In this document: positions 1 through 64,000 of the stretch, one piece after another
Layout of the letters: each line of letters begins with the position of its first letter
Numbering within the stretch: position 1 is the first letter of the stretch
IMG/VR virus record: IMGVR_UViG_3300031994_000006
Span: 128,001-192,000 of that record
DNA length: 64,000 nt
Strand: one strand, 5' to 3'
Source: a virus
Lineage: Duplodnaviria > Caudoviricetes
Program-made: the position numbers and the translations under genes
The notes under the pieces: generated by a model
The model's database searches: none
Seen by the model: the letters and a program-made list of their open reading frames with translations, nothing else
Told to the model about the DNA's origin: nothing

Positions 1-3000
1 TGGATATCGTGAATCTTCTCTTCCAGGTCCTGTAGGCGTTCGCCGAATTATAGGTATTGCTCCAACTCGACCTCGCCTCGGCATGTGAATCGGCGTTACG
101 GTCGCTTTCAGGATCGCCGTCGTACTCGTCATATCCGCCGTCGACCTTGAACTCGATGGTCATATAGCCGCCCGACGGGACTTTGGTATTCGCATTGTTC
201 GAGATATTCGCATTGTTCGAATAGTCGCTCAGGTACCTCGGAATCTGAGGATGTATGCCGTCATCGTCGAAATCGGCCTCGACATAGTCGCGGGCACGGT
301 CGAGATCATCGGCGACCGCCACCTTCGTCAGCAGTGTGATGCTCGAACCGATATTGAAATCTTCGGCATTGGCCGAATCGACCTCGAACTTGACGCCGCC
401 GAACTGCTTCATATAAATCGGAACGTCCAGGCTTGCACTGACGGTCTTGCCCGCGCCGAGATCTATTTCGAATATCCAGGTCTCATCCGCGGTCTTCAGG
501 AGCTGTGTGAATCCCGGGATATCGGGATTTACCGAAGCGCATACGTTCGGTTTGACAAGGTATGACAGGGTGATGTTCTTGCCGGATACCTGCGGCGCCG
601 TACGCTCGACTATCTTATATCCGGATCCCCTGCTGTTCAATGTAACCTTTCCGGTATAATTACCGATCATATGAATTCTCTGCAAATGCTCCGAATACAC
701 AGCCTCGTACTGTACGGAATCGGTTCCGGACAGATCCGTCCATGTCATGTCGGCGTCGCCGAGCGAGCCGAGCGGCGCGACATGTCCCGTACGGGTAGTC
801 CGTCCGGTCAGGCCGTGATACGGCGTGACGGGAAGATCGACCGTCGTGCTGTCCACTTCCCTGAGCGTGCAATAAGGCGCCGACGGCGTGGACGAGGCCT
901 TCGCCCATGCGGGCACGGCCATCGTGCCGAGGTTGATTGTGATATCGACCTGCACCCAGTCCGAGGTGAACTCGACGGATCCCCTCATATAGGGAGACAG
1001 CAGCGGTCCGGGATATTCATGATACCAGAAGCCTGTCTCATGGCCGGACTCGTCCGCACAGTATGAGGACCTGTACGCCGCATCGCACCATCCGGTCAGG
1101 ATGCTGACGTCATGGTAATACCTCAGCTTGTCGGAAATGCTGTGAGGCTGTGAACCGGTCGTATCGAACTCAATCTCAGGATTCGAGCAGGACTTGATAC
1201 GGTATGTCACGCTCGTGACGCTCGGCTCGACGGAATCGCTCGTAGAGACGGACAGATAGCCGTACGGCAGTGTCGAAAGCCTTGCCTCGCTGCGGGGCGT
1301 CGTCTCATCACGCATAACCGGATACTCGTAATCGGGATCCGACGACGACTGTGAAAGGAAATACGCCGAATAGACGCTCGGCGACATCGACCAGTTGATA
1401 TTACGTCCTTCTACTACATTGAAGCAGAGCGGATGCGCCAGCCAGATGCGGTAATACTCATTGCCCTGACAGTCCTTCTTGAATATGGTGCTGAGCAACG
1501 GCTGCTCGGGCAGTCCTGTCAATACGGGCACGAGACCCAGTGTGAATTCCCTGTATTCGTTAGGCGCCGAGAACCTGCTGCCGGTAAGCCTGACATCGCC
1601 GGTCCACCAGTTCTTGTCGATGCCGTCACGGGACGCGGTGCTTGTGGGACGGAGATTGACGTCCTTGACCTTCGACTGCTGGCCTTCGTTCCAGTACTCC
1701 TTTACCTTAGGCGTGTCATCGAAGTTATTGATACCCCATTTATAGTCCGTATTGATTGAGAACTCATTCTCGGTCCAGGCGGTACCGGTCACATCGTCGA
1801 ACGGCATCAGGGTGATGAGCCAGTAGCGCCAGTCGATGACTATCGACTTGACATATACCGTATTGCTCGTACCGCTCTGAAGGCCGCGATCCGGAAGCGT
1901 ACACTTGAACTCGGGCTGATTCTCGAGCACATAGCGCGAGCCGACCTGACTGAAGGTTCCCTTTGCGGAGTCAAGGGAAGGCGTCCATGCGCCGGCAGGA
2001 GCATAGTCACGTACCGCCTCGACCGTCAGGTACTTATAGACGGAGTCGAGCGTCATGCTGCTGCTGCTCGAGACATGCCATTTGGCGAATCCCGTCTCGT
2101 CCGTCCTGTCGATGGACACGTCCATCCTCATCTCATGGTGCCAGTCGCAGAGTACGAACCTGTAGCCGTCGTCATAGTACTGACTGTCGCTCTGGGTACG
2201 CATCTTGCCGTCGTTGTTCTTCCACTTCTGGTTGCCGTCAAGGAATATCCAGGGCGTCCAGATGCTCGGGCGCTGCGGCCTGACTGCGGTCGCGTACACG
2301 GTCGAGCTGCTGCCTGATTCACTGCTGTCCTTGAGCGAGAACGTCCAGCTCTTCGAGTTGCCGATTGCCGACTTCGTGCTGAACCTGACGATCACGTCGG
2401 TCGAGCCTATGCGCTCGGTCACGCCGTCGAAATCCCAGTCGTCCCAGATACCGTCATCGAACCATTCCCTGACAGCGTTCTCATCGGCGATATCGAGGTT
2501 GTATCCCTTGACGGTCATACAGATCTCGAAGTTGCCGCCTGCCGTGCCCGTAAAGGCCCAGTCGCCGTCATCGTCGGTATAGCCGTCTGACGGGAAGAAC
2601 AGGATATTCGCGTTCCCCTGATCAATCCAGGTATAGAATCCCTGTGTCGGGAATATCCGCTCAGGATGCGCCTTGGGGACAGGCTCGTGCCCGTATACCG
2701 TATCGTCATATACGGTTTCCCGGTACATCCCGCCGGTATCCGTGACATGACTGATCGTTACCGTACATCCGAGCTTGAGCGTGAACTCCTCTTCCGAATC
2801 CGTGTCAGGCATCGACAGGACCTTGACGGTATCCTCATCGGCCGTCTGTATATTGAAGCCGCTGTGGCCGCTCTTTCCCCAGCTGAACGACGCCTTGAAT
2901 TCGGCGTCGTCATCAGCATCGCCGTTATAGTCACGGAACTTGACCGACTTGGAATCGTCGGTCTTTTTCCATTCACTGTCAGGATCGTTCTGATCCCTGA

Positions 3001-5917
3001 ATTTGACGACGAACTCAGTCTGGGCGACGTCCGCGCCTGCATGCAGCTCGGGTGAGATCCAGGCCTGCCAGGCAGGCGTATAGGGCTTCCATGTCGCCGT
3101 AAGCGTCTCCTCCTTGTGATAGTAGTCCGTGTCCGTCCTGAAGGTCGCGTCGGACGACAGATCCGTAAGCGGGCTTCTGTGCTTGTCGTTTATCGTCAGC
3201 ATCCAGTACTGTGAGCCGCCGGGACCCGAAATATCACTGGCATCCGAGGAATCATCATCGTTCTCGACACGGGCCGCGATATACACGGCCTTGTTGTCAT
3301 CCCACTTGGAATATCCCGACCTGACCGCCGGATCCGGATACTGCGGGATATTCGATATGAGATTGAACATCTCATTCTTGCCTATCCAGTCCGTGACGGC
3401 CGACTCTTCCGTCAGGTTCGGGCTTGAGAACATACGGAACTTCATCGTATAGCCGACAGTCGTGACGGTGACAGGCAGCGAACCTGTCGCCTCGCCCGAC
3501 GCATCCGCGAGCGTCACGGTTATCTCACCGCTCCTGTCGCTTGTGATGATCGTATCCTTCGGTACTACCTGAATCCTGAGGATACCGTTACTGCAATAGC
3601 TGTCGCTGTCGCCCGGTACGGTCGTGTATTCAAGGACCTGCGCCGCCGTTCCGGCAAGGTTGAAAGACGTCATCCTTATATTGTCCGTCAGTCTCACCTG
3701 GCCGTCCCACAGCGTGGCGTATACTATAGAATATTTGTTCTCATTACTGCGGCGTGCTATGCCGGAGACCTCGCTTGTAAGCTCCGGATCAGAGAAGAAC
3801 CTGATCTTGAGATCTAACGGCTTGGCCGATACCGTAACGGTAAACTGCGTATCGACGGACTCGCCGCCGGGTATGCCGGTCATATCGTCCTTGAAACGTC
3901 CCGTGACATAGATCTTCCAGTTGGCGGGCGCTCCGGTCAGATTATAGGTATCGACAGGCACCGAATAGAGATTGACGCCTTCCTTTGAATACGATACATT
4001 CGCCAGACCGGCAGGCGTCTCCACCATTACGGACACATCGGATTCTACGTCAGACGCGATAGCCGTATAGACGGTATTGTCCTCCTTGAGCCTCGGCACC
4101 ATCCTGAACCAGACTTTCTGTGTGGAATGCTCCCTGGTTCCGCTGAAGTACAGCTGAGAAGGTGCCGTCGAGAAATTCGAAGATGACGACATCTGTATCA
4201 TCGAACTGGCGAACATAGGCTCCACCTCGATATTGAGCACCGTCTTCTTGACATAGCTGAGCGATGATACACCGGGTATATCGGAGTTGAGGCTGAGCGT
4301 GAGATCGATATACTTGCGGAGGAACGTCATGTTCTCAAGCCAGTAGTTCCATGAGCCGTTGGTGGCTGAATTGAACGGGAACGTCGAAGTGCCTGACAAT
4401 TTTATAGACGGATCCGAAGGACTCCATTCCGACTTGTGTGCGGGATCGTCGGCGGCGAATCTCATGCTCGCGTCCCAGATAAATCTCGACTCATCCTGTA
4501 TCAGGATCTGCGTCTGCCATGCGGAACTACCGGGCGTCTGAAGCTGCGCTGTCAGGCTCGCCGTGACGAATCTTCTTTCGCTGAATGAATCGGCCGGACC
4601 GGGAAGCCTGCATCCTATAGATGAGCCGTGACCTGTATTATAGGCGCTCCACTTGTAATACAAAAGGACGGAGCTGTCATATACACCCCAGCTGCTGAGG
4701 TTTATATGGGCATAGCCGGGCTTCTCGTCAAATGAAAGCCTGACACGGTAATCCTTAATCTTTCCCCTGTTATTGTCGTTCTTCTTGAACTTTACCCAGT
4801 TCGGCGCTATGAAGTTTTCAGGGGATGTGCCCGATCTGCGGGTCGTACCGTCGTCGTTCTTCTGTTTGTCGAGAAGATACGGATTATGGTACTCCCAGTT
4901 TATAATTCTTTCATTGTGTTCGATTCCTTTGCCGAACTCATAGAAATTCACGTCGAATCTTATACCGTGCTTCAGTACGCCATCTTCTCTATAATTTCCG
5001 GCATTATATGAATATCTGTACAGGGCGCTTTTCTCAGGCGACTGCGGATCATAGTTGTAGACCCTCTTGCCGAGGTACATATTGGTCAGTTCCTGACCGT
5101 TGTACCAGGGCATCAGTCCTTTGCTGTAATCCGTGAAGTCCCCGTCAGGCATGCTGGTATAGCCGGTCACGTCAAGCGCGCCGCCGGATTCGGACGCGAT
5201 GAGGAATCCCTTCTGCAGCTCAGGCGTGTCCGGATGCAGGTACAGCATCCTCGAGCTGACGTCCTGGATGAACTTCTCATAGGTGTCTTCCGATCCCGCG
5301 GGGTTAATCGCGTATTTCAGGCGTCCGGTTATACGGAGGCCGGATTCTGTCGTCACCTCACAGGGGATGACGCCGGACCTGACGACCTTATTGGTATTGT
5401 TCGCCCTGAATCCGTCGGCTGTCACAAAGAACGGCGCGTCATTGCGTATCTCTGAATTGATGGGGAAATCCGAAAGCCTGGGAGGCTCCGGAATGCTCAT
5501 GCCTTCAATCCTGACGGACTTGCCGCCGATCTGTATCGCGACATTCGGGGTGATATTCACGGAATCCCCGTGATTGAACACCCATGTATGGCCGTACTTC
5601 GAGTCCTTGGATGCACCGGTCACGGTAAAGTCGATATCGAAATAGACGTCGTCATTGCCGATATCCTCGCCGACCAGGTCTCCGATGGGATGCCAGATCA
5701 GGTTGGAGTCCGCATAATAGTATTCATCCTCGTCGAATACGTAGACGAGCTTACCGGGATATATGTTAGGCCAGTCATTACCGGGATAGGTAAGCGACCA
5801 CTCGGCGGTGTCGAGCGGTCCGCCGTATTCCGACGTAACGGCGTATCCGCGCTGCTTGAGCGCCGGATTGAACTCGCCGTTTGACGAACTGACGTATTTT
5901 GAACTGAAGGAAGCCAT
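1..5917 (-). CDS. Giant virion structural protein (tail fibre/baseplate-like), 3' end outside window (>1970 aa)
   Basis: ATG at 5917 (MASFSSKYVSSSNGEFNPALKQRGYAVTSEYGGPLD...); same frame still open at base 2 (...NTYNSANAYRTWKRRFTIS); missing from ORF track, consistent with no stop in window; S/T/D/Y/W-rich beta-type composition. Confidence 0.75.
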   Translation of the reverse strand, partial: MASFSSKYVSSSNGEFNPALKQRGYAVTSEYGGPLDTAEWSLTYPGNDWPNIYPGKLVYVFDEDEYYYADSNLIWHPIGDLVGEDIGNDDVYFDIDFTVTGASKDSKYGHTWVFNHGDSVNITPNVAIQIGGKSVRIEGMSIPEPPRLSDFPINSEIRNDAPFFVTADGFRANNTNKVVRSGVIPCEVTTESGLRITGRLKYAINPAGSEDTYEKFIQDVSSRMLYLHPDTPELQKGFLIASESGGALDVTGYTSMPDGDFTDYSKGLMPWYNGQELTNMYLGKRVYNYDPQSPEKSALYRYSYNAGNYREDGVLKHGIRFDVNFYEFGKGIEHNERIINWEYHNPYLLDKQKNDDGTTRRSGTSPENFIAPNWVKFKKNDNNRGKIKDYRVRLSFDEKPGYAHINLSSWGVYDSSVLLYYKWSAYNTGHGSSIGCRLPGPADSFSERRFVTASLTAQLQTPGSSAWQTQILIQDESRFIWDASMRFAADDPAHKSEWSPSDPSIKLSGTSTFPFNSATNGSWNYWLENMTFLRKYIDLTLSLNSDIPGVSSLSYVKKTVLNIEVEPMFASSMIQMSSSSNFSTAPSQLYFSGTREHSTQKVWFRMVPRLKEDNTVYTAIASDVESDVSVMVETPAGLANVSYSKEGVNLYSVPVDTYNLTGAPANWKIYVTGRFKDDMTGIPGGESVDTQFTVTVSAKPLDLKIRFFSDPELTSEVSGIARRSNENKYSIVYATLWDGQVRLTDNIRMTSFNLAGTAAQVLEYTTVPGDSDSYCSNGILRIQVVPKDTIITSDRSGEITVTLADASGEATGSLPVTVTTVGYTMKFRMFSSPNLTEESAVTDWIGKNEMFNLISNIPQYPDPAVRSGYSKWDDNKAVYIAARVENDDDSSDASDISGPGGSQYWMLTINDKHRSPLTDLSSDATFRTDTDYYHKEETLTATWKPYTPAWQAWISPELHAGADVAQTEFVVKFRDQNDPDSEWKKTDDSKSVKFRDYNGDADDDAEFKASFSWGKSGHSGFNIQTADEDTVKVLSMPDTDSEEEFTLKLGCTVTISHVTDTGGMYRETVYDDTVYGHEPVPKAHPERIFPTQGFYTWIDQGNANILFFPSDGYTDDDGDWAFTGTAGGNFEICMTVKGYNLDIADENAVREWFDDGIWDDWDFDGVTERIGSTDVIVRFSTKSAIGNSKSWTFSLKDSSESGSSSTVYATAVRPQRPSIWTPWIFLDGNQKWKNNDGKMRTQSDSQYYDDGYRFVLCDWHHEMRMDVSIDRTDETGFAKWHVSSSSSMTLDSVYKYLTVEAVRDYAPAGAWTPSLDSAKGTFSQVGSRYVLENQPEFKCTLPDRGLQSGTSNTVYVKSIVIDWRYWLITLMPFDDVTGTAWTENEFSINTDYKWGINNFDDTPKVKEYWNEGQQSKVKDVNLRPTSTASRDGIDKNWWTGDVRLTGSRFSAPNEYREFTLGLVPVLTGLPEQPLLSTIFKKDCQGNEYYRIWLAHPLCFNVVEGRNINWSMSPSVYSAYFLSQSSSDPDYEYPVMRDETTPRSEARLSTLPYGYLSVSTSDSVEPSVTSVTYRIKSCSNPEIEFDTTGSQPHSISDKLRYYHDVSILTGWCDAAYRSSYCADESGHETGFWYHEYPGPLLSPYMRGSVEFTSDWVQVDITINLGTMAVPAWAKASSTPSAPYCTLREVDSTTVDLPVTPYHGLTGRTTRTGHVAPLGSLGDADMTWTDLSGTDSVQYEAVYSEHLQRIHMIGNYTGKVTLNSRGSGYKIVERTAPQVSGKNITLSYLVKPNVCASVNPDIPGFTQLLKTADETWIFEIDLGAGKTVSASLDVPIYMKQFGGVKFEVDSANAEDFNIGSSITLLTKVAVADDLDRARDYVEADFDDDGIHPQIPRYLSDYSNNANISNNANTKVPSGGYMTIEFKVDGGYDEYDGDPESDRNADSHAEARSSWSNTYNSANAYRTWKRRFTIS

Positions 5918-5931
5918 TTATATAAAATTCT

Positions 5932-6261
5932 TTACTGTATAAGATCCTGCCACCTGTCGGCCGCGCCAGCCCTTCCCGGCTGCCAGATCCTGAACCTGTT
6001 CTTGGACGCGTCATAGGTCAGCTGACCGTAATACGCGTTGGGGAAGGGATTCCTGACATCGCTCGGAAGTGAATCGACGTACTGAGTCGCGTCAAGCGGT
6101 CCGCCGTTGACGGGGCTGCCCGGTGTATCGGACGGACGGGAATCCGTCAGTACGAGGAATCCCGTATGACGCTGTTCGACAAGACCGGTATTGACGTCGG
6201 TATCAATGTAATCGGCCTTCCTGTCAAAATCCTTATCATAGTCTGTACTTCCGTATGCCAT
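5932..6261 (-). CDS. Hypothetical protein, probable virion component
   Basis: 109 aa ORF tightly packed in terminase operon; GGPLD motif shared with N-terminus of downstream giant ORF. Confidence 0.7.
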   Translation of the reverse strand: MAYGSTDYDKDFDRKADYIDTDVNTGLVEQRHTGFLVLTDSRPSDTPGSPVNGGPLDATQYVDSLPSDVRNPFPNAYYGQLTYDASKNRFRIWQPGRAGAADRWQDLIQ

Positions 6262-6266
6262 ATGCC

Positions 6267-7115
6267 TTAATCGATATAGTATTCGCCGTTGTCTTTCTCC
6301 AGGGGTTTCACGATGACGTTATACGGCAGTCCGACACCGAACTTTGAATCCGATATACCAAGAATATAGCCGTCGACCTCTTTGAATGTAAACTCTATCG
6401 TCTGTGGGGAATCGGTGCCTGAATATCCTTTGACATCCGCGAATCTCCAGGAATTTCTCTCGAGTTCTGTGCTGTTTGGCACATGCCCGCTGTCAACAGG
6501 CCACGCTATCCAGATATAACTACCGTTAGGCCTGGAATTCCAGGGCTTGTACAGGGCACGCTGTTCGAAATCATATGTGAATCTGACCTTGTTGCCGTCC
6601 GACGAGTTATTTGTAATGAATACCGGATCAATATCATTTTTTTCACTGATACCGATGATGAGATCGCCGTCATTGGTACACGCCTTGACGCCGAAGATGA
6701 CATTACGGAAATCCTCGACCGTCATGGCGCCGTAGCTGATGGCATGCGAGTTGTCCTTGTACTGGGCGCTCGTTCCGCTGCGCACGGCATCCTCGGACTC
6801 GTCGCCGCCGACCGACGTACTGAGCTCCAGGGGCACAGTCATCTTGTCGATGACCTCTTTTGAGAATGTCGCCGCCGTAATCTTCTGAGGATCCAGCTTA
6901 TAGAACACGTTACAGGCCTTCTTGCCGGCCGTGTCGTCATATATGCTCGTACGGACGTCCACAAGCGGCGACAGGGGCACGTTCAGGTTATCCAGGAGCT
7001 GTGCCGTATTGTATATTATGGTATTCGTGGACGATGACGTCGACGCTCCGAATACCGTCACCGAGTTGGCGACCGTATTGCCGGCGCCGAGGTTGAGTGT
7101 CAGGATCTTTTTCAT
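6267..7115 (-). CDS. Hypothetical protein (probable structural)
   Basis: 282 aa ORF, tight operon spacing. Confidence 0.7.
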   Translation of the reverse strand: MKKILTLNLGAGNTVANSVTVFGASTSSSTNTIIYNTAQLLDNLNVPLSPLVDVRTSIYDDTAGKKACNVFYKLDPQKITAATFSKEVIDKMTVPLELSTSVGGDESEDAVRSGTSAQYKDNSHAISYGAMTVEDFRNVIFGVKACTNDGDLIIGISEKNDIDPVFITNNSSDGNKVRFTYDFEQRALYKPWNSRPNGSYIWIAWPVDSGHVPNSTELERNSWRFADVKGYSGTDSPQTIEFTFKEVDGYILGISDSKFGVGLPYNVIVKPLEKDNGEYYID

Positions 7116-7121
7116 AATACC

Positions 7122-9239
7122 TTATTTGTTATAAAAGCCGGGATATTTATTTTCCCTCTGCAGATAGGGGTTGGCGGCGCGGGCCTGCTGTATCGCGAGA
7201 TACGGATTGGGCGGACGCCTGTAGTTCAGGTACGGATTCGACACGTCCGGCTTGGAAACCGGATTATCGTACGGCCTTCCGTATCCGTCCTTGTACACGG
7301 CATTGAAGGTCTCGTCCGACATCTTGTCCGGATCGTCGTCGATGGCCTGTTTGAGCAGCAGCGCCATAATGAGCTTGCGGGCCGTCGTCTTCATCTGGCT
7401 GAAGTAGTCGAGGAGCCAGTCGATGAACTCGGTCTGCTCATCGTCTATCGCCCTGGGTACGTTCATGACCGTCATCGCGATATCGTCGTGCAGGTCGACA
7501 CCTTCATACTTGAATTTCTTGCCGTCCTTGGACTTGATCTTTCCGAATGACGCGAGCTGCTCGATGGAACTCTGGTTATTCTCGCGCTTGTCAATCTGCG
7601 ACACGATGATCTGGCGCTTGGTGATCATCCTCGCGGCGGTCTCGCAGAAATGGGCCTTGGACCTGGTGCTTTCCTCGCCGCCGCCGGTCGTCAGGAATCC
7701 GGGCTTCTTAATCTGGACCTGTCCCGGTATCGGCTTCCTGTGGAACGTCTTGATGATCAGCGCCTCATAGTACTGATCGTGCGACTTGAACGTGTTGACG
7801 AAGTTCTTTCCGTTGAAGTTCATCTCGACGAGCATCCTGACGTTGTCGACGGATCCCTGTCCGGCATGGAGCACGCGGTATACCAGGTACCGGAGCGCCT
7901 TGGCCATCTCCTCCTCGTCCTGGGTGTTGTCTATGTAGACGCCGACCTGACGGAACCTGAAACAGTCGCTTATCTTGATGTGCTTGTCGGCCGCGAACCT
8001 CTTCACATGGAACGGGTTCATCAGCTCTATGCGGAATATGTTGGCGATATTGTAGTCCGACTGCGGATGTCCGTCCACAAGCTGCTCCGAGCCCTCGGCC
8101 GTGTCTATCGATATGAGGTACCTCTCGCCGAGCCTGTCGACTGAGTTCGGATCGAATCCGGGCAGCCACCTGAACTTGTCGGAGTACTCCTTCGGCATGA
8201 CGGGCATGTCGACGGGCTGGAAGTCCCTGGCGATGCGGTACATGAACCTGAGGTCGGTCGAGCGTATGAGCTTGTTGGCCTGTACGTCGAACGACAGGTT
8301 GAACTCCTGCTCGAACTCCTCGTCGCCGAAGTCCTTGCGCATCTGCTCGCCCCATTTCTCGTCGTAGACCTGCTCCCAGCGGGCCAGGAATGTCACGAAG
8401 CTGTTCTCATGCTTGTTCGCCTTGTCCCAGATCTCATAGAACTTATTCTTCTTTCCTCGGGGCGTGCTCGTCATGATGAGCTTCGACACCTTGGAGGACG
8501 ACAGTGTCGGGAAGACGGCGGTCCAGAACGCGCCCATGATGTTCTGCGGTATAAGCGCGGCCTCGTCGATGTACAGCAGGTGGATGGTGAAACCGATTGA
8601 CGGGGTCTTCGACGTCGCGAATCCCTGCATGAAGGTTCCGTTCTCGAATCCGATGAACGACATGTTCTTCTTGAGGATTCCCGGCTTGAGCCAGAACGGC
8701 AGGTGCTGTATCATCTTGGTCATCTTGCGGATGATCTCGTTCACGGTGCTTCCCTTGTTCGCCACGATAGCCAGGTGACGCTCGGGGTGGAAAAGCATGT
8801 ACCAGACGAACACGGCGCCCGTGGTGGTCGTCTTTCCGAGCTGACGGGACTGCATCGATATGAGGAACCTGTGATCCGGGACGAACTCACCGAGCTCGGG
8901 GTCGTAGAACTCGTCGGCCGCCAGGTGTATGAACTCCTTCTGATAGTCGCGCAGCTGCACGAGCGTGACGCCGTTGTCGTTCTCGAACTTTATGTAGTTG
9001 CTTATGAAGTATACGGGATCGGCCTGGCACCGCTTCCATTCCTCAAGTTCCTCGTCGGTATACTCGAAGAGGATGCCGGGCGCCCGGAAGTCCATGTCTC
9101 CCGTGAAGAAGGGATCCATGTCGATGTCGTAGCCGTGGTTCAGGTCGTCTTTCATCTCGTTGATGATCTTCGTCGAATAGACCTTCGCCAGTTTCTTCTC
9201 TTCCTGTTTGTTGTTGTACTTATCAGCTGCAGCTCCCAT
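7122..9239 (-). CDS. terL: Terminase large subunit (T4 gp17-like)
   Basis: LRDYQ adenine-binding motif, Walker A SRQLGKTT, Walker B YIDEAA, TSTPRG coupling motif, nuclease motifs IDTAEG and HDDIAM. Confidence 0.95.
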   Translation of the reverse strand: MGAAADKYNNKQEEKKLAKVYSTKIINEMKDDLNHGYDIDMDPFFTGDMDFRAPGILFEYTDEELEEWKRCQADPVYFISNYIKFENDNGVTLVQLRDYQKEFIHLAADEFYDPELGEFVPDHRFLISMQSRQLGKTTTTGAVFVWYMLFHPERHLAIVANKGSTVNEIIRKMTKMIQHLPFWLKPGILKKNMSFIGFENGTFMQGFATSKTPSIGFTIHLLYIDEAALIPQNIMGAFWTAVFPTLSSSKVSKLIMTSTPRGKKNKFYEIWDKANKHENSFVTFLARWEQVYDEKWGEQMRKDFGDEEFEQEFNLSFDVQANKLIRSTDLRFMYRIARDFQPVDMPVMPKEYSDKFRWLPGFDPNSVDRLGERYLISIDTAEGSEQLVDGHPQSDYNIANIFRIELMNPFHVKRFAADKHIKISDCFRFRQVGVYIDNTQDEEEMAKALRYLVYRVLHAGQGSVDNVRMLVEMNFNGKNFVNTFKSHDQYYEALIIKTFHRKPIPGQVQIKKPGFLTTGGGEESTRSKAHFCETAARMITKRQIIVSQIDKRENNQSSIEQLASFGKIKSKDGKKFKYEGVDLHDDIAMTVMNVPRAIDDEQTEFIDWLLDYFSQMKTTARKLIMALLLKQAIDDDPDKMSDETFNAVYKDGYGRPYDNPVSKPDVSNPYLNYRRPPNPYLAIQQARAANPYLQRENKYPGFYNK

Positions 9240-9359
9240 ATGAAAGGGTCTTATTTTGCTGCATATCTATTCAAAAAGAAAAACCCGGGTATCTCACGAC
9301 ACCCGGGAACTACTAAAAATGAAACAAAAATTACCCTTCAGAAATATGTCAATCAATAA

Positions 9360-9605
9360 TCAGTCATCGTCCTTATACGACGCAGGCCTGTCATAGATTT
9401 CATAGGCCCGTTTCGCGGCCTGCTCGCGGTCAAGCTTGCCGGTACTGAACTGCCTGACGAGCTCAAGGAGTTCACGCTCGCGGTTGTGTGACTCATTCAC
9501 GATATCGCGGATGATCTTCCGGTCATTGCTTACCGAAAAGTATTTGATGACGAACATCAGCACCGCGGCTCCCGCGACTATTGAAACTATAAGGACTGCT
9601 ATCAT
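9360..9605 (-). CDS. Small membrane protein
   Basis: N-terminal hydrophobic helix, 81 aa. Confidence 0.65.
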   Translation of the reverse strand: MIAVLIVSIVAGAAVLMFVIKYFSVSNDRKIIRDIVNESHNRERELLELVRQFSTGKLDREQAAKRAYEIYDRPASYKDDD

Positions 9606-9639
9606 AATCTTACTATTATAAATTTTATACGCGTAAAGC

Positions 9640-9846
9640 CTATTGAGGCCCCTTCTCGGATGCGGGATGCTGTCTCAGCCAGTCATAGATGCCGTCGGCG
9701 AGCGCCTGCATCTCAGCCCTGCCGAGGTTCGGCAGCTGATGTGTATACGAGCCGTTCCTCACGCCTACGGTGATGTTTCTGCCGAGACGGTCCGCGCCGT
9801 CGGCCCATTCGACGACGGGCACGTATTTGTTCTCTCTTTCTTTCAT
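9640..9846 (-). CDS. Hypothetical protein
   Basis: 68 aa ORF in co-oriented run. Confidence 0.6.
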   Translation of the reverse strand: MKERENKYVPVVEWADGADRLGRNITVGVRNGSYTHQLPNLGRAEMQALADGIYDWLRQHPASEKGPQ

Positions 9847-9848
9847 AA

Positions 9849-10340
9849 TCAGTCATGTTTTACGGAACACGACCAGTATAGCCGGTTCCTGTTCTTGTTG
9901 ACAAGCTCATCCTTCAGTATCTCAGCCTCCCTGTTGGACAGGCCGTCCTTATACAGGTATTCGCCGCAGTCGTCGAAATATGTCACGACTTTCCATATCC
10001 TCCCGGCCGGCCAGGTCTCCCTGAACCTCTTCTCGGCTGTCTTGACGGCCTCATGGACGTCCGTAGTCCAGAAGGTGTCATGATCCCCTTTCAGGCATTT
10101 CTCGATATATTCGATTGAAAACTCATGACAGCCGTTGAGGCCCGTCCTGCCTTCATCCTGCCTCAGGGTGAACTCACGGTTGCCGAAACCGTCATACTCC
10201 GTCAGGCCGGTAATGACCCTGATCCTATAGGAACGTCTGCCGCGGTCATCAGGCTTGCCGGACTCCGGCAGGACAAGGGTATTCTCCTCAATACACCCGT
10301 TATGCCACACTATATACAGCTTCTCCGGATATTCCATCAT
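9849..10340 (-). CDS. Hypothetical protein
   Basis: ORF track 9849..10451; start more likely at 10340 (MMEYPEK), ATGA overlap with upstream stop. Confidence 0.6.
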   Translation of the reverse strand: MMEYPEKLYIVWHNGCIEENTLVLPESGKPDDRGRRSYRIRVITGLTEYDGFGNREFTLRQDEGRTGLNGCHEFSIEYIEKCLKGDHDTFWTTDVHEAVKTAEKRFRETWPAGRIWKVVTYFDDCGEYLYKDGLSNREAEILKDELVNKNRNRLYWSCSVKHD

Positions 10341-10681
10341 TGTCCTAAACTGTGTAAAAGTTCGCTGTTGATACGTCCAGCGCGCATCAGGCGCATCATG
10401 CTTCTCCGGACATGATTCATCTCCCAGGGCAAATCGGAAAAATTGCCCCATACGTCCATGGTTATCTTCACCTCCTTGCCCGGCTTGTCGTTTGAATCAC
10501 GATGTCCGATGAAATAGAATCTGTCGAGGATCGACCTGTCCTTATTCTTAATGATATGCTCGATGACGTTTTCGCGAATTCGGTTTACCTGGTCTATGGA
10601 AACGTCGCCGACGAATTTACCATCTACAAAATACTTAATCGTATTATCCGTTATTTCAGGAATTTCAAAAACCTTTTCCAT
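10337..10681 (-). CDS. Hypothetical protein
   Basis: 114 aa ORF. Confidence 0.65.
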   Translation of the reverse strand: MEKVFEIPEITDNTIKYFVDGKFVGDVSIDQVNRIRENVIEHIIKNKDRSILDRFYFIGHRDSNDKPGKEVKITMDVWGNFSDLPWEMNHVRRSMMRLMRAGRINSELLHSLGQ

Positions 10682-10702
10682 AATTTAAATATTGTATCAA
10701 AA

Positions 10703-11164
10703 TTATTGCTCGAGTTTGAATCTGTAGCACTTCTCGCTGTTGCAGTGGCTCTTGCACCACTCCCTGTTGCTCGTACGGCCCTTGCGGTGTACGCAGCGTC
10801 CGCAGCACGGCCCCGTGAATACGTCACCGTATCTCGGCTCGGGTATATCAAGCCACGCATACGGATTGGTGATCACATGTACCGTATTCTCCTCAGGGAA
10901 CACCGACAGGCCGATACGGTTCTCGACCGCCTCCTTCAGGCTCTTCGGATTCCCCATGGCGATGTAGTCGCCGGTCTCCAGGGCGCCGTCGAGGTACGTC
11001 TGCTCGATCGAGTCGTCGAACGGACTGCCTTCCTTCGGGTATACTGTCGTCAGCACCGTGTCCTTCTCGGCGTCATAGCCGCGGACCTCGAAGTGATCCA
11101 CTATCGATTTGAATGACGGGCGGAACTCAAACCCGATCCCGTATCTGCATTTCTTTGCTTCCAT
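10703..11164 (-). CDS. Hypothetical protein with Cys-rich C-terminus
   Basis: 153 aa; CCGRCVH...C...C...C. Confidence 0.65.
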   Translation of the reverse strand: MEAKKCRYGIGFEFRPSFKSIVDHFEVRGYDAEKDTVLTTVYPKEGSPFDDSIEQTYLDGALETGDYIAMGNPKSLKEAVENRIGLSVFPEENTVHVITNPYAWLDIPEPRYGDVFTGPCCGRCVHRKGRTSNREWCKSHCNSEKCYRFKLEQ

Positions 11165-11177
11165 ATCGTGTCAGAAT

Positions 11178-12479
11178 TTAAAACCTTGAAAACAGCTCAT
11201 GGAGCTTGAACTCATCCATTTGGGCCAGCTTATACGCCGTTACGGGCTTTCTCTCCTCCGTTACGCGGGGTGCCGTGACGATTCCCTTCGGCCAGCACTT
11301 GCGGATATACCTGCAGATGACGTCGACCTGTTCCTTTGTCGGCACATATGCCCAGGGGAGGTCCATGTCCTTGGACGACTTGAAGCATCCGTAGACCTCG
11401 TCGTGGTGTATCTTGATCCAGCCATGATGCTCGAGCCACTGGTCGGGATCTTCGCCCTTGAAGCTGCCGTCGAGCCCGGTGATCTCATGGATGCCGTCGG
11501 CCTCCATCGCGGCACGGTACTTGCCTTTGTACAGGGACTCGGCCAGGCTCAGGTGCAGGAATGCGCCCGTTTCTCCGTTGGCGCCGTAGAACACACCCTC
11601 AGGACTGAGCCATCCGGCGTCGTATCCGAGCTCGATATTTTTGGGCAGTATGCCGTCGTCGAGCCACTGCCTGGTCACCTTGAACTTCTTCAACAGGGGC
11701 ATGACGGACTTCTGCATGGCATGTATCTCAGTCATCGCCATGGGCACCTTGTACTGTCCCTTCATGAACTCCGTCAGGAACAGGCAGCCGCGTTCCTCCT
11801 CATCGACATGGTTCGGCAGGATCCCGTTGAGATTCACGATACCGTTCTCATTGAGCCACTCGGACACCGTCAGCCAGTCCCTGAAGTCCTTGATCAGCTG
11901 ACGGATGTGGAGGAAGTACAGGGCGGATCCGTACATGACCGAATCGGACTGATCCGCACGGCCCTTCTCTTCCTCGTCGTCGATGACCCTTTGTTCAAGA
12001 CGTTCGAAAACCTCGTCTATCTTGTGATAACTGTTACCCCGGCCGGACTTGATGACGCGGCAGACGGCGTTGCGGATGCCGTCGGGACCGTAAACCTCCA
12101 GGTCGATATAGTCGGCGGTCACGCCTCCGCGATACAGGCGGCTCTTGTCCCTGAAGATGGAGTCACGCAGCGCCTCAAGGCGGCTGTAGCGGTCCTTCAG
12201 GATCATAGGCCAGTCGGACATGTTCTGCCTGTTCTCGTCCAGGACCTTCGGATCGTCCGTCAGGTTGACGGATCCGTTATCGGCGGCGACAATCGCGGCC
12301 TCGTTCTTCAGTACCATCAGGGCATACTCACGGGTGAATCCGTGGAATCCCTCGATATAGTTCTTAATCGCACGCTCGGGATCGCCGTCCTTGATGCATT
12401 CCTGTGCGATCTCCAGCATCACCTTGCCGATATTCCTACCGACGGACATGTGCATCTGGGTTGTCTTCTTCTCTGCCAT
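11178..12479 (-). CDS. Hypothetical phage protein
   Basis: 433 aa; GWLSPEG...H...HHGWIKI motif. Confidence 0.7.
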   Translation of the reverse strand: MAEKKTTQMHMSVGRNIGKVMLEIAQECIKDGDPERAIKNYIEGFHGFTREYALMVLKNEAAIVAADNGSVNLTDDPKVLDENRQNMSDWPMILKDRYSRLEALRDSIFRDKSRLYRGGVTADYIDLEVYGPDGIRNAVCRVIKSGRGNSYHKIDEVFERLEQRVIDDEEEKGRADQSDSVMYGSALYFLHIRQLIKDFRDWLTVSEWLNENGIVNLNGILPNHVDEEERGCLFLTEFMKGQYKVPMAMTEIHAMQKSVMPLLKKFKVTRQWLDDGILPKNIELGYDAGWLSPEGVFYGANGETGAFLHLSLAESLYKGKYRAAMEADGIHEITGLDGSFKGEDPDQWLEHHGWIKIHHDEVYGCFKSSKDMDLPWAYVPTKEQVDVICRYIRKCWPKGIVTAPRVTEERKPVTAYKLAQMDEFKLHELFSRF

Positions 12480-12497
12480 AACCGTAACCGATTTTAA

Positions 12498-12776
12498 TTA
12501 AGACATCATGTTCTTGATTCTCGGATGATTGGTCGCGCTCTCCACGAGAAACACGCCATTGGCGGATTTCACGAGAAGGTTACCGTCATGGAACTCATTG
12601 ATAAGCTCCACCTTGCCGGTGTCCATCATCTGACCCTGTGAGAGAATGCCGTTGGAATAAAGGCTGAAATTACCGCCGCCGTCGATACAGCCGCGGGCGA
12701 TGTTTCCGCTTTCTGTGACAAAGTAACGATCCTTGCCGCATGCGATTGACTTGTCGTATAAATCCCTGTTAATCAT
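12498..12776 (-). CDS. Hypothetical protein
   Basis: 92 aa, first gene after TATCTTTG promoter. Confidence 0.65.
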   Translation of the reverse strand: MINRDLYDKSIACGKDRYFVTESGNIARGCIDGGGNFSLYSNGILSQGQMMDTGKVELINEFHDGNLLVKSANGVFLVESATNHPRIKNMMS

Positions 12777-12793
12777 AACTCATCATTTTTAAA

Positions 12794-12860
12794 TTATACC
12801 GCAAAGATAGCATGTTTTCCCCAAAATAAAAAATCCTGCAGCGTTATTCTGCAGGATTTA
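12794..12860 (-). promoter_or_regulatory. Terminator hairpin plus Bacteroidota sigma-A promoter cassette, copy 1
   Basis: AATCCTGCAG/CTGCAGGATT stem with T-run on minus strand, then TATCTTTG (-7 consensus TAnnTTTG) at 12809-12802. Confidence 0.7.
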
Positions 12861-12879
12861 GCATTCATAGGCAAACGGC

Positions 12880-13128
12880 CTAATACTCGTCATCGCCCTT
12901 GCCGTAGACGGCGGTCAGTCCGCCCTCGGCGATGTTCTTGATCTTCCAGTCGCACATAACTCCTTCCATGTGCTTCTTGACCTTGGCCTCAACATCCTTG
13001 AAGTTATCGCCGTAAACGACGTGCTTCTCGGTCGTGCGCTTGACCTTGCCGTTGTCTTTCTCCTCTTCAATGATCACAGTCACGTTGTAGAACTGCGCAT
13101 TGTAGAACTTGTCGTCTAAGTCTGCCAT
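12880..13128 (-). CDS. DUF4494-like small protein
   Basis: 82 aa; GKVKRTTEKHVVYGDNFKDVEAKV pattern resembles Bacteroidota DUF4494. Confidence 0.55.
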   Translation of the reverse strand: MADLDDKFYNAQFYNVTVIIEEEKDNGKVKRTTEKHVVYGDNFKDVEAKVKKHMEGVMCDWKIKNIAEGGLTAVYGKGDDEY

Positions 13129-13649
13129 TATCTTTTGAAATTAGGTTTGTGTATTCTTCTGTTGAACCTGTCGAATCTCCTCAGGTTCGAGCCCTTCCTG
13201 TCCTGGAAATACTGGCATACCTTCAGCTCCTTGTCGTATATGTAGCCGCAGTATGTGCGATCATCCTTATAATACAGGATGATACGGCGTCCGTCCTCCT
13301 GTACGGAATATTCATATCGGTGATCGACCGGGAACCTGAACGGGCCGCCGACTGCGATTGACCTGGCGTCGACTACGGCCTTGGTCCTGTCCTTGTCCGT
13401 ACGGATGACGATCCTGTCGGTATGGGGGAGCTCGAACATATAGAAGTTACTGCCGAGATCCACTGCGTTGGCAGGCATCCTGTCTGCGGGGATCTCAAAG
13501 GGCAGGTTGACGTACACCTTCTCAATCGACAGCGTCTCAGTCTCGGTAAAGGCCGACGTGTCGATGAAGGTCATGGGATTTCCGGGCAGCTGCGCATACA
13601 CAAGTACGGCAGCGAACAGCACGGAAAGGGTTGTCAATAGTCTTTTCAT
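13128..13649 (-). CDS. Secreted hypothetical protein
   Basis: Signal peptide ending VYA-Q (Bacteroidota-type Gln after cleavage). Confidence 0.65.
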   Translation of the reverse strand: MKRLLTTLSVLFAAVLVYAQLPGNPMTFIDTSAFTETETLSIEKVYVNLPFEIPADRMPANAVDLGSNFYMFELPHTDRIVIRTDKDRTKAVVDARSIAVGGPFRFPVDHRYEYSVQEDGRRIILYYKDDRTYCGYIYDKELKVCQYFQDRKGSNLRRFDRFNRRIHKPNFKR

Positions 13650-13661
13650 GAAATACGCTTT

Positions 13662-14006
13662 TTAGGGTAAAATCAATCCGCCGTCCTTTTTCTCATCGGA
13701 AGGCTTTTTATCAGAATCGGGATCCTTGGTGATTTTTGCATACGCTTCCATGAATCCCTTATCCGCCTTGAGGAACGGGGCAAGCTCGCCGCATTTAGAG
13801 CATACCATAACCGGCAGCATGTCCGCAGGTACCGGAGCTTCCTTCATATCAGGCTGTCCGATGAACAGCCCGGGAATCTTCTTCACGACATAGGCATACG
13901 TGAACAGCTGGCATCCGCATCCGCATTTGTAACTCGGATACTCGGACAGCCGAAGCGTCTGCGGCTTCGGCTGTCCTATCAGGAGATCATCCTTCTTCGG
14001 CATCAC
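13662..14006 (-). CDS. Zinc-ribbon hypothetical protein
   Basis: CGCG...CSKCG. Confidence 0.65.
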   Translation of the reverse strand: MMPKKDDLLIGQPKPQTLRLSEYPSYKCGCGCQLFTYAYVVKKIPGLFIGQPDMKEAPVPADMLPVMVCSKCGELAPFLKADKGFMEAYAKITKDPDSDKKPSDEKKDGGLILP

Positions 14007-15346
14007 TTCTTGGATTTATTAAGGGATTTCAAATCCTCAAGTGATACAGATCTGCCGGTGAATCCGGCCTCTCCTGACGCCTTCATGCGTGCGGCATGCT
14101 CGGCCTCGCGCTTCTCGTCCTCGATCTTCTGCAGACGCTCACGCTCCTCGATGATCGGCTTGCGTACGGACGCCGGCATGTCGCTCAGCACGATACGGTC
14201 GTTACCGCGGTCGTCCTTGGTGATGTCGTAGATATAGACGTCGATCTTCTCGCCCGCCTCCACCTGACCGGCCTCCAGGCGCTCCAGGAGCTCAGGTGAG
14301 GCGTACATGCCGTGCAGGAGTCCTGTGAAGAACTCGTTCAGTTCGACGAATGCGCCGAACGGCTTCGCACCGGTAATCGTACCGCTCCAGACGGCGTCCT
14401 TGTCCGCGAGCCACTTGGCCTTTAGGCCCTTGATGAGACGGGGCATCTCGTGACGCAGCCAGCGCTTGCGGCTGACGATGAAGCCGTTGCGCTTGTCATA
14501 GCCCTCGATCATCACCTCAAGGTCCTTGCCGACCAGCGCCTCGAAGTCGCTGATACGGTTGGTCGCGGCCTGTGAGCCGGGCAGGAACGCGCGGATGCCG
14601 CGAATGGTCACGATATAGCCGCCGCGATTGGACGACTCAATATGGGCCATATAGTAGTTATGGGCCTTGTCGCCGAGCGCGATCTGCTCCATGAACTCCT
14701 GTTCGGTCTGGTAGGTGATGCCGTCCCAGAGCGACGCACGGCCGTTCTTGTTGACGCGGGCCAGGAAGCCGCGGCTTGTAAAGTCGGCACGTCCCTCCGG
14801 TGTGCTGAAGAGCTCCTTGAACTGTCCCTTATCGGCGTTGAAGAGCTCGAAGAACTTGCTCTCATGTGCAAGGTTGACTACTGCGGCCTGACCGATGGCG
14901 GTCGATACCAGGAGCTCGTCGCCTCCGAGAAGCTGCACGTTGTCAATGCGGATGACGGATCCGGCCTCGGTATCCTTGCCAGCGGCTCCCTCCTCGAATC
15001 CGAAGGCGTCGAATGACTGCGCATACTTGTTGTATACCTTGGCGGCGTAAGACTCGTGACAGAACACGACGTCGCCCTCGTGTGTCTTCACCTTGGTATT
15101 GGGCTTCATGCCACGGCCGTTCCAGGCCTCATAGGTATCCCAGTCGAACTCTTCAGGAGTGGGATACTGCGGGAGGGGCTGACCCCTCAGGATAAGATTC
15201 GTACGGATGATCGGCTCATGCACGACAATCGGTTTCTTGGCCGTCTCCTTACGATCCTTCTCGTGTCTGTCGCGTTTCCCGCGGCCGCGGCGTTCACGTA
15301 CTGCCGCATCCTGGGATGCGTTTCTTGCGTTTTGTAATGCTGACAT
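14003..15346 (-). CDS. Ribosomal protein S1-like RNA-binding protein (two S1 domains)
   Basis: NRGGYIVTIRGIRAFLPGSQ...IVSRK and GTITGAKPFGAFVEL...GLLH...RIVLS S1-repeat motifs. Confidence 0.85.
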   Translation of the reverse strand: MSALQNARNASQDAAVRERRGRGKRDRHEKDRKETAKKPIVVHEPIIRTNLILRGQPLPQYPTPEEFDWDTYEAWNGRGMKPNTKVKTHEGDVVFCHESYAAKVYNKYAQSFDAFGFEEGAAGKDTEAGSVIRIDNVQLLGGDELLVSTAIGQAAVVNLAHESKFFELFNADKGQFKELFSTPEGRADFTSRGFLARVNKNGRASLWDGITYQTEQEFMEQIALGDKAHNYYMAHIESSNRGGYIVTIRGIRAFLPGSQAATNRISDFEALVGKDLEVMIEGYDKRNGFIVSRKRWLRHEMPRLIKGLKAKWLADKDAVWSGTITGAKPFGAFVELNEFFTGLLHGMYASPELLERLEAGQVEAGEKIDVYIYDITKDDRGNDRIVLSDMPASVRKPIIEERERLQKIEDEKREAEHAARMKASGEAGFTGRSVSLEDLKSLNKSKK

Positions 15347-15440
15347 TCAAAATCAGATTAAAAGGGTAAAACAATAAAATTAACTGTAAAGATTAAACGC
15401 CGCAAGGCCGGAAGGGTCATCTCCCGGCCGCGGAATTTTC

Positions 15441-16325
15441 TCAGATTTCATAGTCGTCCTGATCAGGAGCGATATTGTCGACCTTAGCGATAACGGACTG
15501 GGTGCCGGTGCCTATGGTCTCGACACACAGCTTCATGGGATCCGTGACGGACATCGTGAGCACGGCCGGATTCATGCCGGTGGTCTTGAAGCACAGGATG
15601 AACTTGTCGCGCATGACGGGCACGATGATATCCTGCCAGTCAGTCAGCTCGGTCTCGATCTCGCCGACGAGATAGTCGAACGTGTTCTTCTTGTCCTTCA
15701 CGTACATGACGCGCTTGCCGTCCTCGGTCTTCGAATAGAAGAACAGGAGGTTCTCGGTGGACTGCGTCTGCTTGAAGATCTCAGAGAACGCGAGGATGTT
15801 CTTGACGACGTCGGACGACACGGTTACGCTCACGGGATCCGGGTTGGGCCAGACGCCGTTCTTGAATTTGTCGTCCGAAATGACGATGAACTCGGAAATC
15901 AGGAAGCACTTCATCTTCATGCGGAGGCTCTTCGAGCGGAAACGGACGTTGTCGGTCTGCAGCATCTCATTGCCCTGGCTGTCCTGTCCGGGACCGAAGT
16001 TGAAGGTCATAGTGAACTCGTCGGCGGTGGCGAACGCCTTGAACACGGCGACGAACTTGGAGAAGATCTTCAGGATACCGGCATAGACGATATCGGTCAG
16101 GCCGTCGGGAATGACAGCCTCAAGGCCGGCCATCTCAAAGGAGATCTCGCCGCGGCGGACGAGCGCCTGATCCTGCGTGAACACCTTGGCGCAGAAGCAC
16201 TTCGCGGCCGGGTTAATCTCAAGGAGTACGCTGTTGTCAGACACGTCCCCTTCAAACTGCTCAAGCCATGACGTGAAATCGTTGACGTTCGCGCCAGACT
16301 TTTTGATGAATTCGATTTTCTGCAT
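15441..16325 (-). CDS. Hypothetical protein (possibly sliding-clamp-like)
   Basis: About 294 aa alpha/beta protein with acidic tail; function is a guess. Confidence 0.5.
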   Translation of the reverse strand: MQKIEFIKKSGANVNDFTSWLEQFEGDVSDNSVLLEINPAAKCFCAKVFTQDQALVRRGEISFEMAGLEAVIPDGLTDIVYAGILKIFSKFVAVFKAFATADEFTMTFNFGPGQDSQGNEMLQTDNVRFRSKSLRMKMKCFLISEFIVISDDKFKNGVWPNPDPVSVTVSSDVVKNILAFSEIFKQTQSTENLLFFYSKTEDGKRVMYVKDKKNTFDYLVGEIETELTDWQDIIVPVMRDKFILCFKTTGMNPAVLTMSVTDPMKLCVETIGTGTQSVIAKVDNIAPDQDDYEI

Positions 16326-16379
16326 TGTATAATCAGATTGGTGATTTCTCATTCATTTAACGCGGCCCGGGCCGGAGAG

Positions 16380-17228
16380 TCACAGGAATTCCGTGACATA
16401 ATCCTCCGGCCTGTGCCTGATGACATTAGCCTCATCCTTGTCGCCGTGTATGGATCCCTTCCTGAGATCGGGATCCTGCATGCAGAGCGGCGTCGCCGCC
16501 ATGCACCTCGTGAGGTTGCGTTCCCATTTGCCGCAGTGCACGCCGGCCTCGAGGACCGCCGGGTTACCGGGCACGGCCCATGTGTAATAGTCCGGATTGG
16601 CGAGCCTCTCTTTCATGGACGCGATATAATAGCGCATCGCGTCGAAGCTCATATGGAACATGTCACAGTTCCATACCATGCCGTACGACGCGAGCAGCCG
16701 GCGGGTATTCGGCATCCCTATCGGCCTGATGTGCGCGAACTTCTCCTGTTCCGGGGCGACGTACCCGTCGAACAGCGCTATGTCGTAGCCGAGCGCCTCC
16801 GACATCGTGTCGATGATAAGGTCCGGATCCCTGTGGAACACGACGTCGTCCTCGATGAACAGGACCTTGCCCGTGGAGTCGGGGAACCAGCTGATGAGTT
16901 TCTCCATGACGCGGACCAGATTCAGCGAGTAGTCCCAGCACCTTATCTGTCTCTCTGAATAGGGATCCTCTCCCATATCGAGCAGCCTGCCGTCCTCGGC
17001 GAACCCGCGTACAATATTGTAGATGTACGGCATGCGTATCATGTCGGCGAAATCCCAGACGGGATCGCCACAGTTCGACCAGGTTATCTGGCCGTAGTCC
17101 ATGAGCCTCCTCGATATGCGCTCCTTGCGCTCGGGAAGGCTCAGGCAGTTCAGTATGACCACCTTCTGGTACAGCGAGGCCCACTCATGCTCAGGCCTGG
17201 CGTTTATGTCCGTTATCGTCCTGCTCAT
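16380..17228 (-). CDS. Glycosyltransferase family 25-like protein
   Basis: ILNCLSLPERKERI N-terminal motif and LFIEDDVVF. Confidence 0.65.
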   Translation of the reverse strand: MSRTITDINARPEHEWASLYQKVVILNCLSLPERKERISRRLMDYGQITWSNCGDPVWDFADMIRMPYIYNIVRGFAEDGRLLDMGEDPYSERQIRCWDYSLNLVRVMEKLISWFPDSTGKVLFIEDDVVFHRDPDLIIDTMSEALGYDIALFDGYVAPEQEKFAHIRPIGMPNTRRLLASYGMVWNCDMFHMSFDAMRYYIASMKERLANPDYYTWAVPGNPAVLEAGVHCGKWERNLTRCMAATPLCMQDPDLRKGSIHGDKDEANVIRHRPEDYVTEFL

Positions 17229-17743
17229 ATATTCCAGTACTTATGCGTTATGTCATCGACGGTAAAGGAATCGCCCGGCAAAACATCGGTAATGACATAC
17301 ATACGCTGATTCGTGTCACGGCTGTCGAGTCCGCCGTGTCTCTCGTCATAAGGACCAACCTTGATATAGTCCCAGAGCACGGGATTGAGCGAGCTCTTGA
17401 ATCCGTTCATCCTGCCGGGATCGTCGGTCTCATGGAACACGGTCGACCGGGACATGCCGGTCCACCAGGCGGTTTTCAGGTTCGAGGCCCTGCAGACGCG
17501 GGCCAGATCGTTCAATGCGTCTGTGTTGAATCCTCCCTGGAACGATACACATGTTATGCCGGGATTCCTGTTGATGAGATCCGCGAGCGCCTCGCCGGTG
17601 AGCTCGTCGCCCCTGTCCTCCCAGAGGTACTTGGAATGACAGCCCGGACAGTGGACCGTGCATCCCGTGATGTTGATGAGCAGCGAGATCTCACCGGGTA
17701 TCTCCCGGAATCCCACTGTCGCGTCTTCCTTGATGTATTTCAT
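17225..17743 (-). CDS. nrdG: Anaerobic ribonucleotide reductase activating protein (radical SAM)
   Basis: FREIPGEISL..NITGCTVHCPGCHS (CxxxCxxC), DYIKVGPY, TNQR. Confidence 0.92.
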   Translation of the reverse strand: MKYIKEDATVGFREIPGEISLLINITGCTVHCPGCHSKYLWEDRGDELTGEALADLINRNPGITCVSFQGGFNTDALNDLARVCRASNLKTAWWTGMSRSTVFHETDDPGRMNGFKSSLNPVLWDYIKVGPYDERHGGLDSRDTNQRMYVITDVLPGDSFTVDDITHKYWNI

Positions 17744-17744
17744 G

Positions 17745-18068
17745 TCAGCCGTCAAGGGCGCATAGCGCCTGATGTTTGAATTTCTCATAGAATATATGCC
17801 ATGCGAACTTGATTTCCTCGGTATCCGAATCCTTCTTGTCCGGATGGCCGCACATTACATAGCTGTTGTCAAGACGGCCGCTCATCCATGTGTGCAGGAC
17901 AGGGACGTCCCATGCATGCAGCGTCCCCTTGCAGTGCGGGCAGACATTGGTGCACCGCTCACTGCCGGCATAGCACGGCAGGCCGCTTCCCTTGCACTTC
18001 TCGTCCCAGACGACAAGGTGGAAGTCGGTCGTGATCTGTCCGGTCTTGTAGTCATATGTCGATGCCAT
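17745..18068 (-). CDS. Cys-rich hypothetical protein
   Basis: 107 aa ORF. Confidence 0.6.
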   Translation of the reverse strand: MASTYDYKTGQITTDFHLVVWDEKCKGSGLPCYAGSERCTNVCPHCKGTLHAWDVPVLHTWMSGRLDNSYVMCGHPDKKDSDTEEIKFAWHIFYEKFKHQALCALDG

Positions 18069-18271
18069 CAGCCTTTGTTTTTCAGATAATCACAGAGCGC
18101 GATTTTGGCAGTCCTGTATCCGTTATACCATTTCAGGCACGTATGGCAGTGCTCCTTGTCACATTTCTCACGAGTCTCATTCACAGTGCCGTCGCACTTA
18201 AAGCACCTGCACCATGTGGATGCGGCGTCCCTTGCGATCTGATCCAGTATTTCGTCTGTCTGTTGTGCCAT
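18068..18271 (-). CDS. Small Cys-rich hypothetical protein
   Basis: 67 aa ORF. Confidence 0.6.
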   Translation of the reverse strand: MAQQTDEILDQIARDAASTWCRCFKCDGTVNETREKCDKEHCHTCLKWYNGYRTAKIALCDYLKNKG

Positions 18272-18769
18272 CTATTTGACCTTCTTCAGTTTAATCGTAC
18301 TGTAGTGCCAGGGGCCTCGTTTATAGTCACCGTTTTTGTCCCTGTACCAGCATGATGAGCTTCCCGTGATGGTCTCCTTCCCCTTCAGGCCGGGGAACAT
18401 CTTGTAGAAGCGCTTCCATGCGGACTTGCGCTTGAGTTTCGGCACACGGATCATCGAACTGTGCGCCCAACTCTCGCCTTCGCCTATGAAGCTGCAATCA
18501 TTGTCCTTCTGACGCTGCGGCTTCTTATAACTGTATGAATGACTCTGTACGTAATAATCGACGTTCTTCAGCATCGACTCCGCAATCTTCAGCTTCTCAC
18601 GGATCTCCTCGTCTGTCGGCTTGTTATACAGATGAATCAGATATCCTACCCGCCAGTCCCTGTAACCGGCAAGCCATGCACGGCATACCTTGACCTCACT
18701 CTCCCAGTTTTCCAGGAATCTCTTCCTGAAATCCTCATTATACTGCTCTATGGTATTCGTTCTCTTCAT
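18272..18769 (-). CDS. Hypothetical basic protein
   Basis: 165 aa ORF. Confidence 0.65.
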   Translation of the reverse strand: MKRTNTIEQYNEDFRKRFLENWESEVKVCRAWLAGYRDWRVGYLIHLYNKPTDEEIREKLKIAESMLKNVDYYVQSHSYSYKKPQRQKDNDCSFIGEGESWAHSSMIRVPKLKRKSAWKRFYKMFPGLKGKETITGSSSCWYRDKNGDYKRGPWHYSTIKLKKVK

Positions 18770-18812
18770 AAGACAGAATTTTATATTATACGCGACTATG
18801 CCTTGTCAATCC

Positions 18813-19214
18813 TCAGTTGATCAGGATGAAATTCTCACCGTATGCGGTATCCCTGTGACGGGGATCGTACCAGAGGTCCTCCCTCCAGCCAGGACGGTCC
18901 ATCCTGTCCCATTTCCAGGGACGCTTCCACTCCCATGACGGATGCATGGACCTGAGCTCGTCATGCGTCTTATGCCGGCGGAGCAGTACGGACCTGCCCT
19001 TCGTGAACATGCGGGCCTCGGGCCTGTTTGTACAGTATGATCCGTAATACTTCCAGTCGTCTGTAGGGACTATGTCCCCCGCCACGGCCCTGAACAGCCC
19101 GTTCTTCACCTCGGCGGCTTCTGTGAAGAGTATGTAGCCCTCCCGGATCTCATGCCGCCTGAGCTCAGTATTCCACCTGCGCTCGAATACATTATGTTTC
19201 CAGACTCTGATCAT
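18813..19214 (-). CDS. Hypothetical protein
   Basis: 133 aa ORF after promoter cassette copy 2. Confidence 0.6.
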   Translation of the reverse strand: MIRVWKHNVFERRWNTELRRHEIREGYILFTEAAEVKNGLFRAVAGDIVPTDDWKYYGSYCTNRPEARMFTKGRSVLLRRHKTHDELRSMHPSWEWKRPWKWDRMDRPGWREDLWYDPRHRDTAYGENFILIN

Positions 19215-19226
19215 ATTCTCTCTGTT

Positions 19227-19293
19227 TTATACCGCGAAGATAGCGCTTTTTTCCGGGAATAAAAAAATCCTGCAGCGTTTTTCTGCAGGATTC
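19227..19293 (-). promoter_or_regulatory. Terminator plus promoter cassette, copy 2
   Basis: Same AATCCTGCAG/CTGCAGGATT hairpin followed by TATCTTCG. Confidence 0.65.
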
Positions 19294-19298
19294 AGCGT

Positions 19299-19811
19299 TT
19301 ATCGGTATGATCTGAGCAGGCTGATTTCCACGTCCCAGTAGTCTATCCCGAGGTTCTCGGCGAATTTCCTGTCGCTGTCCGAGAAGTCGCCGGGCTTACC
19401 CGACGCGTCGCCTATCATCAGGCACCGGGACTTGAATCCGGGATCCTCAACCTCCTTGTACGGAATGTAGTGCGAGATGCAGTGTTCGGCCATGCCGGTG
19501 TTCGGCTTGCGCCAGGGATCCGCCTTGTCCTTCGAGCCGCAGTATACGGCCCAGGCCTCGCATCCGATGTAGTCTGCACAGGCGGCGGCCACATACTCAA
19601 GCTTCTTCCTGAAATAGTCCTCGTTCACGTATTCGCCGAGGCCTCCCTGGTTCGTCACGATGAAGAGCTTCTTCGGCTTGAGCTTCTTTATTCTCTCAAG
19701 GACGTCAATTCTGAGCTCCATGTCCCACACGCCCCTGGGGAACGTATCGCCGCTCCTGGTGCGGATGAGCGTGTCGTCCATGTCGGCGAAGATGTATCTG
19801 TACTCCTTCAT
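19299..19811 (-). CDS. HAD-IIIA polynucleotide 3'-phosphatase (PNKP phosphatase-like)
   Basis: DMDDTL, VTNQGG, RKPNTGM, GDASGKPGDFSDSDRKFA. Confidence 0.88.
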   Translation of the reverse strand: MKEYRYIFADMDDTLIRTRSGDTFPRGVWDMELRIDVLERIKKLKPKKLFIVTNQGGLGEYVNEDYFRKKLEYVAAACADYIGCEAWAVYCGSKDKADPWRKPNTGMAEHCISHYIPYKEVEDPGFKSRCLMIGDASGKPGDFSDSDRKFAENLGIDYWDVEISLLRSYR

Positions 19812-22129
19812 CAGTCGAGGACCCCTCCTAAGGCCTGTTCAGCGTCCTGGTATACCCTGAGCTTCTGCTCCTCGCGCCTCGGCCTCGACCAGTTGTAGAT
19901 CTTGGTGAGATAGCCGATGATGCGGTCCCAATGATCGATATGCTCGGATCCGCAGTGCGGGCACTTCGAGACGGGACGCTTGCCTATCCACCCGCAGTCG
20001 CGGCACTCGCTCTGGGGCACGTTATAGGTGAAGTAGCTGCATCCGGTCTCGCCTGCGTAGTTGAGCAGCTTCCAGTTCTGGTCCGCGTCGAGGTGCTCCG
20101 ACAGGTTGATGTGCGCGGCGGATCCGCCGTCGAGGAAGTCGCCGATATAGTCGCGGCCGTGCATGCGCATCTTGTCCAGCGCGGACAGATCCGGGTTGTA
20201 CGGTTCGAACACGTAGCTGGTGTAGAGGTTGACGTCATCAGGCACCCAGTAGCCGTCGGCCTTGTCCCAGTTGTAGTTCTTGGCCGCGAGCGACTCAGCG
20301 GGGATAAGCTCGGTATTGAACGACAGCGTATGGTTGTTGAACTTGCCGGACGCCCTGGTGTTGCACTCCTTGATATAGCCGAACAGCGTCTGACAGAACT
20401 CCTTGTATCCCTCGTTGTCGGTGCATTTGAGCCCCATGAACCTCGCGGCCTCGTTCAGGCCGTTCAGGCCGATCGTCAGGTACTGGCGGTTCAGGTCGAT
20501 GAAGCCTGCCTCGTAGACGGGCAGCAGATGCGCATCGTAATGGTCCCACAGGATCTCGTTGTACGCTGTATGGTAACGGTACACATGCTTGAGTATCTTG
20601 CCCAGGTACTCCTTGAAGCCGTCGTACCAGGCGGCCTTATCGGTCGCGAAGTCCGCGGTGTCCTCATCGGCGCAGTAGTCCTGCGTGATACGCGACAGGT
20701 TGAGCGTGATGACGGACTTGGATCCGGTCATGATGCCCATATTGCCGTTCGTGAAGCTGAACTCCCTCGTCTTGAGCTTGTTCTTCAGGCGGCAGCAGCT
20801 CGACAGTGAATCGACGGTGTCGCTGATGTACGTGAAGAAGCTGTGTCCGCGGGCGTACTCCTCCGCGACGAACCTGGCGGTCTCCTCATCCTCGAATTTG
20901 CCGTCCCTGTAGATGAGCGAGAACGACTCGACGGGGAACGTCAGGATGGTCCTGAGGCGCTCGTCGTTGAACCACTGCATGAACTCGCGCTGTATCCAGT
21001 CGAGGGACTCCCAGTCGGGCCTGGATCCGTCGGGAAACACGAACTCGCCGAACATGGCGTCGAAGAACGGATGGTCGAAATACGCGAAGTTTGTGAAAGC
21101 CGACTGCATGCCCCTGGCCGCGGCGGGCTGGTTTATGCCGTAAATCATGGACTGCCAGTACTGGCGGATCTGATACCTGATGGTCTTGATCCTCCTGCAG
21201 CCGGGGCCTGAGATGACCTCCTCGGGACGCTTCCAGAAGTCATCGCCCCATTCCTTCTTGCAGAAGTAGGTGAAGTAGAGCAGCGTCTCAGGCAGTGCGA
21301 CGGCGCCCGCGAACTGAGCCGACAGCGCGAACACCAGGTTGACGTACATGCCGCAGAACGAATCGATGTTCTTCGGGGCGGCGGACAGTCCGCCGAGGTC
21401 CTTGATGCCGTTCAGTATGAAGGGGTACATGGTGGCGGCCACGCAGTACGGGCTGCCGGCGAACGCGAAGTTGGACTCGTCGTTCTTGTAGATGATGCGT
21501 CCGCGGAGGTCGCGGAGGTACTGCTTGGAGTCCTTCTCGGGGAACAGGTCCTCGAGCTTGTCCATGATCATCTCACGGCTGATCTCCACGTTGTCAGCCT
21601 TGTGTATCTCGGCGTTCAGGATGCCGATGTTCTTGCCCTTGACGTTGCTGTTGTCGTCGATGGTCGCGTCGGCCGTGTTCTGCTGACGCTTGTAGTTCTC
21701 GACGTACGCCTTCTTCTTGGCCACGTAATCGCGCGTCTTCTTGCGGTCCGCGCGGAACAAGATGTAGGCCTTGGCCACGTCGGGGTTCTCCTTCATCAGG
21801 AAGTACTCGATGACGTCCTGCAGGTCCTCGACGTGGATCTTGTCGTCATCGAACTTGTCGTCGAATTTGTCAAGGTAGTAGTTGAAGCGCCTGTAGAGGT
21901 TGGCGGGAATCTCCTGTCCCGCGTCGCCGTACGCCGCGGCGACCCCCTTCTTGATCTTCTTGATGTTGTATTTCTGGATTTTGCCGTTACGCTTGACGAC
22001 CAACTTGATCTTCCTGGCGTAAGGGGCTTTCTCCTGTGTCTGTGCGGCGATAAGGCCCTCGCCGGAAGAGGCGTCGTCATATGACGACTTTGCGTTTTCA
22101 CTGATTTTCTTCTTCATACGAACGGTCAA
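19811..22129 (-). CDS. nrdD: Anaerobic ribonucleoside-triphosphate reductase with ATP cone
   Basis: VVKRNG ATP cone, PYCVA, LSSCCRL, C-terminal CRDC/CPHC and RIIGYL glycyl-radical motif. Confidence 0.95.
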   Translation of the reverse strand: MTVRMKKKISENAKSSYDDASSGEGLIAAQTQEKAPYARKIKLVVKRNGKIQKYNIKKIKKGVAAAYGDAGQEIPANLYRRFNYYLDKFDDKFDDDKIHVEDLQDVIEYFLMKENPDVAKAYILFRADRKKTRDYVAKKKAYVENYKRQQNTADATIDDNSNVKGKNIGILNAEIHKADNVEISREMIMDKLEDLFPEKDSKQYLRDLRGRIIYKNDESNFAFAGSPYCVAATMYPFILNGIKDLGGLSAAPKNIDSFCGMYVNLVFALSAQFAGAVALPETLLYFTYFCKKEWGDDFWKRPEEVISGPGCRRIKTIRYQIRQYWQSMIYGINQPAAARGMQSAFTNFAYFDHPFFDAMFGEFVFPDGSRPDWESLDWIQREFMQWFNDERLRTILTFPVESFSLIYRDGKFEDEETARFVAEEYARGHSFFTYISDTVDSLSSCCRLKNKLKTREFSFTNGNMGIMTGSKSVITLNLSRITQDYCADEDTADFATDKAAWYDGFKEYLGKILKHVYRYHTAYNEILWDHYDAHLLPVYEAGFIDLNRQYLTIGLNGLNEAARFMGLKCTDNEGYKEFCQTLFGYIKECNTRASGKFNNHTLSFNTELIPAESLAAKNYNWDKADGYWVPDDVNLYTSYVFEPYNPDLSALDKMRMHGRDYIGDFLDGGSAAHINLSEHLDADQNWKLLNYAGETGCSYFTYNVPQSECRDCGWIGKRPVSKCPHCGSEHIDHWDRIIGYLTKIYNWSRPRREEQKLRVYQDAEQALGGVLD

Positions 22130-22355
22130 ATATACGTTTGTATAGCTTTTGTGGTTCCCACAACGGAAACACGCGGATTATCTATCACATAAATTAAACG
22201 TGAAAACAGGCAAAAATCACAGTTTTTTTACCAGTATAGCCGGTAAAAAACTGATAAAAAAATTAAGTTTTCCATAAATGTTTGAAAATCAGGACCGGCA
22301 GTTTCCGTACAGAACGGACAAGGCTGAAATTTTAGCGTTTCGGCCCTGAAAATTT

Positions 22356-23897
22356 TCATGGATAGCCCGGTATGCCGAAATGGTTGATGCCCTGCGGGCC
22401 CCATGAACCGAGGAGGAAGGCGATCCACTGGAGGTTGTACACCTGCAGGTTCTCATAGCGGGGAAGCGGCTCGACCTCCTTCAGTATCATCATGAGCGGC
22501 TCGACGATGCGGCATATGGCCTGCGTGTTCATGTCAGACATGACGAGCCTCGCCCTGAACACAGGAGGCTCCATGAACCACTCAGGAGTCATAATCGGCG
22601 GGAACGCGGGCTCGAAGGCCGCCAGGATGGCATCGGTCATCTCGGTCCCCTTGGACGTATTGCCCGAGTTGAGGCTCGGCAGCCTGTTGACGAACTTGCC
22701 CGGTATCCTGACGAGCGACCTCGGCGTGAATCCGAAGTTGACGGAGTCCGGCTCTATCAGGAACGGGACCATGGACTCCACGGCCACCTTATAGACGACC
22801 GCGAACGCGGCGTTCAACTGCGCGTTCAGGGCCGCCAGGGCCGCGATGCACGCCTCGACCCCTGCGAACAGGGCCTCCAGTCCCGCCGTGGCGCCGTCGG
22901 TCCAGTTCTTCTTCCTCGACAGGAGCTCCAGGATGAGGTCGTTCTTCCAGATGAGCACGTTGTTGATCTGGATCTTGACATAACACATCAGCATGTTGGC
23001 CACGGTCTTGAAGTATACGGCGAATATGCCGTCGAATCCGCCGGCGCCGCCGAGTCCCTGCTCAAGGTCCTCATTGTCCCTGAGTCCTGATATATTGCCC
23101 GAGCCTATGTCCTGCAGGCCCGTCGTCACTACGTCATTATACGAGTTATACCCGCCCACGGTGCCCGCATGCGCAAGGGCCGTCGCATTGATTCCGGCTC
23201 CGGCCGACGTCACCGCCCCAGCCGCCGACGTCACCGCCCCAGCCGCCGATGATACGGCCCCAGCCGCCGATGACACGGCGTTCTGTGCGGACTGGATGAT
23301 GTTGCCCTTGCCCGGGATGAGCGCCGCGGCCTGTGACAGATCGGCCGAACCGACGGCAGACAGCACGGACTGCGCCGTCTCCAGGACGCTCAGCAGCTGG
23401 TTCGCGGCCTTGACCTGTCCCTTGATATTGCCTATGAGGCCGTCGTTGTTTACGCCCCTCCTGGCCTCCTGGAACTCCTTCCAGACGTCCGCGACGGCCT
23501 GCGGCTTCATAAGGTTCATGGCCTGCCTGCACTTCCATGCGCCGCAGAGTCCGTCCTTCGACGGTTTAAGCAGGGGCCTGCCGCATATCGGGCACGTGCC
23601 GAATCCGGTCGTGTCGCCGCGGTCCGTATGGATACGGTTGTCCAGGGCCGTGTCCTTGAGCAGGCTGAGGTTCTCGGTCACGGAGCCGCCGTTCCTGAGG
23701 AAGTCCTTGACGTCGAATCCGTCCGAGAACCTCTCCACGAAGTCGAGCTTCTGGAGCAGGGGAAGAGCCGGCGTGCCCGTGATGCCGGCGCCTTTGCCGC
23801 CATCCACCTCGAGATGCGCCTGAAGCACGGCGAATCCCTCTTCCGCCGCCCGTCCGGTCGTCACGTCATTGTTCTTGTCAAAAGCATCTTTGGCCAT
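22356..23897 (-). CDS. Hypothetical protein (Zn ribbon plus A/G/S-rich repeats), probable virion protein
   Basis: CPIC...C...C; four SAAGAVS/T-type 7-aa repeats; likely start MAKDAF at 23897. Confidence 0.65.
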   Translation of the reverse strand: MAKDAFDKNNDVTTGRAAEEGFAVLQAHLEVDGGKGAGITGTPALPLLQKLDFVERFSDGFDVKDFLRNGGSVTENLSLLKDTALDNRIHTDRGDTTGFGTCPICGRPLLKPSKDGLCGAWKCRQAMNLMKPQAVADVWKEFQEARRGVNNDGLIGNIKGQVKAANQLLSVLETAQSVLSAVGSADLSQAAALIPGKGNIIQSAQNAVSSAAGAVSSAAGAVTSAAGAVTSAGAGINATALAHAGTVGGYNSYNDVVTTGLQDIGSGNISGLRDNEDLEQGLGGAGGFDGIFAVYFKTVANMLMCYVKIQINNVLIWKNDLILELLSRKKNWTDGATAGLEALFAGVEACIAALAALNAQLNAAFAVVYKVAVESMVPFLIEPDSVNFGFTPRSLVRIPGKFVNRLPSLNSGNTSKGTEMTDAILAAFEPAFPPIMTPEWFMEPPVFRARLVMSDMNTQAICRIVEPLMMILKEVEPLPRYENLQVYNLQWIAFLLGSWGPQGINHFGIPGYP

Positions 23898-24273
23898 ATA
23901 CCGCATATCTATCGGCCTCGCGCGCGCATGCCGTGTACGCACATTCCCGCGCCATGCGCACAATGTGTATGCACACGCTTACGCGCACCTGTACGTTAAG
24001 TCGCCGGCCGATTAAGTTTTTTTATTAAAGTAAATTACTTCTATTAACCCCTTTTCAGAATCTCCTATTAACAAATATTGATATCGCGCGCGTGAGAAAA
24101 GGTCACATGAATTTAAGCTAAAATTATTTGAATTTAATTATTTTTAGAGAATAAACGCAAATAGTCATATATATGCAGTTAAAGTATGGTCAACTGCAAA
24201 TTATACTAAACAGGTCCCGGACAGGCCTTTTCTGTAAAAACCGATATATACGATAACGGTATTTTCTGTCTAT

Positions 24274-27200
24274 ATGCTTACTGAAAACTTCAATATCCGC
24301 AAGGGATTCCAGTTCAAGGAGAGATTCGAGCGTGCGCCGTTCGAACAGAGGTGGGACGAGCCCACGTACCTCACCTTCAAGATTGAGTTCGACTTCGACG
24401 ACGTCTATTCGAGACTGACGTCCGAGATGTCGTTCGACGACATCCCGCAGGGTCTGTTGATATTGCCCGTGACAAGGCTTGATCCGGATCCCGGCGAGAC
24501 GCTCGAGCTGCTCGTCAAGGAACTTGATCCGTATGACGGACAGGGACAGGGCGCCGGTTTCGAGGAAAGCCTCATCGGCTCGGATTCAGGATATAACCAG
24601 AGAATTAACAAATACATCGGCAATGTATCCGATGACAAGCGGTATTCGGCACTCGAGTACCTGCTGCGCCGAAATGAAGACTACCGTGCATGGTGCCTCG
24701 CCAGGTTCCTCCAGGGACTGACCGCGCTGCAGAACGAGTATCAGTACTACTTCCAGGAGATACAGGGCCTCGACGCGCTGTCGGGGCTGACGCCTGACAA
24801 GGGCTGGCAGATAGACAAGAACGCTGTAATCACCATCAAGTGCCTCGAGGGCCTCGATCAGAAGGTCAAGTACCTGTTCTACCTGTACCGTGAGGCCGCA
24901 TGGGACGCCGAGTACCAGAGATGGATACTCCCCGACATATACAGGTACTTCAAGATGAATATATTCGTCTCGGAGATACGTACGTTCCACCAGTCGAACT
25001 TCGCCGAGTCCGGCGCAGCGGCCGACCTGTTGACGAGTATCGCGACGAAGTACGTCAACAAGTGGGCCAATCAGTTCCTTGACAAGGTCGCCGACTGGAC
25101 CAAGGGCGCGATCGACGTCAATGTCAATATGGATCTGCAGCGCCTTAACATCATATCGACGGCGGTGCCCATCACGTGTTTCCGCTGCGAGATGTGCGAC
25201 TTTGACATAGCCCGCAATATGTACAGCGACTCCTATAGCATCAACAACGACAGGCCGGAGGAGTCGGTGCTCAAGATCAGGGTGAAGAAGTGTGAGATAC
25301 TCAACCACTGGAAGATTGGCGGCAAGGACGGCATACTGCTCAAGAACCTGAAGAGCTGGCTCGAGCGTCAGTACGGCCCGGACAGGGCGCATGCCGCGTA
25401 CGGCTTCATACAGGAGGGCATGCATGACGAGATGTGGTTCAACGGGACCGAGAACCTGTCGGATGATGACAAGTCCAGGGGGTACTCGAAGGTCATAGCC
25501 GACGGATGGGGCATGAATGCCGCCAGAGGCGTGCTCGACACGCTCTCCGGCAAGAACGGATCCGGCATACTCGACATGGCCGCCGGCATATACTCGACGG
25601 TCAAGAACGCCGTGGCCGAGCGCAGGGCGACAAAGGGCGAGTATGTCGAGTCGGCCGCCACGAATCCGTCGGACGAGCAGGAGTCCGCGCTCATATCCCT
25701 GGTGCTGACGCAGATGTACGCGAATGCAATGGCCGCACCGGCCGGAACCCTGTCACAGGCCGAGCTCGAGGCGCTCAGGATAGCGGCGCATCCCTCGGAG
25801 AGGCTGAGCGACAGCTCGGTCTATGAGACCATCATAAACCAGGTGGCCATTATACCCCATACACACGAGCCTCTGTTCCAGGACGAGACCATTGACGGCT
25901 CGGTCGTACAGTCCGCGATGCCTTCGTTCAATATGGCGGAGGTCGAGGTCGGACGCTTCAAGGACGTCAGCCTCAGGGACGTGTCCGTCTACGGATTCGC
26001 CGACACTTCCGTCGAGTCGCCCGATCCTTCGATGATGCTGGCCGATACCTCGTTCAGAGGGGTTCCCTTGGGCGAGCTGGCCGATACGTCGTTCAGGGAG
26101 GTTCCCCTGGGCGAGCTGGCCGATACCTCGTTCCGTGAGGTGTCCGTCGGCAGGCTCGTGGATACATCGTTCCGCGGGGTGCCTCTCGGCAGGCTCAAGC
26201 CCACTTCGTTCAGAGAGGTGTCCGTCGGCAAACTCGCGGATACCTCGTTCCGTGAGGTTCCGCTCGGCGGGCTTTCGGATACGTCGTTCAGGGAGGTGTC
26301 CGTCGGCGTGCTCGCGGACGTCAGCCTTACCGGTTCAGGTCCCGGCGGATTCGCGGACGTCAGCCTTACGGGTTCCGAACCCGGCGGATTCACGGATGTC
26401 TCCATCTGGTCGCCCGGCGTTGATCCGATACTGTGGCCGCTCGGAATACCCGGAGATGTGGACGCGTCGACCGACTCATCGGTTGAGATCGGCGAGTATG
26501 AGATGCTCGGCCTGAGGGATCTCGACGGCGTCATCACGGGCACCGGTCCCGGCTCGTTCAGGCCGGTCGAGGTCAGCGGCGTCATGCATGAGACGAGCGT
26601 CGGCGGACTGGACGGCGACTACAGCCCGTCATTCGCCGAGCAGGAGATGACAGGCACCTATAATGATCCTGACATGGGAGAATACAGCATGACCGGTGCC
26701 GAGCCCGGCGCCATGGCGGAGGTCATCGTCAGCTCGCCTGACAGGCCTGCGGGCCGGATAGAGACCGCGGTCGACAGCGCCGGCCGTGTCCCTGAGATGT
26801 ACGAGACGGCCGTCCTGTCACCCGTACCGGTACCGGCGGAGGTCAGGGAACAGCAGATTGCCGGATACGAGGCTGACAACATACCGGTCCGCGAGGCCCA
26901 GATTACCGGATACGGCGACATACAGTCGGAGGTCAGGGAGACGCTGATTATGGGACCGGACTATTCGCCCATGGCGCCGCAGGTTCCCTCGATGCAGGCA
27001 CCGGCAGTGCAGACGGAGCCCGGAGACGCCCGTCCTCAGGGAAGGGACTATGCACCCGTGATGTCGGAAGCCGGCGTCAGCTCGCCCGATCCTGACATGA
27101 GCGTCGCTGAGCATGAGGTCAGCTCGCCCGCCCCGGAGATGCCGCAGGGAGAGACCAGGGTCGACTCGCCCGCCCCGGATATGAAAGTGAAGGAGGCTGG

Positions 27201-27945
27201 GGTCGACTCGCCCAGTCCGGATCCGGCGCAGAAGGAGACGAAGGTCGGGTCCGCCGACTACGAGCCTGCCCACAAGGAGGCCAGGGTCGAGAGTCCTGAA
27301 TACACCCCCGAGCTGAAGGAGGCCGCCGTGAAGTCCCCCGACTATGAGCCTGCCCGCAAGGAGGCCAGGGTCGAGTCTGAGGAACCGTCCAACAGGATGA
27401 AGGAGGCCGTCGTCGTATCGCCCTATCAGGCCGCGGGCATGAGGGAAGCAAGGGTCGAGTCCCCGTCATATGAGCCCAGACTCAGGCCGCTGCTTGTCGG
27501 AGAGGACGGAATACCGGTCAGCGGCGAGCTCGTCGAACAGGAGGTCAGTTCGCCGGAACCTGAGCCGGAGCTTGACCGGTCAAGGCCCGAGGAGCCTGCA
27601 GAGGAGATACCCGAGGAGCCCAGGATACTGTCGGCCGCCGATATGTTCAGGTCGAACTACACACCGGCGCTCTCGCGTGCGGAGATAATAGATAAGTACG
27701 CGCATAAAAAGGAGCCTTCCGCCGTAAAGGAGACCGTGGCCTCTCCCTGGTCGGATCAGACGGTCAGGGACGAGCTCAGGGCTGACGGGACCGTCGGAGG
27801 CATGCTCGACGCGTATTCAAGGCTCAAGGAAGAGGGGCGGATAGGCCGTCCGGACAAGGTCGACGATCCGAAGGTCGGCTCCAATGATCCCAAGAGGCCG
27901 AGCGCCGCGGACAAGGGACGCAGGATAAACAAGCAGATACTATAA
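24274..27945 (+). CDS. Large repeat-rich protein, probable tail/baseplate component
   Basis: 1223 aa; globular N-terminus, 13-aa LADTSFREVxxGx repeats, 14-aa ExxVxSPxYEP repeats; upstream of gp5-like gene. Confidence 0.75.
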   Translation: MLTENFNIRKGFQFKERFERAPFEQRWDEPTYLTFKIEFDFDDVYSRLTSEMSFDDIPQGLLILPVTRLDPDPGETLELLVKELDPYDGQGQGAGFEESLIGSDSGYNQRINKYIGNVSDDKRYSALEYLLRRNEDYRAWCLARFLQGLTALQNEYQYYFQEIQGLDALSGLTPDKGWQIDKNAVITIKCLEGLDQKVKYLFYLYREAAWDAEYQRWILPDIYRYFKMNIFVSEIRTFHQSNFAESGAAADLLTSIATKYVNKWANQFLDKVADWTKGAIDVNVNMDLQRLNIISTAVPITCFRCEMCDFDIARNMYSDSYSINNDRPEESVLKIRVKKCEILNHWKIGGKDGILLKNLKSWLERQYGPDRAHAAYGFIQEGMHDEMWFNGTENLSDDDKSRGYSKVIADGWGMNAARGVLDTLSGKNGSGILDMAAGIYSTVKNAVAERRATKGEYVESAATNPSDEQESALISLVLTQMYANAMAAPAGTLSQAELEALRIAAHPSERLSDSSVYETIINQVAIIPHTHEPLFQDETIDGSVVQSAMPSFNMAEVEVGRFKDVSLRDVSVYGFADTSVESPDPSMMLADTSFRGVPLGELADTSFREVPLGELADTSFREVSVGRLVDTSFRGVPLGRLKPTSFREVSVGKLADTSFREVPLGGLSDTSFREVSVGVLADVSLTGSGPGGFADVSLTGSEPGGFTDVSIWSPGVDPILWPLGIPGDVDASTDSSVEIGEYEMLGLRDLDGVITGTGPGSFRPVEVSGVMHETSVGGLDGDYSPSFAEQEMTGTYNDPDMGEYSMTGAEPGAMAEVIVSSPDRPAGRIETAVDSAGRVPEMYETAVLSPVPVPAEVREQQIAGYEADNIPVREAQITGYGDIQSEVRETLIMGPDYSPMAPQVPSMQAPAVQTEPGDARPQGRDYAPVMSEAGVSSPDPDMSVAEHEVSSPAPEMPQGETRVDSPAPDMKVKEAGVDSPSPDPAQKETKVGSADYEPAHKEARVESPEYTPELKEAAVKSPDYEPARKEARVESEEPSNRMKEAVVVSPYQAAGMREARVESPSYEPRLRPLLVGEDGIPVSGELVEQEVSSPEPEPELDRSRPEEPAEEIPEEPRILSAADMFRSNYTPALSRAEIIDKYAHKKEPSAVKETVASPWSDQTVRDELRADGTVGGMLDAYSRLKEEGRIGRPDKVDDPKVGSNDPKRPSAADKGRRINKQIL
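26038..26400 (+). repeat. 39-bp coding tandem repeat (LADTSFREV...), about 7 copies plus 2-3 DVSLTGS variants
   Basis: Repeated gccgatacctcgttc/gatacgtcgttc. Confidence 0.85.
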
Positions 27946-27955
27946 GACAGCAGAC

Positions 27956-28720
27956 ATGGACGCACAGGTACCACAGGTAGACCCGAACAAGTTCTATACG
28001 GGCGAGATTATCGACAACAGGGATCCGGACAAGCGCGGCAGGTGCAAGGTCCGCGTCATGAACGTCATGGACGGATTCGACGACAACTTCGTGCCGTGGG
28101 CATACCCGGCCATGATGTCGGTGTTCGCGGGCGAGGCGGGCGGAAACCTGTCCGTACCGAAGAAGGGCACGACGGTCCGCGTCAAGTTCATCGACGGCGA
28201 CGTGGCGCAGCCCGAGTACTACGCGACGCAGAAGGTCGACCACAACCTGACCAGGGAGATCAAGGACGACTATATCGGCTCGCACGTGCTCCTGTACGAC
28301 CATGAGAAGGACCTGGCCGTCATATACCAGCCGAACGCCGGCATACGCGTCTACCTGCAGGGCAGCTTCGTGCAGATAAGCGCCGACGGCATGATTACGA
28401 TAAACCATGCCGGTAATACGGGTATCATACAGCTGAAGAAGGAGGATATAGACGCCGTCGCCAAGAACGACATCACGATAAACGGACTGAACAACGTCAG
28501 CCTCGAGTCGAAGGTCGTGAACATCCAGGGAGCCGAGGCCGTGAATATCCAGGGCGACAGGCCCGACGAGGTCGCGGTCAACGGAAGGGCGCTGATAGAC
28601 CTGCTCCTGTACATGGCCCAGATGATAGACACGAAGGCCTATATGACGCCGGGCGTGTGCGTCGGCGAGGTCGCGGCGAGGATCCCGGCGATCCTCAATG
28701 AGAAGATCCACTACACCTGA
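27956..28720 (+). CDS. Baseplate hub/spike protein (gp5/Vgr OB-fold)
   Basis: GEIIDNRDPDKRGRCKVRV...PWAYP...VPKKGTTVRVKFIDGD...P. Confidence 0.85.
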   Translation: MDAQVPQVDPNKFYTGEIIDNRDPDKRGRCKVRVMNVMDGFDDNFVPWAYPAMMSVFAGEAGGNLSVPKKGTTVRVKFIDGDVAQPEYYATQKVDHNLTREIKDDYIGSHVLLYDHEKDLAVIYQPNAGIRVYLQGSFVQISADGMITINHAGNTGIIQLKKEDIDAVAKNDITINGLNNVSLESKVVNIQGAEAVNIQGDRPDEVAVNGRALIDLLLYMAQMIDTKAYMTPGVCVGEVAARIPAILNEKIHYT

Positions 28721-28910
28721 TATAGGAGCGGAGGTAATCCTCTGACACCTCTTTGTAGGCGCGCCTGTTTACGGATACGTAGACGGGCTTTCCCGTCTTC
28801 ATATGGCAGCCGAGCGCCTGATCTGCCTCGGTGAACCATCTGGTGCCCCTGTCGAGGATTTTGCCGGTCGGGGTCCTGCCCTCGCCTACCCTGAATATTA
28901 TGTCGTCCAT
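28695..28910 (-). CDS. Hypothetical protein
   Basis: 71 aa ORF, convergent with gp5-like gene. Confidence 0.45.
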   Translation of the reverse strand: MDDIIFRVGEGRTPTGKILDRGTRWFTEADQALGCHMKTGKPVYVSVNRRAYKEVSEDYLRSYIRCSGSSH

Positions 28911-28978
28911 GCCCTATATATCCTGTGACTGTATGTCCTGCCGGACGTTTAAATTGATGAGATATAACCGTTTTTATA

Positions 28979-30172
28979 ATGAGACAGATTGTATTGTGTA
29001 TTGACTGGAGCAACATAGCGTTCCGCAGCCTCTATATGATGGGCGGATACGGCAGCGCCCCGGGATCGTTCGACACCAAGGACGAGTGCGACCGCTACAT
29101 CGGCAAGATGGCGACGGACATCGCGTATATCGTAAGGTCGTTCATGCCGTCCAAGGTGATTTTCTGTACGGACTCCAAGCATTCGTGGCGCAAGGACGTC
29201 TACGAGGACTACAAGGCCAACCGTGAGCGTCCTGACACGTTCAACTGGGACAACATCTTCGACGCGCTCAACCGCTTCAAGGCCCATCTGGAGTCCAAGG
29301 GCTACCTGTTCGCCGAGACCGAGCATGCCGAGGCGGACGATCTGATGGCGCTCATCAAGGAGACCGTCATCGACGCGGGATATCCGGATCTCGCGAACAT
29401 GAATGTCATACTGGTGTCGGCCGACGCCGATATCCGTCAGCTTATCACCTTCAACAAGGACACGCACCAGTACTGCGCGGTGTTCAATGAGATAGGCCGC
29501 GGACCCGGCGGCTTCAAGCACATCTACGTCACACCGGAGATGCTCGAGTGGTACAACGACACCACGACCGGCAACGACATCTTCTTCACTGGCCTCGACG
29601 CCGACCGTCAGTACCTCAAGGGCATACTCGACTCCAACCTCAAGATCCGCATCGAGGCGGTCGATCCGGAGTCGGTCCTGCTCACCAAGATATTCTGCGG
29701 CGACGACGGCGACAACGTGCCCGCGTTCTATGACTGGTACGGCAGTACCGGCAAGAAGGTCCGCGTGACGGCCACTAAGCAGAAGGCGCTGCTCGAGGCC
29801 CTTGGCGTGAATACGATGGCAGCGCTCGAGGCCGTAGGCCCTGAGGAGCTTCACAGCGCGCTCGAGACTGCGTGCAAGCGTGAGATTATAGATATCAGCG
29901 CGCCTGAGCGGCTGGAGCGGCAGAAGAAGCTCGTCGAGCTCAAATCGTCCAATTTCCCGAAGTCCATCCGGCTGTACGCCGCCGACGTGCTTCAGATGCT
30001 TCAGGACGGCAGATACCTGCAGAACGTAATATCGCTCAAGATGGATGATCTCATCAAGGGTTCCGACTTCGAGCAGACGCTGAAGCACGGCAACGCCAGG
30101 ATGGCCGAGGTGTTCCAGGGACTCGACAAGTATATCGCCGACAACCAGATTCAAGTGACCAAGTTGCTCTGA
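28979..30172 (+). CDS. 5'-3' exonuclease / T4-type RNase H (FEN/PIN family)
   Basis: IDWSN, SWRKDVYEDYKANR, EADDL, SADADIRQL, GDDGDNVP. Confidence 0.9.
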   Translation: MRQIVLCIDWSNIAFRSLYMMGGYGSAPGSFDTKDECDRYIGKMATDIAYIVRSFMPSKVIFCTDSKHSWRKDVYEDYKANRERPDTFNWDNIFDALNRFKAHLESKGYLFAETEHAEADDLMALIKETVIDAGYPDLANMNVILVSADADIRQLITFNKDTHQYCAVFNEIGRGPGGFKHIYVTPEMLEWYNDTTTGNDIFFTGLDADRQYLKGILDSNLKIRIEAVDPESVLLTKIFCGDDGDNVPAFYDWYGSTGKKVRVTATKQKALLEALGVNTMAALEAVGPEELHSALETACKREIIDISAPERLERQKKLVELKSSNFPKSIRLYAADVLQMLQDGRYLQNVISLKMDDLIKGSDFEQTLKHGNARMAEVFQGLDKYIADNQIQVTKLL

Positions 30173-30173
30173 C

Positions 30174-30572
30174 ATGGAAGATTACGAATATAATGACAAT
30201 CCGCGGAAGGGACTGACCGTTCCCTGGCCCGAGACCGTCGTCCGGTTCGGTTCCGCGATGATCAGGCTCGACTATGTGATGTCTCTGCAGTTCGGCGTCA
30301 CGGGCCTCGATCAGGACATGTTCACACATTTCGTCAAGGTCATGTACGTCTCCAACCAGGAGCAGGTGCTGACGGGATCCCGTGAGGCGGTGTTCCACCT
30401 GCTCGAGCAGCTCGGCGACCGTAACTATTATGACAGGGTTACGCTCGCGTCTGTCACCAAGTTCGTACAGTCGCTTGACGATGTCAAGACACAGGAGGAT
30501 GTTATGAAGGCTTTCGCGGCGGCGCAGGAGGCGCAGGAGGCGAAGAAACAGAAGAAGCCGAAGAATGACTGA
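30174..30572 (+). CDS. Hypothetical protein
   Basis: 132 aa ORF. Confidence 0.7.
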   Translation: MEDYEYNDNPRKGLTVPWPETVVRFGSAMIRLDYVMSLQFGVTGLDQDMFTHFVKVMYVSNQEQVLTGSREAVFHLLEQLGDRNYYDRVTLASVTKFVQSLDDVKTQEDVMKAFAAAQEAQEAKKQKKPKND

Positions 30573-30592
30573 TTCCGTAATGTGAGCGAATG

Positions 30593-30660
30593 CTGAATCC
30601 TGCAGATAAACGCTGCAGGATTTTTCTGTTTCGGGGAAATCCGCTATCTTTGCGCCGTTG
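30593..30660 (+). promoter_or_regulatory. Terminator plus promoter cassette, copy 3
   Basis: AATCCTGCAG/CTGCAGGATT + TTTT, then TATCTTTG at 30645-30652. Confidence 0.7.
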
Positions 30661-30704
30661 AAATAACGAATAACAGGAATACGGTAACAAAAAAAGATCA
30701 GATT

Positions 30705-31064
30705 ATGTCACGCACATTCAAGAAGAACATCCGCTGCTTCGTATGCTGCGGCAGCAATACGGAGTATTACAGGGCACGCCGCCGCAAGGTACGCCGCCGC
30801 TGTAATCATCAGCTTCGTACCCTTATGGCGAACCGCCTCCCCGAGGACGTCGACGACCTCTGGACCGATCCCTGCCTGCCGAAGGAGGATCAGTGGGACG
30901 AGCCTACTGACGGCCACTGGCATGAGAACCTGGATACTCTTAAGATGAATATCCGCATCTACGGACCCAAGGGCCTCTACTATGCCGACATGAAGCAGTT
31001 CAAGTACTACCTCAAGCCCCGTGTAAGCAGGTTTAAGGAAAAGATTTGCATTTTTTTGCATTAA
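30705..31064 (+). CDS. Hypothetical basic protein
   Basis: 119 aa; MSRTFKK N-terminus. Confidence 0.65.
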   Translation: MSRTFKKNIRCFVCCGSNTEYYRARRRKVRRRCNHQLRTLMANRLPEDVDDLWTDPCLPKEDQWDEPTDGHWHENLDTLKMNIRIYGPKGLYYADMKQFKYYLKPRVSRFKEKICIFLH

Positions 31065-31121
31065 AACGGATTTTTTGGGAAAGTCCGTGAATATATAAAA
31101 TGAATTCAATCTGACAAAGGT

Positions 31122-31235
31122 ATGATTTTCGCAATAACAAATATACGTCCGGTGAACGTCTACGGTAATGATGACCGCAGGCGCGAAGGTACGTATGCAG
31201 AGGCCGGAAGGCCCGAGGGTTATACGGAAATATAA
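31122..31235 (+). CDS. tRNA cluster 1 leader peptide (37 aa, MIFAITNIRPVNVYGNDDRRREGTYAEAGRPEGYTEI)
   Basis: ATG 31122 to TAA 31235; 35 of 37 codons are read by tRNAs of cluster 31510-39853. Confidence 0.8.
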   Translation: MIFAITNIRPVNVYGNDDRRREGTYAEAGRPEGYTEI

Positions 31236-31237
31236 TG

Positions 31238-31344
31238 ATCCTGTCAGAAATTCAAGTTCAGATGAGTGCTGATTAGAGATTTCGGAATTATTGAATGATA
31301 TGAACGGATGACAGGATTACCGGAGACGGGAATCCTGTTTTTTT
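31238..31344 (+). terminator. Attenuator 1: antiterminator and intrinsic terminator
   Basis: ATCCTGTCA (31238-46) complementary to TGACAGGAT (31309-17); terminator ACAGGATT/AATCCTGT + T-run (31311-31344). Confidence 0.8.
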
Positions 31345-31450
31345 ATGCCTGACGATGTGACCGGCCGTAAACCGGAGCGTTTTATAGATACAAGGCGACT
31401 GCGGCCGCCTGGCAAGAAGGGCCTCAAGGGGTCCGGGCCGAAAACCGCGG

Positions 31451-31463
31451 AGTTCTTTGACAT
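31451..31463 (+). promoter_or_regulatory. boxA-like antitermination element
   Basis: AGTTCTTTGACAT, recurs at 39658 and 45971, always at the head of tRNA runs. Confidence 0.65.
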
Positions 31464-31509
31464 ATTGATACATGATATAGCAAGGGTGCGGATTCGTCCG
31501 CACCTGTCT

Positions 31510-31584
31510 GGGGGATTAGCTCAGCCTGGTTAGAGCGCCTGCATGGCATGCAGGAGGTCACGGGTCCGAATCCCGTATCCTCCA
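31510..31584 (+). tRNA. tRNA-Ala(GGC)
   Basis: GGGGGAT/ATCCTCC acceptor with G3:U70; CCTGC-ATGGCAT-GCAGG. Confidence 0.92.
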
Positions 31585-31597
31585 CACTATTTTAATT

Positions 31598-31691
31598 GCC
31601 GAGATAACGGCGTTGGTCTGTAAAACCAATCTGCTTTAACAAATTGTCGTAGTGGACTCGCAGTAAGCAGGTTCGAATCCTGCTCTCGGCA
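31598..31691 (+). tRNA. Atypical tRNA-Tyr(GTA), no D-arm, long variable region
   Basis: GCCGAGA/TCTCGGC; TTGGT-CTGTAAA-ACCAA; GCAGG-TTCGAAT-CCTGC. Confidence 0.7.
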
Positions 31692-31704
31692 CATTTATCT
31701 TAAC

Positions 31705-32148
31705 AGAGCCTCCGTAAGCCGAGGAGAAAGGGCGTTGCAGAGCGGTCACCGGGACCTGTCATGAGTTCCGCCCGCCGATGACGCAGCCCGAATGCGGTGA
31801 AGTCCGATATACCGCATACCGTTGGCCGGCTGGGAATCGAAGGTGACGGCACGGAAGGGCGGACCTCCTGCCTGCAGGCACTGAGTTAGGGACACAGATT
31901 CCGGGATGTCGGGAACACGGTCAAGGTAACGGACAGGCTCTGAACCATAACAGTATGACTGCTCTAATCCGGCGGACGCGCCGGTGGTAATGAGGCGCCC
32001 CATACGCGCTCTCCCCTCCATGGCCAATCGGGGAAGCTCTCGGGGACTGTGAAGGGAAGTCCTGTAGAAGCGACGGGGCGAAGGTCACAGCGGAAGGTCA
32101 CGTCCGAAGGTCAAAGGGTGTGATTTAGCGTGCAAAGGCACATGCTGT
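31705..32148 (+). ncRNA. Putative large structured ncRNA, family unassigned
   Basis: About 440 nt GC-rich spacer between tRNAs, many short hairpins, no credible ORF. Confidence 0.4.
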
Positions 32149-32153
32149 TATTT

Positions 32154-32225
32154 GCGGGTATAGCTCAGGGGTAGAGCGTCTGCTTGCCATGCAGAAGGCC
32201 GTGGGTCCGAATCCCATTACCCGCT
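32154..32225 (+). tRNA. tRNA-Gly(GCC)
   Basis: TCTGC-TTGCCAT-GCAGA; full cloverleaf. Confidence 0.92.
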
Positions 32226-32233
32226 CATACCTT

Positions 32234-32305
32234 GCCCTGGTAGCTCAGCGGTAGAGCGCCTGCCTTGTAAGCAGGATGTCGTCGGTTCGAATCCGGCCCG
32301 GGGCT
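32234..32305 (+). tRNA. tRNA-Thr(TGT)
   Basis: CCTGC-CTTGTAA-GCAGG. Confidence 0.92.
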
Positions 32306-32703
32306 CGTCGAAAGAGATTTGAGGCTCAACGTAACGTCGGCAGTCCCTGAAGCCGTAAGGCGTATTCAAACTGCTGCCCGATCGTAGGTGCGGGAAGATT
32401 CGGTTCCGTTTTCCGGTTATAATAACGGACATTTTCATGCTGGTTTACGCAGTATATCGGCGACTGCACCGGGGCGTACATCCGGACCCTTTCTGGAAAA
32501 CCGTCGCAACCGCGGATAAGCGGCGGTGACTATAGCGGGGGTATGAAGGTTCGACTCCTTCGAAGGCACCAAAACTCAGTGACGAAGTTTAACGGATGCT
32601 TCCACCTGGGATCCGTGGGGCGGCGCGAATCTGCAGAGCGCCGTGAAACCTGCGCAGCCAGGTTAAAAGGGACGGGATTAGAGGCCAAGCAAGCCATGGA
32701 TAA

Positions 32704-32790
32704 AGCGAGGAGCCGAGTTGACCGTCTTGGAATGCGAAGAACTCCGGCGTAATGAGCCGGGAGTAGCGGGTTCGACTCCCGCCGTCGCTA
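32704..32790 (+). tRNA. Atypical tRNA-like element (loop GTAATGA, possible AAT anticodon) with enlarged D-arm
   Basis: AGCGAGG/CGTCGCT acceptor, CCGGC-GTAATGA-GCCGG, GCGGG-TTCGACT-CCCGC. Confidence 0.4.
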
Positions 32791-32794
32791 CAAT

Positions 32795-33125
32795 CGGGAT
32801 CGGCTGAACGCCGTCTGCTGCAGTCAGCCACGGAATTGCTACTCGTGGTAGCCTTGTGCATTTGTGTACAGGACGAACCGACGCAGGTTAAATGACTGTT
32901 TACCGGTATGTCGGGTACCGGGGCGGTGAAGATGACGCGAGGCCTTGCGCAGGTCCCGAGCTTTATACGGGGTGTTCCTGCAGTGTCTCAGGACCGGGCC
33001 GGAGCGGTGAAAGCATGCTGTAGTAGCCGCAGGCCGTCGGTTCCGCACTCAAAAGAAGGGCACGTGTACATGACGCAGGATAAAGTGCACATCCCACCCA
33101 TGACGGCAGCCGGGCCTCCGTCTTA
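32795..33125 (+). ncRNA. Putative structured ncRNA, family unassigned
   Basis: About 330 nt hairpin-rich spacer with no credible ORF. Confidence 0.35.
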
Positions 33126-33142
33126 TAAATTGTCCGGCACGA

Positions 33143-33215
33143 GGAGCAGTAGTTCAGCTGGTAGAGCGCCACCCTGTCACGGTGGAAGTCGCGGGTTCGA
33201 GTCCCGTCTGTTCCG
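33143..33215 (+). tRNA. tRNA-Asp(GTC)
   Basis: CCACC-CTGTCAC-GGTGG. Confidence 0.93.
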
Positions 33216-33558
33216 CATTATGGAGAGACCCCGGGGTCCAAGTCCGCCCGAACACGCGGAAAGGTCGCGACGAGTACGTGTGCAAGGCTCGGGCCGGTAT
33301 TACCATGGCGCCTGTGTTGATTCCGGACACAATGGCTCTCCACCTATACGGTTCGATTTGCCGGTCAGACGCCGGGTCCGTTCAAAACCCGGCAAGCCGG
33401 GATGCACAGGATAATCCTGTATGCGCTGAGCGGGGTGAAATGCATGCTAAGTAGCCTCCAGTAGGTGTATACAAGGAGAGTAAAAGGGCGATCGGCATAT
33501 GCCTGTAGCGTCCGCGTCCCACCGATACGGTTCCCGGTTCTCCGTGAAACCGGGCTAT

Positions 33559-33630
33559 GCGGAAGTAGCTCAGTGATAGAGCATCTGCCTTCCAAGCAGA
33601 GGGTCGCGGGTTTGAGCCCCGTCTTCCGCT
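33559..33630 (+). tRNA. tRNA-Gly(TCC)
   Basis: TCTGC-CTTCCAA-GCAGA. Confidence 0.92.
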
Positions 33631-33675
33631 CATACATGCCGGGTGATCCGCGGTTGCATCGCCGCGCCGGCTCCA

Positions 33676-33747
33676 GCTTCTGTAGCTCAGTGGTAGAGCA
33701 ATTCACTGTTAATGAAAAGGTCGCAGGTTCGATCCCTGCCGGGAGCG
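33676..33747 (+). tRNA. tRNA-Asn(GTT)
   Basis: TTCA-CTGTTAA-TGAA. Confidence 0.85.
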
Positions 33748-33754
33748 CTTAAAT

Positions 33755-33830
33755 TGGGGTGTAGCTCAGTCGGTTAGAGCGGCGGACTGTTAATCCGTGT
33801 CTCGCGTGGGTTCGATTCCCACCTCCCCAG
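33755..33830 (+). tRNA. tRNA-Asn(GTT), second copy
   Basis: GCGGA-CTGTTAA-TCCGT. Confidence 0.88.
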
Positions 33831-33834
33831 CGTT

Positions 33835-33908
33835 TGTACTGTAGCATCAGCGGGCCTATGCACCCCGGTGGTCCGGGGAGATCGGCGGTTCGAATCCGCC
33901 CGGTACAG
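33835..33908 (+). tRNA. tRNA-like element with non-canonical anticodon loop
   Basis: TGTACTG/CGGTACA acceptor and T-arm intact; CCCCGG-TGGT-CCGGGG instead of 7-nt loop. Confidence 0.5.
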
Positions 33909-33916
33909 CATAATAT

Positions 33917-34038
33917 GGGGTCTTCGTTCAATGGAAGGTAAGCGCGCGATTGAGGACCTGGCGGAAAGCCGGTCCCGATTTCCTGCCGAAGGATGCCGGG
34001 GAGACCCGGTGATTGACGTTCGAATCGTCGAGGCCCCG
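33917..34038 (+). ncRNA. tRNA-like element with anticodon arm replaced by several hairpins
   Basis: GGGGTCT/AGGCCCC acceptor, D-like and T arms flanking GGC-GGAAA-GCC and CCGGG-GAGA-CCCGG hairpins. Confidence 0.5.
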
Positions 34039-34171
34039 CATAGACGTTCGGAGCATCCTGTTTCGTAAGATGCATCGCACTCGGCAGGATCAACCCGGAT
34101 GCGAAGGAGGTGACCGGCACTTCGGCACAGCGCTCAATACCGGAAAATCCGGACCTCCTTTTTACACATAA

Positions 34172-34245
34172 GGGCCTGTAGCTCAGTTGGTTAGAGCAAC
34201 AGACTCATAATCTGGAGGTCGTGGGTTCAAGCCCCTCCAGGCCCA
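34172..34245 (+). tRNA. tRNA-Ile2(CAT), lysidine type, reads ATA
   Basis: GGGCCTG acceptor typical of Ile; CAGA-CTCATAA-TCTG. Confidence 0.8.
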
Positions 34246-34249
34246 CTCT

Positions 34250-34335
34250 GGCAGGCTATGCGGTGCCGATACTTCTGCGGTGGCTGAACACATTCGACTG
34301 TAAATCGAACTTAAAACGGCCCGTAATCCCCTGCT
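34250..34335 (+). ncRNA. Y-RNA-like element 1
   Basis: Terminal stem, GGCTAT-N10-TACTTCT; carries TTCGA-CTGTAAA-TCGAA anticodon-like hairpin. Confidence 0.65.
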
Positions 34336-34344
34336 TGTCTCTAA

Positions 34345-34434
34345 TAAACGGCTATACTCGGCGGCTACTTCTGCAAGCTGTAGTCAGCGCCTGATTCGTA
34401 ATCTGGAGAAACGCCCGCCGGTCCTTTCCGTTTA
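34345..34434 (+). ncRNA. Y-RNA-like element 2
   Basis: TAAACGG/CCGTTTA stem; GGCTAT-N10-TACTTCT. Confidence 0.65.
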
Positions 34435-34443
34435 TCCTATACA

Positions 34444-34515
34444 TGCGGCTATGTCATCCGTTACTTCTCAAAGAATGATCTGCAACATCGTGTCCCACGG
34501 ATGACTTTTTCCGCA
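34444..34515 (+). ncRNA. Y-RNA-like element 3
   Basis: TGCGG/CCGCA stem; GTCATCCGT/ACGGATGAC inner stem; motif present. Confidence 0.65.
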
Positions 34516-34537
34516 GTTTTACGTATAATAAACGACT

Positions 34538-34610
<73 letters not shown>

Positions 34611-34612
34611 CT

Positions 34613-34695
34613 AAACGGCTATCCGGCATGCTACTTCTCAGCTCGATAAAGAATGTAAAGGGTACATGCTATTCCGCTTGCCGGGTTTTCCGTTT
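34613..34695 (+). ncRNA. Y-RNA-like element 4
   Basis: AAACGG/CCGTTT stem; GGCTAT-N9-TACTTCT. Confidence 0.65.
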
Positions 34696-34702
34696 TCCAT
34701 AT

Positions 34703-34777
34703 GTTCCCAAGGGCGATATAGGTCGAGCCACAGGACTTTCGATCCTGAAAAAGTGGGTTCGATTCCCACTGGGAATA
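34703..34777 (+). tRNA. tRNA-Glu(TTC)
   Basis: CAGGA-CTTTCGA-TCCTG. Confidence 0.8.
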
Positions 34778-34783
34778 CTCAAT

Positions 34784-34857
34784 GCTCCCATAGGCGAACT
34801 GGTTAAGCCGTCACACTCTCAATGTGGAGATTCCGGGTTCGAGTCCCGGTGGGAGTA
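34784..34857 (+). tRNA. tRNA-Glu(CTC)
   Basis: TCACA-CTCTCAA-TGTGG. Confidence 0.9.
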
Positions 34858-34940
34858 CGCAAAGTCCCGGCTGGGCCTGCTGTTCATGCAGGACTTAGGG
34901 GCCGGCGCCGTGGGGCCACCGTCAAAAACCCCACTCCTTC

Positions 34941-35015
34941 GGGGCGTTAGCTCAGTCCGGTCAGAGCACCTGCTTTGCAAGCAGGGGGTCGACGGTTCGA
35001 ATCCGTCACGCTCCA
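34941..35015 (+). tRNA. tRNA-Ala(TGC)
   Basis: CCTGC-TTTGCAA-GCAGG; G3:U70. Confidence 0.93.
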
Positions 35016-35135
35016 CGAAAGGGAAAGCGTGTAGAAACCGGCGGCGGCCGGCGGAGCCTCAGGCAGGATATCCCCTCGGCATAACGGACCGGCTCTGACC
35101 GGTACCATGCCGTCAGTCTTTGGTCCTGTCAACCT

Positions 35136-35216
35136 GCCGGAATGGGACAGTGGTCGACTCCATCGGTATCGTAAACCGACTCGAAAGACACGGCGGTTCG
35201 AATCCGCCTTCCGGCT
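35136..35216 (+). tRNA. tRNA-Thr(CGT) with extended variable arm
   Basis: TCGGT-ATCGTAA-ACCGA. Confidence 0.8.
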
Positions 35217-35221
35217 CCTAA

Positions 35222-35350
35222 GGCAGGCTATGGCCGCTGCTACTTCTCCTTAGCGGAGTACGCGAGAAGGCTCAGCGACGTGATTCATTGCACGTGTACC
35301 GGGGTTCGAATCCCCGCCCCGCTGTCAGTCGTCACGGTCTGTTCCCTGCC
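35222..35350 (+). ncRNA. Y-RNA-like element 5 (contains a whole tRNA-like module)
   Basis: GGCAGG/CCTGCC stem; motif; internal ACGTG-ATTCATTG-CACGT and GGGG-TTCGAAT-CCCC. Confidence 0.65.
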
Positions 35351-35358
35351 CCTGTACA

Positions 35359-35461
35359 GTCCGGCTATCCGCCTGTGGTTACTTCTGAAGCTGGTTACTC
35401 GTAGGTTCGAATCCTGCTTTTTCCGCCATGGGAAAAAAGTCACCGCACGGTCTTTCCGGAT
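35359..35461 (+). ncRNA. Y-RNA-like element 6
   Basis: GTCCGG/CCGGAT stem; motif; internal T-arm GTAGG-TTCGAAT-CCTGC. Confidence 0.65.
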
Positions 35462-35570
35462 TTCCATAAGCGTTCAGCCGCCCGGGCAGGTCACATACAG
35501 GCGACAAGCCCCGTGACTCCGGACGGGCCTGCGCGTTTAACGGTTATATACGGAAACCAAAGACATATCA

Positions 35571-36143
35571 ATGCGATACATTTTCTTCGACACCGAGACG
35601 ACGGGCGTTCCCAGGAACTACAAGGCGCCGTCGACGGATACGGACAACTGGCCGCGGCTCGTGCAGCTCGGCTGGATCCTGGCGGACGGACCTGACACAG
35701 TCGTCCATACGGGAAACCTGATCGTCAGGCCCGACGGATTCGAGATACCCGAGGAGGCCGCGAACGTGCACGGTATACACACGGCCGACGCTCTGGAGAA
35801 GGGCATACCCCTGGCCGACGCGATCAATCAGTTCATAGAGGATCTCAATCAGGCCGACCTGATTGTAGGACATAATGTCGGTTTCGACCTCAAGATCGTG
35901 GGCGCCGAGATGGTCCGCCTGGGTATCGGCGACATGATGGAATCCAAGCCTCATTTCGACACGATGCAGGCGTCGACGAGCTACTGCGCCATCCCTGGCA
36001 AGTTCGGGTACAAGTGGCCGAAGCTCATGGAGCTGCATCAGAAGCTGTTCGAATGCGGCTTCGAGGATGCGCACGACGCCATGGCAGATATCACGGCGAC
36101 GGCCAGGTGCTTCTGGGAAATGATGAGAAGAGGCCTTGCATAG
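35571..36143 (+). CDS. DEDDh 3'-5' exonuclease (DnaQ-like)
   Basis: FDTETTG, GHNVGFD, AHDAMAD. Confidence 0.9.
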   Translation: MRYIFFDTETTGVPRNYKAPSTDTDNWPRLVQLGWILADGPDTVVHTGNLIVRPDGFEIPEEAANVHGIHTADALEKGIPLADAINQFIEDLNQADLIVGHNVGFDLKIVGAEMVRLGIGDMMESKPHFDTMQASTSYCAIPGKFGYKWPKLMELHQKLFECGFEDAHDAMADITATARCFWEMMRRGLA

Positions 36144-36144
36144 T

Positions 36145-36234
36145 ATGATAGTGATGAATACCGAGGCGATAGTCGCCGCCTGTGTGATAGGGGCGTGCCT
36201 CATAGCATGGATGATATTCCATAAGGACCGTTAG
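36145..36234 (+). CDS. Small membrane peptide (29 aa)
   Basis: MIVMNTEAIVAACVIGACLIAWMIFHKDR directly after exonuclease stop. Confidence 0.45.
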   Translation: MIVMNTEAIVAACVIGACLIAWMIFHKDR

Positions 36235-36243
36235 GTCCTGAAT

Positions 36244-36333
36244 GCACGGGTAAAGCGTAACTGGATGACCGCCCCGGTCTACGAAACCGGTCTATCTGAA
36301 AAGAAGTTGCGGGTTCGAATCCCGCCCCGTGTA
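36244..36333 (+). tRNA. tRNA-Arg(ACG) with long variable region
   Basis: CCGGT-CTACGAA-ACCGG. Confidence 0.82.
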
Positions 36334-36462
36334 CACAGACAGGGCAGCACTCCGTAGAGTCTGAGATTCACCATTCTCTTTGCGGACCATACTGTCCTTT
36401 GTCGCGGAATTCGCCGGCATGCCCGGTGATATATAAACCAAAATCAACCAAACAGCAAGACT

Positions 36463-37140
36463 ATGAAGAAGCTCATGGGCCTGGCGTTTATCTGCCTCAT
36501 GGCCTGTATGACATTCATGCTCACCGGCTGCACCAAGTGTGCCGGAGACAAGACCGAGCCCGCCATGGACAGTGTCGCGACTGATTCTGCAAAGACAGAT
36601 ACCGTCGTGACGGAGGGCTACAACGTGGAGCAGGTCATCTCCACCGATCGTCAGGCCATGTTCATGGCCTACAAGCAGGACTATCGCTGGTATGAGACCT
36701 GCATCGTCCTGAAGGACTTCCTTGACGAGGACTGCGACGGCACCGTCGTCGGCCTGTCCAATATCTTCCAGGTCGTCTTTGAGGAGGGCAACGGCGCCGA
36801 TGTTTATGTCGTCATGTATGCGCATGCGGCCAACAAGGGCGATTCTGTGACGACCGTGCATTCATTCTGGATTGAAGATTATGACATGGGTAAGGAGCCT
36901 GTGAAGATGATTACGTTCGCAGAGGCCTTCCAGAAGATCCAGGAGACTAACTATCCGAAACCGCATTCCAAGCACTGCGTGCTCCGTAAGGAGGTGGGAC
37001 CGAAGGACTGCAATCCTCAGTACATCTTCGGCAACGCACAGGCTCAGCTCTATGTGGACGCCGTAACCGGCAAGGTCAGTCCTGACAATCCCGTATTCGA
37101 GGGCGTAAAGCTGGCCAAGCCTCTCGGTGAGTGGCCCTGA
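36463..37140 (+). CDS. Lipoprotein
   Basis: Signal peptide with LTG-C lipobox. Confidence 0.75.
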   Translation: MKKLMGLAFICLMACMTFMLTGCTKCAGDKTEPAMDSVATDSAKTDTVVTEGYNVEQVISTDRQAMFMAYKQDYRWYETCIVLKDFLDEDCDGTVVGLSNIFQVVFEEGNGADVYVVMYAHAANKGDSVTTVHSFWIEDYDMGKEPVKMITFAEAFQKIQETNYPKPHSKHCVLRKEVGPKDCNPQYIFGNAQAQLYVDAVTGKVSPDNPVFEGVKLAKPLGEWP

Positions 37141-37164
37141 TAAAGGGACAGGATAACACATGAT

Positions 37165-37200
37165 AAATTGCAGATTTGAAATATTCAAATCTGCAATTTT
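37165..37200 (+). terminator. Intrinsic terminator-like hairpin
   Basis: AAATTGCAGATTTGAA/TTCAAATCTGCAATTT. Confidence 0.65.
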
Positions 37201-37245
37201 AGCATTTATGACCTCAGGTTATATAATGCGTTAAAATATTACAAT

Positions 37246-37318
37246 CGGGATGTAGCCCAGTAGGTAGGGCGCTACGTTCGGGACGTAGAGGTCGCTGGTC
37301 CGAGTCCAGTCATCCCGA
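37246..37318 (+). tRNA. tRNA-Pro(CGG)
   Basis: CTACG-TTCGGGA-CGTAG. Confidence 0.9.
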
Positions 37319-37457
37319 CTTCGGAAGATGGTGTAGGCGCACAGCCGGGTTGGTCCGGCACCCGCGGAAATAAGAGGATCCGGAATACCGCGGAGCAATG
37401 GGCATTCGTGCAATGCCGTATGCGGTGACCGAAGCAGCGAGCGGTCTCTTCCGTCCA

Positions 37458-37531
37458 CGGGGTGTAGCTCAGTAGGTTAGAGTACGCGTCTGGGGGGCGT
37501 GAGGTCGTCCGTTCGAGTCGGATCACCCCGA
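37458..37531 (+). tRNA. tRNA-Pro(GGG)
   Basis: CGCGT-CTGGGGG-GCGTG. Confidence 0.9.
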
Positions 37532-37535
37532 CAAT

Positions 37536-37607
37536 CAGGATATAGCACAGCGGCAGTGTGCATGGTTTGGGACCATGCGGTCGGCGGTTCGAATCCGTCT
37601 ATCCTGA
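37536..37607 (+). tRNA. tRNA-Pro(TGG)
   Basis: CATGG-TTTGGGA-CCATG. Confidence 0.88.
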
Positions 37608-37788
37608 CAGATCAATGAGGATCCTCTGAGATGGGTGCTCCAAGGTAGAAGCTTGAGGATTTAAACGGATAATGTTTTATGCGACAACAAAAGCAGCTGT
37701 TCATTCAGCAGCGCCCGTGGGTATTAATCCCGATGAAAATATCGCCTCATTTGATTTAAACGGATACAAACAGACAAAGACATACAGT

Positions 37789-38232
37789 ATGAGATTTCTT
37801 CGTTCAGAGACCGTCGTATCGGTCGAGGATCTTAAGGCACAGGGACTGCAGGAGCAGCGCGTGCAGACGGACTATCACGGCAAGAACCGTGAGAGCATGT
37901 GGGGCTATCTCCTCGGGGACGGCTCGGTCGTCCTGGTCAACACGCCGGTTGCCGCCCATCCGTTTCCGCTCTGGGGACTTGTCGCGTCGCCTGAGCATGT
38001 CAAGGACGGCGACGGCAAATGCAGGCTTGTCATTCTTGACGATATCATCAAGGAGACTCCGGACGAGGCGGTTATCACCCTGATGCAGGAGGCATATGAC
38101 TTCCTGAATGAGAAGGGCGAGCTCAAGGAGGACGGTACCCTTGATACAGGACTCTATATCGATCGCCGCAATGCGGAAATCGAGAAATTGCGCCTGGAGA
38201 AGGTCGACAGGCCTGAAGAGGATGAACGCTGA
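37789..38232 (+). CDS. Hypothetical protein
   Basis: Likely start MRFLRSE at 37789. Confidence 0.6.
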   Translation: MRFLRSETVVSVEDLKAQGLQEQRVQTDYHGKNRESMWGYLLGDGSVVLVNTPVAAHPFPLWGLVASPEHVKDGDGKCRLVILDDIIKETPDEAVITLMQEAYDFLNEKGELKEDGTLDTGLYIDRRNAEIEKLRLEKVDRPEEDER

Positions 38233-38401
38233 TATGGAAGACGTCGACAAGGAGATATTGAACCGTGACAGGCACTGGAACGAGTTCATAGCAGAATGGG
38301 AGTCTGAACACGGCGTATCCGCGTCGGGCGAGGACTCTGAGGTCCTCTTCAGGGAGTTCATGACCTGGGAGGAGAACAGAGGTTTGAATCCGGGACAGTA
38401 G
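38222..38401 (+). CDS. Hypothetical acidic protein
   Basis: MNADMEDVDKE..., overlaps upstream stop. Confidence 0.55.
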   Translation: MNADMEDVDKEILNRDRHWNEFIAEWESEHGVSASGEDSEVLFREFMTWEENRGLNPGQ

Positions 38402-38411
38402 CCCGGGTTAT

Positions 38412-38485
38412 GTTCCCGTAGCTCAGCCGGTTAGAGTATCACCATGACAAGGTGGGGGTCGGCGGTCCGAATCCGCCCGGGAACA
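38412..38485 (+). tRNA. tRNA-Val(GAC)
   Basis: TCACC-ATGACAA-GGTGG. Confidence 0.9.
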
Positions 38486-38486
38486 C

Positions 38487-38777
38487 ATGAGCACGTTTGA
38501 CGTATACAGATCCTGCGGCCGCGTGGTCGGCGGCAGGGAATCGAAGGCCGCGGCCGATCTCGCGTTCGGCAGATGTTCCTGGTGGAAACGGGGATGGCTG
38601 CATTTCGTCGTATGGAACGAGAGGCGCAGGCGGTATAATGCCGCCGAGATCAGGCTGCCGGGTGACAGTCCGTGGTCCGGGTGCCTGCAGTCCGTATTTA
38701 CCGCCCTCACGGCCCTGTTCTTCCTGTCGGTGCTCATATATGCGGCCGTGGAAATAATAGGATCGATGTTCCCGTAG
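38487..38777 (+). CDS. Hypothetical membrane protein (stop lies inside next tRNA)
   Basis: 96 aa with C-terminal TM helix. Confidence 0.45.
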   Translation: MSTFDVYRSCGRVVGGRESKAAADLAFGRCSWWKRGWLHFVVWNERRRRYNAAEIRLPGDSPWSGCLQSVFTALTALFFLSVLIYAAVEIIGSMFP

Positions 38778-38842
38778 CTCAGCCGGTTCAGAGCACCTGG
38801 CCTACAACCAGGGGGTCGGCGGTTCGAATCCGTCCGGGAACA
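38768..38842 (+). tRNA. tRNA-Val(TAC)
   Basis: CCTGG-CCTACAA-CCAGG. Confidence 0.88.
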
Positions 38843-38849
38843 CAGACGC

Positions 38850-38923
38850 ACGCCCGTAGCTCAGCGGATCAGAGCGCCGGACTCCGGATCCGGAGGTCGC
38901 GGGTTCGAGTCCCGCCGGGCGTA
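38850..38923 (+). tRNA. tRNA-Arg(CCG)
   Basis: CCGGA-CTCCGGA-TCCGG. Confidence 0.88.
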
Positions 38924-38937
38924 CGGATATATACACC

Positions 38938-39642
38938 ATGATAAAATCAGTTCAATACTGTTTACATTGCGGTAAACCTTTGAATAAGACACAGAAAAAA
39001 TTCTGTTCAAGATCTTGTTCAGCATCATTTACGAATAAGGGAAAAATTCACTCAGAGTCAAGCAGACATAAATGCAGTGAATCTGTAAAACGTATCCGTA
39101 GGCATACTGAAAGAATCTGTAAAGTATGCGGATGTTCTTATTATTATGTCAAACATATATCCACTAAGATTTTCTGTTCTCATAAATGTTTTGAATATTA
39201 TAAATCACATAAGAATGAATTTCTTTCACCTGATTCAATCAGGCGGATGTCAGAAGGCGGACGGAAGAGCATGGATATACAAAAAGATTCCAGGAGATCC
39301 AGAAATGAAATAGAGTTCTGTTCATTATGTGAGGAAAAATTCGGTACAGCTGCAGTTTTGCATAATATACCTTACTTTAATGGATGGGATGCTGATGTTA
39401 TTATACCTGAATTAAAAATAGCGATATTATGGAATGGTGCCTGGCACTATAAACAGATATATGATAAAAGTTCATTGATTCAGATTAAGAATCGTGATAA
39501 CATAAAAATATCTGAAATCAAAAAAGCAGGATTTATTCCATATGTTATTAAGGATTTGGGAAAGGCAAATTCTGAATTTGTCAAAAATCAATTTAATATT
39601 TTTTGTAAATGGATTGATGACCTTTCAGAATCTGTGCATTAA
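38938..39642 (+). CDS. Free-standing putative homing endonuclease (Zn fingers plus DUF559/Vsr-like nuclease)
   Basis: CLHCGK..KKFCSRSC and CKVCG..FCSHKC; WDADVIIPELKIAILWNGAWHY; markedly AT-rich versus flanks. Confidence 0.7.
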   Translation: MIKSVQYCLHCGKPLNKTQKKFCSRSCSASFTNKGKIHSESSRHKCSESVKRIRRHTERICKVCGCSYYYVKHISTKIFCSHKCFEYYKSHKNEFLSPDSIRRMSEGGRKSMDIQKDSRRSRNEIEFCSLCEEKFGTAAVLHNIPYFNGWDADVIIPELKIAILWNGAWHYKQIYDKSSLIQIKNRDNIKISEIKKAGFIPYVIKDLGKANSEFVKNQFNIFCKWIDDLSESVH

Positions 39643-39657
39643 ATATATAAATAGTTT

Positions 39658-39668
39658 AGTTCTTTGAC
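39658..39668 (+). promoter_or_regulatory. boxA-like element, copy 2
   Basis: AGTTCTTTGAC. Confidence 0.6.
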
Positions 39669-39684
39669 TTATTGAAACCTATAT

Positions 39685-39769
39685 AGCGGGATGGTGTAGT
39701 TGGTAACACAACAGCCTCATAAGCTGTGGACAGATAATGCTTGCGCAGGTTCGAGTCCTGCTCCCGCAA
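39685..39769 (+). tRNA. tRNA-Met(CAT), initiator-like 1:72 mismatch, long variable region
   Basis: ACAGC-CTCATAA-GCTGT; AGCGGGA/TCCCGCA. Confidence 0.75.
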
Positions 39770-39781
39770 CATAATTAACAT

Positions 39782-39853
39782 CGCGGTGGTGGTAGCAATG
39801 GTAGCTCGCAAGACTCATAATCTTGAGACGTGGTTCGAATCCAACGACCGCAA
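39782..39853 (+). tRNA. tRNA-fMet-like (CAT), divergent
   Basis: CGCGG 5' end, CAAGA-CTCATAA-TCTTG, C1:A72. Confidence 0.65.
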
Positions 39854-39857
39854 CAAA

Positions 39858-39937
39858 GATTCGGCTATTGGTTGGATTACTTCTGTAAACTTCTTAACCA
39901 TGACATCCAGGAATTCATCCTTCCGTCTTTCCGAATT
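39858..39937 (+). ncRNA. Y-RNA-like element 7
   Basis: GATTCGG/CCGAATT stem; GGCTAT-N9-TACTTCT. Confidence 0.62.
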
Positions 39938-40032
39938 GTTCTTTCCGGGGATGACGACATGTACGGCAACCGGTTGCCGTGAAACAGGTCCGTCTGATGA
40001 CGTTTGTCCGGTGACGCATGTCCACCCGGGGT

Positions 40033-40130
40033 TTCCGGCTATCGGCCAGATTACTTCTATGCAGCGGGCGTTGACCGTCCGCGGCAGACCATCTTACACA
40101 GTCTTGTAACATCTGTCTGTATTTCCGGAG
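40033..40130 (+). ncRNA. Y-RNA-like element 8
   Basis: TTCCGG/CCGGAG stem; motif present. Confidence 0.62.
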
Positions 40131-40134
40131 TTTT

Positions 40135-40208
40135 GGGGTATTAGCTCAGTTGGCCAGAGCGCTTGCTTCGCATGCAAGAGGTCGACGGTTCGAATCCGTC
40201 ATGCTCCA
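40135..40208 (+). tRNA. tRNA-Ala(CGC)
   Basis: CTTGC-TTCGCAT-GCAAG; G3:U70. Confidence 0.92.
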
Positions 40209-40218
40209 CTTTGACGAA

Positions 40219-40353
40219 TGGCTATTGTACAGCATACTTCTCCAAAGTATGTTTCCAAGAGGCAGGTCGCGGGTTCGAATCCCGTCCGTCCCCAACGGGG
40301 ACGTAGCTCAGCGGTTCAGAGCGGCATCTATTACTGGGCTGTACGGCTTTCCA
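40219..40353 (+). ncRNA. YrlA-like RNA (element 9) with circularly permuted tRNA module
   Basis: Motif, then T-arm, capped acceptor CGTCCCC-AAC-GGGGACG, then D-arm TAGCTCAGCGGTTCAGAGC. Confidence 0.75.
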
Positions 40354-40368
40354 GGAGTCAAGGCAAAC

Positions 40369-40497
40369 ATATCCGGCTATTCGGGAGGATACTTCTGAGG
40401 GAATGTAGTGTCGCCGGTTCGAGCCCGGCTATTTCCGTGGGAAATATGGCGCAGGTGGTAGCGCATACGTGTATGGCCTGCTGGGGTTTCCGGATAT
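40369..40497 (+). ncRNA. YrlA-like RNA (element 10) with circularly permuted tRNA module
   Basis: ATATCCGG/CCGGATAT stem; T-arm, TATTTCC-GTG-GGAAATA, D-arm TGGCGCAGGTGGTAGCGC. Confidence 0.75.
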
Positions 40498-40513
40498 TTC
40501 AAACTGTATTGAT

Positions 40514-40696
40514 ATGGATAAAGGCGCGATTGAGAGGGTCAATGAGATCAAGATGCTTCCGATGTACTTCGTGACGATGATCTCGGCCGACGTTCTTACA
40601 TCTGTAGAGGTCTGTGACAGGAATGAGAAGGACCTGCTGGAGACACTGGAGGAGATGCCGAAGACGGATCTCCCGGATGAGGAGAAATCCAAATAG
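40514..40696 (+). CDS. Hypothetical protein
   Basis: MDKGAIERV..., 60 aa. Confidence 0.55.
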   Translation: MDKGAIERVNEIKMLPMYFVTMISADVLTSVEVCDRNEKDLLETLEEMPKTDLPDEEKSK

Positions 40697-40977
40697 ATTG
40701 AAATGGGCAAGCGGGGCCTGAAGATCATCAGGCGCGATCGTAAGGATCTCAGGAAGGCCGGGAGGCTGACCGAGCCGCCGGAGCCCGAAGATATTGACGC
40801 CTCCGCCGGTCATGAACGCCGGAGGATCGAATAAGCCGCAGGTTCCAGCCCTGCGGACCCGGAACGTGAGCCGGGACACGGTTGCGAACAGGTTTTCCGT
40901 GTACTTGAGAGGCTGATGCGGGGCCCACTGAGGGATGAGATGCCCCATAACCCGCAGAAACCTTTTCATCCTTATCT

Positions 40978-41423
40978 GGGCTTGTATTTGGGTTTGACGG
41001 GCGGAATGATAAGGAGGACATGCAGGAAGGCAGTTTCCATAAAGGCAAAGCCAATAACCGGCAACAAGAAAGCAAAGGTCGTCAAGATGACGGCAGCTCG
41101 CGCGACCATGAAGATGGCTGCTTAATCCGATAGGATTCAAGTTTCGCGCCTGGGATTGCAGGGGATCCCAAGGGACATAAGGGCGAGCCTTCGGGCAGCC
41201 TGCCCCCGCCGACGAGGTCTGGACGGCATCCCTTACCGCAAAGCCGTAACCTGGTGGAACAGTTGACCTCCGGTCAGCCCCTCAGCGGAAGATCCTCCGG
41301 GATCGTTTGACCGCACAGGAGAAGAATACTCCTGAGGCCTCCGGGCCTGAACAAATTGAAAAGCATGTACAATCCTCTGATGCTGAACGTTCGGACGGGG
41401 GTTCGAATCCCCCCAGGTCCACC
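40978..41423 (+). ncRNA. ssrA: tmRNA
   Basis: 5' GGGCTTG...TTTGAC pairs with 3' CAGGTCC-ACC (G3:U); GACGGGGGTTCGAATCCCCC T-arm; tag frame GNKKAKVVKMTAARATMKMAA* after ATAACC. Confidence 0.9.
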
Positions 41424-41587
41424 CTGAAAGCGGTCCAATAGTCGGATCGTTTTTTATTATGACATGAGAAGAACCTGTCATAATAAATAATATGACCAAC
41501 CTGGCAAGGCATGCCTCAGGGCATGTACAGGTCCTCCGGACAGGGGGACCTTTTTTTATTTCCGCGTAAAAAGATATATAGATTGTT

Positions 41588-41815
41588 ATGAAACTGATTC
41601 AGCAGAGAATCGTCAGATATACCGACGAATCGGGCACTGACTGGTTTGCGTCGCAGTATATGACCGGTGGAACCTATAAATTCCGCACAGGGGAATGGTT
41701 CCGGACCGAGGACGAGGCGAAATCCACGCTGATCTCACCCTGTCTGCTTAAGCCGTTGAAGACGGTTACCAGAGAATATCTTGACATCTGCGGGGTATAC
41801 ATACCTTCCGCTTAA
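41588..41815 (+). CDS. Hypothetical protein
   Basis: 75 aa ORF. Confidence 0.55.
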   Translation: MKLIQQRIVRYTDESGTDWFASQYMTGGTYKFRTGEWFRTEDEAKSTLISPCLLKPLKTVTREYLDICGVYIPSA

Positions 41816-41834
41816 TTTTTAAATAAAGACGAAT

Positions 41835-43151
41835 ATGAAAAAGTTTATTTTCTTTGCGGTGGCGCTTCTGTCTGTCCTGGTCTGGTCCTGTACCAGCCAT
41901 GATATCGATACGCCCGACTGGTCCGCTCAGCAGAAGGCGGGCTATGCGAATGACTTCAACACTGCCTTTGGCGTCAGCGCGGCTGACTATGCCAATCACC
42001 AGTGGGGAACCGACATCATCCCGATGATTGATATCACCGGTACCTCTCAGGCCCGTACCCGTGCGGCGGATCCGAAAGGCAACGAATGGGCGGCCAACGG
42101 CTATACCGTGCCCGGAGCCATCACGGCATCTGAACTCGAGGATGTCCTTGAGGTATTCAACAAGAAGGGCGATGCCACCTATACCTCACTGGTGGACTGG
42201 GACTGCTTCTTTGTGCAGCAGGTATACAAGGGCACCGCCAAGTATACGAATCACGCAGGCGGTCAGGTGACCGGTTCCGAACATATGGACTGGCTCTGCA
42301 CCGTTACCAACAAGCATGTGGAGGTCGTCAGCTGGTGGCCCTATGAGGAGAAGATTACCATCGGCGCTGACTATGATGATCATATCAATAACTTCAACAA
42401 CGGCAACTGCGGCGCATGGGACGGCCTGATGCTCATGGTCAATACGAATTCCAATAAGTTCGGATTCAAGAGCTCTGAGGACAACGGACATGTGTTCTAC
42501 AACTTCCGCATGGAGAAGATCAAAGGCAATTACTATGTCGGATTCGACTTTGAGGCCGCGGGCGCCAATCCCAACGAGCAGGTCGACCGTGACTTCATCT
42601 ATAATGACTGGATTGTGAAGATCGTGCCGGGTAAGGGCGTCACGCCTCCTCATCCCGACGTGGACCGCGTCCGTATCATGTGTGAGGACCTCGGTACAGC
42701 TCATTCGGACTTCGACTATAACGACGTCGTGTTCGATATCAAGTTCATCAAGAACGGCAGCACTGTTACGGCCGATATCGTACTGCAGGCCGCAGGCGGC
42801 ACGCTGCCCCTGACCGTAGGTGGATATGAGGTTCATGAACTGTTCGATGTCGCCGTCACGGATATGGTGAATACCGGCGCAGGTCCCCAGCGCGATCCCG
42901 TGCCCTTCACTGTGACGATGCCCCGCTCTGACTATGCGACCGCATGGGAGGCCATCAATGACCTGCCTGTCATCGTGCTCTACAGAGCGTCCGCTCCCAT
43001 CACGCTTACCGTATCCCCGGGTACCCCAGCCGAGATGATTGCGGTGCCTTCTACGACCGCATGGCCCGGTGAGCGTCAGTCAATACGCAACAGGTATCCC
43101 GCGTTCGTCGACTGGATCAGCGATTCCACGGTGCAGTGGTGGAACGAGTAG
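41835..43151 (+). CDS. Bacteroidota-type lipoprotein with DUF4842/LruC-like C-terminal domain
   Basis: VWS-C lipobox, ARTRA propeptide-like motif, CEDLGTAHSDFDYNDVVFD. Confidence 0.75.
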   Translation: MKKFIFFAVALLSVLVWSCTSHDIDTPDWSAQQKAGYANDFNTAFGVSAADYANHQWGTDIIPMIDITGTSQARTRAADPKGNEWAANGYTVPGAITASELEDVLEVFNKKGDATYTSLVDWDCFFVQQVYKGTAKYTNHAGGQVTGSEHMDWLCTVTNKHVEVVSWWPYEEKITIGADYDDHINNFNNGNCGAWDGLMLMVNTNSNKFGFKSSEDNGHVFYNFRMEKIKGNYYVGFDFEAAGANPNEQVDRDFIYNDWIVKIVPGKGVTPPHPDVDRVRIMCEDLGTAHSDFDYNDVVFDIKFIKNGSTVTADIVLQAAGGTLPLTVGGYEVHELFDVAVTDMVNTGAGPQRDPVPFTVTMPRSDYATAWEAINDLPVIVLYRASAPITLTVSPGTPAEMIAVPSTTAWPGERQSIRNRYPAFVDWISDSTVQWWNE

Positions 43152-43170
43152 CATACAGCTGACAAATATG

Positions 43171-43198
43171 AAAAGGCCGCAGGAATGCGGCCTTTTTT
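43171..43198 (+). terminator. Intrinsic terminator
   Basis: AAAAGGCCGCA-GGAA-TGCGGCCTTTTTT. Confidence 0.8.
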
Positions 43199-43245
43199 GT
43201 TTCTGTGCGTTATATGTTTATGAAAATATCAAGTAATACTGGCGC

Positions 43246-43893
43246 ATGATTATATGCGGATATGCCGGAATCGGCAAGAGCTGGCTCGGTCATAACATGC
43301 CGGGCGTCATGGATCTGGAGTCCACGCCCTTTCAGAAGGACTGGGCGACATACTGCAGGTGCGCCATGCACTATCACAGCCAGGGCTATCTCGTCCTGTT
43401 GTCGTGCCACAGGGAGATCAGGGAGGCCGTGCACAAGGCCATTCATATGTGCTACTTCGACGAGGTGACGTTCATGCCGGATCCCGGTGACAAGGAGCTG
43501 TACATGAAGAAGTACGAGGAGCGCGGCAACACGCCGGAGTTCATCAGGATGCAGTCTGAGAACTGGGATAGGTGGCTTGACGAGCGGTCACAGGGGATCA
43601 TCGCCGAGCATTGGGAGTACCTCAGGCCGGGTGAGAACCTGTACCAGGGTATACTCAGGCTGTCGGATCCCAATTACGCATGGAAATACTGCGCGGCTGA
43701 TCCGTATTGCGTCGAGATGCCGCCCGTATGCCCGGCAATCGGCAACTGCTATAACCCGTTCAGGGACATAGTCGCCAGATGGCCCCAGGACGAGCTCCGG
43801 AAGGCCTGGGCTGACAATGCCAAGGAAAACGGCTGGAAACGCTCTGGTGAGACCGTAAGGCCTGTTAAGGAAGGCTATGGGAAATATGATTGA
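43246..43893 (+). CDS. P-loop NTPase/kinase-like protein
   Basis: IICGYAGIGKS Walker A; DLES. Confidence 0.7.
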   Translation: MIICGYAGIGKSWLGHNMPGVMDLESTPFQKDWATYCRCAMHYHSQGYLVLLSCHREIREAVHKAIHMCYFDEVTFMPDPGDKELYMKKYEERGNTPEFIRMQSENWDRWLDERSQGIIAEHWEYLRPGENLYQGILRLSDPNYAWKYCAADPYCVEMPPVCPAIGNCYNPFRDIVARWPQDELRKAWADNAKENGWKRSGETVRPVKEGYGKYD

Positions 43894-44272
43894 GAACATA
43901 AACATCGGTATCATTAAGGACGGCGTCACGAAGGCCGGCAATGTCTGTGTCGCCGACGTCGCCGGCCGCGAGGTCAGGGTCTGCTATGTCAGCTGGCCGA
44001 TACCGAAGAATGATCACGGGAAGGACTCGAACTATTCGGTCCCGTCATGGGCCGCAAGTCACCGGCAAGGCCCGGCGGATTTCCTCGCGTTCCAGCTCGG
44101 ACGGTGTGAGACGGCCGTCAAGGTCATTCCGGTCAGGGAGGTGTCGAGGATGACTGTCTCGTTCAATGCGGACTACGGTCTCCTGCCGGTATCGTCGGTT
44201 TTCGGATGGACCGACAGGCCCGTACCGCTTGAGAAGCTGCCGCCGGGTCCCGTACAGAGAAAACTTCTATAA
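43886..44272 (+). CDS. Hypothetical protein
   Basis: ORF overlapping upstream stop. Confidence 0.55.
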   Translation: MIENINIGIIKDGVTKAGNVCVADVAGREVRVCYVSWPIPKNDHGKDSNYSVPSWAASHRQGPADFLAFQLGRCETAVKVIPVREVSRMTVSFNADYGLLPVSSVFGWTDRPVPLEKLPPGPVQRKLL

Positions 44273-44284
44273 ACAGCTTGAGAT

Positions 44285-44602
44285 ATGAATACAGTGAGTG
44301 AAATAAGGAACGGAAACCCCAATAAGGTGAACTACCGTTACAACTATGCCATCGAGTATACCGATGAGACGAAGGACTGCGGCAGCAGGACCGTGTTGTC
44401 CGACAGGATGGAGGACGTCACGGAGGACGTCAGGAAGTTCATCCGTGATACCGTTGAGGATTTCAACAAGACTCCCCATGATACGCTCGGTATTATCGAT
44501 ATCCGTGTATACGGCCTGTGCCGTACGGAGTACCCTCAGTTTGATCAGCAGGATTTCCATGAGAATGTCATAGTGCCGGCCTTAAAGGATGCCCTGAAAT
44601 GA
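44285..44602 (+). CDS. Hypothetical protein
   Basis: 105 aa ORF. Confidence 0.65.
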   Translation: MNTVSEIRNGNPNKVNYRYNYAIEYTDETKDCGSRTVLSDRMEDVTEDVRKFIRDTVEDFNKTPHDTLGIIDIRVYGLCRTEYPQFDQQDFHENVIVPALKDALK

Positions 44603-45129
44603 AAAAGGACAGGGTTGTAAAGGCCTCGGCCGTCATGGCCCTTCAGAAGGATGCCGTCCGGACCGTAATTACGGTCCGGTCAGGCGATGTCATGGAGGTC
44701 GCCGACAAGGCGGTCGCCGATCTTACCAGGGATATTGACAGGTATCCTGAGATAATATGCAATGAGCTTATCAGGAATATTCTTCTCATGGCCGAGCACG
44801 GCGACTATTACATGAACTATGATACCGACAGGCTGTATGAGCTGCTTCCCGGATGGGATAAGGCCGAGCCGTCTGAGAAGAACGCGATAATCCGCAAGGT
44901 TGTGATCATGATGCTTGACGCGGGTTATATGATCAAGCCGTGCTATCTGTTCGGCGACGTGCTCTGGCACCTGGAGATCTCATGGTCGGACGATATGAGA
45001 AAGAAGGCTAACAGGAAGGCTGATAAGATACACAGAAACGAGCGCCGCCGTGAGTCTGTCAGGAAATTCTTCAGGGGTATCGCGGAATTCATGAGATGCG
45101 GTCTTTCATCGGAATACAGGAACCTATGA
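44599..45129 (+). CDS. Hypothetical protein
   Basis: 176 aa; resembles next ORF (IxxxAxxG...GY...EISW/EIWW). Confidence 0.65.
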   Translation: MKKDRVVKASAVMALQKDAVRTVITVRSGDVMEVADKAVADLTRDIDRYPEIICNELIRNILLMAEHGDYYMNYDTDRLYELLPGWDKAEPSEKNAIIRKVVIMMLDAGYMIKPCYLFGDVLWHLEISWSDDMRKKANRKADKIHRNERRRESVRKFFRGIAEFMRCGLSSEYRNL

Positions 45130-45533
45130 AAAAGGACAGGAAGGTTACATGGACGCAGGTGTCGAACTGCAGCTTCAGATGCCCTGGCTGCTGCGAGATC
45201 TCGAATGCTTTCATAAAGACACTGGATGCCGAATGGGCTAAGTTCAGGGCGGACGAGGAAAGGAAACGGCAGTTTGAGTGCGTGCCTGATGTCGCGGTGA
45301 TTATCGAGAAGATGATTCCTGAAATGGACGAAAGGATAAAGCAGGCCGCGGACTGCGGCAATTACAGGACGACGCTCTACCTGGATCATCTGGACAGGCA
45401 TCTTGAGTACTATAAGGCCAAATACAGTCCTGATGAGATATACAGCGAATTGCGTAAATATTATAAGTCTCGCGGATATAAGATGGATTCGGACATGAAT
45501 CATGTACTCGGCTTCGAAATCTGGTGGAAATAA
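45126..45533 (+). CDS. Hypothetical protein, paralogue of upstream ORF
   Basis: Both start MKKDR; similar C-terminal pattern. Confidence 0.65.
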   Translation: MKKDRKVTWTQVSNCSFRCPGCCEISNAFIKTLDAEWAKFRADEERKRQFECVPDVAVIIEKMIPEMDERIKQAADCGNYRTTLYLDHLDRHLEYYKAKYSPDEIYSELRKYYKSRGYKMDSDMNHVLGFEIWWK

Positions 45534-45627
45534 TGCAAAAAAACGTTAAAAAGATAAATAAAAGGAGTTTTTTAAAGGATTCGGCGTCAGTACCGGCGTT
45601 AAATAGACAGAACAAAGCAAAGAAGAT

Positions 45628-45744
45628 ATGAGATCGTTGTTACAAAAATCATTCAGCTCAAAGTGCCTCCTTAAGGGCATTCAGAGTATGTCGCAGTTTA
45701 CCTGCTGGCATATTCAGCTGGATAATATGTACACGGTCGAGTAG
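45628..45744 (+). CDS. tRNA cluster 2 leader peptide (38 aa, MRSLLQKSFSSKCLLKGIQSMSQFTCWHIQLDNMYTVE)
   Basis: ATG 45628 to TAG 45744; 30 of the first 31 codons are read by tRNAs of cluster 45889-50681. Confidence 0.82.
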   Translation: MRSLLQKSFSSKCLLKGIQSMSQFTCWHIQLDNMYTVE

Positions 45745-45881
45745 CGAATCAGGAGTTCAGAGACTGTGTATGAATCCGGGAGAAAACGGAAAGACGCAGT
45801 CAAGTAAAGGAACCCAATCACAAAGTTTCCATAATTTCCAAGGGACTGCGTAATCGAAAGAGGACGCAGTCCTGTTCTTTT
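45730..45881 (+). terminator. Attenuator 2: five alternately pairing segments ending in an intrinsic terminator
   Basis: TACACGGTC 45730 / GACTGTGTA 45762 / ACGCAGTC 45794 / GGGACTGCGT 45842 / ACGCAGTCCT 45864 + GTTCTTTT. Confidence 0.82.
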
Positions 45882-45888
45882 ATACATC

Positions 45889-45965
45889 GGGGGAGTAGCT
45901 CAGTAGGTAGAGCGCCGGACTGAAAATCCGGGTCGTTAGCGGCGGTTCGATTCCGCCCTCCCCCA
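45889..45965 (+). tRNA. tRNA-Phe(GAA)
   Basis: CCGGA-CTGAAAA-TCCGG. Confidence 0.9.
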
Positions 45966-45970
45966 CTGAG

Positions 45971-45983
45971 AGTTCTTTGACAT
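45971..45983 (+). promoter_or_regulatory. boxA-like element, copy 3
   Basis: AGTTCTTTGACAT. Confidence 0.65.
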
Positions 45984-46025
45984 GTTGGCACAGCTGAATG
46001 AACGGACGGAAGGCCGTCCGTATAT

Positions 46026-46101
46026 TGGGAGATAGTTTAGCAGGTTAAAATTTCGGTCTGATACACCGGCGTCCCGGGTTCGAATCCCGGCCTCCCAACC
46101 A
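46026..46101 (+). tRNA. tRNA-Ile(GAT)
   Basis: TCGGT-CTGATAC-ACCGG; encoded CCA. Confidence 0.82.
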
Positions 46102-46172
46102 AAACTAAATCATATTTGATCTATGGATAAACGTGATGACAAATCCGGTAAACGGATTACACCAGTCTAACA

Positions 46173-46263
46173 GCCTCCATCGTATATCGGTAAGTGTCTG
46201 GAGACAGGCGGATTACTTCGGTCTTTTAAACCGACAAGCAGGGTTCGACTCCCTGTGGGGGCA
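46173..46263 (+). tRNA. tRNA-Lys(TTT) with hairpin inserted in D-loop
   Basis: GCCTCCA/TGGGGGC acceptor; TCGGT-CTTTTAA-ACCGA; GTCTG-GAGA-CAGGC insert. Confidence 0.75.
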
Positions 46264-46420
46264 CGATCAGTCAGGCCTGCGGCATAGGCGCCCAATTTGC
46301 CGTAGGAGGACTGTGTAGTTGCGTAACGGCTTACACCAAACGTACGGGATACTTAGGGTCCGTGCGGAGCCCGGGTGGCGAAAAAATTCCCGCGCCGTGC
46401 CGAGCGATAGCGGCACATTC

Positions 46421-46494
46421 GCTCCGTTAGCTCAGTTGGTTAGAGTAGGTGTCTCTTAAACATCGGGTCCAGGGTTCGAATCCCTGCCGGAGCA
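46421..46494 (+). tRNA. tRNA-Lys(CTT)
   Basis: GGTGT-CTCTTAA-ACATC. Confidence 0.9.
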
Positions 46495-46562
46495 CTTTCG
46501 TTCAGTGAATCGCCTCCGTTCAGTAATTGCTGAACGGAGCGGTTTTACTGAACGCCTTATAT

Positions 46563-46634
46563 TGGGGTATAGTATATCGGTTATTATTTCGGATTCTGGT
46601 CCCGAAGAGCTCTGTTCGACTCAGAGTGCCCCAA
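46563..46634 (+). tRNA. tRNA-Gln(CTG)
   Basis: TGGGGTA/TGCCCCA; loop TTCTGGT. Confidence 0.8.
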
Positions 46635-46640
46635 CGACAC

Positions 46641-46711
46641 TGCCCTGTGGTGTAACGGCGGCACATCAGCTTTTGGATCTGACAGACCGGGTTCGACTCC
46701 CGGCGGGGCTG
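46641..46711 (+). tRNA. tRNA-Gln(TTG)
   Basis: TCAGC-TTTTGGA-TCTGA. Confidence 0.8.
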
Positions 46712-46740
46712 CGATACATAGGGAAATTTATTTGTAATAT

Positions 46741-47571
46741 ATGGATTTTGATTTCGACAGCCCCAGGAATGGAAGACAGATTGTCAATGAGGTATTCGAG
46801 ACCTTTTACGGTAATCCTGTAAGAACCTGTTATAGAATTTCAAGGATTGACAGATCTAAATGGACACGTCTTGACTACGCACTTGAACGATATAATAATT
46901 ATTTGTCAAAATATAATACGGTTTCATTCCAAGGTGATATTGACCGCGGTATATTACAGGAAGGACTTGTCCTTTCATATCCGGTAAAGAAAGTCATGGA
47001 TGAAATCAGGAAATGTATGGAGTCTGACGGTAATATAATAGAGGCTTTAGCTGAATCTGAATCAGTTATAAAGATTCTTGTGGCTAAGGGATTTACCGAT
47101 AATGTCAAGGAATCTCTGAAATCTTTGATAGATTTATGTGGATGGCATCTGACAGGCAGCGGTGAATATTCCAAAGGACTTGATGTCATATATTATGAGT
47201 CAAAATTTCCGGCGGATATTACGGATCTGATATATTCAAAATATAAAAAACTCTATCATATAACGCCTGCCCGGAATTTCAGGTCGATTGAGAAGAAGGG
47301 ACTGATACCGAGATCCTATAACAAGAGATCGGACTATCCGGACCGTGTGTATTTCCTGAAGACTGATAATGCGGCAGAGTATGAAAACCTCGCGAAATCG
47401 TCGAATCCGGATATTCATGAATGGTCGCTCCTTGAAATAGACATCTCAAAGGAACCCGTCACCGGACGCCGGTACAGATTCTATAATGATCCGTTTACGA
47501 ACAATGCAGTTTTCACATATGACAATATTCATCCCGGACTTGTAACCCTTAAGAGGACTTTCCGGGTATGA
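46741..47571 (+). CDS. Protein with C-terminal ADP-ribosyltransferase/Tpt1-like fold
   Basis: LYHITP...SIEKKGLIPR...DRVYF...LLEID...FTYDNIHP; AT-rich insert within tRNA cluster. Confidence 0.55.
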   Translation: MDFDFDSPRNGRQIVNEVFETFYGNPVRTCYRISRIDRSKWTRLDYALERYNNYLSKYNTVSFQGDIDRGILQEGLVLSYPVKKVMDEIRKCMESDGNIIEALAESESVIKILVAKGFTDNVKESLKSLIDLCGWHLTGSGEYSKGLDVIYYESKFPADITDLIYSKYKKLYHITPARNFRSIEKKGLIPRSYNKRSDYPDRVYFLKTDNAAEYENLAKSSNPDIHEWSLLEIDISKEPVTGRRYRFYNDPFTNNAVFTYDNIHPGLVTLKRTFRV

Positions 47572-47589
47572 TGCGTTTAATTTTAACAT

Positions 47590-47661
47590 GGGGGTCTTAG
47601 TTTAACGGTAGAATGACAGATTGTGGCTCTGCAGACGTAGGTTCGACTCCTACATTCCCCC
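47590..47661 (+). tRNA. tRNA-His(GTG)
   Basis: CAGA-TTGTGGC-TCTG; G-1 and C73. Confidence 0.8.
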
Positions 47662-47667
47662 CTTTAC

Positions 47668-47738
47668 TGGTCCATGGTGTAACGGTAGCACGTCAGATTC
47701 TGGCTCTGGAAGTGCGGGTTCGAATCCTGCTGGACCAA
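47668..47738 (+). tRNA. tRNA-Gln(CTG), second copy
   Basis: TCAGA-TTCTGGC-TCTGG. Confidence 0.9.
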
Positions 47739-47760
47739 CGTTGCAGGGTCGCTCCCTGCC

Positions 47761-47831
47761 GCGCCGACGGCTGGTAAGCCGCGGTCCAGGACCCCAATCC
47801 TCACCGGGAGGTTCGATTCCTCTATGGCGTG
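47761..47831 (+). tRNA. Degenerate tRNA-like element (loop CCCCAA)
   Basis: T-arm GGAGG-TTCGATT-CCTCT, D-like CGGC-TGGTAA-GCCG, weak acceptor. Confidence 0.35.
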
Positions 47832-47921
47832 CAACTGGATATTTAAACGTTGAGGGCCGTGGAGGTCTTCGGTCCACCGGTAACCAGTCCGGCGTCCGGC
47901 CGTACGATAACGGCCGCATAC

Positions 47922-47992
47922 AGGCCTGTGGTGTAACGGTAGCATGCCGGTCTCCAAAACCGTCGGTCTTGGTTCGAGTCCTGGCAGGCCTG
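47922..47992 (+). tRNA. tRNA-Trp(CCA)
   Basis: CGGT-CTCCAAA-ACCG. Confidence 0.9.
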
Positions 47993-48148
47993 CTTCGTTC
48001 TGGTCACGAAGAGCGAGCTCCGTAAAGTTACCGAAACTCCGCCTGCGGCAATTCGCGATAGCCTGCAGACCGGTCACGAAAAGTAGGGAGGATGGGAGAC
48101 GTAGGACTTGAGAAAACCCTAACGTATGGTAATGGGCAGGACGATTAT

Positions 48149-48222
48149 GCCGGCATAGCTTAGCGGTCTAAAGCGCAGCACTCATAATGCTGAGATCGAT
48201 GGTTCGAATCCATCTGCCGGTA
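48149..48222 (+). tRNA. tRNA-Met(CAT), elongator
   Basis: CAGCA-CTCATAA-TGCTG. Confidence 0.88.
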
Positions 48223-48224
48223 CA

Positions 48225-48296
48225 GAGTAGTTGTCCGAGCGGTTTAGGTCGTGGTCTGCAAAACCACGCAGGTGGGTTCGACTCCCACACTGCTCT
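48225..48296 (+). tRNA. tRNA-Cys(GCA)
   Basis: GTGGT-CTGCAAA-ACCAC; U73. Confidence 0.9.
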
Positions 48297-48314
48297 CAAA
48301 TTAAATTATATAAA

Positions 48315-48387
48315 AAACGGTGTAACTTCGCGGGTGCGGAGCAGGGCCCAAAGCTCTGAAGACAGGTCCGAGTCCTGTACCCGTTTT
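48315..48387 (+). tRNA. Degenerate tRNA-like element (loop CCCAAAG)
   Basis: AAACGG/CCGTTT acceptor, CAGGG/CTCTG stem, ACAGG-TCCGAGT-CCTGT. Confidence 0.35.
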
Positions 48388-48392
48388 TATAT

Positions 48393-48476
48393 GCGCCTGT
48401 GGCGGAATTGGTAGACGCGCCACTTTGAGGTGGTGGTGCCCGAAAGGGTGTGCAGGTTCGAGTCCTGTCAGGCGTA
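48393..48476 (+). tRNA. tRNA-Leu(GAG)
   Basis: CCACT-TTGAGGT-GGTGG; long variable arm. Confidence 0.92.
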
Positions 48477-48481
48477 CATGA

Positions 48482-48558
48482 GGTCCCGTAGCTCAGCGGA
48501 TTTTCAGAGCATCAATCTTCTAAATTGAGGGTCGTTGGTTCGAATCCAACCGGGATCA
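48482..48558 (+). tRNA. tRNA-Arg(TCT)
   Basis: TCAAT-CTTCTAA-ATTGA. Confidence 0.9.
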
Positions 48559-48675
48559 CGCAGATACGGACTTGAGGACGTGGGTGAGACTCCCTTAAGT
48601 GCTCGGACGATAGTAAGTCCTTGAGCTGCCTGACAATAGTACGGCCCGAGTGATCATAGAGCCGGAAGTCCATTC

Positions 48676-48762
48676 GGAGAGTAAGCCCTGACGGTGATGG
48701 GTGCTCGTTGGAAGCGAGTTGGTGCGTGAATAGCGCATTCCGTTCGACCCGGATGCTCTCCG
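48676..48762 (+). tRNA. tRNA-Ser(GGA)
   Basis: GCTCG-TTGGAAG-CGAGT; long variable arm. Confidence 0.85.
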
Positions 48763-48773
48763 CATAAAATAAT

Positions 48774-48857
48774 GGAGGCTAAACCCTGACGGTGAGGGGG
48801 ACTGTCTTGAAAACAGATCGTACCTTCGGGTATTCCGTTCGACCCGGATGGTCTCCG
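48774..48857 (+). tRNA. tRNA-Ser(TGA)
   Basis: CTGT-CTTGAAA-ACAG. Confidence 0.85.
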
Positions 48858-48862
48858 CATTT

Positions 48863-48949
48863 GGAGGGTAAGCCCTGACGGTGATGGGGCATGTCTCGAA
48901 AACATTGCGTACCTTCGGGTATTCCGTTCGACCCGGATGCCCTCCGCCA
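48863..48949 (+). tRNA. tRNA-Ser(CGA)
   Basis: ATGT-CTCGAAA-ACAT; encoded CCA. Confidence 0.85.
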
Positions 48950-48961
48950 GACATAACATAA

Positions 48962-49210
48962 TTGATTATGAGCTATAAGGAAAAAACGTTTTTGTTTATG
49001 GTCGCTGTCATAATGATGGGCATTTTGCTTTATCTGAAGGATCAAAATGAAAAGCATGACGCAGCCTTAAAGGCACAGCTTGAGAAGGATATTAAGGAAG
49101 ATGCCGCTGAAAGGTGGAACCATGCCGTCGACAGTACCGTATTCGCCGGAGATCTGTGTATACAATGTCCGTACTGTGGCAGGATAATCAATTCAGACAG
49201 CTTCAAATAA
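48962..49210 (+). CDS. Small membrane protein with C-terminal CPYCG
   Basis: 82 aa, N-terminal TM helix. Confidence 0.6.
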   Translation: MIMSYKEKTFLFMVAVIMMGILLYLKDQNEKHDAALKAQLEKDIKEDAAERWNHAVDSTVFAGDLCIQCPYCGRIINSDSFK

Positions 49211-49306
49211 GGAGAGGTACCCAAGTCGGTGAAGGGGTCGGTTTGCTAAACCGATAGGTCGGGAGATAACCCCGGCGCGCGGGTTCGAGCCCCGCCCTCT
49301 CCGCCA
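49211..49306 (+). tRNA. tRNA-Ser(GCT)
   Basis: TCGGT-TTGCTAA-ACCGA; encoded CCA. Confidence 0.93.
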
Positions 49307-49309
49307 TTC

Positions 49310-49395
49310 ACCCCCGTGCCGGAATTGGTAGACGGGCTTGACTCAGGATCAAGTGGGCCGGAAGGCCCGTGCGGGTTCGAGTCCCGCCGGGGGTA
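49310..49395 (+). tRNA. tRNA-Leu(CAG)
   Basis: CTTGA-CTCAGGA-TCAAG. Confidence 0.92.
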
Positions 49396-49418
49396 CTTAA
49401 AAATAAACGGACTTGCTT

Positions 49419-49667
49419 ATGATAGCCCATGATCTGAAGACAATCGTCAAAGGACGCGCGGATCTTGACTGTGTCAGGAGCGGAGGCGTCGCAACATATC
49501 ACATCACCGTCGCCGACGGCAGCGTGTATACGCTTGATATCGATATGACCGACAGGGCGGACGTGGGCGCCACGGCGTCGTTCATGGCCCATTACGACAG
49601 GTCCGTCATACTCATGAGGTGGATCAGGCGCGCCTATGACAGGGGTGAGTTATACAGGATTCGCTGA
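49419..49667 (+). CDS. Hypothetical protein
   Basis: About 82 aa; DVGATASF...LMRWIRRA motif. Confidence 0.65.
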   Translation: MIAHDLKTIVKGRADLDCVRSGGVATYHITVADGSVYTLDIDMTDRADVGATASFMAHYDRSVILMRWIRRAYDRGELYRIR

Positions 49668-49673
49668 TATAAT

Positions 49674-49753
49674 ATCCCTGTGGCGGAACGGTCTACGCAG
49701 CCGTCTCAAAAGCGGTCCCGGAAGGGGTCCGGGTTCGAATCCCGGCAGGGATA
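49674..49753 (+). tRNA. tRNA-Leu(CAA)
   Basis: GCCGT-CTCAAAA-GCGGT. Confidence 0.9.
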
Positions 49754-49761
49754 CATATCAC

Positions 49762-49854
49762 GGCCCTACAGCCGGACTGGTCAGCAGGCGCGGGACTTAA
49801 AATCCTTGAGCGTATGGGGACATGCGCGTCCGGGTTCGAATCCCGGTGGGGCTA
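49762..49854 (+). tRNA. tRNA-Leu(TAA)
   Basis: GGGA-CTTAAAA-TCCT; long variable arm. Confidence 0.85.
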
Positions 49855-50104
49855 CGTTTGTGACTTCCGGGGTTTCCGGGCGTTAAACAGATAAATATAG
49901 GGCTGTACTTCGTACGGCCTTTAAAAATAACATTTATACAGCGAGATTTCCCGCAACGGACGCGCCTTTCGTAACGGCGGCCGCGGGGAGGATTAGATTC
50001 CGGTTTTGCTTTTGCGGAGAGACATGCCAGGCGCGTAGAGTTCTTAGCGTAGCGCGTCCGGCGGGGATCCCGGGTCTGGGATGATACGGCCGCAGGTTTT
50101 TATT

Positions 50105-50545
50105 ATGATGAGAAGAATTATTTTGGCTGTCCTGATGGCCCTGTCGTTTTCGGCAACCGTCACGGCACGCCAGGCCGGTAGCACGGCCGTAAAGAGCGGA
50201 GAGTACCCATTGCAGCGCGTCATGGACGCGATCATACAGGTGGAGTCACAGGGAAACCCGAGGGCGCACAACAGGAACGGCGACTGTGCCGGAATCCTGC
50301 AGATAACCCAGGTGCTCGTCAGGGAGGCGAATCAGATACTGAAGGACAAGAAGTCCAAGAAGAGGTATACGATGGCCGACAGGTATGACGCCGAGAAGTC
50401 GAAGGAGATGTTCAGGCTTATCCAGGCCAAGTACAATCCCGGCAATGACGAGGAGAAGGCGATGCGCCTGTGGAACGGAGGACCGGGATATTCGGTCAGG
50501 GCCACGGACGGGTATGTGAGGAAGGTACGAGCGAAGCTCAGGTAA
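50105..50545 (+). CDS. Secreted lytic transglycosylase/lysozyme-like (SLT) protein
   Basis: Signal peptide; AIIQVESQGN catalytic Glu, GILQIT, WNGG. Confidence 0.8.
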   Translation: MMRRIILAVLMALSFSATVTARQAGSTAVKSGEYPLQRVMDAIIQVESQGNPRAHNRNGDCAGILQITQVLVREANQILKDKKSKKRYTMADRYDAEKSKEMFRLIQAKYNPGNDEEKAMRLWNGGPGYSVRATDGYVRKVRAKLR

Positions 50546-50609
50546 CCAGAGAGCAGAGAGATCATGAGGGTTCGGCAGGTTAGGCCGGATCTTCATTTTT
50601 TGTCTAACC

Positions 50610-50681
50610 GCCCCGGTAGCTCAGGGGTAGAGCGCTTCCTTGGTAAGGAAGAGGCCGGCGGTCCGAATCCGCCCCGGGGCT
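50610..50681 (+). tRNA. tRNA-Thr(GGT)
   Basis: CTTCC-TTGGTAA-GGAAG. Confidence 0.9.
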
Positions 50682-50724
50682 CTTATTCAGCTGTGCCTTT
50701 TTCCGTTGCATGCGTTTAATGTAT

Positions 50725-51162
50725 ATGGAGAAGCATCGTTACAGTCATTTCGTCTATTTCTGGGTATCATATGTCGCCAGGCACAGGCTGTATGACCATA
50801 CTTCCAGCTATACGGATTACGGGAACTGCGTCGTCAGGCAGCCTGTCAGGCAGTTCGGCAAGGAATTCAACTCGGCGTATGTGACCGAGCTGCTGTCATA
50901 CCAGCCGGAGCATCTCATGAAGAGCAGGTTCTATGACGGCATATACGAGCCGGGCTGTGACATAACCGTCATATCATTCATGCCGGCGACTAAGGACATG
51001 CTTACCGACCTGAACAAGTTCGATGCGCAGAAATGGCTTTACTTCGTACAGAAGAATATCAGGGAAAAGGCCGCGGCCGGTCCCGGTGAATACTCGAAGG
51101 AGCTGCCCAGGCTGATGACCGATCAGCGGTTCCATGAACTTGAGATGCTATATGATAGATAA
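50725..51162 (+). CDS. Hypothetical protein
   Basis: About 145 aa ORF. Confidence 0.6.
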   Translation: MEKHRYSHFVYFWVSYVARHRLYDHTSSYTDYGNCVVRQPVRQFGKEFNSAYVTELLSYQPEHLMKSRFYDGIYEPGCDITVISFMPATKDMLTDLNKFDAQKWLYFVQKNIREKAAAGPGEYSKELPRLMTDQRFHELEMLYDR

Positions 51163-51165
51163 TAC

Positions 51166-51645
51166 ATGGAAGAGAAATTGGAGCCTGAGTTCCTCTGGCG
51201 TTATAAGGCGTGCGTATACAGGACGAAGATCGACGGCGTATCGGTGTTCCTGATGATATATCCGAGAAAGGACGAGGCGTACGGTCCCGACAGGATCAAG
51301 TACACTGAATGGGCAGTCACGCTGCTCATATCCAGGAAGCGCGCCGTGAAGGAATTCAGCTTCGACAAGCTGAACTGGAACAAGTTCGAGAACATGCAGA
51401 CGGGATCCGGCACTGTAAAGGGACTGCTGTATGCAAAGAAGGCCCTGACGCATTTCCTGACCGTGTGGCTTCCGGATTACAGGAAGAGCAGGACGGAAGC
51501 GTACAGGGACCGCGTATGCGTCTCCTGGACCGATAACAGGCGCCGTGACGTATACAGACGCTATCTGTCGGAGCTCGGCTTTACGGAAGGCAACATCGAC
51601 CGCGAGGCGAGCTCGTGCATGTATGTCGACATAATGAAGATATAA
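51166..51645 (+). CDS. Hypothetical protein
   Basis: 159 aa; DNRRRDVYRRYL motif. Confidence 0.65.
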   Translation: MEEKLEPEFLWRYKACVYRTKIDGVSVFLMIYPRKDEAYGPDRIKYTEWAVTLLISRKRAVKEFSFDKLNWNKFENMQTGSGTVKGLLYAKKALTHFLTVWLPDYRKSRTEAYRDRVCVSWTDNRRRDVYRRYLSELGFTEGNIDREASSCMYVDIMKI

Positions 51646-51660
51646 ACCGAAGACGACAAT

Positions 51661-52194
51661 ATGATTTACAACTATGATCTGGAGGCCGCGATAGCCGGGG
51701 CGCTGTCGGCCTCAAGGGATGAGACCGGTAAGGTCGTGGACGAGCAGGCGGCGCTCAAGCTGTCCGTACTGAGGATGATGAAGACCGCCGTGCAGGAGGA
51801 GCTCAAGTCGCCCAAGCACAAGGGCTCACGCACAGAGCTCGATGAGAACGAGACCCTGCAGATATTCTACAAGGCGATGAAGACGCGCCGCAAGGCGGCG
51901 GGCATGTACCGTGACATGGGCGCGACCGTCAATGAGCAGAAGGAGTACGCCGAGATTGCCGTACTCGAGGCCGTGCTTAAGGAGATTGAGCCTGACCTGC
52001 CTACGAAGGATGAGATATCCGCATTCATAACGGAGAAGTATCCGGAGTTCGGCGGCAATATCGGACTCTATATCAAGAAGGTCAAGGAGCTCTGGCCCAA
52101 GGCAGACACGTCGGATATCGCCGATATGGTCAAGGCGATGGGATCCGGTCCGGTGCCCGGGAAGACCCAGGGCGACTGGGAAATGCAAGGATAA
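51661..52194 (+). CDS. GatB/YqeY domain protein
   Basis: LSVLRMMKTA...KTRRKAAGMY...EYAEIAVLE...IGLYIKKVK helical YqeY pattern. Confidence 0.7.
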   Translation: MIYNYDLEAAIAGALSASRDETGKVVDEQAALKLSVLRMMKTAVQEELKSPKHKGSRTELDENETLQIFYKAMKTRRKAAGMYRDMGATVNEQKEYAEIAVLEAVLKEIEPDLPTKDEISAFITEKYPEFGGNIGLYIKKVKELWPKADTSDIADMVKAMGSGPVPGKTQGDWEMQG

Positions 52195-52196
52195 AG

Positions 52197-52228
52197 AAAT
52201 CCCGGAACCTCAGGTTCCGGGATTTTTA
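52197..52228. terminator. Bidirectional terminator between convergent genes
   Basis: AAATCCCGGAACC-TCA-GGTTCCGGGATTT. Confidence 0.75.
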
Positions 52229-52230
52229 TA

Positions 52231-53250
52231 TCAATCAGGACTCCATCTTTCCCATATGATTGTCGCGACGGTATCCGGATTGAACAAAATCAGGCTTTCC
52301 AGATCTTCATAGTTATACCGTCCGCCGCTCCAATGCTTTGTCTCGTTTACGATATCGACTATAAACGGATTTTCAGCCCCTATGTACAGATTGACCGTTA
52401 TGAAATTCGTCTCGATTCCTTCATCGGTCCTGTACTTTACGGGAAATCTCTCCAGGCTTCCGTAATACAGTTCGGGATATCGTTTATTCTCCTGACGGCC
52501 GAACCATTTTATATGTTCGGGCAGTATTTCGACCTTGTGTACATGATATCCGGTGGTGAGCCTGTCTGAGATTATCTTGGTCCATGTCCGGAATATCTGC
52601 TCAGGGGCCGGTCCGGCCGAGTCGACGGCATCCCGGGCGGACTCCTTCTTCCTGGCAGTATTGCCGGCCCTGAAGGCCTCATTGACGGGTTTCGGTACAA
52701 ACGGACATTCTGTCATGACAGGACTATCGGGATCCTCGATGATCGGCTCCTCATACATCAGCTGTCTTTGTATCTCGAACAGCGCCTCATGGAACTTCCG
52801 GGCGAAATTCAACGTACTGACGCCCTGACAGGTACAGCTGAAGTAGTCATAGGTCTGTATGCTGTCACCGCGGATTTCCATCCCGCCGTCGAATACGTCG
52901 ATTGCCATTACCCAGTCACACAGCTCGTTCTCATCCTGGTCACGCAGCCAGAAATGGACAGGTATGAACATCTCCCGGATCTCTTCATCATCGAAATCAT
53001 CCGGAATGAGTTCACGCTCTATCATCTTCCTGTAATCATTTTCCCGATAGAATACAAGACGGACCGAATCTGTGGTGATATGAACCAGGAAATTGAACAG
53101 GTTCTTTTCCAGCCATTTCCTGACGAAATTCCTGTCGAACGGTATCTGGATACCTTCGACCGCATTCTGGGCGGATTCCTTCTTACGTGCCCGGTTACCC
53201 GCCTTGAACGCCTCTGTCAGCTGTCCGTATATCCTGTCAAGCCTCGGCAT
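52231..53250 (-). CDS. Modular protein with 2 EAFxAGNxARKKESA linkers (putative head internal protein)
   Basis: MPRLDRIYGQLTE-AFKAGNRARKKESA; second copy VNE-AFRAGNTARKKESA. Confidence 0.75.
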   Translation of the reverse strand: MPRLDRIYGQLTEAFKAGNRARKKESAQNAVEGIQIPFDRNFVRKWLEKNLFNFLVHITTDSVRLVFYRENDYRKMIERELIPDDFDDEEIREMFIPVHFWLRDQDENELCDWVMAIDVFDGGMEIRGDSIQTYDYFSCTCQGVSTLNFARKFHEALFEIQRQLMYEEPIIEDPDSPVMTECPFVPKPVNEAFRAGNTARKKESARDAVDSAGPAPEQIFRTWTKIISDRLTTGYHVHKVEILPEHIKWFGRQENKRYPELYYGSLERFPVKYRTDEGIETNFITVNLYIGAENPFIVDIVNETKHWSGGRYNYEDLESLILFNPDTVATIIWERWSPD

Positions 53251-53253
53251 ACC

Positions 53254-53877
53254 CTATCTGAGTGATTTGAAGTAGTCGATGATTCCCCTTGCGTGCACTT
53301 CGGCGATCTCGTCACGGCCCTCATCGCTCATTAGGAATCCGACGTCCTCCCTGTTGTCATGGAAGAAGTTCTCCGTCAGACAGCACGGGCAATCGGCTCC
53401 CTTGATTATCTGGAAGTTCGACTCGAAATCGGGATCTTTGTCAGACCTGTCGGCCCTGAGAATCCTGGCGGGCGTATTGTCCCAGTACCAGTTGGCACGG
53501 TTCCAGATACAGGTGGCGAGTACGTCGGACCTGTTCTGTCCCCTCGTCGTGTAGACGGACCAGCCGTGAGCCTTCATCCACTGTCCGTTACCGGACGCGT
53601 TCGAGTGCACGGACACCATGACGCAGTTGCCGGCGCCGTACTGTGCACAGACGCGGTTGATGCGGCGTACGCGTTCGTTCAGCGATATGTCCTTCGTCTC
53701 AGGCACGACGATATGGACGTTGAATCCGCATGCCCTGAGAAGGGCTGTGGTCCTGTTGACGACGTCACGGGCGAACTCGGCCTCATGATACAGGCCGTCG
53801 GGCGAGCACTTTCCTCCGGTCAGGGGAGGCGTGCCGTGTCCGTTATCGAGTATAATACAGAATTTGCTCTTGTTCAT
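53254..53877 (-). CDS. N-acetylmuramoyl-L-alanine amidase (Amidase_3), probable endolysin
   Basis: LDNGHG, EAEFAR, SVHSNA, LTENFF zinc/catalytic motifs. Confidence 0.92.
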   Translation of the reverse strand: MNKSKFCIILDNGHGTPPLTGGKCSPDGLYHEAEFARDVVNRTTALLRACGFNVHIVVPETKDISLNERVRRINRVCAQYGAGNCVMVSVHSNASGNGQWMKAHGWSVYTTRGQNRSDVLATCIWNRANWYWDNTPARILRADRSDKDPDFESNFQIIKGADCPCCLTENFFHDNREDVGFLMSDEGRDEIAEVHARGIIDYFKSLR

Positions 53878-53887
53878 GATATTTCGG

Positions 53888-54163
53888 TTATACTGTCTGG
53901 TCGACGACCTGTCCGCCGAGTTTTGTTATCTGGTCGATGAGCTGTGCGCGCTGTTTCTGATACGTAAGCGTGAGCTGGTTCAGCCTGAGCTGGAGCTGCT
54001 GCACCTGCTGCTGATTCTGCTGCTGGGACTGGGCCTGATCCTGCGCCTGCTTAGCGGCCGCGGCGGCCTGCTGCTGGTTCTGGACCGGCGTCTGGGCGGC
54101 CGCTACGTTCTGAGACGCCTTGCCGAAGTTCTCATACAGGCGGACTTTCACGTTCTTTGACAT
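53888..54163 (-). CDS. Gln-rich small protein
   Basis: 91 aa, poly-Q/A coiled coil. Confidence 0.65.
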   Translation of the reverse strand: MSKNVKVRLYENFGKASQNVAAAQTPVQNQQQAAAAAKQAQDQAQSQQQNQQQVQQLQLRLNQLTLTYQKQRAQLIDQITKLGGQVVDQTV

Positions 54164-54241
54164 AATTATACTGGTATTTTCAGGGATATTTATCCGGGGA
54201 CCTGATAAATATCATTGCAATAGAAAAGGGTTTGAAAGACG

Positions 54242-54748
54242 ATGAATACCGAAAATACACAGGCCTTTGACAACGGCGGCAGGATCCTCGGATCCGTCGA
54301 CAGTATGTCGTATCTCCCCGGATACGGCAGGCTGAGCCGTCTGCTGCAGCGGTGGCGCAGGAGGCATCATACCGGTATCGCGGATCAGTGGGTGTCATTC
54401 GGTGCCAGGGCGTTCGACATAGGTCTCGCATTCACGAAAAACGACCGCGCCTATTTCAGGCACGGCCGGATATCATACTATACGGAGTCGGTCTTCGGCG
54501 TCATGCAGGAGCTCAATCTCCGCAGCGCGATAGTCAGGCTGACATACGAGGGACCTGACTGTCCTGAGTTCAATAAGAAATGGCACGACAGGTTCCACAA
54601 GATGTGCAGGATGCTGGAACAGATTTATCCGAACATACTTTTCTGCGGCGGATGCGACCGCATGGGGAACCGCCTCTATACCTTCAACGGTGACGGCCTG
54701 TCGGATCCGTCACTTATAGACTGGAATCTTAAGACGAGCAGGTTCTAA
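54242..54748 (+). CDS. PLC-like phosphodiesterase fold protein, possibly degenerate
   Basis: LGSVDSMSY (cf. GSHNS), Q..FGARAFDI, FRHG. Confidence 0.5.
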   Translation: MNTENTQAFDNGGRILGSVDSMSYLPGYGRLSRLLQRWRRRHHTGIADQWVSFGARAFDIGLAFTKNDRAYFRHGRISYYTESVFGVMQELNLRSAIVRLTYEGPDCPEFNKKWHDRFHKMCRMLEQIYPNILFCGGCDRMGNRLYTFNGDGLSDPSLIDWNLKTSRF

Positions 54749-55347
54749 CCGATCCGGTCACAGAAGCCGCTGTACCTGAGCCATTCGCTTCCGTATATCC
54801 TGTAGTCGTCGTTTGGACGGATGACTTCATATCTGATATCTTGTCTCTTGACCCAGTCAAGAAGACCTTGTGAATTGATGATCCAGATTGACGATATCGG
54901 TTTGATGAACAGTGATTTCGGAAGCTCGTCAATTCCGGGACAGTCGACTATATTCAGGTTGCCCGTGACATGCACGCGTTCCGGGAATGCCTTTAAGGGA
55001 AGATTCTTTATCAGCAGGTCACAGTCGAAAGTCAGGTCATTCGCAAGCTGTTTGAAATTCGGGCAGCTGTCGATAATCACGGTATAATAGAAATGCGTTT
55101 CCGGCGGTATTACCGTGAACTTCTCGTCATTCTCCATTACAAGTCCCCTGTTGACCAGGTATTCGCCCGATCTCGAATCGATGTCAGGCTTGATATTCGT
55201 CTGTTCTGTGAACAATTCGAGCATCTTCTCCCTGCCGGAAACCTGCAAGGTATCCACGGTACCGGCGGCAGACTCCTTCTTACGCGCCTGATTGCCGGCC
55301 CTGAAGGCCTCGGTCAGCTGTCCGTATATCCTGTCAAGTCTCATCAT
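54745..55347 (-). CDS. Linker-family protein with short LRR module
   Basis: MMRLDRIYGQLTE-AFRAGNQARKKESA; degenerate LRR units. Confidence 0.75.
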   Translation of the reverse strand: MMRLDRIYGQLTEAFRAGNQARKKESAAGTVDTLQVSGREKMLELFTEQTNIKPDIDSRSGEYLVNRGLVMENDEKFTVIPPETHFYYTVIIDSCPNFKQLANDLTFDCDLLIKNLPLKAFPERVHVTGNLNIVDCPGIDELPKSLFIKPISSIWIINSQGLLDWVKRQDIRYEVIRPNDDYRIYGSEWLRYSGFCDRIG

Positions 55348-58331
55348 CCGTTATATCCTCCTTCACGATATTCCTCGAATTTCTCAGGATGCTCGACGGC
55401 ATCGACAATCCTGTCGAATACGTATTCAAGACCCTGTGAATCGACTTCATCACCATCATACATATACGTCTCAAGTCCTTCGACGGAGAACATCACATGT
55501 ATGCTGTATATGCCGGTTTTCTCCAGCGGATAGATTGATATATTGAAATAGAACTCAAAATCACACGGCATATCGACATAGAATGAAATCGCGTCCCCGC
55601 CGATGTTCTTGACGTCATCGGGACTTACAAGATCCCTGAGCCTGTTCATCTGGGTATTCAGGACCGGAATGTCTGAATAGTGGAGTTCCTCGAAACTGCC
55701 CTGTGCGGCATCGGCGGCAGACTCCTTCTTACGGGCCTGATTACCCGCCTTGAAGGCCTCGTCCATGTCATAGTCGTCATAAACCGACATCCTTTCAGTG
55801 ACTTCTTTATTCCAAAATTCAATACAGTCGATAATTTCCTCTATGGATTCACTGACAGCGTCTTCAAATGTATCGTATATATTGTATGACTCATTGACGT
55901 CCCTGCCGTCACAGGCTCCGCCGATTGAGAACGCGTATCCGTCTTCAGGATTCACCGGCACATAGATGAATATGTATCCGGCCGCATATCCGTTTTCGAA
56001 ATCTATATCAAAATCATCAATGCAGCCGCCCCAGCTGTCGACTTTGATACGGTGCATATAATAATGTTCCTTAGGAGCGTCATCGATTTCGATATTGTCG
56101 CCGAAGTTCTCAGCAGTCCATATGTTCGATTCGGCTGAAGCCTTATTGACGGCCTTGACGATCTCAGCGGCCCACCTGGTCAGCTGACCCTTCGGACTGT
56201 CGTCTTCAGTACCCTGGACGGCGTCGGTGGCGGATTCCTGTTTTCTTGCCCGGTTGCCGGCCTTAAAAGCTTCATTCGCATTAAGAATTTTATCAGCCAG
56301 ACGGCGTTTTTTCATCCAGTCTATTTGTTTGATATTATGTCTGACCTGTGAATGAAGGGGACTGTTAGGTCTAACCGGCGGTGTAATTACCGGTATATTG
56401 AGTTTTTCAATAAAAGGCATAAGACTGTCCGGAATATCAAAAATACTCCCTAAGTCAGTCTTGCTGCCTGAAAAGGCGTTTTCAAAGTTTAAATCTGATG
56501 GAAGAGACGTCAGCTTATTGCAGTTTTTAAGATTTAAATGACCGAAATTAATAGTCAGTCCATGCGGCAGAAAGGTCAGTTCCGTACATCCCTCAAGATC
56601 TAAATCACCGACGGTCATTCCCTGTGGAAGTGAGGTAAGTCCGGTGCAGTCTTTAAGTATCAGATTATATTTTATAGTCAGTCCATCCGGTAATGAAGTC
56701 AGTCTGGTGCAGCCTTCAAAATTCAAGCTATTAGGAACTGTAATTCCTTGTGGAAATGAAGTCAGTCCGGTACAGCCTTTAAGGTATATGTCTCTTCCGA
56801 CCAGCAGATCAGCCGGCAAAGATACCAGTCCGGTACAGCCGGTAAGATCTAAACTGTCTCCGACTGACAGACCTTTGGGTAATGACGTCAGTCCGGTGCA
56901 TCCGGTAAGATTTAAATTACATCCGATATTTTTTCCGACAGTCAGATTATCGGGCAATGACGTCAGTCTGGTACAGCCTGTAAGATTTAATGCACTTTTA
57001 ACAGGTAATCGTGGAAATGAAGTCAATCCGGTACAGTTCTCAAACTCTATACCATAACGAATGTTCATGTCATTCGGCAGATATTTCAATCCGGGACAAT
57101 TCTTGACGGACAGAACACCTTCAGGAACGGCCAATTCATTCGGCAGTGCAATTAATTTAGGACAGTCTGAAATATACAGCGAGCCTCCTTTAATAATTAA
57201 TTTATCAGGTATGGATTTTAATTCGGGTATATTTTTAATAATACAATCAGGAACTGAATCATCCTGATAATAAGGCACACCGTTTTCATCAACAAAAAGC
57301 TCAATATTAGTCAGTTTTTTAAATCGTTGAATCTGTGCATCCAAACTCCCAATTTCTTCAGGAACAGCATCTGCAGCAGACTCTTTCTTACGTGCACGAT
57401 TACCTGCATGAAAGGCCTCTTCTATATGAGATCCGTTCAATAAACCGGATATCATAGACCGATTCAGTCTGAACCAGAAATCGGGGCCCCATGATTTTAT
57501 AAAATCATCAATCGGATAAGCTAACTCCGCGTCAGGTGTAATATAAGTTGTTACAAATTTTACAATATATTCATAAGCCCATCTCACCGGACGCGATGAA
57601 CGCGTTGAATCTGTAGAAACGATATCTTCACACCATGAAGCATAACTGTCATCATTATCATCTTCTTCAGGATCTATGAGTTCAACACCATAATTAGGAT
57701 TGAATTTTGTCCTTCTGCCATAGCCTGTTATATTAATATAAAGAAAATTATTCGGATCATCTGGATTTCCGTTATTGAATTCTTCAATAGAATATTCAAA
57801 AGGCATTGCGGCATCAGGCATGTCCCGGTCGACGATTGTCATGGCGATTCGTGTCCATGGACAATCCTTAGGTACCCTTTTTATTATAATTGTATAAAGA
57901 TAGAGATTGCCAACGGTTCCGGCACTATAGAATTCATTTGTCCTGAGTTCCCAATCAGGATGCTGTTTTACGACACTTCGACAGAAGTTTCCTAAAAATT
58001 CATGACGCTGTCTGTCAAAATTTTCAAAATCCTTTTTATTTCCAAGCTGAAAATACTTAACAGGAAAATCTACTACACCATTTGCAGTATCGGCAACTGA
58101 CTCTTTCTTGCGTGCCCGGTTGCCGGCCCTGAACGCCTCGTTCAGTTCCTCCCTATCGGATCTGCAGAACAGGCGGAACAGCCTGCCGGGGATCTTCTGG
58201 AGCCCGAAGTTCCTGTTCATCCATGCGCGTATGAACGTCCTGGGCGGCATCGCGTCCGCGTCGCCCTTTGCCGACCTGTAGCCGGTAATGCAGTCCGAGA
58301 CCATCCTGGTCCACTCTATCCTGTCTTTCAT
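55344..58331 (-). CDS. Modular polyprotein, 4 linkers, one long LRR module
   Basis: 995 aa; repeated LxLxGCTGLTSLPxGLxV. Confidence 0.85.
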   Translation of the reverse strand: MKDRIEWTRMVSDCITGYRSAKGDADAMPPRTFIRAWMNRNFGLQKIPGRLFRLFCRSDREELNEAFRAGNRARKKESVADTANGVVDFPVKYFQLGNKKDFENFDRQRHEFLGNFCRSVVKQHPDWELRTNEFYSAGTVGNLYLYTIIIKRVPKDCPWTRIAMTIVDRDMPDAAMPFEYSIEEFNNGNPDDPNNFLYINITGYGRRTKFNPNYGVELIDPEEDDNDDSYASWCEDIVSTDSTRSSRPVRWAYEYIVKFVTTYITPDAELAYPIDDFIKSWGPDFWFRLNRSMISGLLNGSHIEEAFHAGNRARKKESAADAVPEEIGSLDAQIQRFKKLTNIELFVDENGVPYYQDDSVPDCIIKNIPELKSIPDKLIIKGGSLYISDCPKLIALPNELAVPEGVLSVKNCPGLKYLPNDMNIRYGIEFENCTGLTSFPRLPVKSALNLTGCTRLTSLPDNLTVGKNIGCNLNLTGCTGLTSLPKGLSVGDSLDLTGCTGLVSLPADLLVGRDIYLKGCTGLTSFPQGITVPNSLNFEGCTRLTSLPDGLTIKYNLILKDCTGLTSLPQGMTVGDLDLEGCTELTFLPHGLTINFGHLNLKNCNKLTSLPSDLNFENAFSGSKTDLGSIFDIPDSLMPFIEKLNIPVITPPVRPNSPLHSQVRHNIKQIDWMKKRRLADKILNANEAFKAGNRARKQESATDAVQGTEDDSPKGQLTRWAAEIVKAVNKASAESNIWTAENFGDNIEIDDAPKEHYYMHRIKVDSWGGCIDDFDIDFENGYAAGYIFIYVPVNPEDGYAFSIGGACDGRDVNESYNIYDTFEDAVSESIEEIIDCIEFWNKEVTERMSVYDDYDMDEAFKAGNQARKKESAADAAQGSFEELHYSDIPVLNTQMNRLRDLVSPDDVKNIGGDAISFYVDMPCDFEFYFNISIYPLEKTGIYSIHVMFSVEGLETYMYDGDEVDSQGLEYVFDRIVDAVEHPEKFEEYREGGYNG

Positions 58332-58332
58332 A

Positions 58333-61300
58333 TTATCCGAATTTCTCTATGTATTCTCTTAAATCCGCATTGAGCGAATCAATGCCTTCCAGGTGTACCT
58401 CAAGTATGCCGGGCAGATTCCTGTATGCGTACAGCAGTCCCGGCATGCCAGTATCCATCGATCCCGTCAGCACGCAGACATAATCACGGTTATACTGGAC
58501 GATCAGCCGGGACACGCTGTAGTTCTTGTCATCGGTTATCTGGACGCCGTCACATGTGTCATCCGTGAATGCGACCTCGGCCTTCAGCATATCCTTATAA
58601 CCGCACAGCTCCAGTATCCTGTCCAGGCAGTCCGCGATGCACTGACCGGTTATGGACCGGTCATACCTTCTGTATATCCTGCCTGAGATAGGTCCCTCTT
58701 CCGGATCGATAACCGAATCTATGACGTCCTTGAACAGTTCCCTGGTGACCGGCCTGTATTCTCCGGCCGTCTGTACGGTATCCCGGGCCGTCTCCTGTTT
58801 CCTCGCCCTGTTGCCGGCCCTGAACGCCTCGCGTACGGCGCCGGCCTCTTTGAACTTATAGCATCGCGTGTACACCAGGTCCGGGACGAACTCGAGATTC
58901 GGATCACATGCCGCCTCGGCGATGTTACCGAACATGTTCGGCCATACCGCCGGTATGCTGTTGTCCGTAAGGGCCTCCCTGTTCCTCGGCTTGCCGTATC
59001 TGGTGCCGTCGGGCTTCTCCCAGGCATCGAACCATTCCGATGAGCAGTTCAGGAACTGTACTTCTGTCAGATCTGTGACATCGGGCTTTATCCTGTAGTA
59101 CATCCTGTCCGCCGTGGCCTCTATCTCGAGCGTAAGCCCCGTGTCATGGAATCTGCGCCATGTTTCATCCCACATGGGATGACGGCCGAGCGAGATCCTT
59201 ATAATGTTGCCGCCGTTGTGAGGATTCCCTTCGTTTATGCTGACGTAGTACTTCAGCGAACCGTTCAGCTGTTTGTACGGCTCTTTTATATCGATGGTCT
59301 TCTCATATCCGAGGCCGTCGAGGAATACCGCAAGTCTCTTGATCAGCTCGGCAGGTCCGTCGATCGCGACAGGGTGCTTGTCACCGACGCTTTCGACCGT
59401 ATCTGCGGCGGACTCCTTCTTCCTCGCCCTGTTGCCCGCCCTGAACGCTTCCCGCATTCCGTTTTTCCAGGCATTCCACTTGCTGAAATCGCATATGTGC
59501 CATTTTCTCGGATTAGCGGGATTATTGGTCCCTTCTGTCGTATATCCGATATCATTCCTGATGAAGAACCTGTGCAGTTCAGAATCAGGCGAGAATACTA
59601 TACGGCCTCTGACAAGATTCGCGCCTGTCGGTATCTCTTTTATATTCGGGCAATCCTCCAGGTCAAGGTCTCCATAGTTGACGGTGAAATTAGAAGGCAG
59701 GCTTTCCAGGCCGGTGCATCCGTTAAGGTACAGGTCGAATCCGACATACAGATCCTCCGGCAGCCGCCTGAGGTTTTTGCACCGCTCGAGGTTCAGGTGA
59801 TCCTCCACGTACATGTTGTCGGGAAGGTGTGTCAGGCCGTCACAGTTGATCAGGTTGACGAGCGCGTTGCACTGGACCTTCTCCGGGAAATGTATCTCGT
59901 ACGGATAGTCCGTGAAGTCCACGATGCTGCGTATGACGACGGTGCCGTCGGGCTCGATCCTGAACACATCGTCGATGCCGTCCTCATAGTACACACCGAC
60001 GGGGACCTCGTTGTCCTTGCCCGGATTGACCGTGTCGTACCGTACGTCGTTTCCCTGCTGGATGAGCCATTCGCGGTATTTCATGACGTCGGCCATGAAC
60101 AGCTTGACCTGCTGCTCGGGCGTCAGGCCGACCGAGACGGTATCGCTGACAGACTCTTTTTTGCGCGCGCGATTGCCTGCCTTGAATGCCTCCTTGAGGT
60201 ATCCGTGAGCTTTTTGCCATTCGCGCCAGTCTGACGCCTTTGTTTGTCTGTTATTGTTGTAACATGGTATCCCGAGTTTATTGAAGAACGGTGTCAGCGC
60301 ACCATGGTGTATAATAAGATAGTCAGGATTGACAACCAAGTCAAACGGCAGGCTTGTCAGTGAGTCTGCCACCCACAGGTCTCTTCCGACTTTCAACCCG
60401 TCAGGCAGGCTTGTCAGTCCGGTACAGCGAGCCAGACTCAGTTCTCCCTGAACTGTCAGGCCTGCAGGCAAGTCTGTCAGTCCGGTGCAGCCTGTCAGAT
60501 CCAGGTTTCTTCCGACTTTCAACCCGTCAGGCAGGCTTGTCAGTCCGGTACAGTCATACAGATCCAGGTCTCCTCCGACTTCCAACCCGTCAGGCAGGCT
60601 TGTCAGTCCGGTGCAATATTCCAGATTCAACCTTTCTCTGACTTTCAGATCATCAGGCAGACTTGTCAGTCCGGTGCAATATTCCAGATTTAACCCTTCT
60701 CCGACTTTCAGGCCGGCCGGCAGGCTTGTCAGTCCGGTGCAATATTCCAGATTCAAGTCTCCTCCAACCTCCAGGTCTCCTGGCAGGCTTGTCAGTCCGG
60801 TACAGCCTGACAGGTTCAGCTCTCCATTGACTTTCAGGCCGGCCGGCAGGCTGGTCAGTTCGGTCCAGCCTTCCAGATTTAACCCTTCTTCAACTTCCAG
60901 TCTGTCAGGCAGACCTGTCAGTCCTTCGGTGTCATCTGACAGATATAGGTATCCGTTAAAGTATGGATGTCCGTCCCTGATTTCGAGTTCCATGTCGGTC
61001 TGCTTCTTGAACAGATCAATCTGCGCCTGTATGGTATCGACCGTCTCAACGGCATCCTGTGCGGACTCTTTCTTGCGTGCGCGGTTACCTGCTCTGAAGG
61101 CCTCGTCCGTCTTACCGATGAGATGGCGGCGTTCCATCCAGTCTTCGGCGGCGACTTGTCCGTGTTTGTCGATTTTGATGCCGAGCCGGTTCAGGAAAGG
61201 CTTCAGGCTGTCAGGGACGTTGTATATTGAATTGCTCTGGATATCCTTGATTTCGATTTTCAGATCGGCGGGCAGCTCGGTGATGCCGTCGCATTCACTG

Positions 61301-63519
61301 AGTCTGAGGGATCCCGTGATGTACATCCCGTGAGGCAGCGACGTCAGTCCAGTGCACCGGTGCAGGTTCAGGTATCCGTAGACAGTCAGCCCGTCGGGGA
61401 GCTTTTTCAGTCCGGTGCATCCCGCGAGGTTCAGGTTGCCGTGGACGATCAGCCCGTCGGGCAGCCTTGTCAGCTCCGTGCAGTCCTTGAGATTCAGCCA
61501 GGTGCCGAACGGCCTGCCCTGTTTAATCTCAAGCTTCGCGCCGGTCACCTTCTCGAACTCCCTGACCTGCTCCTCCAGGCTGTCGACAGACTCGACAGTA
61601 TCCTGTACGGATTCCTTCTTGCGCGCAGTATTGCCGGCCCTGAAGGCCTCCTTGAGGTATCCGTGAGCTTTTTGCCACTTACGTGCACGATTACCTGTCC
61701 TGAAGGTCTCCTTGTGGTATCCGTGAGCTTTTTGCCACTTGTGCCAGTCTTCTGCCTTTGTGTCGCCTTCATCGTCAACTGGTATCCCGAGTTTCCTGAA
61801 GAACGGTGTCAGTATACCTTTGTGTTCAATCCAATTACCACAAACAACCAAGTCAAACGGCAGGCTTGTCAGTCCGGTACAGCCTTTCAGAACCAGTGAT
61901 TTTCCGACTTCCAGTCCTGCAGGCAGGCTTGTCAGTCCGGTACAGCCTGTTAGAGACAAATCTCTTCCGACTTTCAGGCCTGCAGGCAAGCCTGTCAGTC
62001 CGGTGCAGTCATCCAACTGCAGGCTTCCTCCGATTTCCAGGCCGGCAGGCAGGTCTGTCAGCCCGGTGCAACCATTCAGATACAGACTTTTTCCAACTTT
62101 CAGGCCTGTAGACAGTCTTGTCAGTCCGGTACAGTCCATCAGTGACAGATACCCGTTAATCTCCAAGTTGTCAGGTAGGTCTGTCAGTCCGGTGCAGCCG
62201 TCCAAATCCAGATCTTTATCAAAGTACGGATGTCCGTCCCTGATCTCAAGCTCTATGCCGGACTGTTTCTTGAAAAGGTCAATCTGTGCCTGCATGTTAT
62301 CGACCGACTCGACTGTATCCTGTACAGATTCCTTCTTGCGTACACGGTTGCCGGCCCTGAACGCCTCATTCGCTGTAAGCATATTATGGATCTTGTCGAA
62401 GTCGGGCTTGCCGACGGTCCTCCACCGGTTCCATGAGAATCCTATGATACGGTTCTCAAAATCCGGCCTGTAGTCGGAACCGGCGTTGACCGTCAGGGGC
62501 TGGAGGCCGCAATCCTCCCTGAAGAACCTGTCAAGATCCTGATCATGCGGGCCGTAAATTATGAACGATCCTGTTATATTGGTATCCTTGGGCACCTTCT
62601 TTATGCCGGAATGCGTCAGTTTCAGATCACACGCCGTTATGTCCGGCGACAGCTCAGTCAGCTTCTTGCAGTCCTCCAGGTTGAGCATTCCCGTCACGGT
62701 CAGTCCGGCCGGCAGTTTTTCCTGCTCTATGCTTACGGAGAAATCGCCTTCGACGAACGTGTTGTCGGGTATGTCGGCATTTCCTGAGAAGTCCATACAA
62801 TTCCCTTTGTAATAGGGACGGCCGTCCTTTATCTCAAGCTTGATACCGGTCTGTTCCCTGAACCTGTCAATCTGATCCTGGAGCGGATTGTGCATGTCCG
62901 CCGCGGCATCGCTGACAGACTCTTTTTTGCGTGCCCGATTACCGGCCCTGAAGGCCTCCTTAAGATATCCGTGTGCTTTTTGCCACATACGCCAGTCCGA
63001 CGCCTTTGTGTCTCCCTCTTTGTCAACCGGTATCCCGAGTTTCTTGAAGAACGGTGTCAGCACACCTGTATGTTCAATCCAAACACCCTGAACGACCAGG
63101 TCAAACGGCAGTCCTGTCAGTCCGGTGCAGCCTGTCAGATCCAGGTTTTTATTGACCTTCAGACCGGCCGGCAGGCTTGTTAGTCCTGTACAGTCTATCA
63201 GATTCAGGTATCCATTGACTTCCAGGTCTGCAGGCAGGCCTGTCAGACCGGTGCAGTTATTCAGACACAGGTCTCCGTTGACTTTCAGGTCTGCAGGCAG
63301 GTCTGTTAGCTCGGTATAGTTTTCCAGATGTAAATATCCGTTATAGTACGGACGTCCGTCTCTGATCTCGAGCTCTATACCGGTCTGCTTCTTGAACAGG
63401 TCAATCTGAGCCTGTATGTTATCGACTGACTCGACTGTATCAGCGGCGGACTCTTTCTTGCGTGCCCGGTTGCCAGCCCTGAAGGCCTCGTTCATTGTAT
63501 CGAAGTCCATCCTGTCCAT
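58333..63519 (-). CDS. Modular LRR polyprotein, 8 full plus 1 partial linker
   Basis: 1728 aa; many 22-aa GCTGLTSLPAGLKVGxxLxL repeats in blocks separated by EAFRAGNRARKKES. Confidence 0.88.
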   Translation of the reverse strand: MDRMDFDTMNEAFRAGNRARKKESAADTVESVDNIQAQIDLFKKQTGIELEIRDGRPYYNGYLHLENYTELTDLPADLKVNGDLCLNNCTGLTGLPADLEVNGYLNLIDCTGLTSLPAGLKVNKNLDLTGCTGLTGLPFDLVVQGVWIEHTGVLTPFFKKLGIPVDKEGDTKASDWRMWQKAHGYLKEAFRAGNRARKKESVSDAAADMHNPLQDQIDRFREQTGIKLEIKDGRPYYKGNCMDFSGNADIPDNTFVEGDFSVSIEQEKLPAGLTVTGMLNLEDCKKLTELSPDITACDLKLTHSGIKKVPKDTNITGSFIIYGPHDQDLDRFFREDCGLQPLTVNAGSDYRPDFENRIIGFSWNRWRTVGKPDFDKIHNMLTANEAFRAGNRVRKKESVQDTVESVDNMQAQIDLFKKQSGIELEIRDGHPYFDKDLDLDGCTGLTDLPDNLEINGYLSLMDCTGLTRLSTGLKVGKSLYLNGCTGLTDLPAGLEIGGSLQLDDCTGLTGLPAGLKVGRDLSLTGCTGLTSLPAGLEVGKSLVLKGCTGLTSLPFDLVVCGNWIEHKGILTPFFRKLGIPVDDEGDTKAEDWHKWQKAHGYHKETFRTGNRARKWQKAHGYLKEAFRAGNTARKKESVQDTVESVDSLEEQVREFEKVTGAKLEIKQGRPFGTWLNLKDCTELTRLPDGLIVHGNLNLAGCTGLKKLPDGLTVYGYLNLHRCTGLTSLPHGMYITGSLRLSECDGITELPADLKIEIKDIQSNSIYNVPDSLKPFLNRLGIKIDKHGQVAAEDWMERRHLIGKTDEAFRAGNRARKKESAQDAVETVDTIQAQIDLFKKQTDMELEIRDGHPYFNGYLYLSDDTEGLTGLPDRLEVEEGLNLEGWTELTSLPAGLKVNGELNLSGCTGLTSLPGDLEVGGDLNLEYCTGLTSLPAGLKVGEGLNLEYCTGLTSLPDDLKVRERLNLEYCTGLTSLPDGLEVGGDLDLYDCTGLTSLPDGLKVGRNLDLTGCTGLTDLPAGLTVQGELSLARCTGLTSLPDGLKVGRDLWVADSLTSLPFDLVVNPDYLIIHHGALTPFFNKLGIPCYNNNRQTKASDWREWQKAHGYLKEAFKAGNRARKKESVSDTVSVGLTPEQQVKLFMADVMKYREWLIQQGNDVRYDTVNPGKDNEVPVGVYYEDGIDDVFRIEPDGTVVIRSIVDFTDYPYEIHFPEKVQCNALVNLINCDGLTHLPDNMYVEDHLNLERCKNLRRLPEDLYVGFDLYLNGCTGLESLPSNFTVNYGDLDLEDCPNIKEIPTGANLVRGRIVFSPDSELHRFFIRNDIGYTTEGTNNPANPRKWHICDFSKWNAWKNGMREAFRAGNRARKKESAADTVESVGDKHPVAIDGPAELIKRLAVFLDGLGYEKTIDIKEPYKQLNGSLKYYVSINEGNPHNGGNIIRISLGRHPMWDETWRRFHDTGLTLEIEATADRMYYRIKPDVTDLTEVQFLNCSSEWFDAWEKPDGTRYGKPRNREALTDNSIPAVWPNMFGNIAEAACDPNLEFVPDLVYTRCYKFKEAGAVREAFRAGNRARKQETARDTVQTAGEYRPVTRELFKDVIDSVIDPEEGPISGRIYRRYDRSITGQCIADCLDRILELCGYKDMLKAEVAFTDDTCDGVQITDDKNYSVSRLIVQYNRDYVCVLTGSMDTGMPGLLYAYRNLPGILEVHLEGIDSLNADLREYIEKFG

Positions 63520-63523
63520 ACCC

Positions 63524-63856
63524 TTAACGTCCGAGTTCGGCGCCGATGGCCGTGCATACGAGTCCGGAGGTCAGCAGCTTGCCGAGCGTGCCGTGCTCGC
63601 TGACGCCGAGCACCTTGCAGAGCGCGCGCCCTATGGCAGGGCCGAGCGCCGCGCCGGCGGCCGCGCCGAGCAGTCCGGTCAGAAGTCCCTCATCAAGCTC
63701 GTCATCGAGTGACGTGCCCTTGAGCTCCGCCATCTCGGCCGACTCGAGCAGGTACGAGTAGAGCTCCTTGGCCTTCTGTATCTGCCTGGGCGTCGATCCG
63801 GTCACATCCGCTCCCTCGAAGAGCGCCTTGGTGGTTATCTTGTATTTCTGATTCAT
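63524..63856 (-). CDS. Hypothetical protein with glycine-zipper-like C-terminus
   Basis: 110 aa; LDEGLLTGLLGAAAGAALGPAIG. Confidence 0.7.
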   Translation of the reverse strand: MNQKYKITTKALFEGADVTGSTPRQIQKAKELYSYLLESAEMAELKGTSLDDELDEGLLTGLLGAAAGAALGPAIGRALCKVLGVSEHGTLGKLLTSGLVCTAIGAELGR

Positions 63857-64000
63857 ATAATACGGCTATATAGTTTCCGGGTATTTATCCATATGACCGG
63901 ACCCAGCCCGGCGCGTTAAATCATTAGAGAATTTTTGTATTTCAGGGAATGAAGATACATCAGATAAGCTTCCGGAACATCGGAAGCTACGGAGACAAAA

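Follow-up and report, generated by a model that had tools for sequence, protein, structure and literature searches.

Why should an open reading frame (ORF) of only 37 sense codons, trailed by an intrinsic terminator, stand ahead of a phage tRNA cluster? The locus that raises this question lies in a 64,000-nucleotide stretch of DNA, referred to here as the window, which comprises bases 128001-192000 of an IMG/VR virus record (207,794 bp, ∼76% complete). Encoded in the window, all on the + strand, are a tmRNA and ∼45 tRNAs; the tRNA genes form two blocks, with the tmRNA gene and five protein genes lying between blocks 1 and 2. The best named matches of the phage 5′-3′ exonuclease are those of the Lak-A/B/C phages, with 42-43% identity over 97% of its length, and the protein encoded upstream of the leader unit has an identical copy recorded on a 443,820-bp contig. 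The window phage thus appears to be a giant Prevotella-type phage with the Lak megaphages as its best named relatives, a kinship that rests on the comparison of a single protein and is qualified by the difference in GC content (54% in the window phage versus 26% in Lak-A1). Shine-Dalgarno enrichment is absent from the genes of the window phage, as expected for a Bacteroidota-type host. The elements of the first unit and the tRNA cluster that follows it are these:

31044-31121, + strand: conserved 5′ region of the leader unit, with the AT-rich box ATATATAA at 31092-31099, a candidate promoter −10
31101-31116, + strand: region 0, candidate anti-antiterminator, which pairs with 31242-31254 and so encloses the whole ORF
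31122-31235, + strand: leader ORF 1, 37 sense codons and a TAA stop (31233-35), peptide MIFAITNIRPVNVYGNDDRRREGTYAEAGRPEGYTEI
31236-31246, + strand: region 2, the antiterminator strand, core ATCCTGTCA at 31238-46
31247-31308, + strand: variable spacer containing a local hairpin
31309-31319, + strand: region 3, which pairs with region 2 (antiterminator) or with region 4 (terminator)
31311-31345, + strand: intrinsic terminator 1, stem 31311-18/31331-38, inner CCG/CGG stem, T run 31338-45
31452-31463, + strand: motif GTTCTTTGACAT, between terminator 1 and the first tRNA gene
31510-40209, + strand: tRNA cluster 1, ∼26 tRNA genes with protein genes interspersed

The ATG at 31122 is the first start codon downstream of an in-frame TGA at 31101. 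It follows the AT-rich box by ∼20-30 nt, and no Shine-Dalgarno sequence precedes it. The codons of this ORF are strongly biased toward those read by the tRNAs encoded immediately downstream. Cluster 1 specifies tRNAs for Ala, Tyr, Gly, Thr (TGT/CGT), Asp, Asn, several CAT types, Arg (CCT/ACG/CCG), Glu, Pro, and Val, which with ordinary wobble read 33 sense codons; the corresponding number for the cluster-2 tRNAs is 28, or 29 if U34 wobble also credits AGG. Once AGG is assigned to its C34 tRNA in cluster 1, the two codon sets overlap only at ATG. The earlier note on this locus, made without database searches, had listed the codons of the ORF and counted 35 of the 37 as read by cluster-1 tRNAs, the exceptions being codons 2 and 3 (ATT and TTC). 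The list held exactly. The count held under four assumptions, namely that tRNA-Tyr(GTA) at 31598-31691, detected by Rfam only (39.6 bits), is genuine; that the weakly called tRNA-Arg(ACG) at 36244-36334 (ARAGORN in relaxed mode; Rfam 30 bits) is likewise genuine; that one of the several CAT tRNAs acts as a lysidine-type Ile2 tRNA reading ATA; and that ordinary wobble applies. Three tRNA calls in all are weak (Arg-ACG, Lys-TTT, and Ser-TGA), and without the weak calls the leader-1 count falls to 32 of 37.

The match stands out by every comparison made. It is the maximum among 1,418 small ORFs of the genome, and leader 1 ranks first among six-frame stop-free windows of 37 codons once these are ranked also by how many different tRNAs they cover. 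Read in either of its remaining forward frames, the same DNA scores 24/36 and contains stops, and none of 24,824 stop-free shuffles of the leader attained 35 (mean 22.1, sd 2.7). Against the codon usage of the phage itself, in which 61% of codons belong to the set, the match has P = 4e-6. The leader samples 19 of the 22 tRNA species of cluster 1, with one to three codons for each, and does so more evenly than chance would give (P = 0.027). Subject to the tRNA assignments just described, these data show that the codon match is specific to the frame, is not due to base composition, and is far beyond chance. The 37-residue peptide is too short for a protein search, and exact 20-nt fragments of this leader and of the second leader described below found no matches in an IMG/VR scan.

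The sequence 3′ of the ORF contains the elements of a terminator/antiterminator switch. ATCCTGTCA starts after two bases (TG) 3′ of the stop codon, and TGACAGGAT at 31309-17, which overlaps the 5′ strand of the terminator, is its exact 9-nt complement; this much of the earlier note, which had placed such a complement next to the stop, was confirmed. The complement can be extended to 11 bp (31236-46 with 31309-19) with one G-U pair, and a 9-nt complement of this kind arose in only 398 of 200,000 shuffles of 31122-31300 (0.2%). Within the leader, region 2 is the sole strong partner of the terminator 5′ strand (dG −16.3, against −5.8 for the next best). Terminator 1 itself has a dG of −16.9 kcal/mol and a run of 7-8 T, and lies 165 nt 5′ of tRNA-Ala. 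As a whole, 31100-31350 folds more stably than its shuffles (z −3.07). The minimum-energy fold combines the terminator with a long internal hairpin that buries the start codon and with an ORF-enclosing helix, 31101-16/31242-54, which is present in the full-length fold with P = 0.91. This third pairing was missing from the earlier note. Searches of 31100-31350 and 45600-45885 with the Rfam leader families (Trp_leader, Thr_leader, His_leader, Leu_leader, and others) gave no match at E values up to 5, nor was there an Rfam T-box match in the window.

When 31236-31347 is forced into the antiterminator or the terminator conformation, the energies are −30.7 and −30.8 kcal/mol, only 0.1 kcal/mol apart, and the switch is therefore balanced. 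We folded the RNA at the point of decision, truncated at 31320 so that region 3 had emerged and region 4 had not, and masked a 29-nt ribosome footprint. Under these conditions the antiterminator forms with P = 0.97 in the absence of a ribosome or with the A site at any of codons 2-34; with the A site at codon 35, 36, 37, or the stop, the values are 0.80, 0.53, 0.01, and 0.0, respectively. A ribosome at the stop codon covers region 2 with the 3′ part of its footprint, and masking of region 2 abolishes the antiterminator, as found in the masked-versus-free folding that the earlier note had proposed as a check. The model thus predicts, in silico only, that a terminating ribosome masks exactly the strand that competes with the terminator. 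Both halves of the regulatory logic put forward in that note, that a ribosome reaching the stop leads to the terminator (off) and that one stalled earlier leaves the strand free for antitermination (on), are supported to this extent. At equilibrium, the full-length RNA favors the terminator in every ribosome state (P 0.7-0.9), so the decision must be kinetic, as in classical attenuators. Untranslated RNA also adopts the antiterminator at the 31320 decision point in equilibrium folding, and we infer that an OFF state of untranslated RNA would hinge on early formation of the enclosing helix 31101-16/31242-54.

A diverged variant of the unit shows which of these elements are retained. This variant, L156, is a 1,277-nt metagenome contig that is 88% identical to the window phage in the exonuclease gene. 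It lacks the upstream gene 30705-31064, and the alignment picks up again at 31044; because that gene is missing and the unit is nonetheless intact, we place the start of the leader unit at 31044. Identity to the window across the unit is distributed as follows:

5′ region, 31044-31121: 85% identical
Region 0, 31101-16: 94% identical, core TCTGACA kept
ORF: 95% identical, two substitutions and one in-frame 3-nt deletion, no synonymous change
Region 2 core: identical
Spacer, 31247-31308: indels, only 50% identical
Region 3: 91% identical
Terminator hairpin: 93% identical, changes confined to the loop region

The two ORF substitutions are ATA to GTA, which is still a cluster-1 codon, and a change of the final ATA to ATT. 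The outer half of the 31101-16/31242-54 helix is not conserved. Retention of the ORF and of the pairing strands together with divergence of the spacer is the footprint expected if selection sees the codons and the three strands.

The second tRNA block of the window is preceded by a unit of the same kind:

45628-45881, + strand: attenuator 2, with leader ORF 45628-45744 (38 codons) and terminator 45842-45872 followed by a T-rich tail
45793-45801, + strand: attenuator 2 antiterminator strand, the best partner of the terminator strand
45889-50682, + strand: tRNA cluster 2, whose first gene is tRNA-Phe

Terminator 2 ends only 8 nt ahead of tRNA-Phe, and the fold of attenuator 2 has a z-score of −6.3. 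In leader 2, 31 of 38 codons belong to the cluster-2 set (P = 3e-7), including 30 of the first 31, and 18 of the 19 cluster-2 tRNA species are covered (P = 0.0003); the count without weak tRNA calls is 26 of 38. Each leader matches its own cluster (0.94 for leader 1 and 0.81 for leader 2) and not the other (0.11 and 0.24). The division extends into synonymous codons: leader 1 uses ACA/ACG, AGG, and CGY, matching the Thr-TGT/CGT and Arg-CCT/ACG tRNAs of cluster 1, while leader 2 uses ACC and AGA, matching Thr-GGT and Arg-TCT of cluster 2. The division of the code between the two leaders mirrors that between the tRNA blocks, even within synonymous families. Neither alignment nor a search for shared k-mers revealed a promoter motif common to leaders 1 and 2.

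Counting attenuator 2, there are 12 parallel cases, the others being units in nine relatives and two in Lak-A1. The relatives' units, eight from distant AT-rich relatives and a ninth in a metagenome locus, surfaced when small ORFs before tRNA clusters were scanned in loci gathered for another purpose. All 13 units hold an open frame of 29-42 codons (29-36 in the eight AT-rich relatives), most of them in AT-rich genomes, and every one lies directly 5′ of a tRNA cluster on the same strand and samples the codons of that cluster. In the nine relatives the ATG is preceded, at a distance of 20-30 nt, by a nearly invariant ATATATA box, which is also present in Lak-A1. Each of the nine relatives' units has a Rho-independent terminator and, within the last few codons of the ORF, a copy of the terminator 3′ strand. 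This copy was measured in the nine relatives' units and seen by eye in Lak-A1 cluster c1; Lak-A1 c2 fell outside the check. In all nine relatives' units and in attenuator 1, the terminator 5′ strand pairs best with the 3′-strand copy, with dG values of −8 to −20 kcal/mol versus −2 to −7 kcal/mol for other partners. The exception is attenuator 2, in which the antiterminator strand sits 43-60 nt past the stop, unlike the ORF-end position in the relatives.

The ORF-end copy covaries with the terminator, the pairs being GGAGGG/CCCTCC, AGAGG/GGCCTCT, CGGGGG/CCCTCGC, and ACTTGAG/CCTCAAGT. A helix in the relatives that is analogous to 31101-16/31242-54 joins a segment just after the stop to codons 1-6: 77.5% of alignment cells are paired, a share that drops to 22-50% if the partner columns are shifted; compensatory changes occur at six pairs, and the observed score was reached by 1 of 500 shuffles. 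Codons in the center of the relatives' leaders are enriched, relative to local codon usage, for those of the downstream tRNAs (p 3e-6 to 0.04). The leader peptides show more nonsynonymous than synonymous changes, with the frame kept open and the composition retained; such free divergence of the peptide within an open frame is more in keeping with a sensor of codons than with a peptide that has its own function. The leader composition in the AT-rich relatives tracks the typical tRNA set of the family and not the particular set of each phage. Indeed, a matrix of own versus other codon matches, which separates the two window leaders cleanly, gave no discrimination among the AT-rich relatives.

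Lak-A1 (MK250016.1), a Prevotella phage, has two leader units, before clusters c1 (∼108.1 kb, + strand) and c2 (∼501.7 kb, − strand). The c1 block encodes tRNAs for His, Pro, Arg, Arg, Gly, Cys, and Met, and its leader is rich in M, H, P, C, G, and R (15 of 41 codons matched, background 0.08, p = 1.4e-7); a terminator follows, the 3′ strand of which recurs in the ORF. The leader of the other block is rich in N, I, Y, K, D, V, W, E, and Q. No tRNA genes were found within 20 kb of the Lak-A1 exonuclease, the clusters being located elsewhere in the genome. In five closer relatives of the window phage (L049-L053), which share 37-55% identity in a 438-aa protein, examination of 20 kb with a detector for terminator, partner, and ORF brought up no convincing unit. 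These phages carry suppressor tRNAs and scattered tRNA genes, and it is possible that recoded stops hide units in them. Two other ways of locating leaders were rejected. Among the 97 stretches returned by the pattern TTANNNCAACTCCCACAA, true leaders numbered just 5, none of them on a new contig. The 119-aa upstream protein failed as an anchor, having homologues in unrelated contexts and its gene being absent in L156; an IMG/VR scan with it found nothing.

What lies between the switch and the tRNA genes bears on how far read-through could extend. The ATATATAA box is only inferred to be a promoter −10. The motif GTTCTTTGACAT occurs just four times in the 208-kb record, all within the window (31452, 39659, 45972, and 54152), and in distant relatives it precedes the first tRNA of clusters by 12-17 nt. 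It may be a second promoter or a processing signal, which is a caveat for the attenuator model. A role as a sigma-70 −35 box was rejected, there being no −10 at 16-18 nt and several tRNAs starting 12-17 nt later, and no promoter consensus is found ahead of the copy at 31452. Within cluster 1, a strong palindromic terminator (37165-37199) also interrupts the series of tRNA genes, and a promoter-like site (37199-37227) comes next. Given this site and the motif at 31452, some or all of the tRNA genes may have their own promoters. The tRNAs for Pro, Val, and Arg-CCG, which the leader senses, lie beyond the internal terminator, and read-through may therefore not reach them.

The reading we consider likely is that the unit is a ribosome-mediated leader-peptide attenuator that senses the decoding speed of the codons served by the phage's own tRNAs. 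The sequence features, codon statistics, conservation, covariation, and in silico footprint effect beneath this reading are shown; that the leader is translated, that transcripts terminate in vivo, that the coupling is kinetic, and that read-through extends into the tRNA genes are inferences made without expression data. According to this model, a short transcript would start near 31100 and carry the 37-codon ORF as an inventory of the codons decoded by cluster 1. When all codons are decoded fast, the lead ribosome would arrive at the stop and cover 31236-46, region 3 would pair with region 4, and the resulting terminator would halt transcription at ∼31340-45. Should the ribosome stall at any earlier codon, its tRNA being scarce, uncharged, or cleaved, 31236-46 would pair with 31309-19, the terminator would be blocked, and RNA polymerase would continue into the tRNA genes. 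In RNA that is not translated, the 31101-16/31242-54 helix would close off the ORF and should favor termination. The predicted outcome is a homeostatic, on-demand supply of phage tRNAs, with the second unit, made of complementary codons, doing the same for cluster 2. Runs of regulatory codons give classical attenuators their sensitivity (PMC1183508). In contrast, the window leader has one to three codons per tRNA, and the response may therefore need near-complete loss of a tRNA. We infer that sensitivity to mild shortage would be low and that drastic tRNA loss is a better fit than fine tuning.

The most serious alternative, which we regard as unlikely, is that the leader is a real decoding sensor whose output is not, or not mainly, tRNA transcription. 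The tRNAs would then be expressed from their own signals (the motif at 31452 and the site at 37199-37227), and the read-through or the terminated ∼240-nt RNA would serve otherwise, for example, as a regulatory RNA like the Sinorhizobium trpL attenuator RNA. Several observations speak for it. GTTCTTTGACAT stands between the terminator and the first tRNA in both the window phage and the relatives; the AT-rich relatives have a Bacteroidota-type TAnnTTTG box ahead of this motif and carry an extra ORF with its own promoter between leader and tRNAs; the second tRNA cluster of one phage (G001) has the motif and no leader; and trans-acting attenuator RNAs are documented (PMC7968998). Against it, the unit is always immediately 5′ of the same-strand tRNA cluster that it samples, the 31452 motif has no promoter consensus before it, and terminator 2 is so close to tRNA-Phe (8 nt) that there is no room for a promoter. 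Even less probable is the opposite sign or another route, whereby a stalled ribosome uncouples from the polymerase and permits Rho-dependent or intrinsic termination, such that efficient decoding is the ON state. The sign has no experimental support either way, and the untranslated RNA does make the antiterminator at the decision point. However, what a terminating ribosome covers is the very strand competing with the terminator; this holds for the window unit and for the nine relatives' units and was read by eye for Lak-A1 c1. The geometry thus gives OFF when the ribosome arrives at the stop.

Two further explanations would deny the leader any role in decoding. We hold it to be very unlikely that the locus specifies a structured RNA that is never translated, or a small RNA ending at a terminator of its own, with no decoding role for the frame and its codons. 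The stability of the fold relative to shuffles (z −3.07) and the lack of a Shine-Dalgarno sequence before the ATG are compatible with it, and the very high nucleotide conservation of the ORF in L156 could reflect RNA structure. Yet the codon partition is confined to one frame and unexplained by base composition, the L156 indel is in frame, 13 of 13 units keep an open frame of 29-42 codons, the phage's genes generally do without Shine-Dalgarno sequences, and no Rfam family matches. Chance, in the form of an accidental ORF beside the terminator of the upstream gene 30705-31064, draws on the fact that the terminator is downstream of a same-strand protein gene; it is all but excluded by the codon statistics, by retention of the unit in L156 without the upstream gene, and by the twelve parallel cases.

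The attenuator that we favor shares its architecture with known systems and departs from each of them. The ilvGMEDA leader, with its Ile, Leu, and Val codons, and the thr leader, with Thr and Ile codons, are multivalent attenuators. Like them, the window leader joins a short ORF to a terminator and an antiterminator that exclude each other, the terminator being intrinsic; it likewise contains regulatory codons of several kinds and would take its signal from where the ribosome stands. However, the ilv and thr leaders report on two to three amino acids through codon runs and precede genes for biosynthetic enzymes, whereas the window leader samples ∼19 tRNA species and precedes tRNA genes; its candidate anti-antiterminator strand, moreover, is 5′ of the ORF rather than inside it. 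The resemblance to E. coli trpL lies in the alternative pairings (here 0:2, 2:3, and 3:4), in masking by a ribosome at the stop codon, and in a similar scale from stop to T tract. It differs from trpL in lacking tandem regulatory codons, the whole ORF acting as the sensor, and in having no match to the Rfam Trp_leader family. Leader-peptide attenuation of a gene for the translation apparatus is exemplified by pheST and its pheM leader. Unlike the window leader, that system controls an aminoacyl-tRNA synthetase and does so through Phe codons only, and to our knowledge, attenuation of the pheST type is not known for tRNA genes or in phages. The T-box likewise makes a terminator/antiterminator decision in a leader that reports on tRNA state, but its ligand is a single uncharged tRNA, bound directly and with no translation involved, and the genes under its control are those for synthetases or amino acids, whereas the signal here would be read by ribosomes. 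With an engineered his-leader attenuator, the speed at which one or several codons are decoded has been measured (PMC4046918). That “speedometer” also reports how fast test codons are decoded; it is a laboratory construct, while the window leader is apparently a natural multicodon version.

Leader-peptide attenuators are not known to us on genes other than those for amino acid biosynthesis or aminoacyl-tRNA synthetases. A full-text literature search found no account of leader peptides or attenuation before tRNA genes, whether of phages or otherwise, and the terms “leader peptide” and “attenuat” are both absent from two Lak papers. As far as sequence analysis goes, the data support that the window leader departs from described attenuators on two counts, in standing ahead of tRNA genes and in using a codon inventory instead of a run.

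Why phages carry tRNA genes is an old question, and phage tRNAs have been tied to escape from tRNA-cleaving host defenses (PMC10264068, PMC11464382). A bolder reading, which in our judgment is slightly more likely to prove wrong than right, is that codon-inventory attenuators are a general circuit of the Lak-like megaphages and related giant phages of Bacteroidota-type hosts, in which each tRNA block would be gated by a leader on which the ribosome tries out all tRNA species of the block, and loss of any species would switch on the replacements. The causes of such loss might include host anticodon nucleases (PARIS or PrrC-type), phage-induced decay of host tRNA, or a mismatch in codon usage. 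If true, tRNA genes would for the first time be seen under the control of a leader peptide, and the phages would have a sensor of tRNA-targeting immunity built in. The units are small (∼240 nt), portable, and found in published genomes such as that of Lak-A1, which leaves them open to study with ordinary reporters; if they work, they could serve as natural multicodon sensors of translation speed. For the phages themselves, the attenuator model, if correct, would mean that giant phages regulate their tRNA supply by feedback, with decoding failure directly linked to tRNA expression, and that leader-peptide attenuation extends from amino acid metabolism to the translation machinery itself.

Two sequence features appear to divide tRNA cluster 1 internally. 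The stretch 37165-37227 holds a perfect palindromic hairpin of 16 bp with a T run and, immediately 3' of it, the region's best sigma-70-like site (TTAGCA-17-TATAAT), positioned 19 nt upstream of tRNA-Pro. The hairpin and promoter-like site together likely split the cluster into two transcription units. Within cluster 2, two further strong hairpins, each with a short T run, may represent internal terminators or processing structures:
46507-46545, hairpin 3' of tRNA-Lys
50564-50596, hairpin 5' of tRNA-Thr(GGT)

The motif (A/G)GTTCTTTGACAT(A)YTG occurs just four times in the whole 208-kb record, and three of the four copies fall within tRNA blocks. The copies in the window are:
31452-31463, first copy
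39659-39670, second copy
45972-45983, third copy
54152-54163, fourth copy

The same motif is found in loci from relatives, at locus positions 11378 and 12415 of L015, 8844 of L022, 5804 of L039 and 12421 of L021/L023, and in L054 (G001) it is directly upstream of cluster B. Among distant relatives, it is located 12-17 nt upstream of the first tRNA of the clusters, and a variant, GTTCTTTGAA/AAA, is located downstream of the attenuator terminators of these relatives. A sigma-70 promoter reading of the motif was rejected, as the spacing does not match. It could instead serve as a promoter specific to the phage, mark where pre-tRNA transcripts have their 5' end, or be a processing site.

The region also harbors tRNA-like elements and a tmRNA gene, with GGTTCGA(A/G)TCC segments resembling T arms present outside every confidently called tRNA:
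33835-33909, tRNA-like gene, abnormal 6-nt anticodon loop with 'gg'
35251-35326, tRNA-like gene, abnormal 8-nt anticodon loop with 'tcat'
32547-32574, 32754-32785, 35400-35420, 40257-40288, 40412-40437, 48363-48378 and 48863-48945, T-arm-like segments
40262-40325 and 40405-40468, weak Y RNA-like (YrlA) matches
40978-41424, phage-encoded tmRNA gene (Rfam, 72.6 bits), between both tRNA blocks

The 'tcat' loop could belong to a four-base decoder, or the gene could be a CAT tRNA that was misfolded. The stray T-arm-like segments might come from tRNA genes that have degenerated, are split or carry an intron, or from tRNA-like elements.

The 119-aa gene adjoining attenuator 1 upstream (30705-31064) is missing in L156, the 88%-identical variant contig. 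Homologues of its product are found in unrelated contexts elsewhere, so the gene appears to be a mobile or dispensable insert.

Four relatives identified through the 438-aa protein encoded at 41835-43151 (L049, L051, L052 and L053) carry suppressor tRNAs with CTA or TCA anticodons, suggesting stop-codon recoding there; no suppressor tRNA is present in the tRNA blocks of the window's phage. The second tRNA block of the distant relative L054 (G001), at 9833-10662 in tRNA orientation (Gly, Gly, Trp, Ala, Ile, Ile, Asp, Asn, Met, Arg), is preceded by (A/G)GTTCTTTGACAT(A)YTG, with no recognizable leader ORF or terminator upstream. Gating is not universal among tRNA blocks.

Follow-up and report, generated by a model that had tools for sequence, protein, structure and literature searches.

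Could a phage adjust the transcription of its tRNA genes to the need for their products? Demand sensing by tRNA genes is largely obscure apart from promoter-level growth-rate control, and the tRNA arrays of phages are usually regarded either as patching codon usage constitutively or as countering tRNA cleavage. Context for phage tRNAs as counter-measures to tRNA-cleaving defence systems is given in PMC12409363. The question is raised here by a short stretch of DNA that lies directly ahead of one such array in a window of 64,000 nucleotides, which is the whole stretch that we analysed and which corresponds to bases 128001-192000 of a 207,794-bp IMG/VR virus record with an estimated completeness of 76%. 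An earlier note on this DNA had described the stretch as an attenuator in which a small reading frame, made up of codons that the downstream tRNAs decode, runs into a relay of alternative helices and a terminator. Our analysis leads to a similar reading, to which we give a probability of roughly 70% and which leans on modelled RNA folds: the unit, referred to below as attenuator 2, would be a transcription attenuator that works through the ribosome, responds to how well the tRNAs of its own array are supplied, and gates read-through into tRNA cluster 2.

The phage and its two tRNA arrays

DNA nearly identical to the source record is found in gut metagenomes of sheep, goat and bovine origin. 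Since a contig of 443,820 bp encodes a protein identical to one from the record, the source phage is probably a megaphage. ARAGORN finds 41 tRNAs in the record, all of which lie within the window in two arrays on the same strand, with the tmRNA gene and protein genes between them (Table 1). The phage genes are without Shine-Dalgarno sites, GGAG being present upstream of only 2% of the long ORFs, which suggests that the host probably starts translation without Shine-Dalgarno pairing; we know of no report of leader-peptide attenuation from hosts that lack initiation of the Shine-Dalgarno type.

In cluster 2, ARAGORN alone identifies 18 tRNAs. Combined with Rfam and a reading of the anticodon loops, the count rises to 21 genes with 20 distinct anticodons, which decode 29 codons. 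Ser(TGA) and Ser(CGA) stand in tandem with Ser(GGA), and any claim on the coverage of cluster-2 anticodons rests on tRNAs that ARAGORN missed. An unusual Lys(TTT) has normal acceptor, anticodon and T arms together with a D region that holds ~18 additional bases; at the same position the related contig L020 carries a canonical Lys(TTT) of 71 nt.

Table 1. Features of the two proposed attenuators, their tRNA arrays and the intervening DNA (positions in the window).
Feature	Position	Strand	Remarks
Attenuator 1	31122-31345	+	Ahead of tRNA cluster 1
Leader 1 ORF	31122-31235	+	
S1 (attenuator 1)	31237-31247		Antiterminator strand
S2 (attenuator 1)	31307-31318		Antiterminator strand
S3 (attenuator 1)	31330-31339		Terminator 3' arm, followed by T run
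tRNA cluster 1	31510-40209	+	
tmRNA gene	40978-41424		Between the arrays
Upstream intergenic region	45534-45627	+	A-rich unstructured stretch preceding ATG
Small hairpin in upstream intergenic region	~45580-45598		Sequence variable among relatives
Leader 2 ORF	45628-45744	+	38 codons + TAG; ATG 45628, TAG 45742-45744
Sensor part of leader 2	45628-45720	+	Codons 1-31; codon-anticodon match
Segment Y	45632-45645	+	Codons 2-6; partner of Z when no ribosome is bound
Segment Z	45729-45739	+	Core TACACGGTC 45730-45738, within codons 35-37
Segment A	45762-45771 (core to 45770)	+	GACTGTGTA; partner Z or B
Segment B	45793-45801 (core 45794-45801)	+	GACGCAGTC; partner A or C
Segment C	45842-45851 (core 45844-45851)	+	GGGACTGCGT; terminator 5' arm or partner of B
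Segment D	45864-45871	+	ACGCAGTCCT; terminator 3' arm (45864-45881 including T-rich tract)
T-rich tract	45873-45881	+	TGTTCTTTT; after D
tRNA cluster 2, presumed regulated genes	45889-50682	+	ARAGORN, Rfam and anticodon-loop reading; Phe, Ile, Lys x2, Gln x3, His, Trp, Met, Cys, Leu x4, Arg(TCT), Ser x4, Thr(GGT)
Promoter-like motif	45970-45983	+	GAGTTCTTTGACAT; between tRNA-Phe and tRNA-Ile
Unusual Lys(TTT)	~46173-46264		21.9 bits, under Rfam cut-off
Ser(TGA)	48774-48856		Missed by ARAGORN; Rfam at E-value threshold and anticodon loop
Ser(CGA)	48863-48945		Missed by ARAGORN; Rfam at E-value threshold and anticodon loop

The leader reading frame mirrors the anticodons of its array

The leader 2 ORF is on the same strand as cluster 2, 145 nt ahead of tRNA-Phe, and its codons are exactly those that the earlier note had quoted. 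That note held codons 1-31 to be decodable by cluster-2 tRNAs with the sole exception of GGC, and to touch every cluster-2 anticodon but Ser(GGA); the corresponding counts, 30 of 31 codons and 19 of 20 anticodons, bear it out. It was also right that the last seven codons, among which segment Z is located, fall outside the cluster-2 set except for ATG. These codons, ATG again excepted, belong to the cluster-1 set.

When all stop-free windows of 31 codons in the six frames of the 208-kb record were compared (186,330 windows), codons 1-31 of leader 2 ranked first both on count and on coverage, with the runners-up consisting of overlaps of this same window. When the anticodons of the phage were split at random into two sets, each as large as the real one, the figure of 30/31 was never reproduced (0 of 200,000 partitions). 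The codon match of leader 2 is far beyond chance. It extends to the choice among synonymous codons, as five Leu codons serve all four Leu tRNAs, Lys and Gln are each represented by both of their codons, and Ser is represented by four. Altogether 12 amino acids and 19-20 isoacceptors are sampled, mostly once or twice each, so that the enrichment is atypical in form, with each codon present about once and not in runs. The peptide itself belongs to no family that HMMER could detect among 1.84 billion representative sequences, where only long repetitive proteins were matched, and in an exact look-up in the protein collection leader 1 was found as a singleton entry and leader 2 was missing.

A second unit, attenuator 1, precedes cluster 1 and is an independent replicate of the codon-match observation. 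Codons 4-37 of its leader are all in the cluster-1 set (34/34), a count which assumes that ATA is read by one of three CAT tRNAs as Ile2 and which includes in the set the Rfam-found Tyr(GTA) (31598-31691) and Arg(ACG) (36246-36331). The leader covers 17 of the 21 anticodons and is the top window of the genome by coverage. Taken together, the two matches mean that the genetic code is shared out between the two leaders in the way that it is between the arrays behind them. Attenuator 1 is built of three segments, with S1:S2 as the antiterminator and S2:S3 as the terminator. A search by way of homologues yielded only an identical copy (L027) and relatives in which no tRNA array lies beside the gene.

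A relay of mutually exclusive helices ends in a terminator

Downstream of the sensor codons, B:C forms an antiterminator helix that is mutually exclusive with the terminator C:D, with control exerted via A:B and Z:A. The chain Z:A, A:B, B:C, C:D that the earlier note had drawn emerged from an unbiased search as well. In this blind procedure the best upstream partner of C was sought, then the best upstream partner of that partner, and so on; it retrieved B (45791), A (45762) and Z (45728) through links of -14.7, -13.1 and -15.2 kcal/mol. The chain totals -43.0 kcal/mol compared to -15.9 +/- 5.3 kcal/mol in dinucleotide shuffles, none of which (0/300) reached the value of the native sequence.

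The C:D duplex has an energy of -17.4 kcal/mol, with a stem of 45842-45851 against 45864-45873, an interrupted 12-nt loop and an imperfect T tract. Because the loop is interrupted, a simple terminator scanner saw only the inner 5-bp stem. The first base of tRNA-Phe follows 7 nt past the T tract. In the minimum-energy fold of 45600-45885 (z-score of -6.3) both A:B and C:D are present, together with a Y:Z helix which closes a strongly folded leader; Y is a sixth segment that was absent from the earlier list. A plain intrinsic terminator of the upstream operon was considered and rejected, given the chain of alternative folds and the matched ORF.

Ribosome position and the choice of fold

The influence of a translating ribosome was modelled by folding RNA that ends with segment C, so that D is absent, while a footprint of 30 nt was forced to remain unpaired. 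With the A site on codons 2-18 or 24-30, the model yields the antiterminator state, consisting of Z:A (9 bp) and B:C (~8 bp). With the A site at codon 31 or beyond, Z is masked, A:B forms with ~7-8 bp and B:C drops to 0.2-3 bp; the near loss of B:C leaves C free for the terminator. For A sites on codons 19-23, the mask model allows Y:Z to close around the ribosome and predicts termination, a closure that we doubt on physical grounds. The proposal that an early stall produces Z:A and B:C therefore stands for codons 2-18 and 24-30 and fails in this model for codons 19-23, and its counterpart, that a ribosome which masks Z brings about A:B and a free C, is reproduced from codon 30-33 onward.

The modelled switch moves only from codon 30 to codon 33 as the assumed 3' reach is shortened from +15 nt to +9 nt, and this range brackets the change of codon class at 31|32. 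A placement of the class boundary by ribosome reach, as had been suggested, agrees with this result and with attenuator 1, in which the modelled switch is at codons 35-36 of 37 and the matched codons reach the very end. As far as the models go, the matched codons of both units extend exactly as far as stalling still yields read-through.

In RNA free of ribosomes Y:Z is predicted to pair and A:B is favoured, so that untranslated RNA would be terminator-prone, as it is in trp. On this point the folding amends the model of the earlier note, by which read-through would be expected. When D is included, equilibrium folding gives the terminator in every scenario and does not discriminate between the states; since the terminator always wins at equilibrium, the switch must be kinetic. 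The terminator likewise wins at equilibrium in classical attenuators. The modelled geometry is that of a unit in which ribosome position selects the fold, and the unit combines it with the other structural features of an attenuator, namely an ORF with its stop codon, codon enrichment, mutually exclusive helices and a GC-rich stem followed by a U tract.

RNA libraries and a promoter-like motif within the array

RNA data were available as assembled contigs from four rumen metatranscriptome runs. One contig matches 45628-45892 without a difference, and so spans the leader, the relay and the T tract and enters tRNA-Phe. RNA contigs from two studies start at 45622, 45628 and 45630 (within 8 nt), whereas DNA contigs extend upstream; given that DNA carry-over is possible, this hints at most weakly that an RNA begins close to the start codon of the leader. 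In the upstream gene, the stretch of ~45350-45620 has no RNA contig, and the depth of RNA contigs is 2-5x higher over the leader than beyond the terminator; gaps in coverage and contig depths do not count as evidence, and we do not rely on them.

The motif GAGTTCTTTGACAT includes TTGACA and has a small hairpin and then a tRNA behind it, so that it looks like a promoter. Of its four good copies in the record, those at 31450, 39657 and 45970 are ahead of tRNAs, and the fourth is at 54150. The motif occurs downstream of both attenuators, and at cluster 2 only tRNA-Phe intervenes, with the consequence that possibly no more than a part of array transcription is gated by the attenuator. If the motif is an active promoter, it could drive most of the array without involvement of the attenuator; if both are active together, the attenuator would add to array transcription and would not be its sole control.

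By weakening a pure gating of transcription, the motif lends some weight to an alternative that we regard as unlikely, in which the ORF is translated and matched to the array but does not control termination. The transit of ribosomes would then determine how stable the precursor RNA is or how it is processed, for instance by exposing the 5' leader to RNase E or RNase P or shielding it from them, or stalled ribosomes would be passed on to the phage tmRNA. The codon match demands only that the leader is translated and leaves the output unspecified, the phage does encode a tmRNA, and RNase P must in any case cut at tRNA-Phe, so close behind the T tract. Left unexplained by an action on stability or on tmRNA are the chain of four exclusive helix links with its GC-rich stem and T tract, which was equalled in 0/300 shuffles, and the coincidence of the switch point with the codon-class boundary in both units.

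Conservation in related contigs

The 135-aa gene that directly precedes the unit has homologues at 93-52% amino-acid identity, and through these we reached five contigs of other samples in which attenuator 2 is present (L019, L020, L021, L024 and L025). High conservation begins at the stop codon of the upstream gene. Nucleotide identity is ~98% over leader and relay, 98.7-100% in the tRNA genes and 91.5% in the upstream spacer when compared to L025, with the differences clustered at 45581-45592; the adjacent protein gene goes down to 64% nucleotide and 52% amino-acid identity. Array and attenuator are thus conserved as a cassette, which makes conservation alone weak evidence for function. At its other end the conserved block of L020 stops at the terminator, where a different tRNA-Phe follows and conservation ceases a few nt from the T tract.

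Across the window and the five related contigs, the five core segments are invariant. Z and A, for which the earlier note had asked whether they are conserved, are accordingly unchanged in all six sequences, although these are ~98% identical to begin with. The variable sites are found in loops and flanks (45750, 45761, 45802, 45805 and a 1-nt deletion at 45840), and with ~8 variable sites in six sequences the probability that none would hit a core segment by chance is ~1 in 4. Double compensatory changes are absent among these six near-identical sequences.

Two substitutions fit the attenuator model as judged from the sequences. Position 45771 is T in the window and C in the relatives, which converts the closing G.U of Z:A to G-C. 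At codon 14 the window and L019 have CTC, whereas L021, L024 and L025 have TCC and L020 has TCT; all these variants are cluster-2 codons, and TCC and TCT, present in four of the five contigs, are the very Ser(GGA) codons that the leader of the window is missing. If those phages possess the same 20 tRNA species, the leaders of the relatives would sample all 20 anticodons. In the incomplete contig L025, only Ser(GGA) is visible where the window has three Ser tRNAs, an HNH gene is inserted near this Ser(GGA), and the leader retains TCA and TCG codons.

More remote DNA was reached in several ways. A neighbouring protein of 438 aa led to five distant relatives (37-55% identity). Their tRNAs, which include some suppressor tRNAs, are dispersed, and they contain no clear or convincing codon-matched leader beyond one weak candidate. 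A BLAST search of 45100-46200 against GenBank phages returned matches to tRNA-Phe only. Exact patterns of the terminator and of a leader 25-mer were found in IMG/VR only in the window's own record, and IMG/VR held no loci related by the upstream 145-aa protein or by the 276-aa protein inside the array. A metagenome search with an alignment of the upstream protein produced one contig, which ends before the downstream region.

The choice of codons also speaks to what the leader would report. A reading that we hold to be quite unlikely accepts that the switch works and takes it to gauge mainly the supply of charged tRNA or amino acids and the general translation capacity of the cell. Stalling cannot separate a missing tRNA from an uncharged one, as is familiar from the trp and his attenuators, and a leader that samples 19-20 anticodons would average over many amino acids. 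Such a gauge has no need, however, for a code that is split between two leaders in exact register with two arrays, nor for synonymous codons that are matched to the downstream isoacceptors of Leu, Lys and Gln. We judge it very improbable that the region is a common terminator for the operon upstream, or a non-coding 5' leader with a structure, and that the ORF matches by chance. Short ORFs are indeed common, gene callers skipped the leader in all five related contigs, and the RNA is strongly structured (z = -6.3); yet this ORF is the first of 186,330 windows and has the position and orientation expected of a leader, 0/200,000 partitions match it, a second independent case stands at cluster 1, and the codon 14 substitutions remain within the cluster-2 set.

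Proposed mechanism

For the attenuator that senses its own tRNAs, we infer translation of the ORF, coupling to the polymerase, the efficiency of termination and the physiological signal, and the scheme that follows is conditional on them. Transcription would start in the ~95-nt spacer upstream of the leader, and a ribosome would load at the A-rich 5' end and translate the 38 codons behind the moving RNA polymerase. Slow decoding of any of the 31 sensor codons would leave the ribosome short of Z at the time when A, and then C, emerge. With the ribosome late in this way, Z:A and B:C would form, D would stay unpaired, and the polymerase would read on into tRNA-Phe and the remainder of cluster 2. 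A ribosome that has arrived at the last codons or the stop would cover Z, so that A:B and C:D could form and transcription would terminate 7 nt ahead of tRNA-Phe. If no ribosome is present, Y would capture Z, which again would be a terminator-prone state. The additional relay stage would provide a longer time window in which the transit of a ribosome over 31 codons could be measured. The net effect would be negative feedback, in which plentiful phage tRNAs, or host tRNAs for the same codons, turn transcription of the array down.

A broader proposal, which we put forward tentatively as one that has somewhat less than an even chance of being correct, is that attenuators 1 and 2 together form a two-channel sensor of the whole genetic code that lets a megaphage control its own supply of tRNAs. 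As a kinetic timer, each leader would then read roughly one codon for every isoacceptor in its array, and the loss of one tRNA species, whether to host anticodon nucleases or to the destruction of host tRNAs by the phage, would switch on exactly the array that can replace it, until the products of the array switch it off again. Such a sensor would represent product feedback on tRNA genes via the ribosome, which is not known to have been described for any tRNA operon.

Full-text searching of the literature turned up nothing on the control of tRNA genes by leader peptides. If the attenuator reading is true, it would mean that a virus gauges decoding speed isoacceptor by isoacceptor, with tRNAs acting as effectors on their own genes, and that a relay timer of several stages can be built from attenuation. 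It would also make the leader a natural and compact reporter of tRNA depletion, and short ORFs whose codons mirror the anticodons downstream would offer a sequence signature to look for in large phages.

Comparison with known attenuators

Several systems can be set beside attenuator 2, namely the trpL, hisL, leuL, pheL, ilv, thr and pheST leaders. With trpL, hisL, leuL and pheL of Proteobacteria it shares a short leader ORF, hairpins for antitermination and termination that exclude each other, and an intrinsic terminator ahead of the first gene. The likeness would extend to the manner of control, with ribosome position picking the fold and ribosome-free RNA being terminator-prone, and Y:Z in attenuator 2 would be the counterpart of 1:2 in trp. 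In the Proteobacteria the regulated genes encode enzymes, whereas here they would be tRNAs and the element is encoded by a phage. The sensor differs as well, as it holds approximately one codon for each of ~20 anticodons in place of a run of codons for one amino acid, and a stall anywhere in 30 codons would keep the ribosome off Z, with no need to mask a segment 1. Attenuator 2 has five or six segments compared to four, and thereby an extra relay stage. Rfam families of amino-acid leaders (Trp, His, Leu, Thr, Phe) have no match at E <= 5 in 45500-50750, and over 30000-52000 no leader, T-box or riboswitch family reaches its gathering score.

The leaders of ilvGMEDA (Ile/Leu/Val) and thr (Thr/Ile) likewise use one leader to read several tRNA species; they do so for two or three amino acids with many repeats, while leader 2 samples 12 amino acids and 19-20 isoacceptors. 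The pheST attenuator of E. coli is likewise ribosome-mediated and acts on a component of the translation apparatus, though with one amino acid as its signal and a protein enzyme as its target, whereas here the operon product, tRNA itself, would be the molecule that is read. T-box elements, for which no Rfam match occurs in 45500-50750 (E <= 5), resemble the proposed attenuator in that the status of tRNA is coupled to read-through of a terminator via an antiterminator. A T-box binds one uncharged tRNA directly, by means of a specifier codon and the T-box sequence and with no ribosome; in attenuator 2, that part would be played by a translated ORF.

Proposed Attenuator 2 and the Start of the Array

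A comparison of the region with related contigs from other samples that also carry attenuator 2 placed a sharp mosaic boundary between window positions 45126-45533 and 45534 onward. The gene directly 5' of attenuator 2 (45126-45533) encodes a protein with only 52-54% identity to its counterparts in two of these contigs (L024 and L025). From the stop codon of that gene, DNA identity was 91-100% through attenuator 2 and the early array to tRNA-Lys (46495), and beyond this tRNA, deeper in the array, it dropped again. The start of the array and its attenuator seem either to move or to be conserved as a cassette.

A small hairpin approximately 30 nt 5' of the attenuator 2 leader ATG differs in sequence in each of the four relatives, and all versions, judged by eye, appear able to fold on themselves, with that of L025 forming a perfect GC palindrome. 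This hairpin may give the leader transcript a structural element at its 5' end.

Locations of features in the window or, where stated, in related contigs
Feature	Location	Remarks
Sister attenuator, 5' of tRNA cluster 1	31122-31345	
Odd cluster-1 tRNAs (two)	35251-35326; 33835-33909	
tmRNA gene, phage-encoded	40978-41424	between the two tRNA arrays; Rfam 72.6 bits
Hairpin upstream of leader 2	45580-45598	equivalents in L020, L021, L024, L025
Lys(TTT) tRNA	46173-46264	~18 additional bases in D region
Ser tRNAs GGA, TGA, CGA	48676-48945	three alike, in tandem
Motif (G/T)AGTTCTTTGAC(A/T)T	31450; 39657; 45970; 54150	
41-codon ORF	L008:10498-10623, - strand	distant relative

Proposed Sister Attenuator and a Candidate in a Distant Relative

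In the attenuator that precedes cluster 1, codons 4-37 of the 37-codon leader fall wholly within the set decodable by the cluster-1 tRNAs. Codons 2-3 (ATT TTC) are decoded by the two tRNAs that open cluster 2. The antiterminator strand of this attenuator begins 3 nt past the leader stop codon.

Asn, Thr, Asp, Ser, and Phe codons account for 17 of the 41 in the L008 ORF, which is followed by a hairpin and a T run and sits 231 nt 5' of a Phe-Thr-Asp-Asn-Ser tRNA group. This ORF is only weakly indicated as a further case of the codon-matched leader principle, and the genome is AT-rich, with such residues common in it.

The (G/T)AGTTCTTTGAC(A/T)T motif, of which the 208-kb record holds only four good copies, occurs downstream of both attenuators. 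Three of the copies lie 28-60 nt 5' of a tRNA, two of these being followed by a short GC hairpin, and the motif is probably a promoter or processing signal.

Unusual tRNAs, tmRNA, and Translation Initiation

One of the two odd cluster-1 tRNAs has an 8-nt anticodon loop, ATTCATTG (ARAGORN anticodon 'tcat'), and its partner has a 6-nt loop. The enlarged Lys(TTT) tRNA scored below the Rfam cut-off; its acceptor, anticodon, and T arms are canonical, and L020 carries a normal Lys(TTT) of 71 nt at the same position. In place of the Ser tandem, L025 (4449-5910) showed only the GGA copy, behind which lie a 74-aa ORF and a gene for an HNH endonuclease. The tmRNA gene was absent from the ARAGORN output.

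Suppressor tRNAs (CTA, TCA) were present in relatives, with none in the whole record. Across that record, GGAG occurred within 20 nt upstream of only 2% of long ORFs and start contexts were A/T-rich, a combination of sequence features suggesting that the host starts translation without Shine-Dalgarno pairing.
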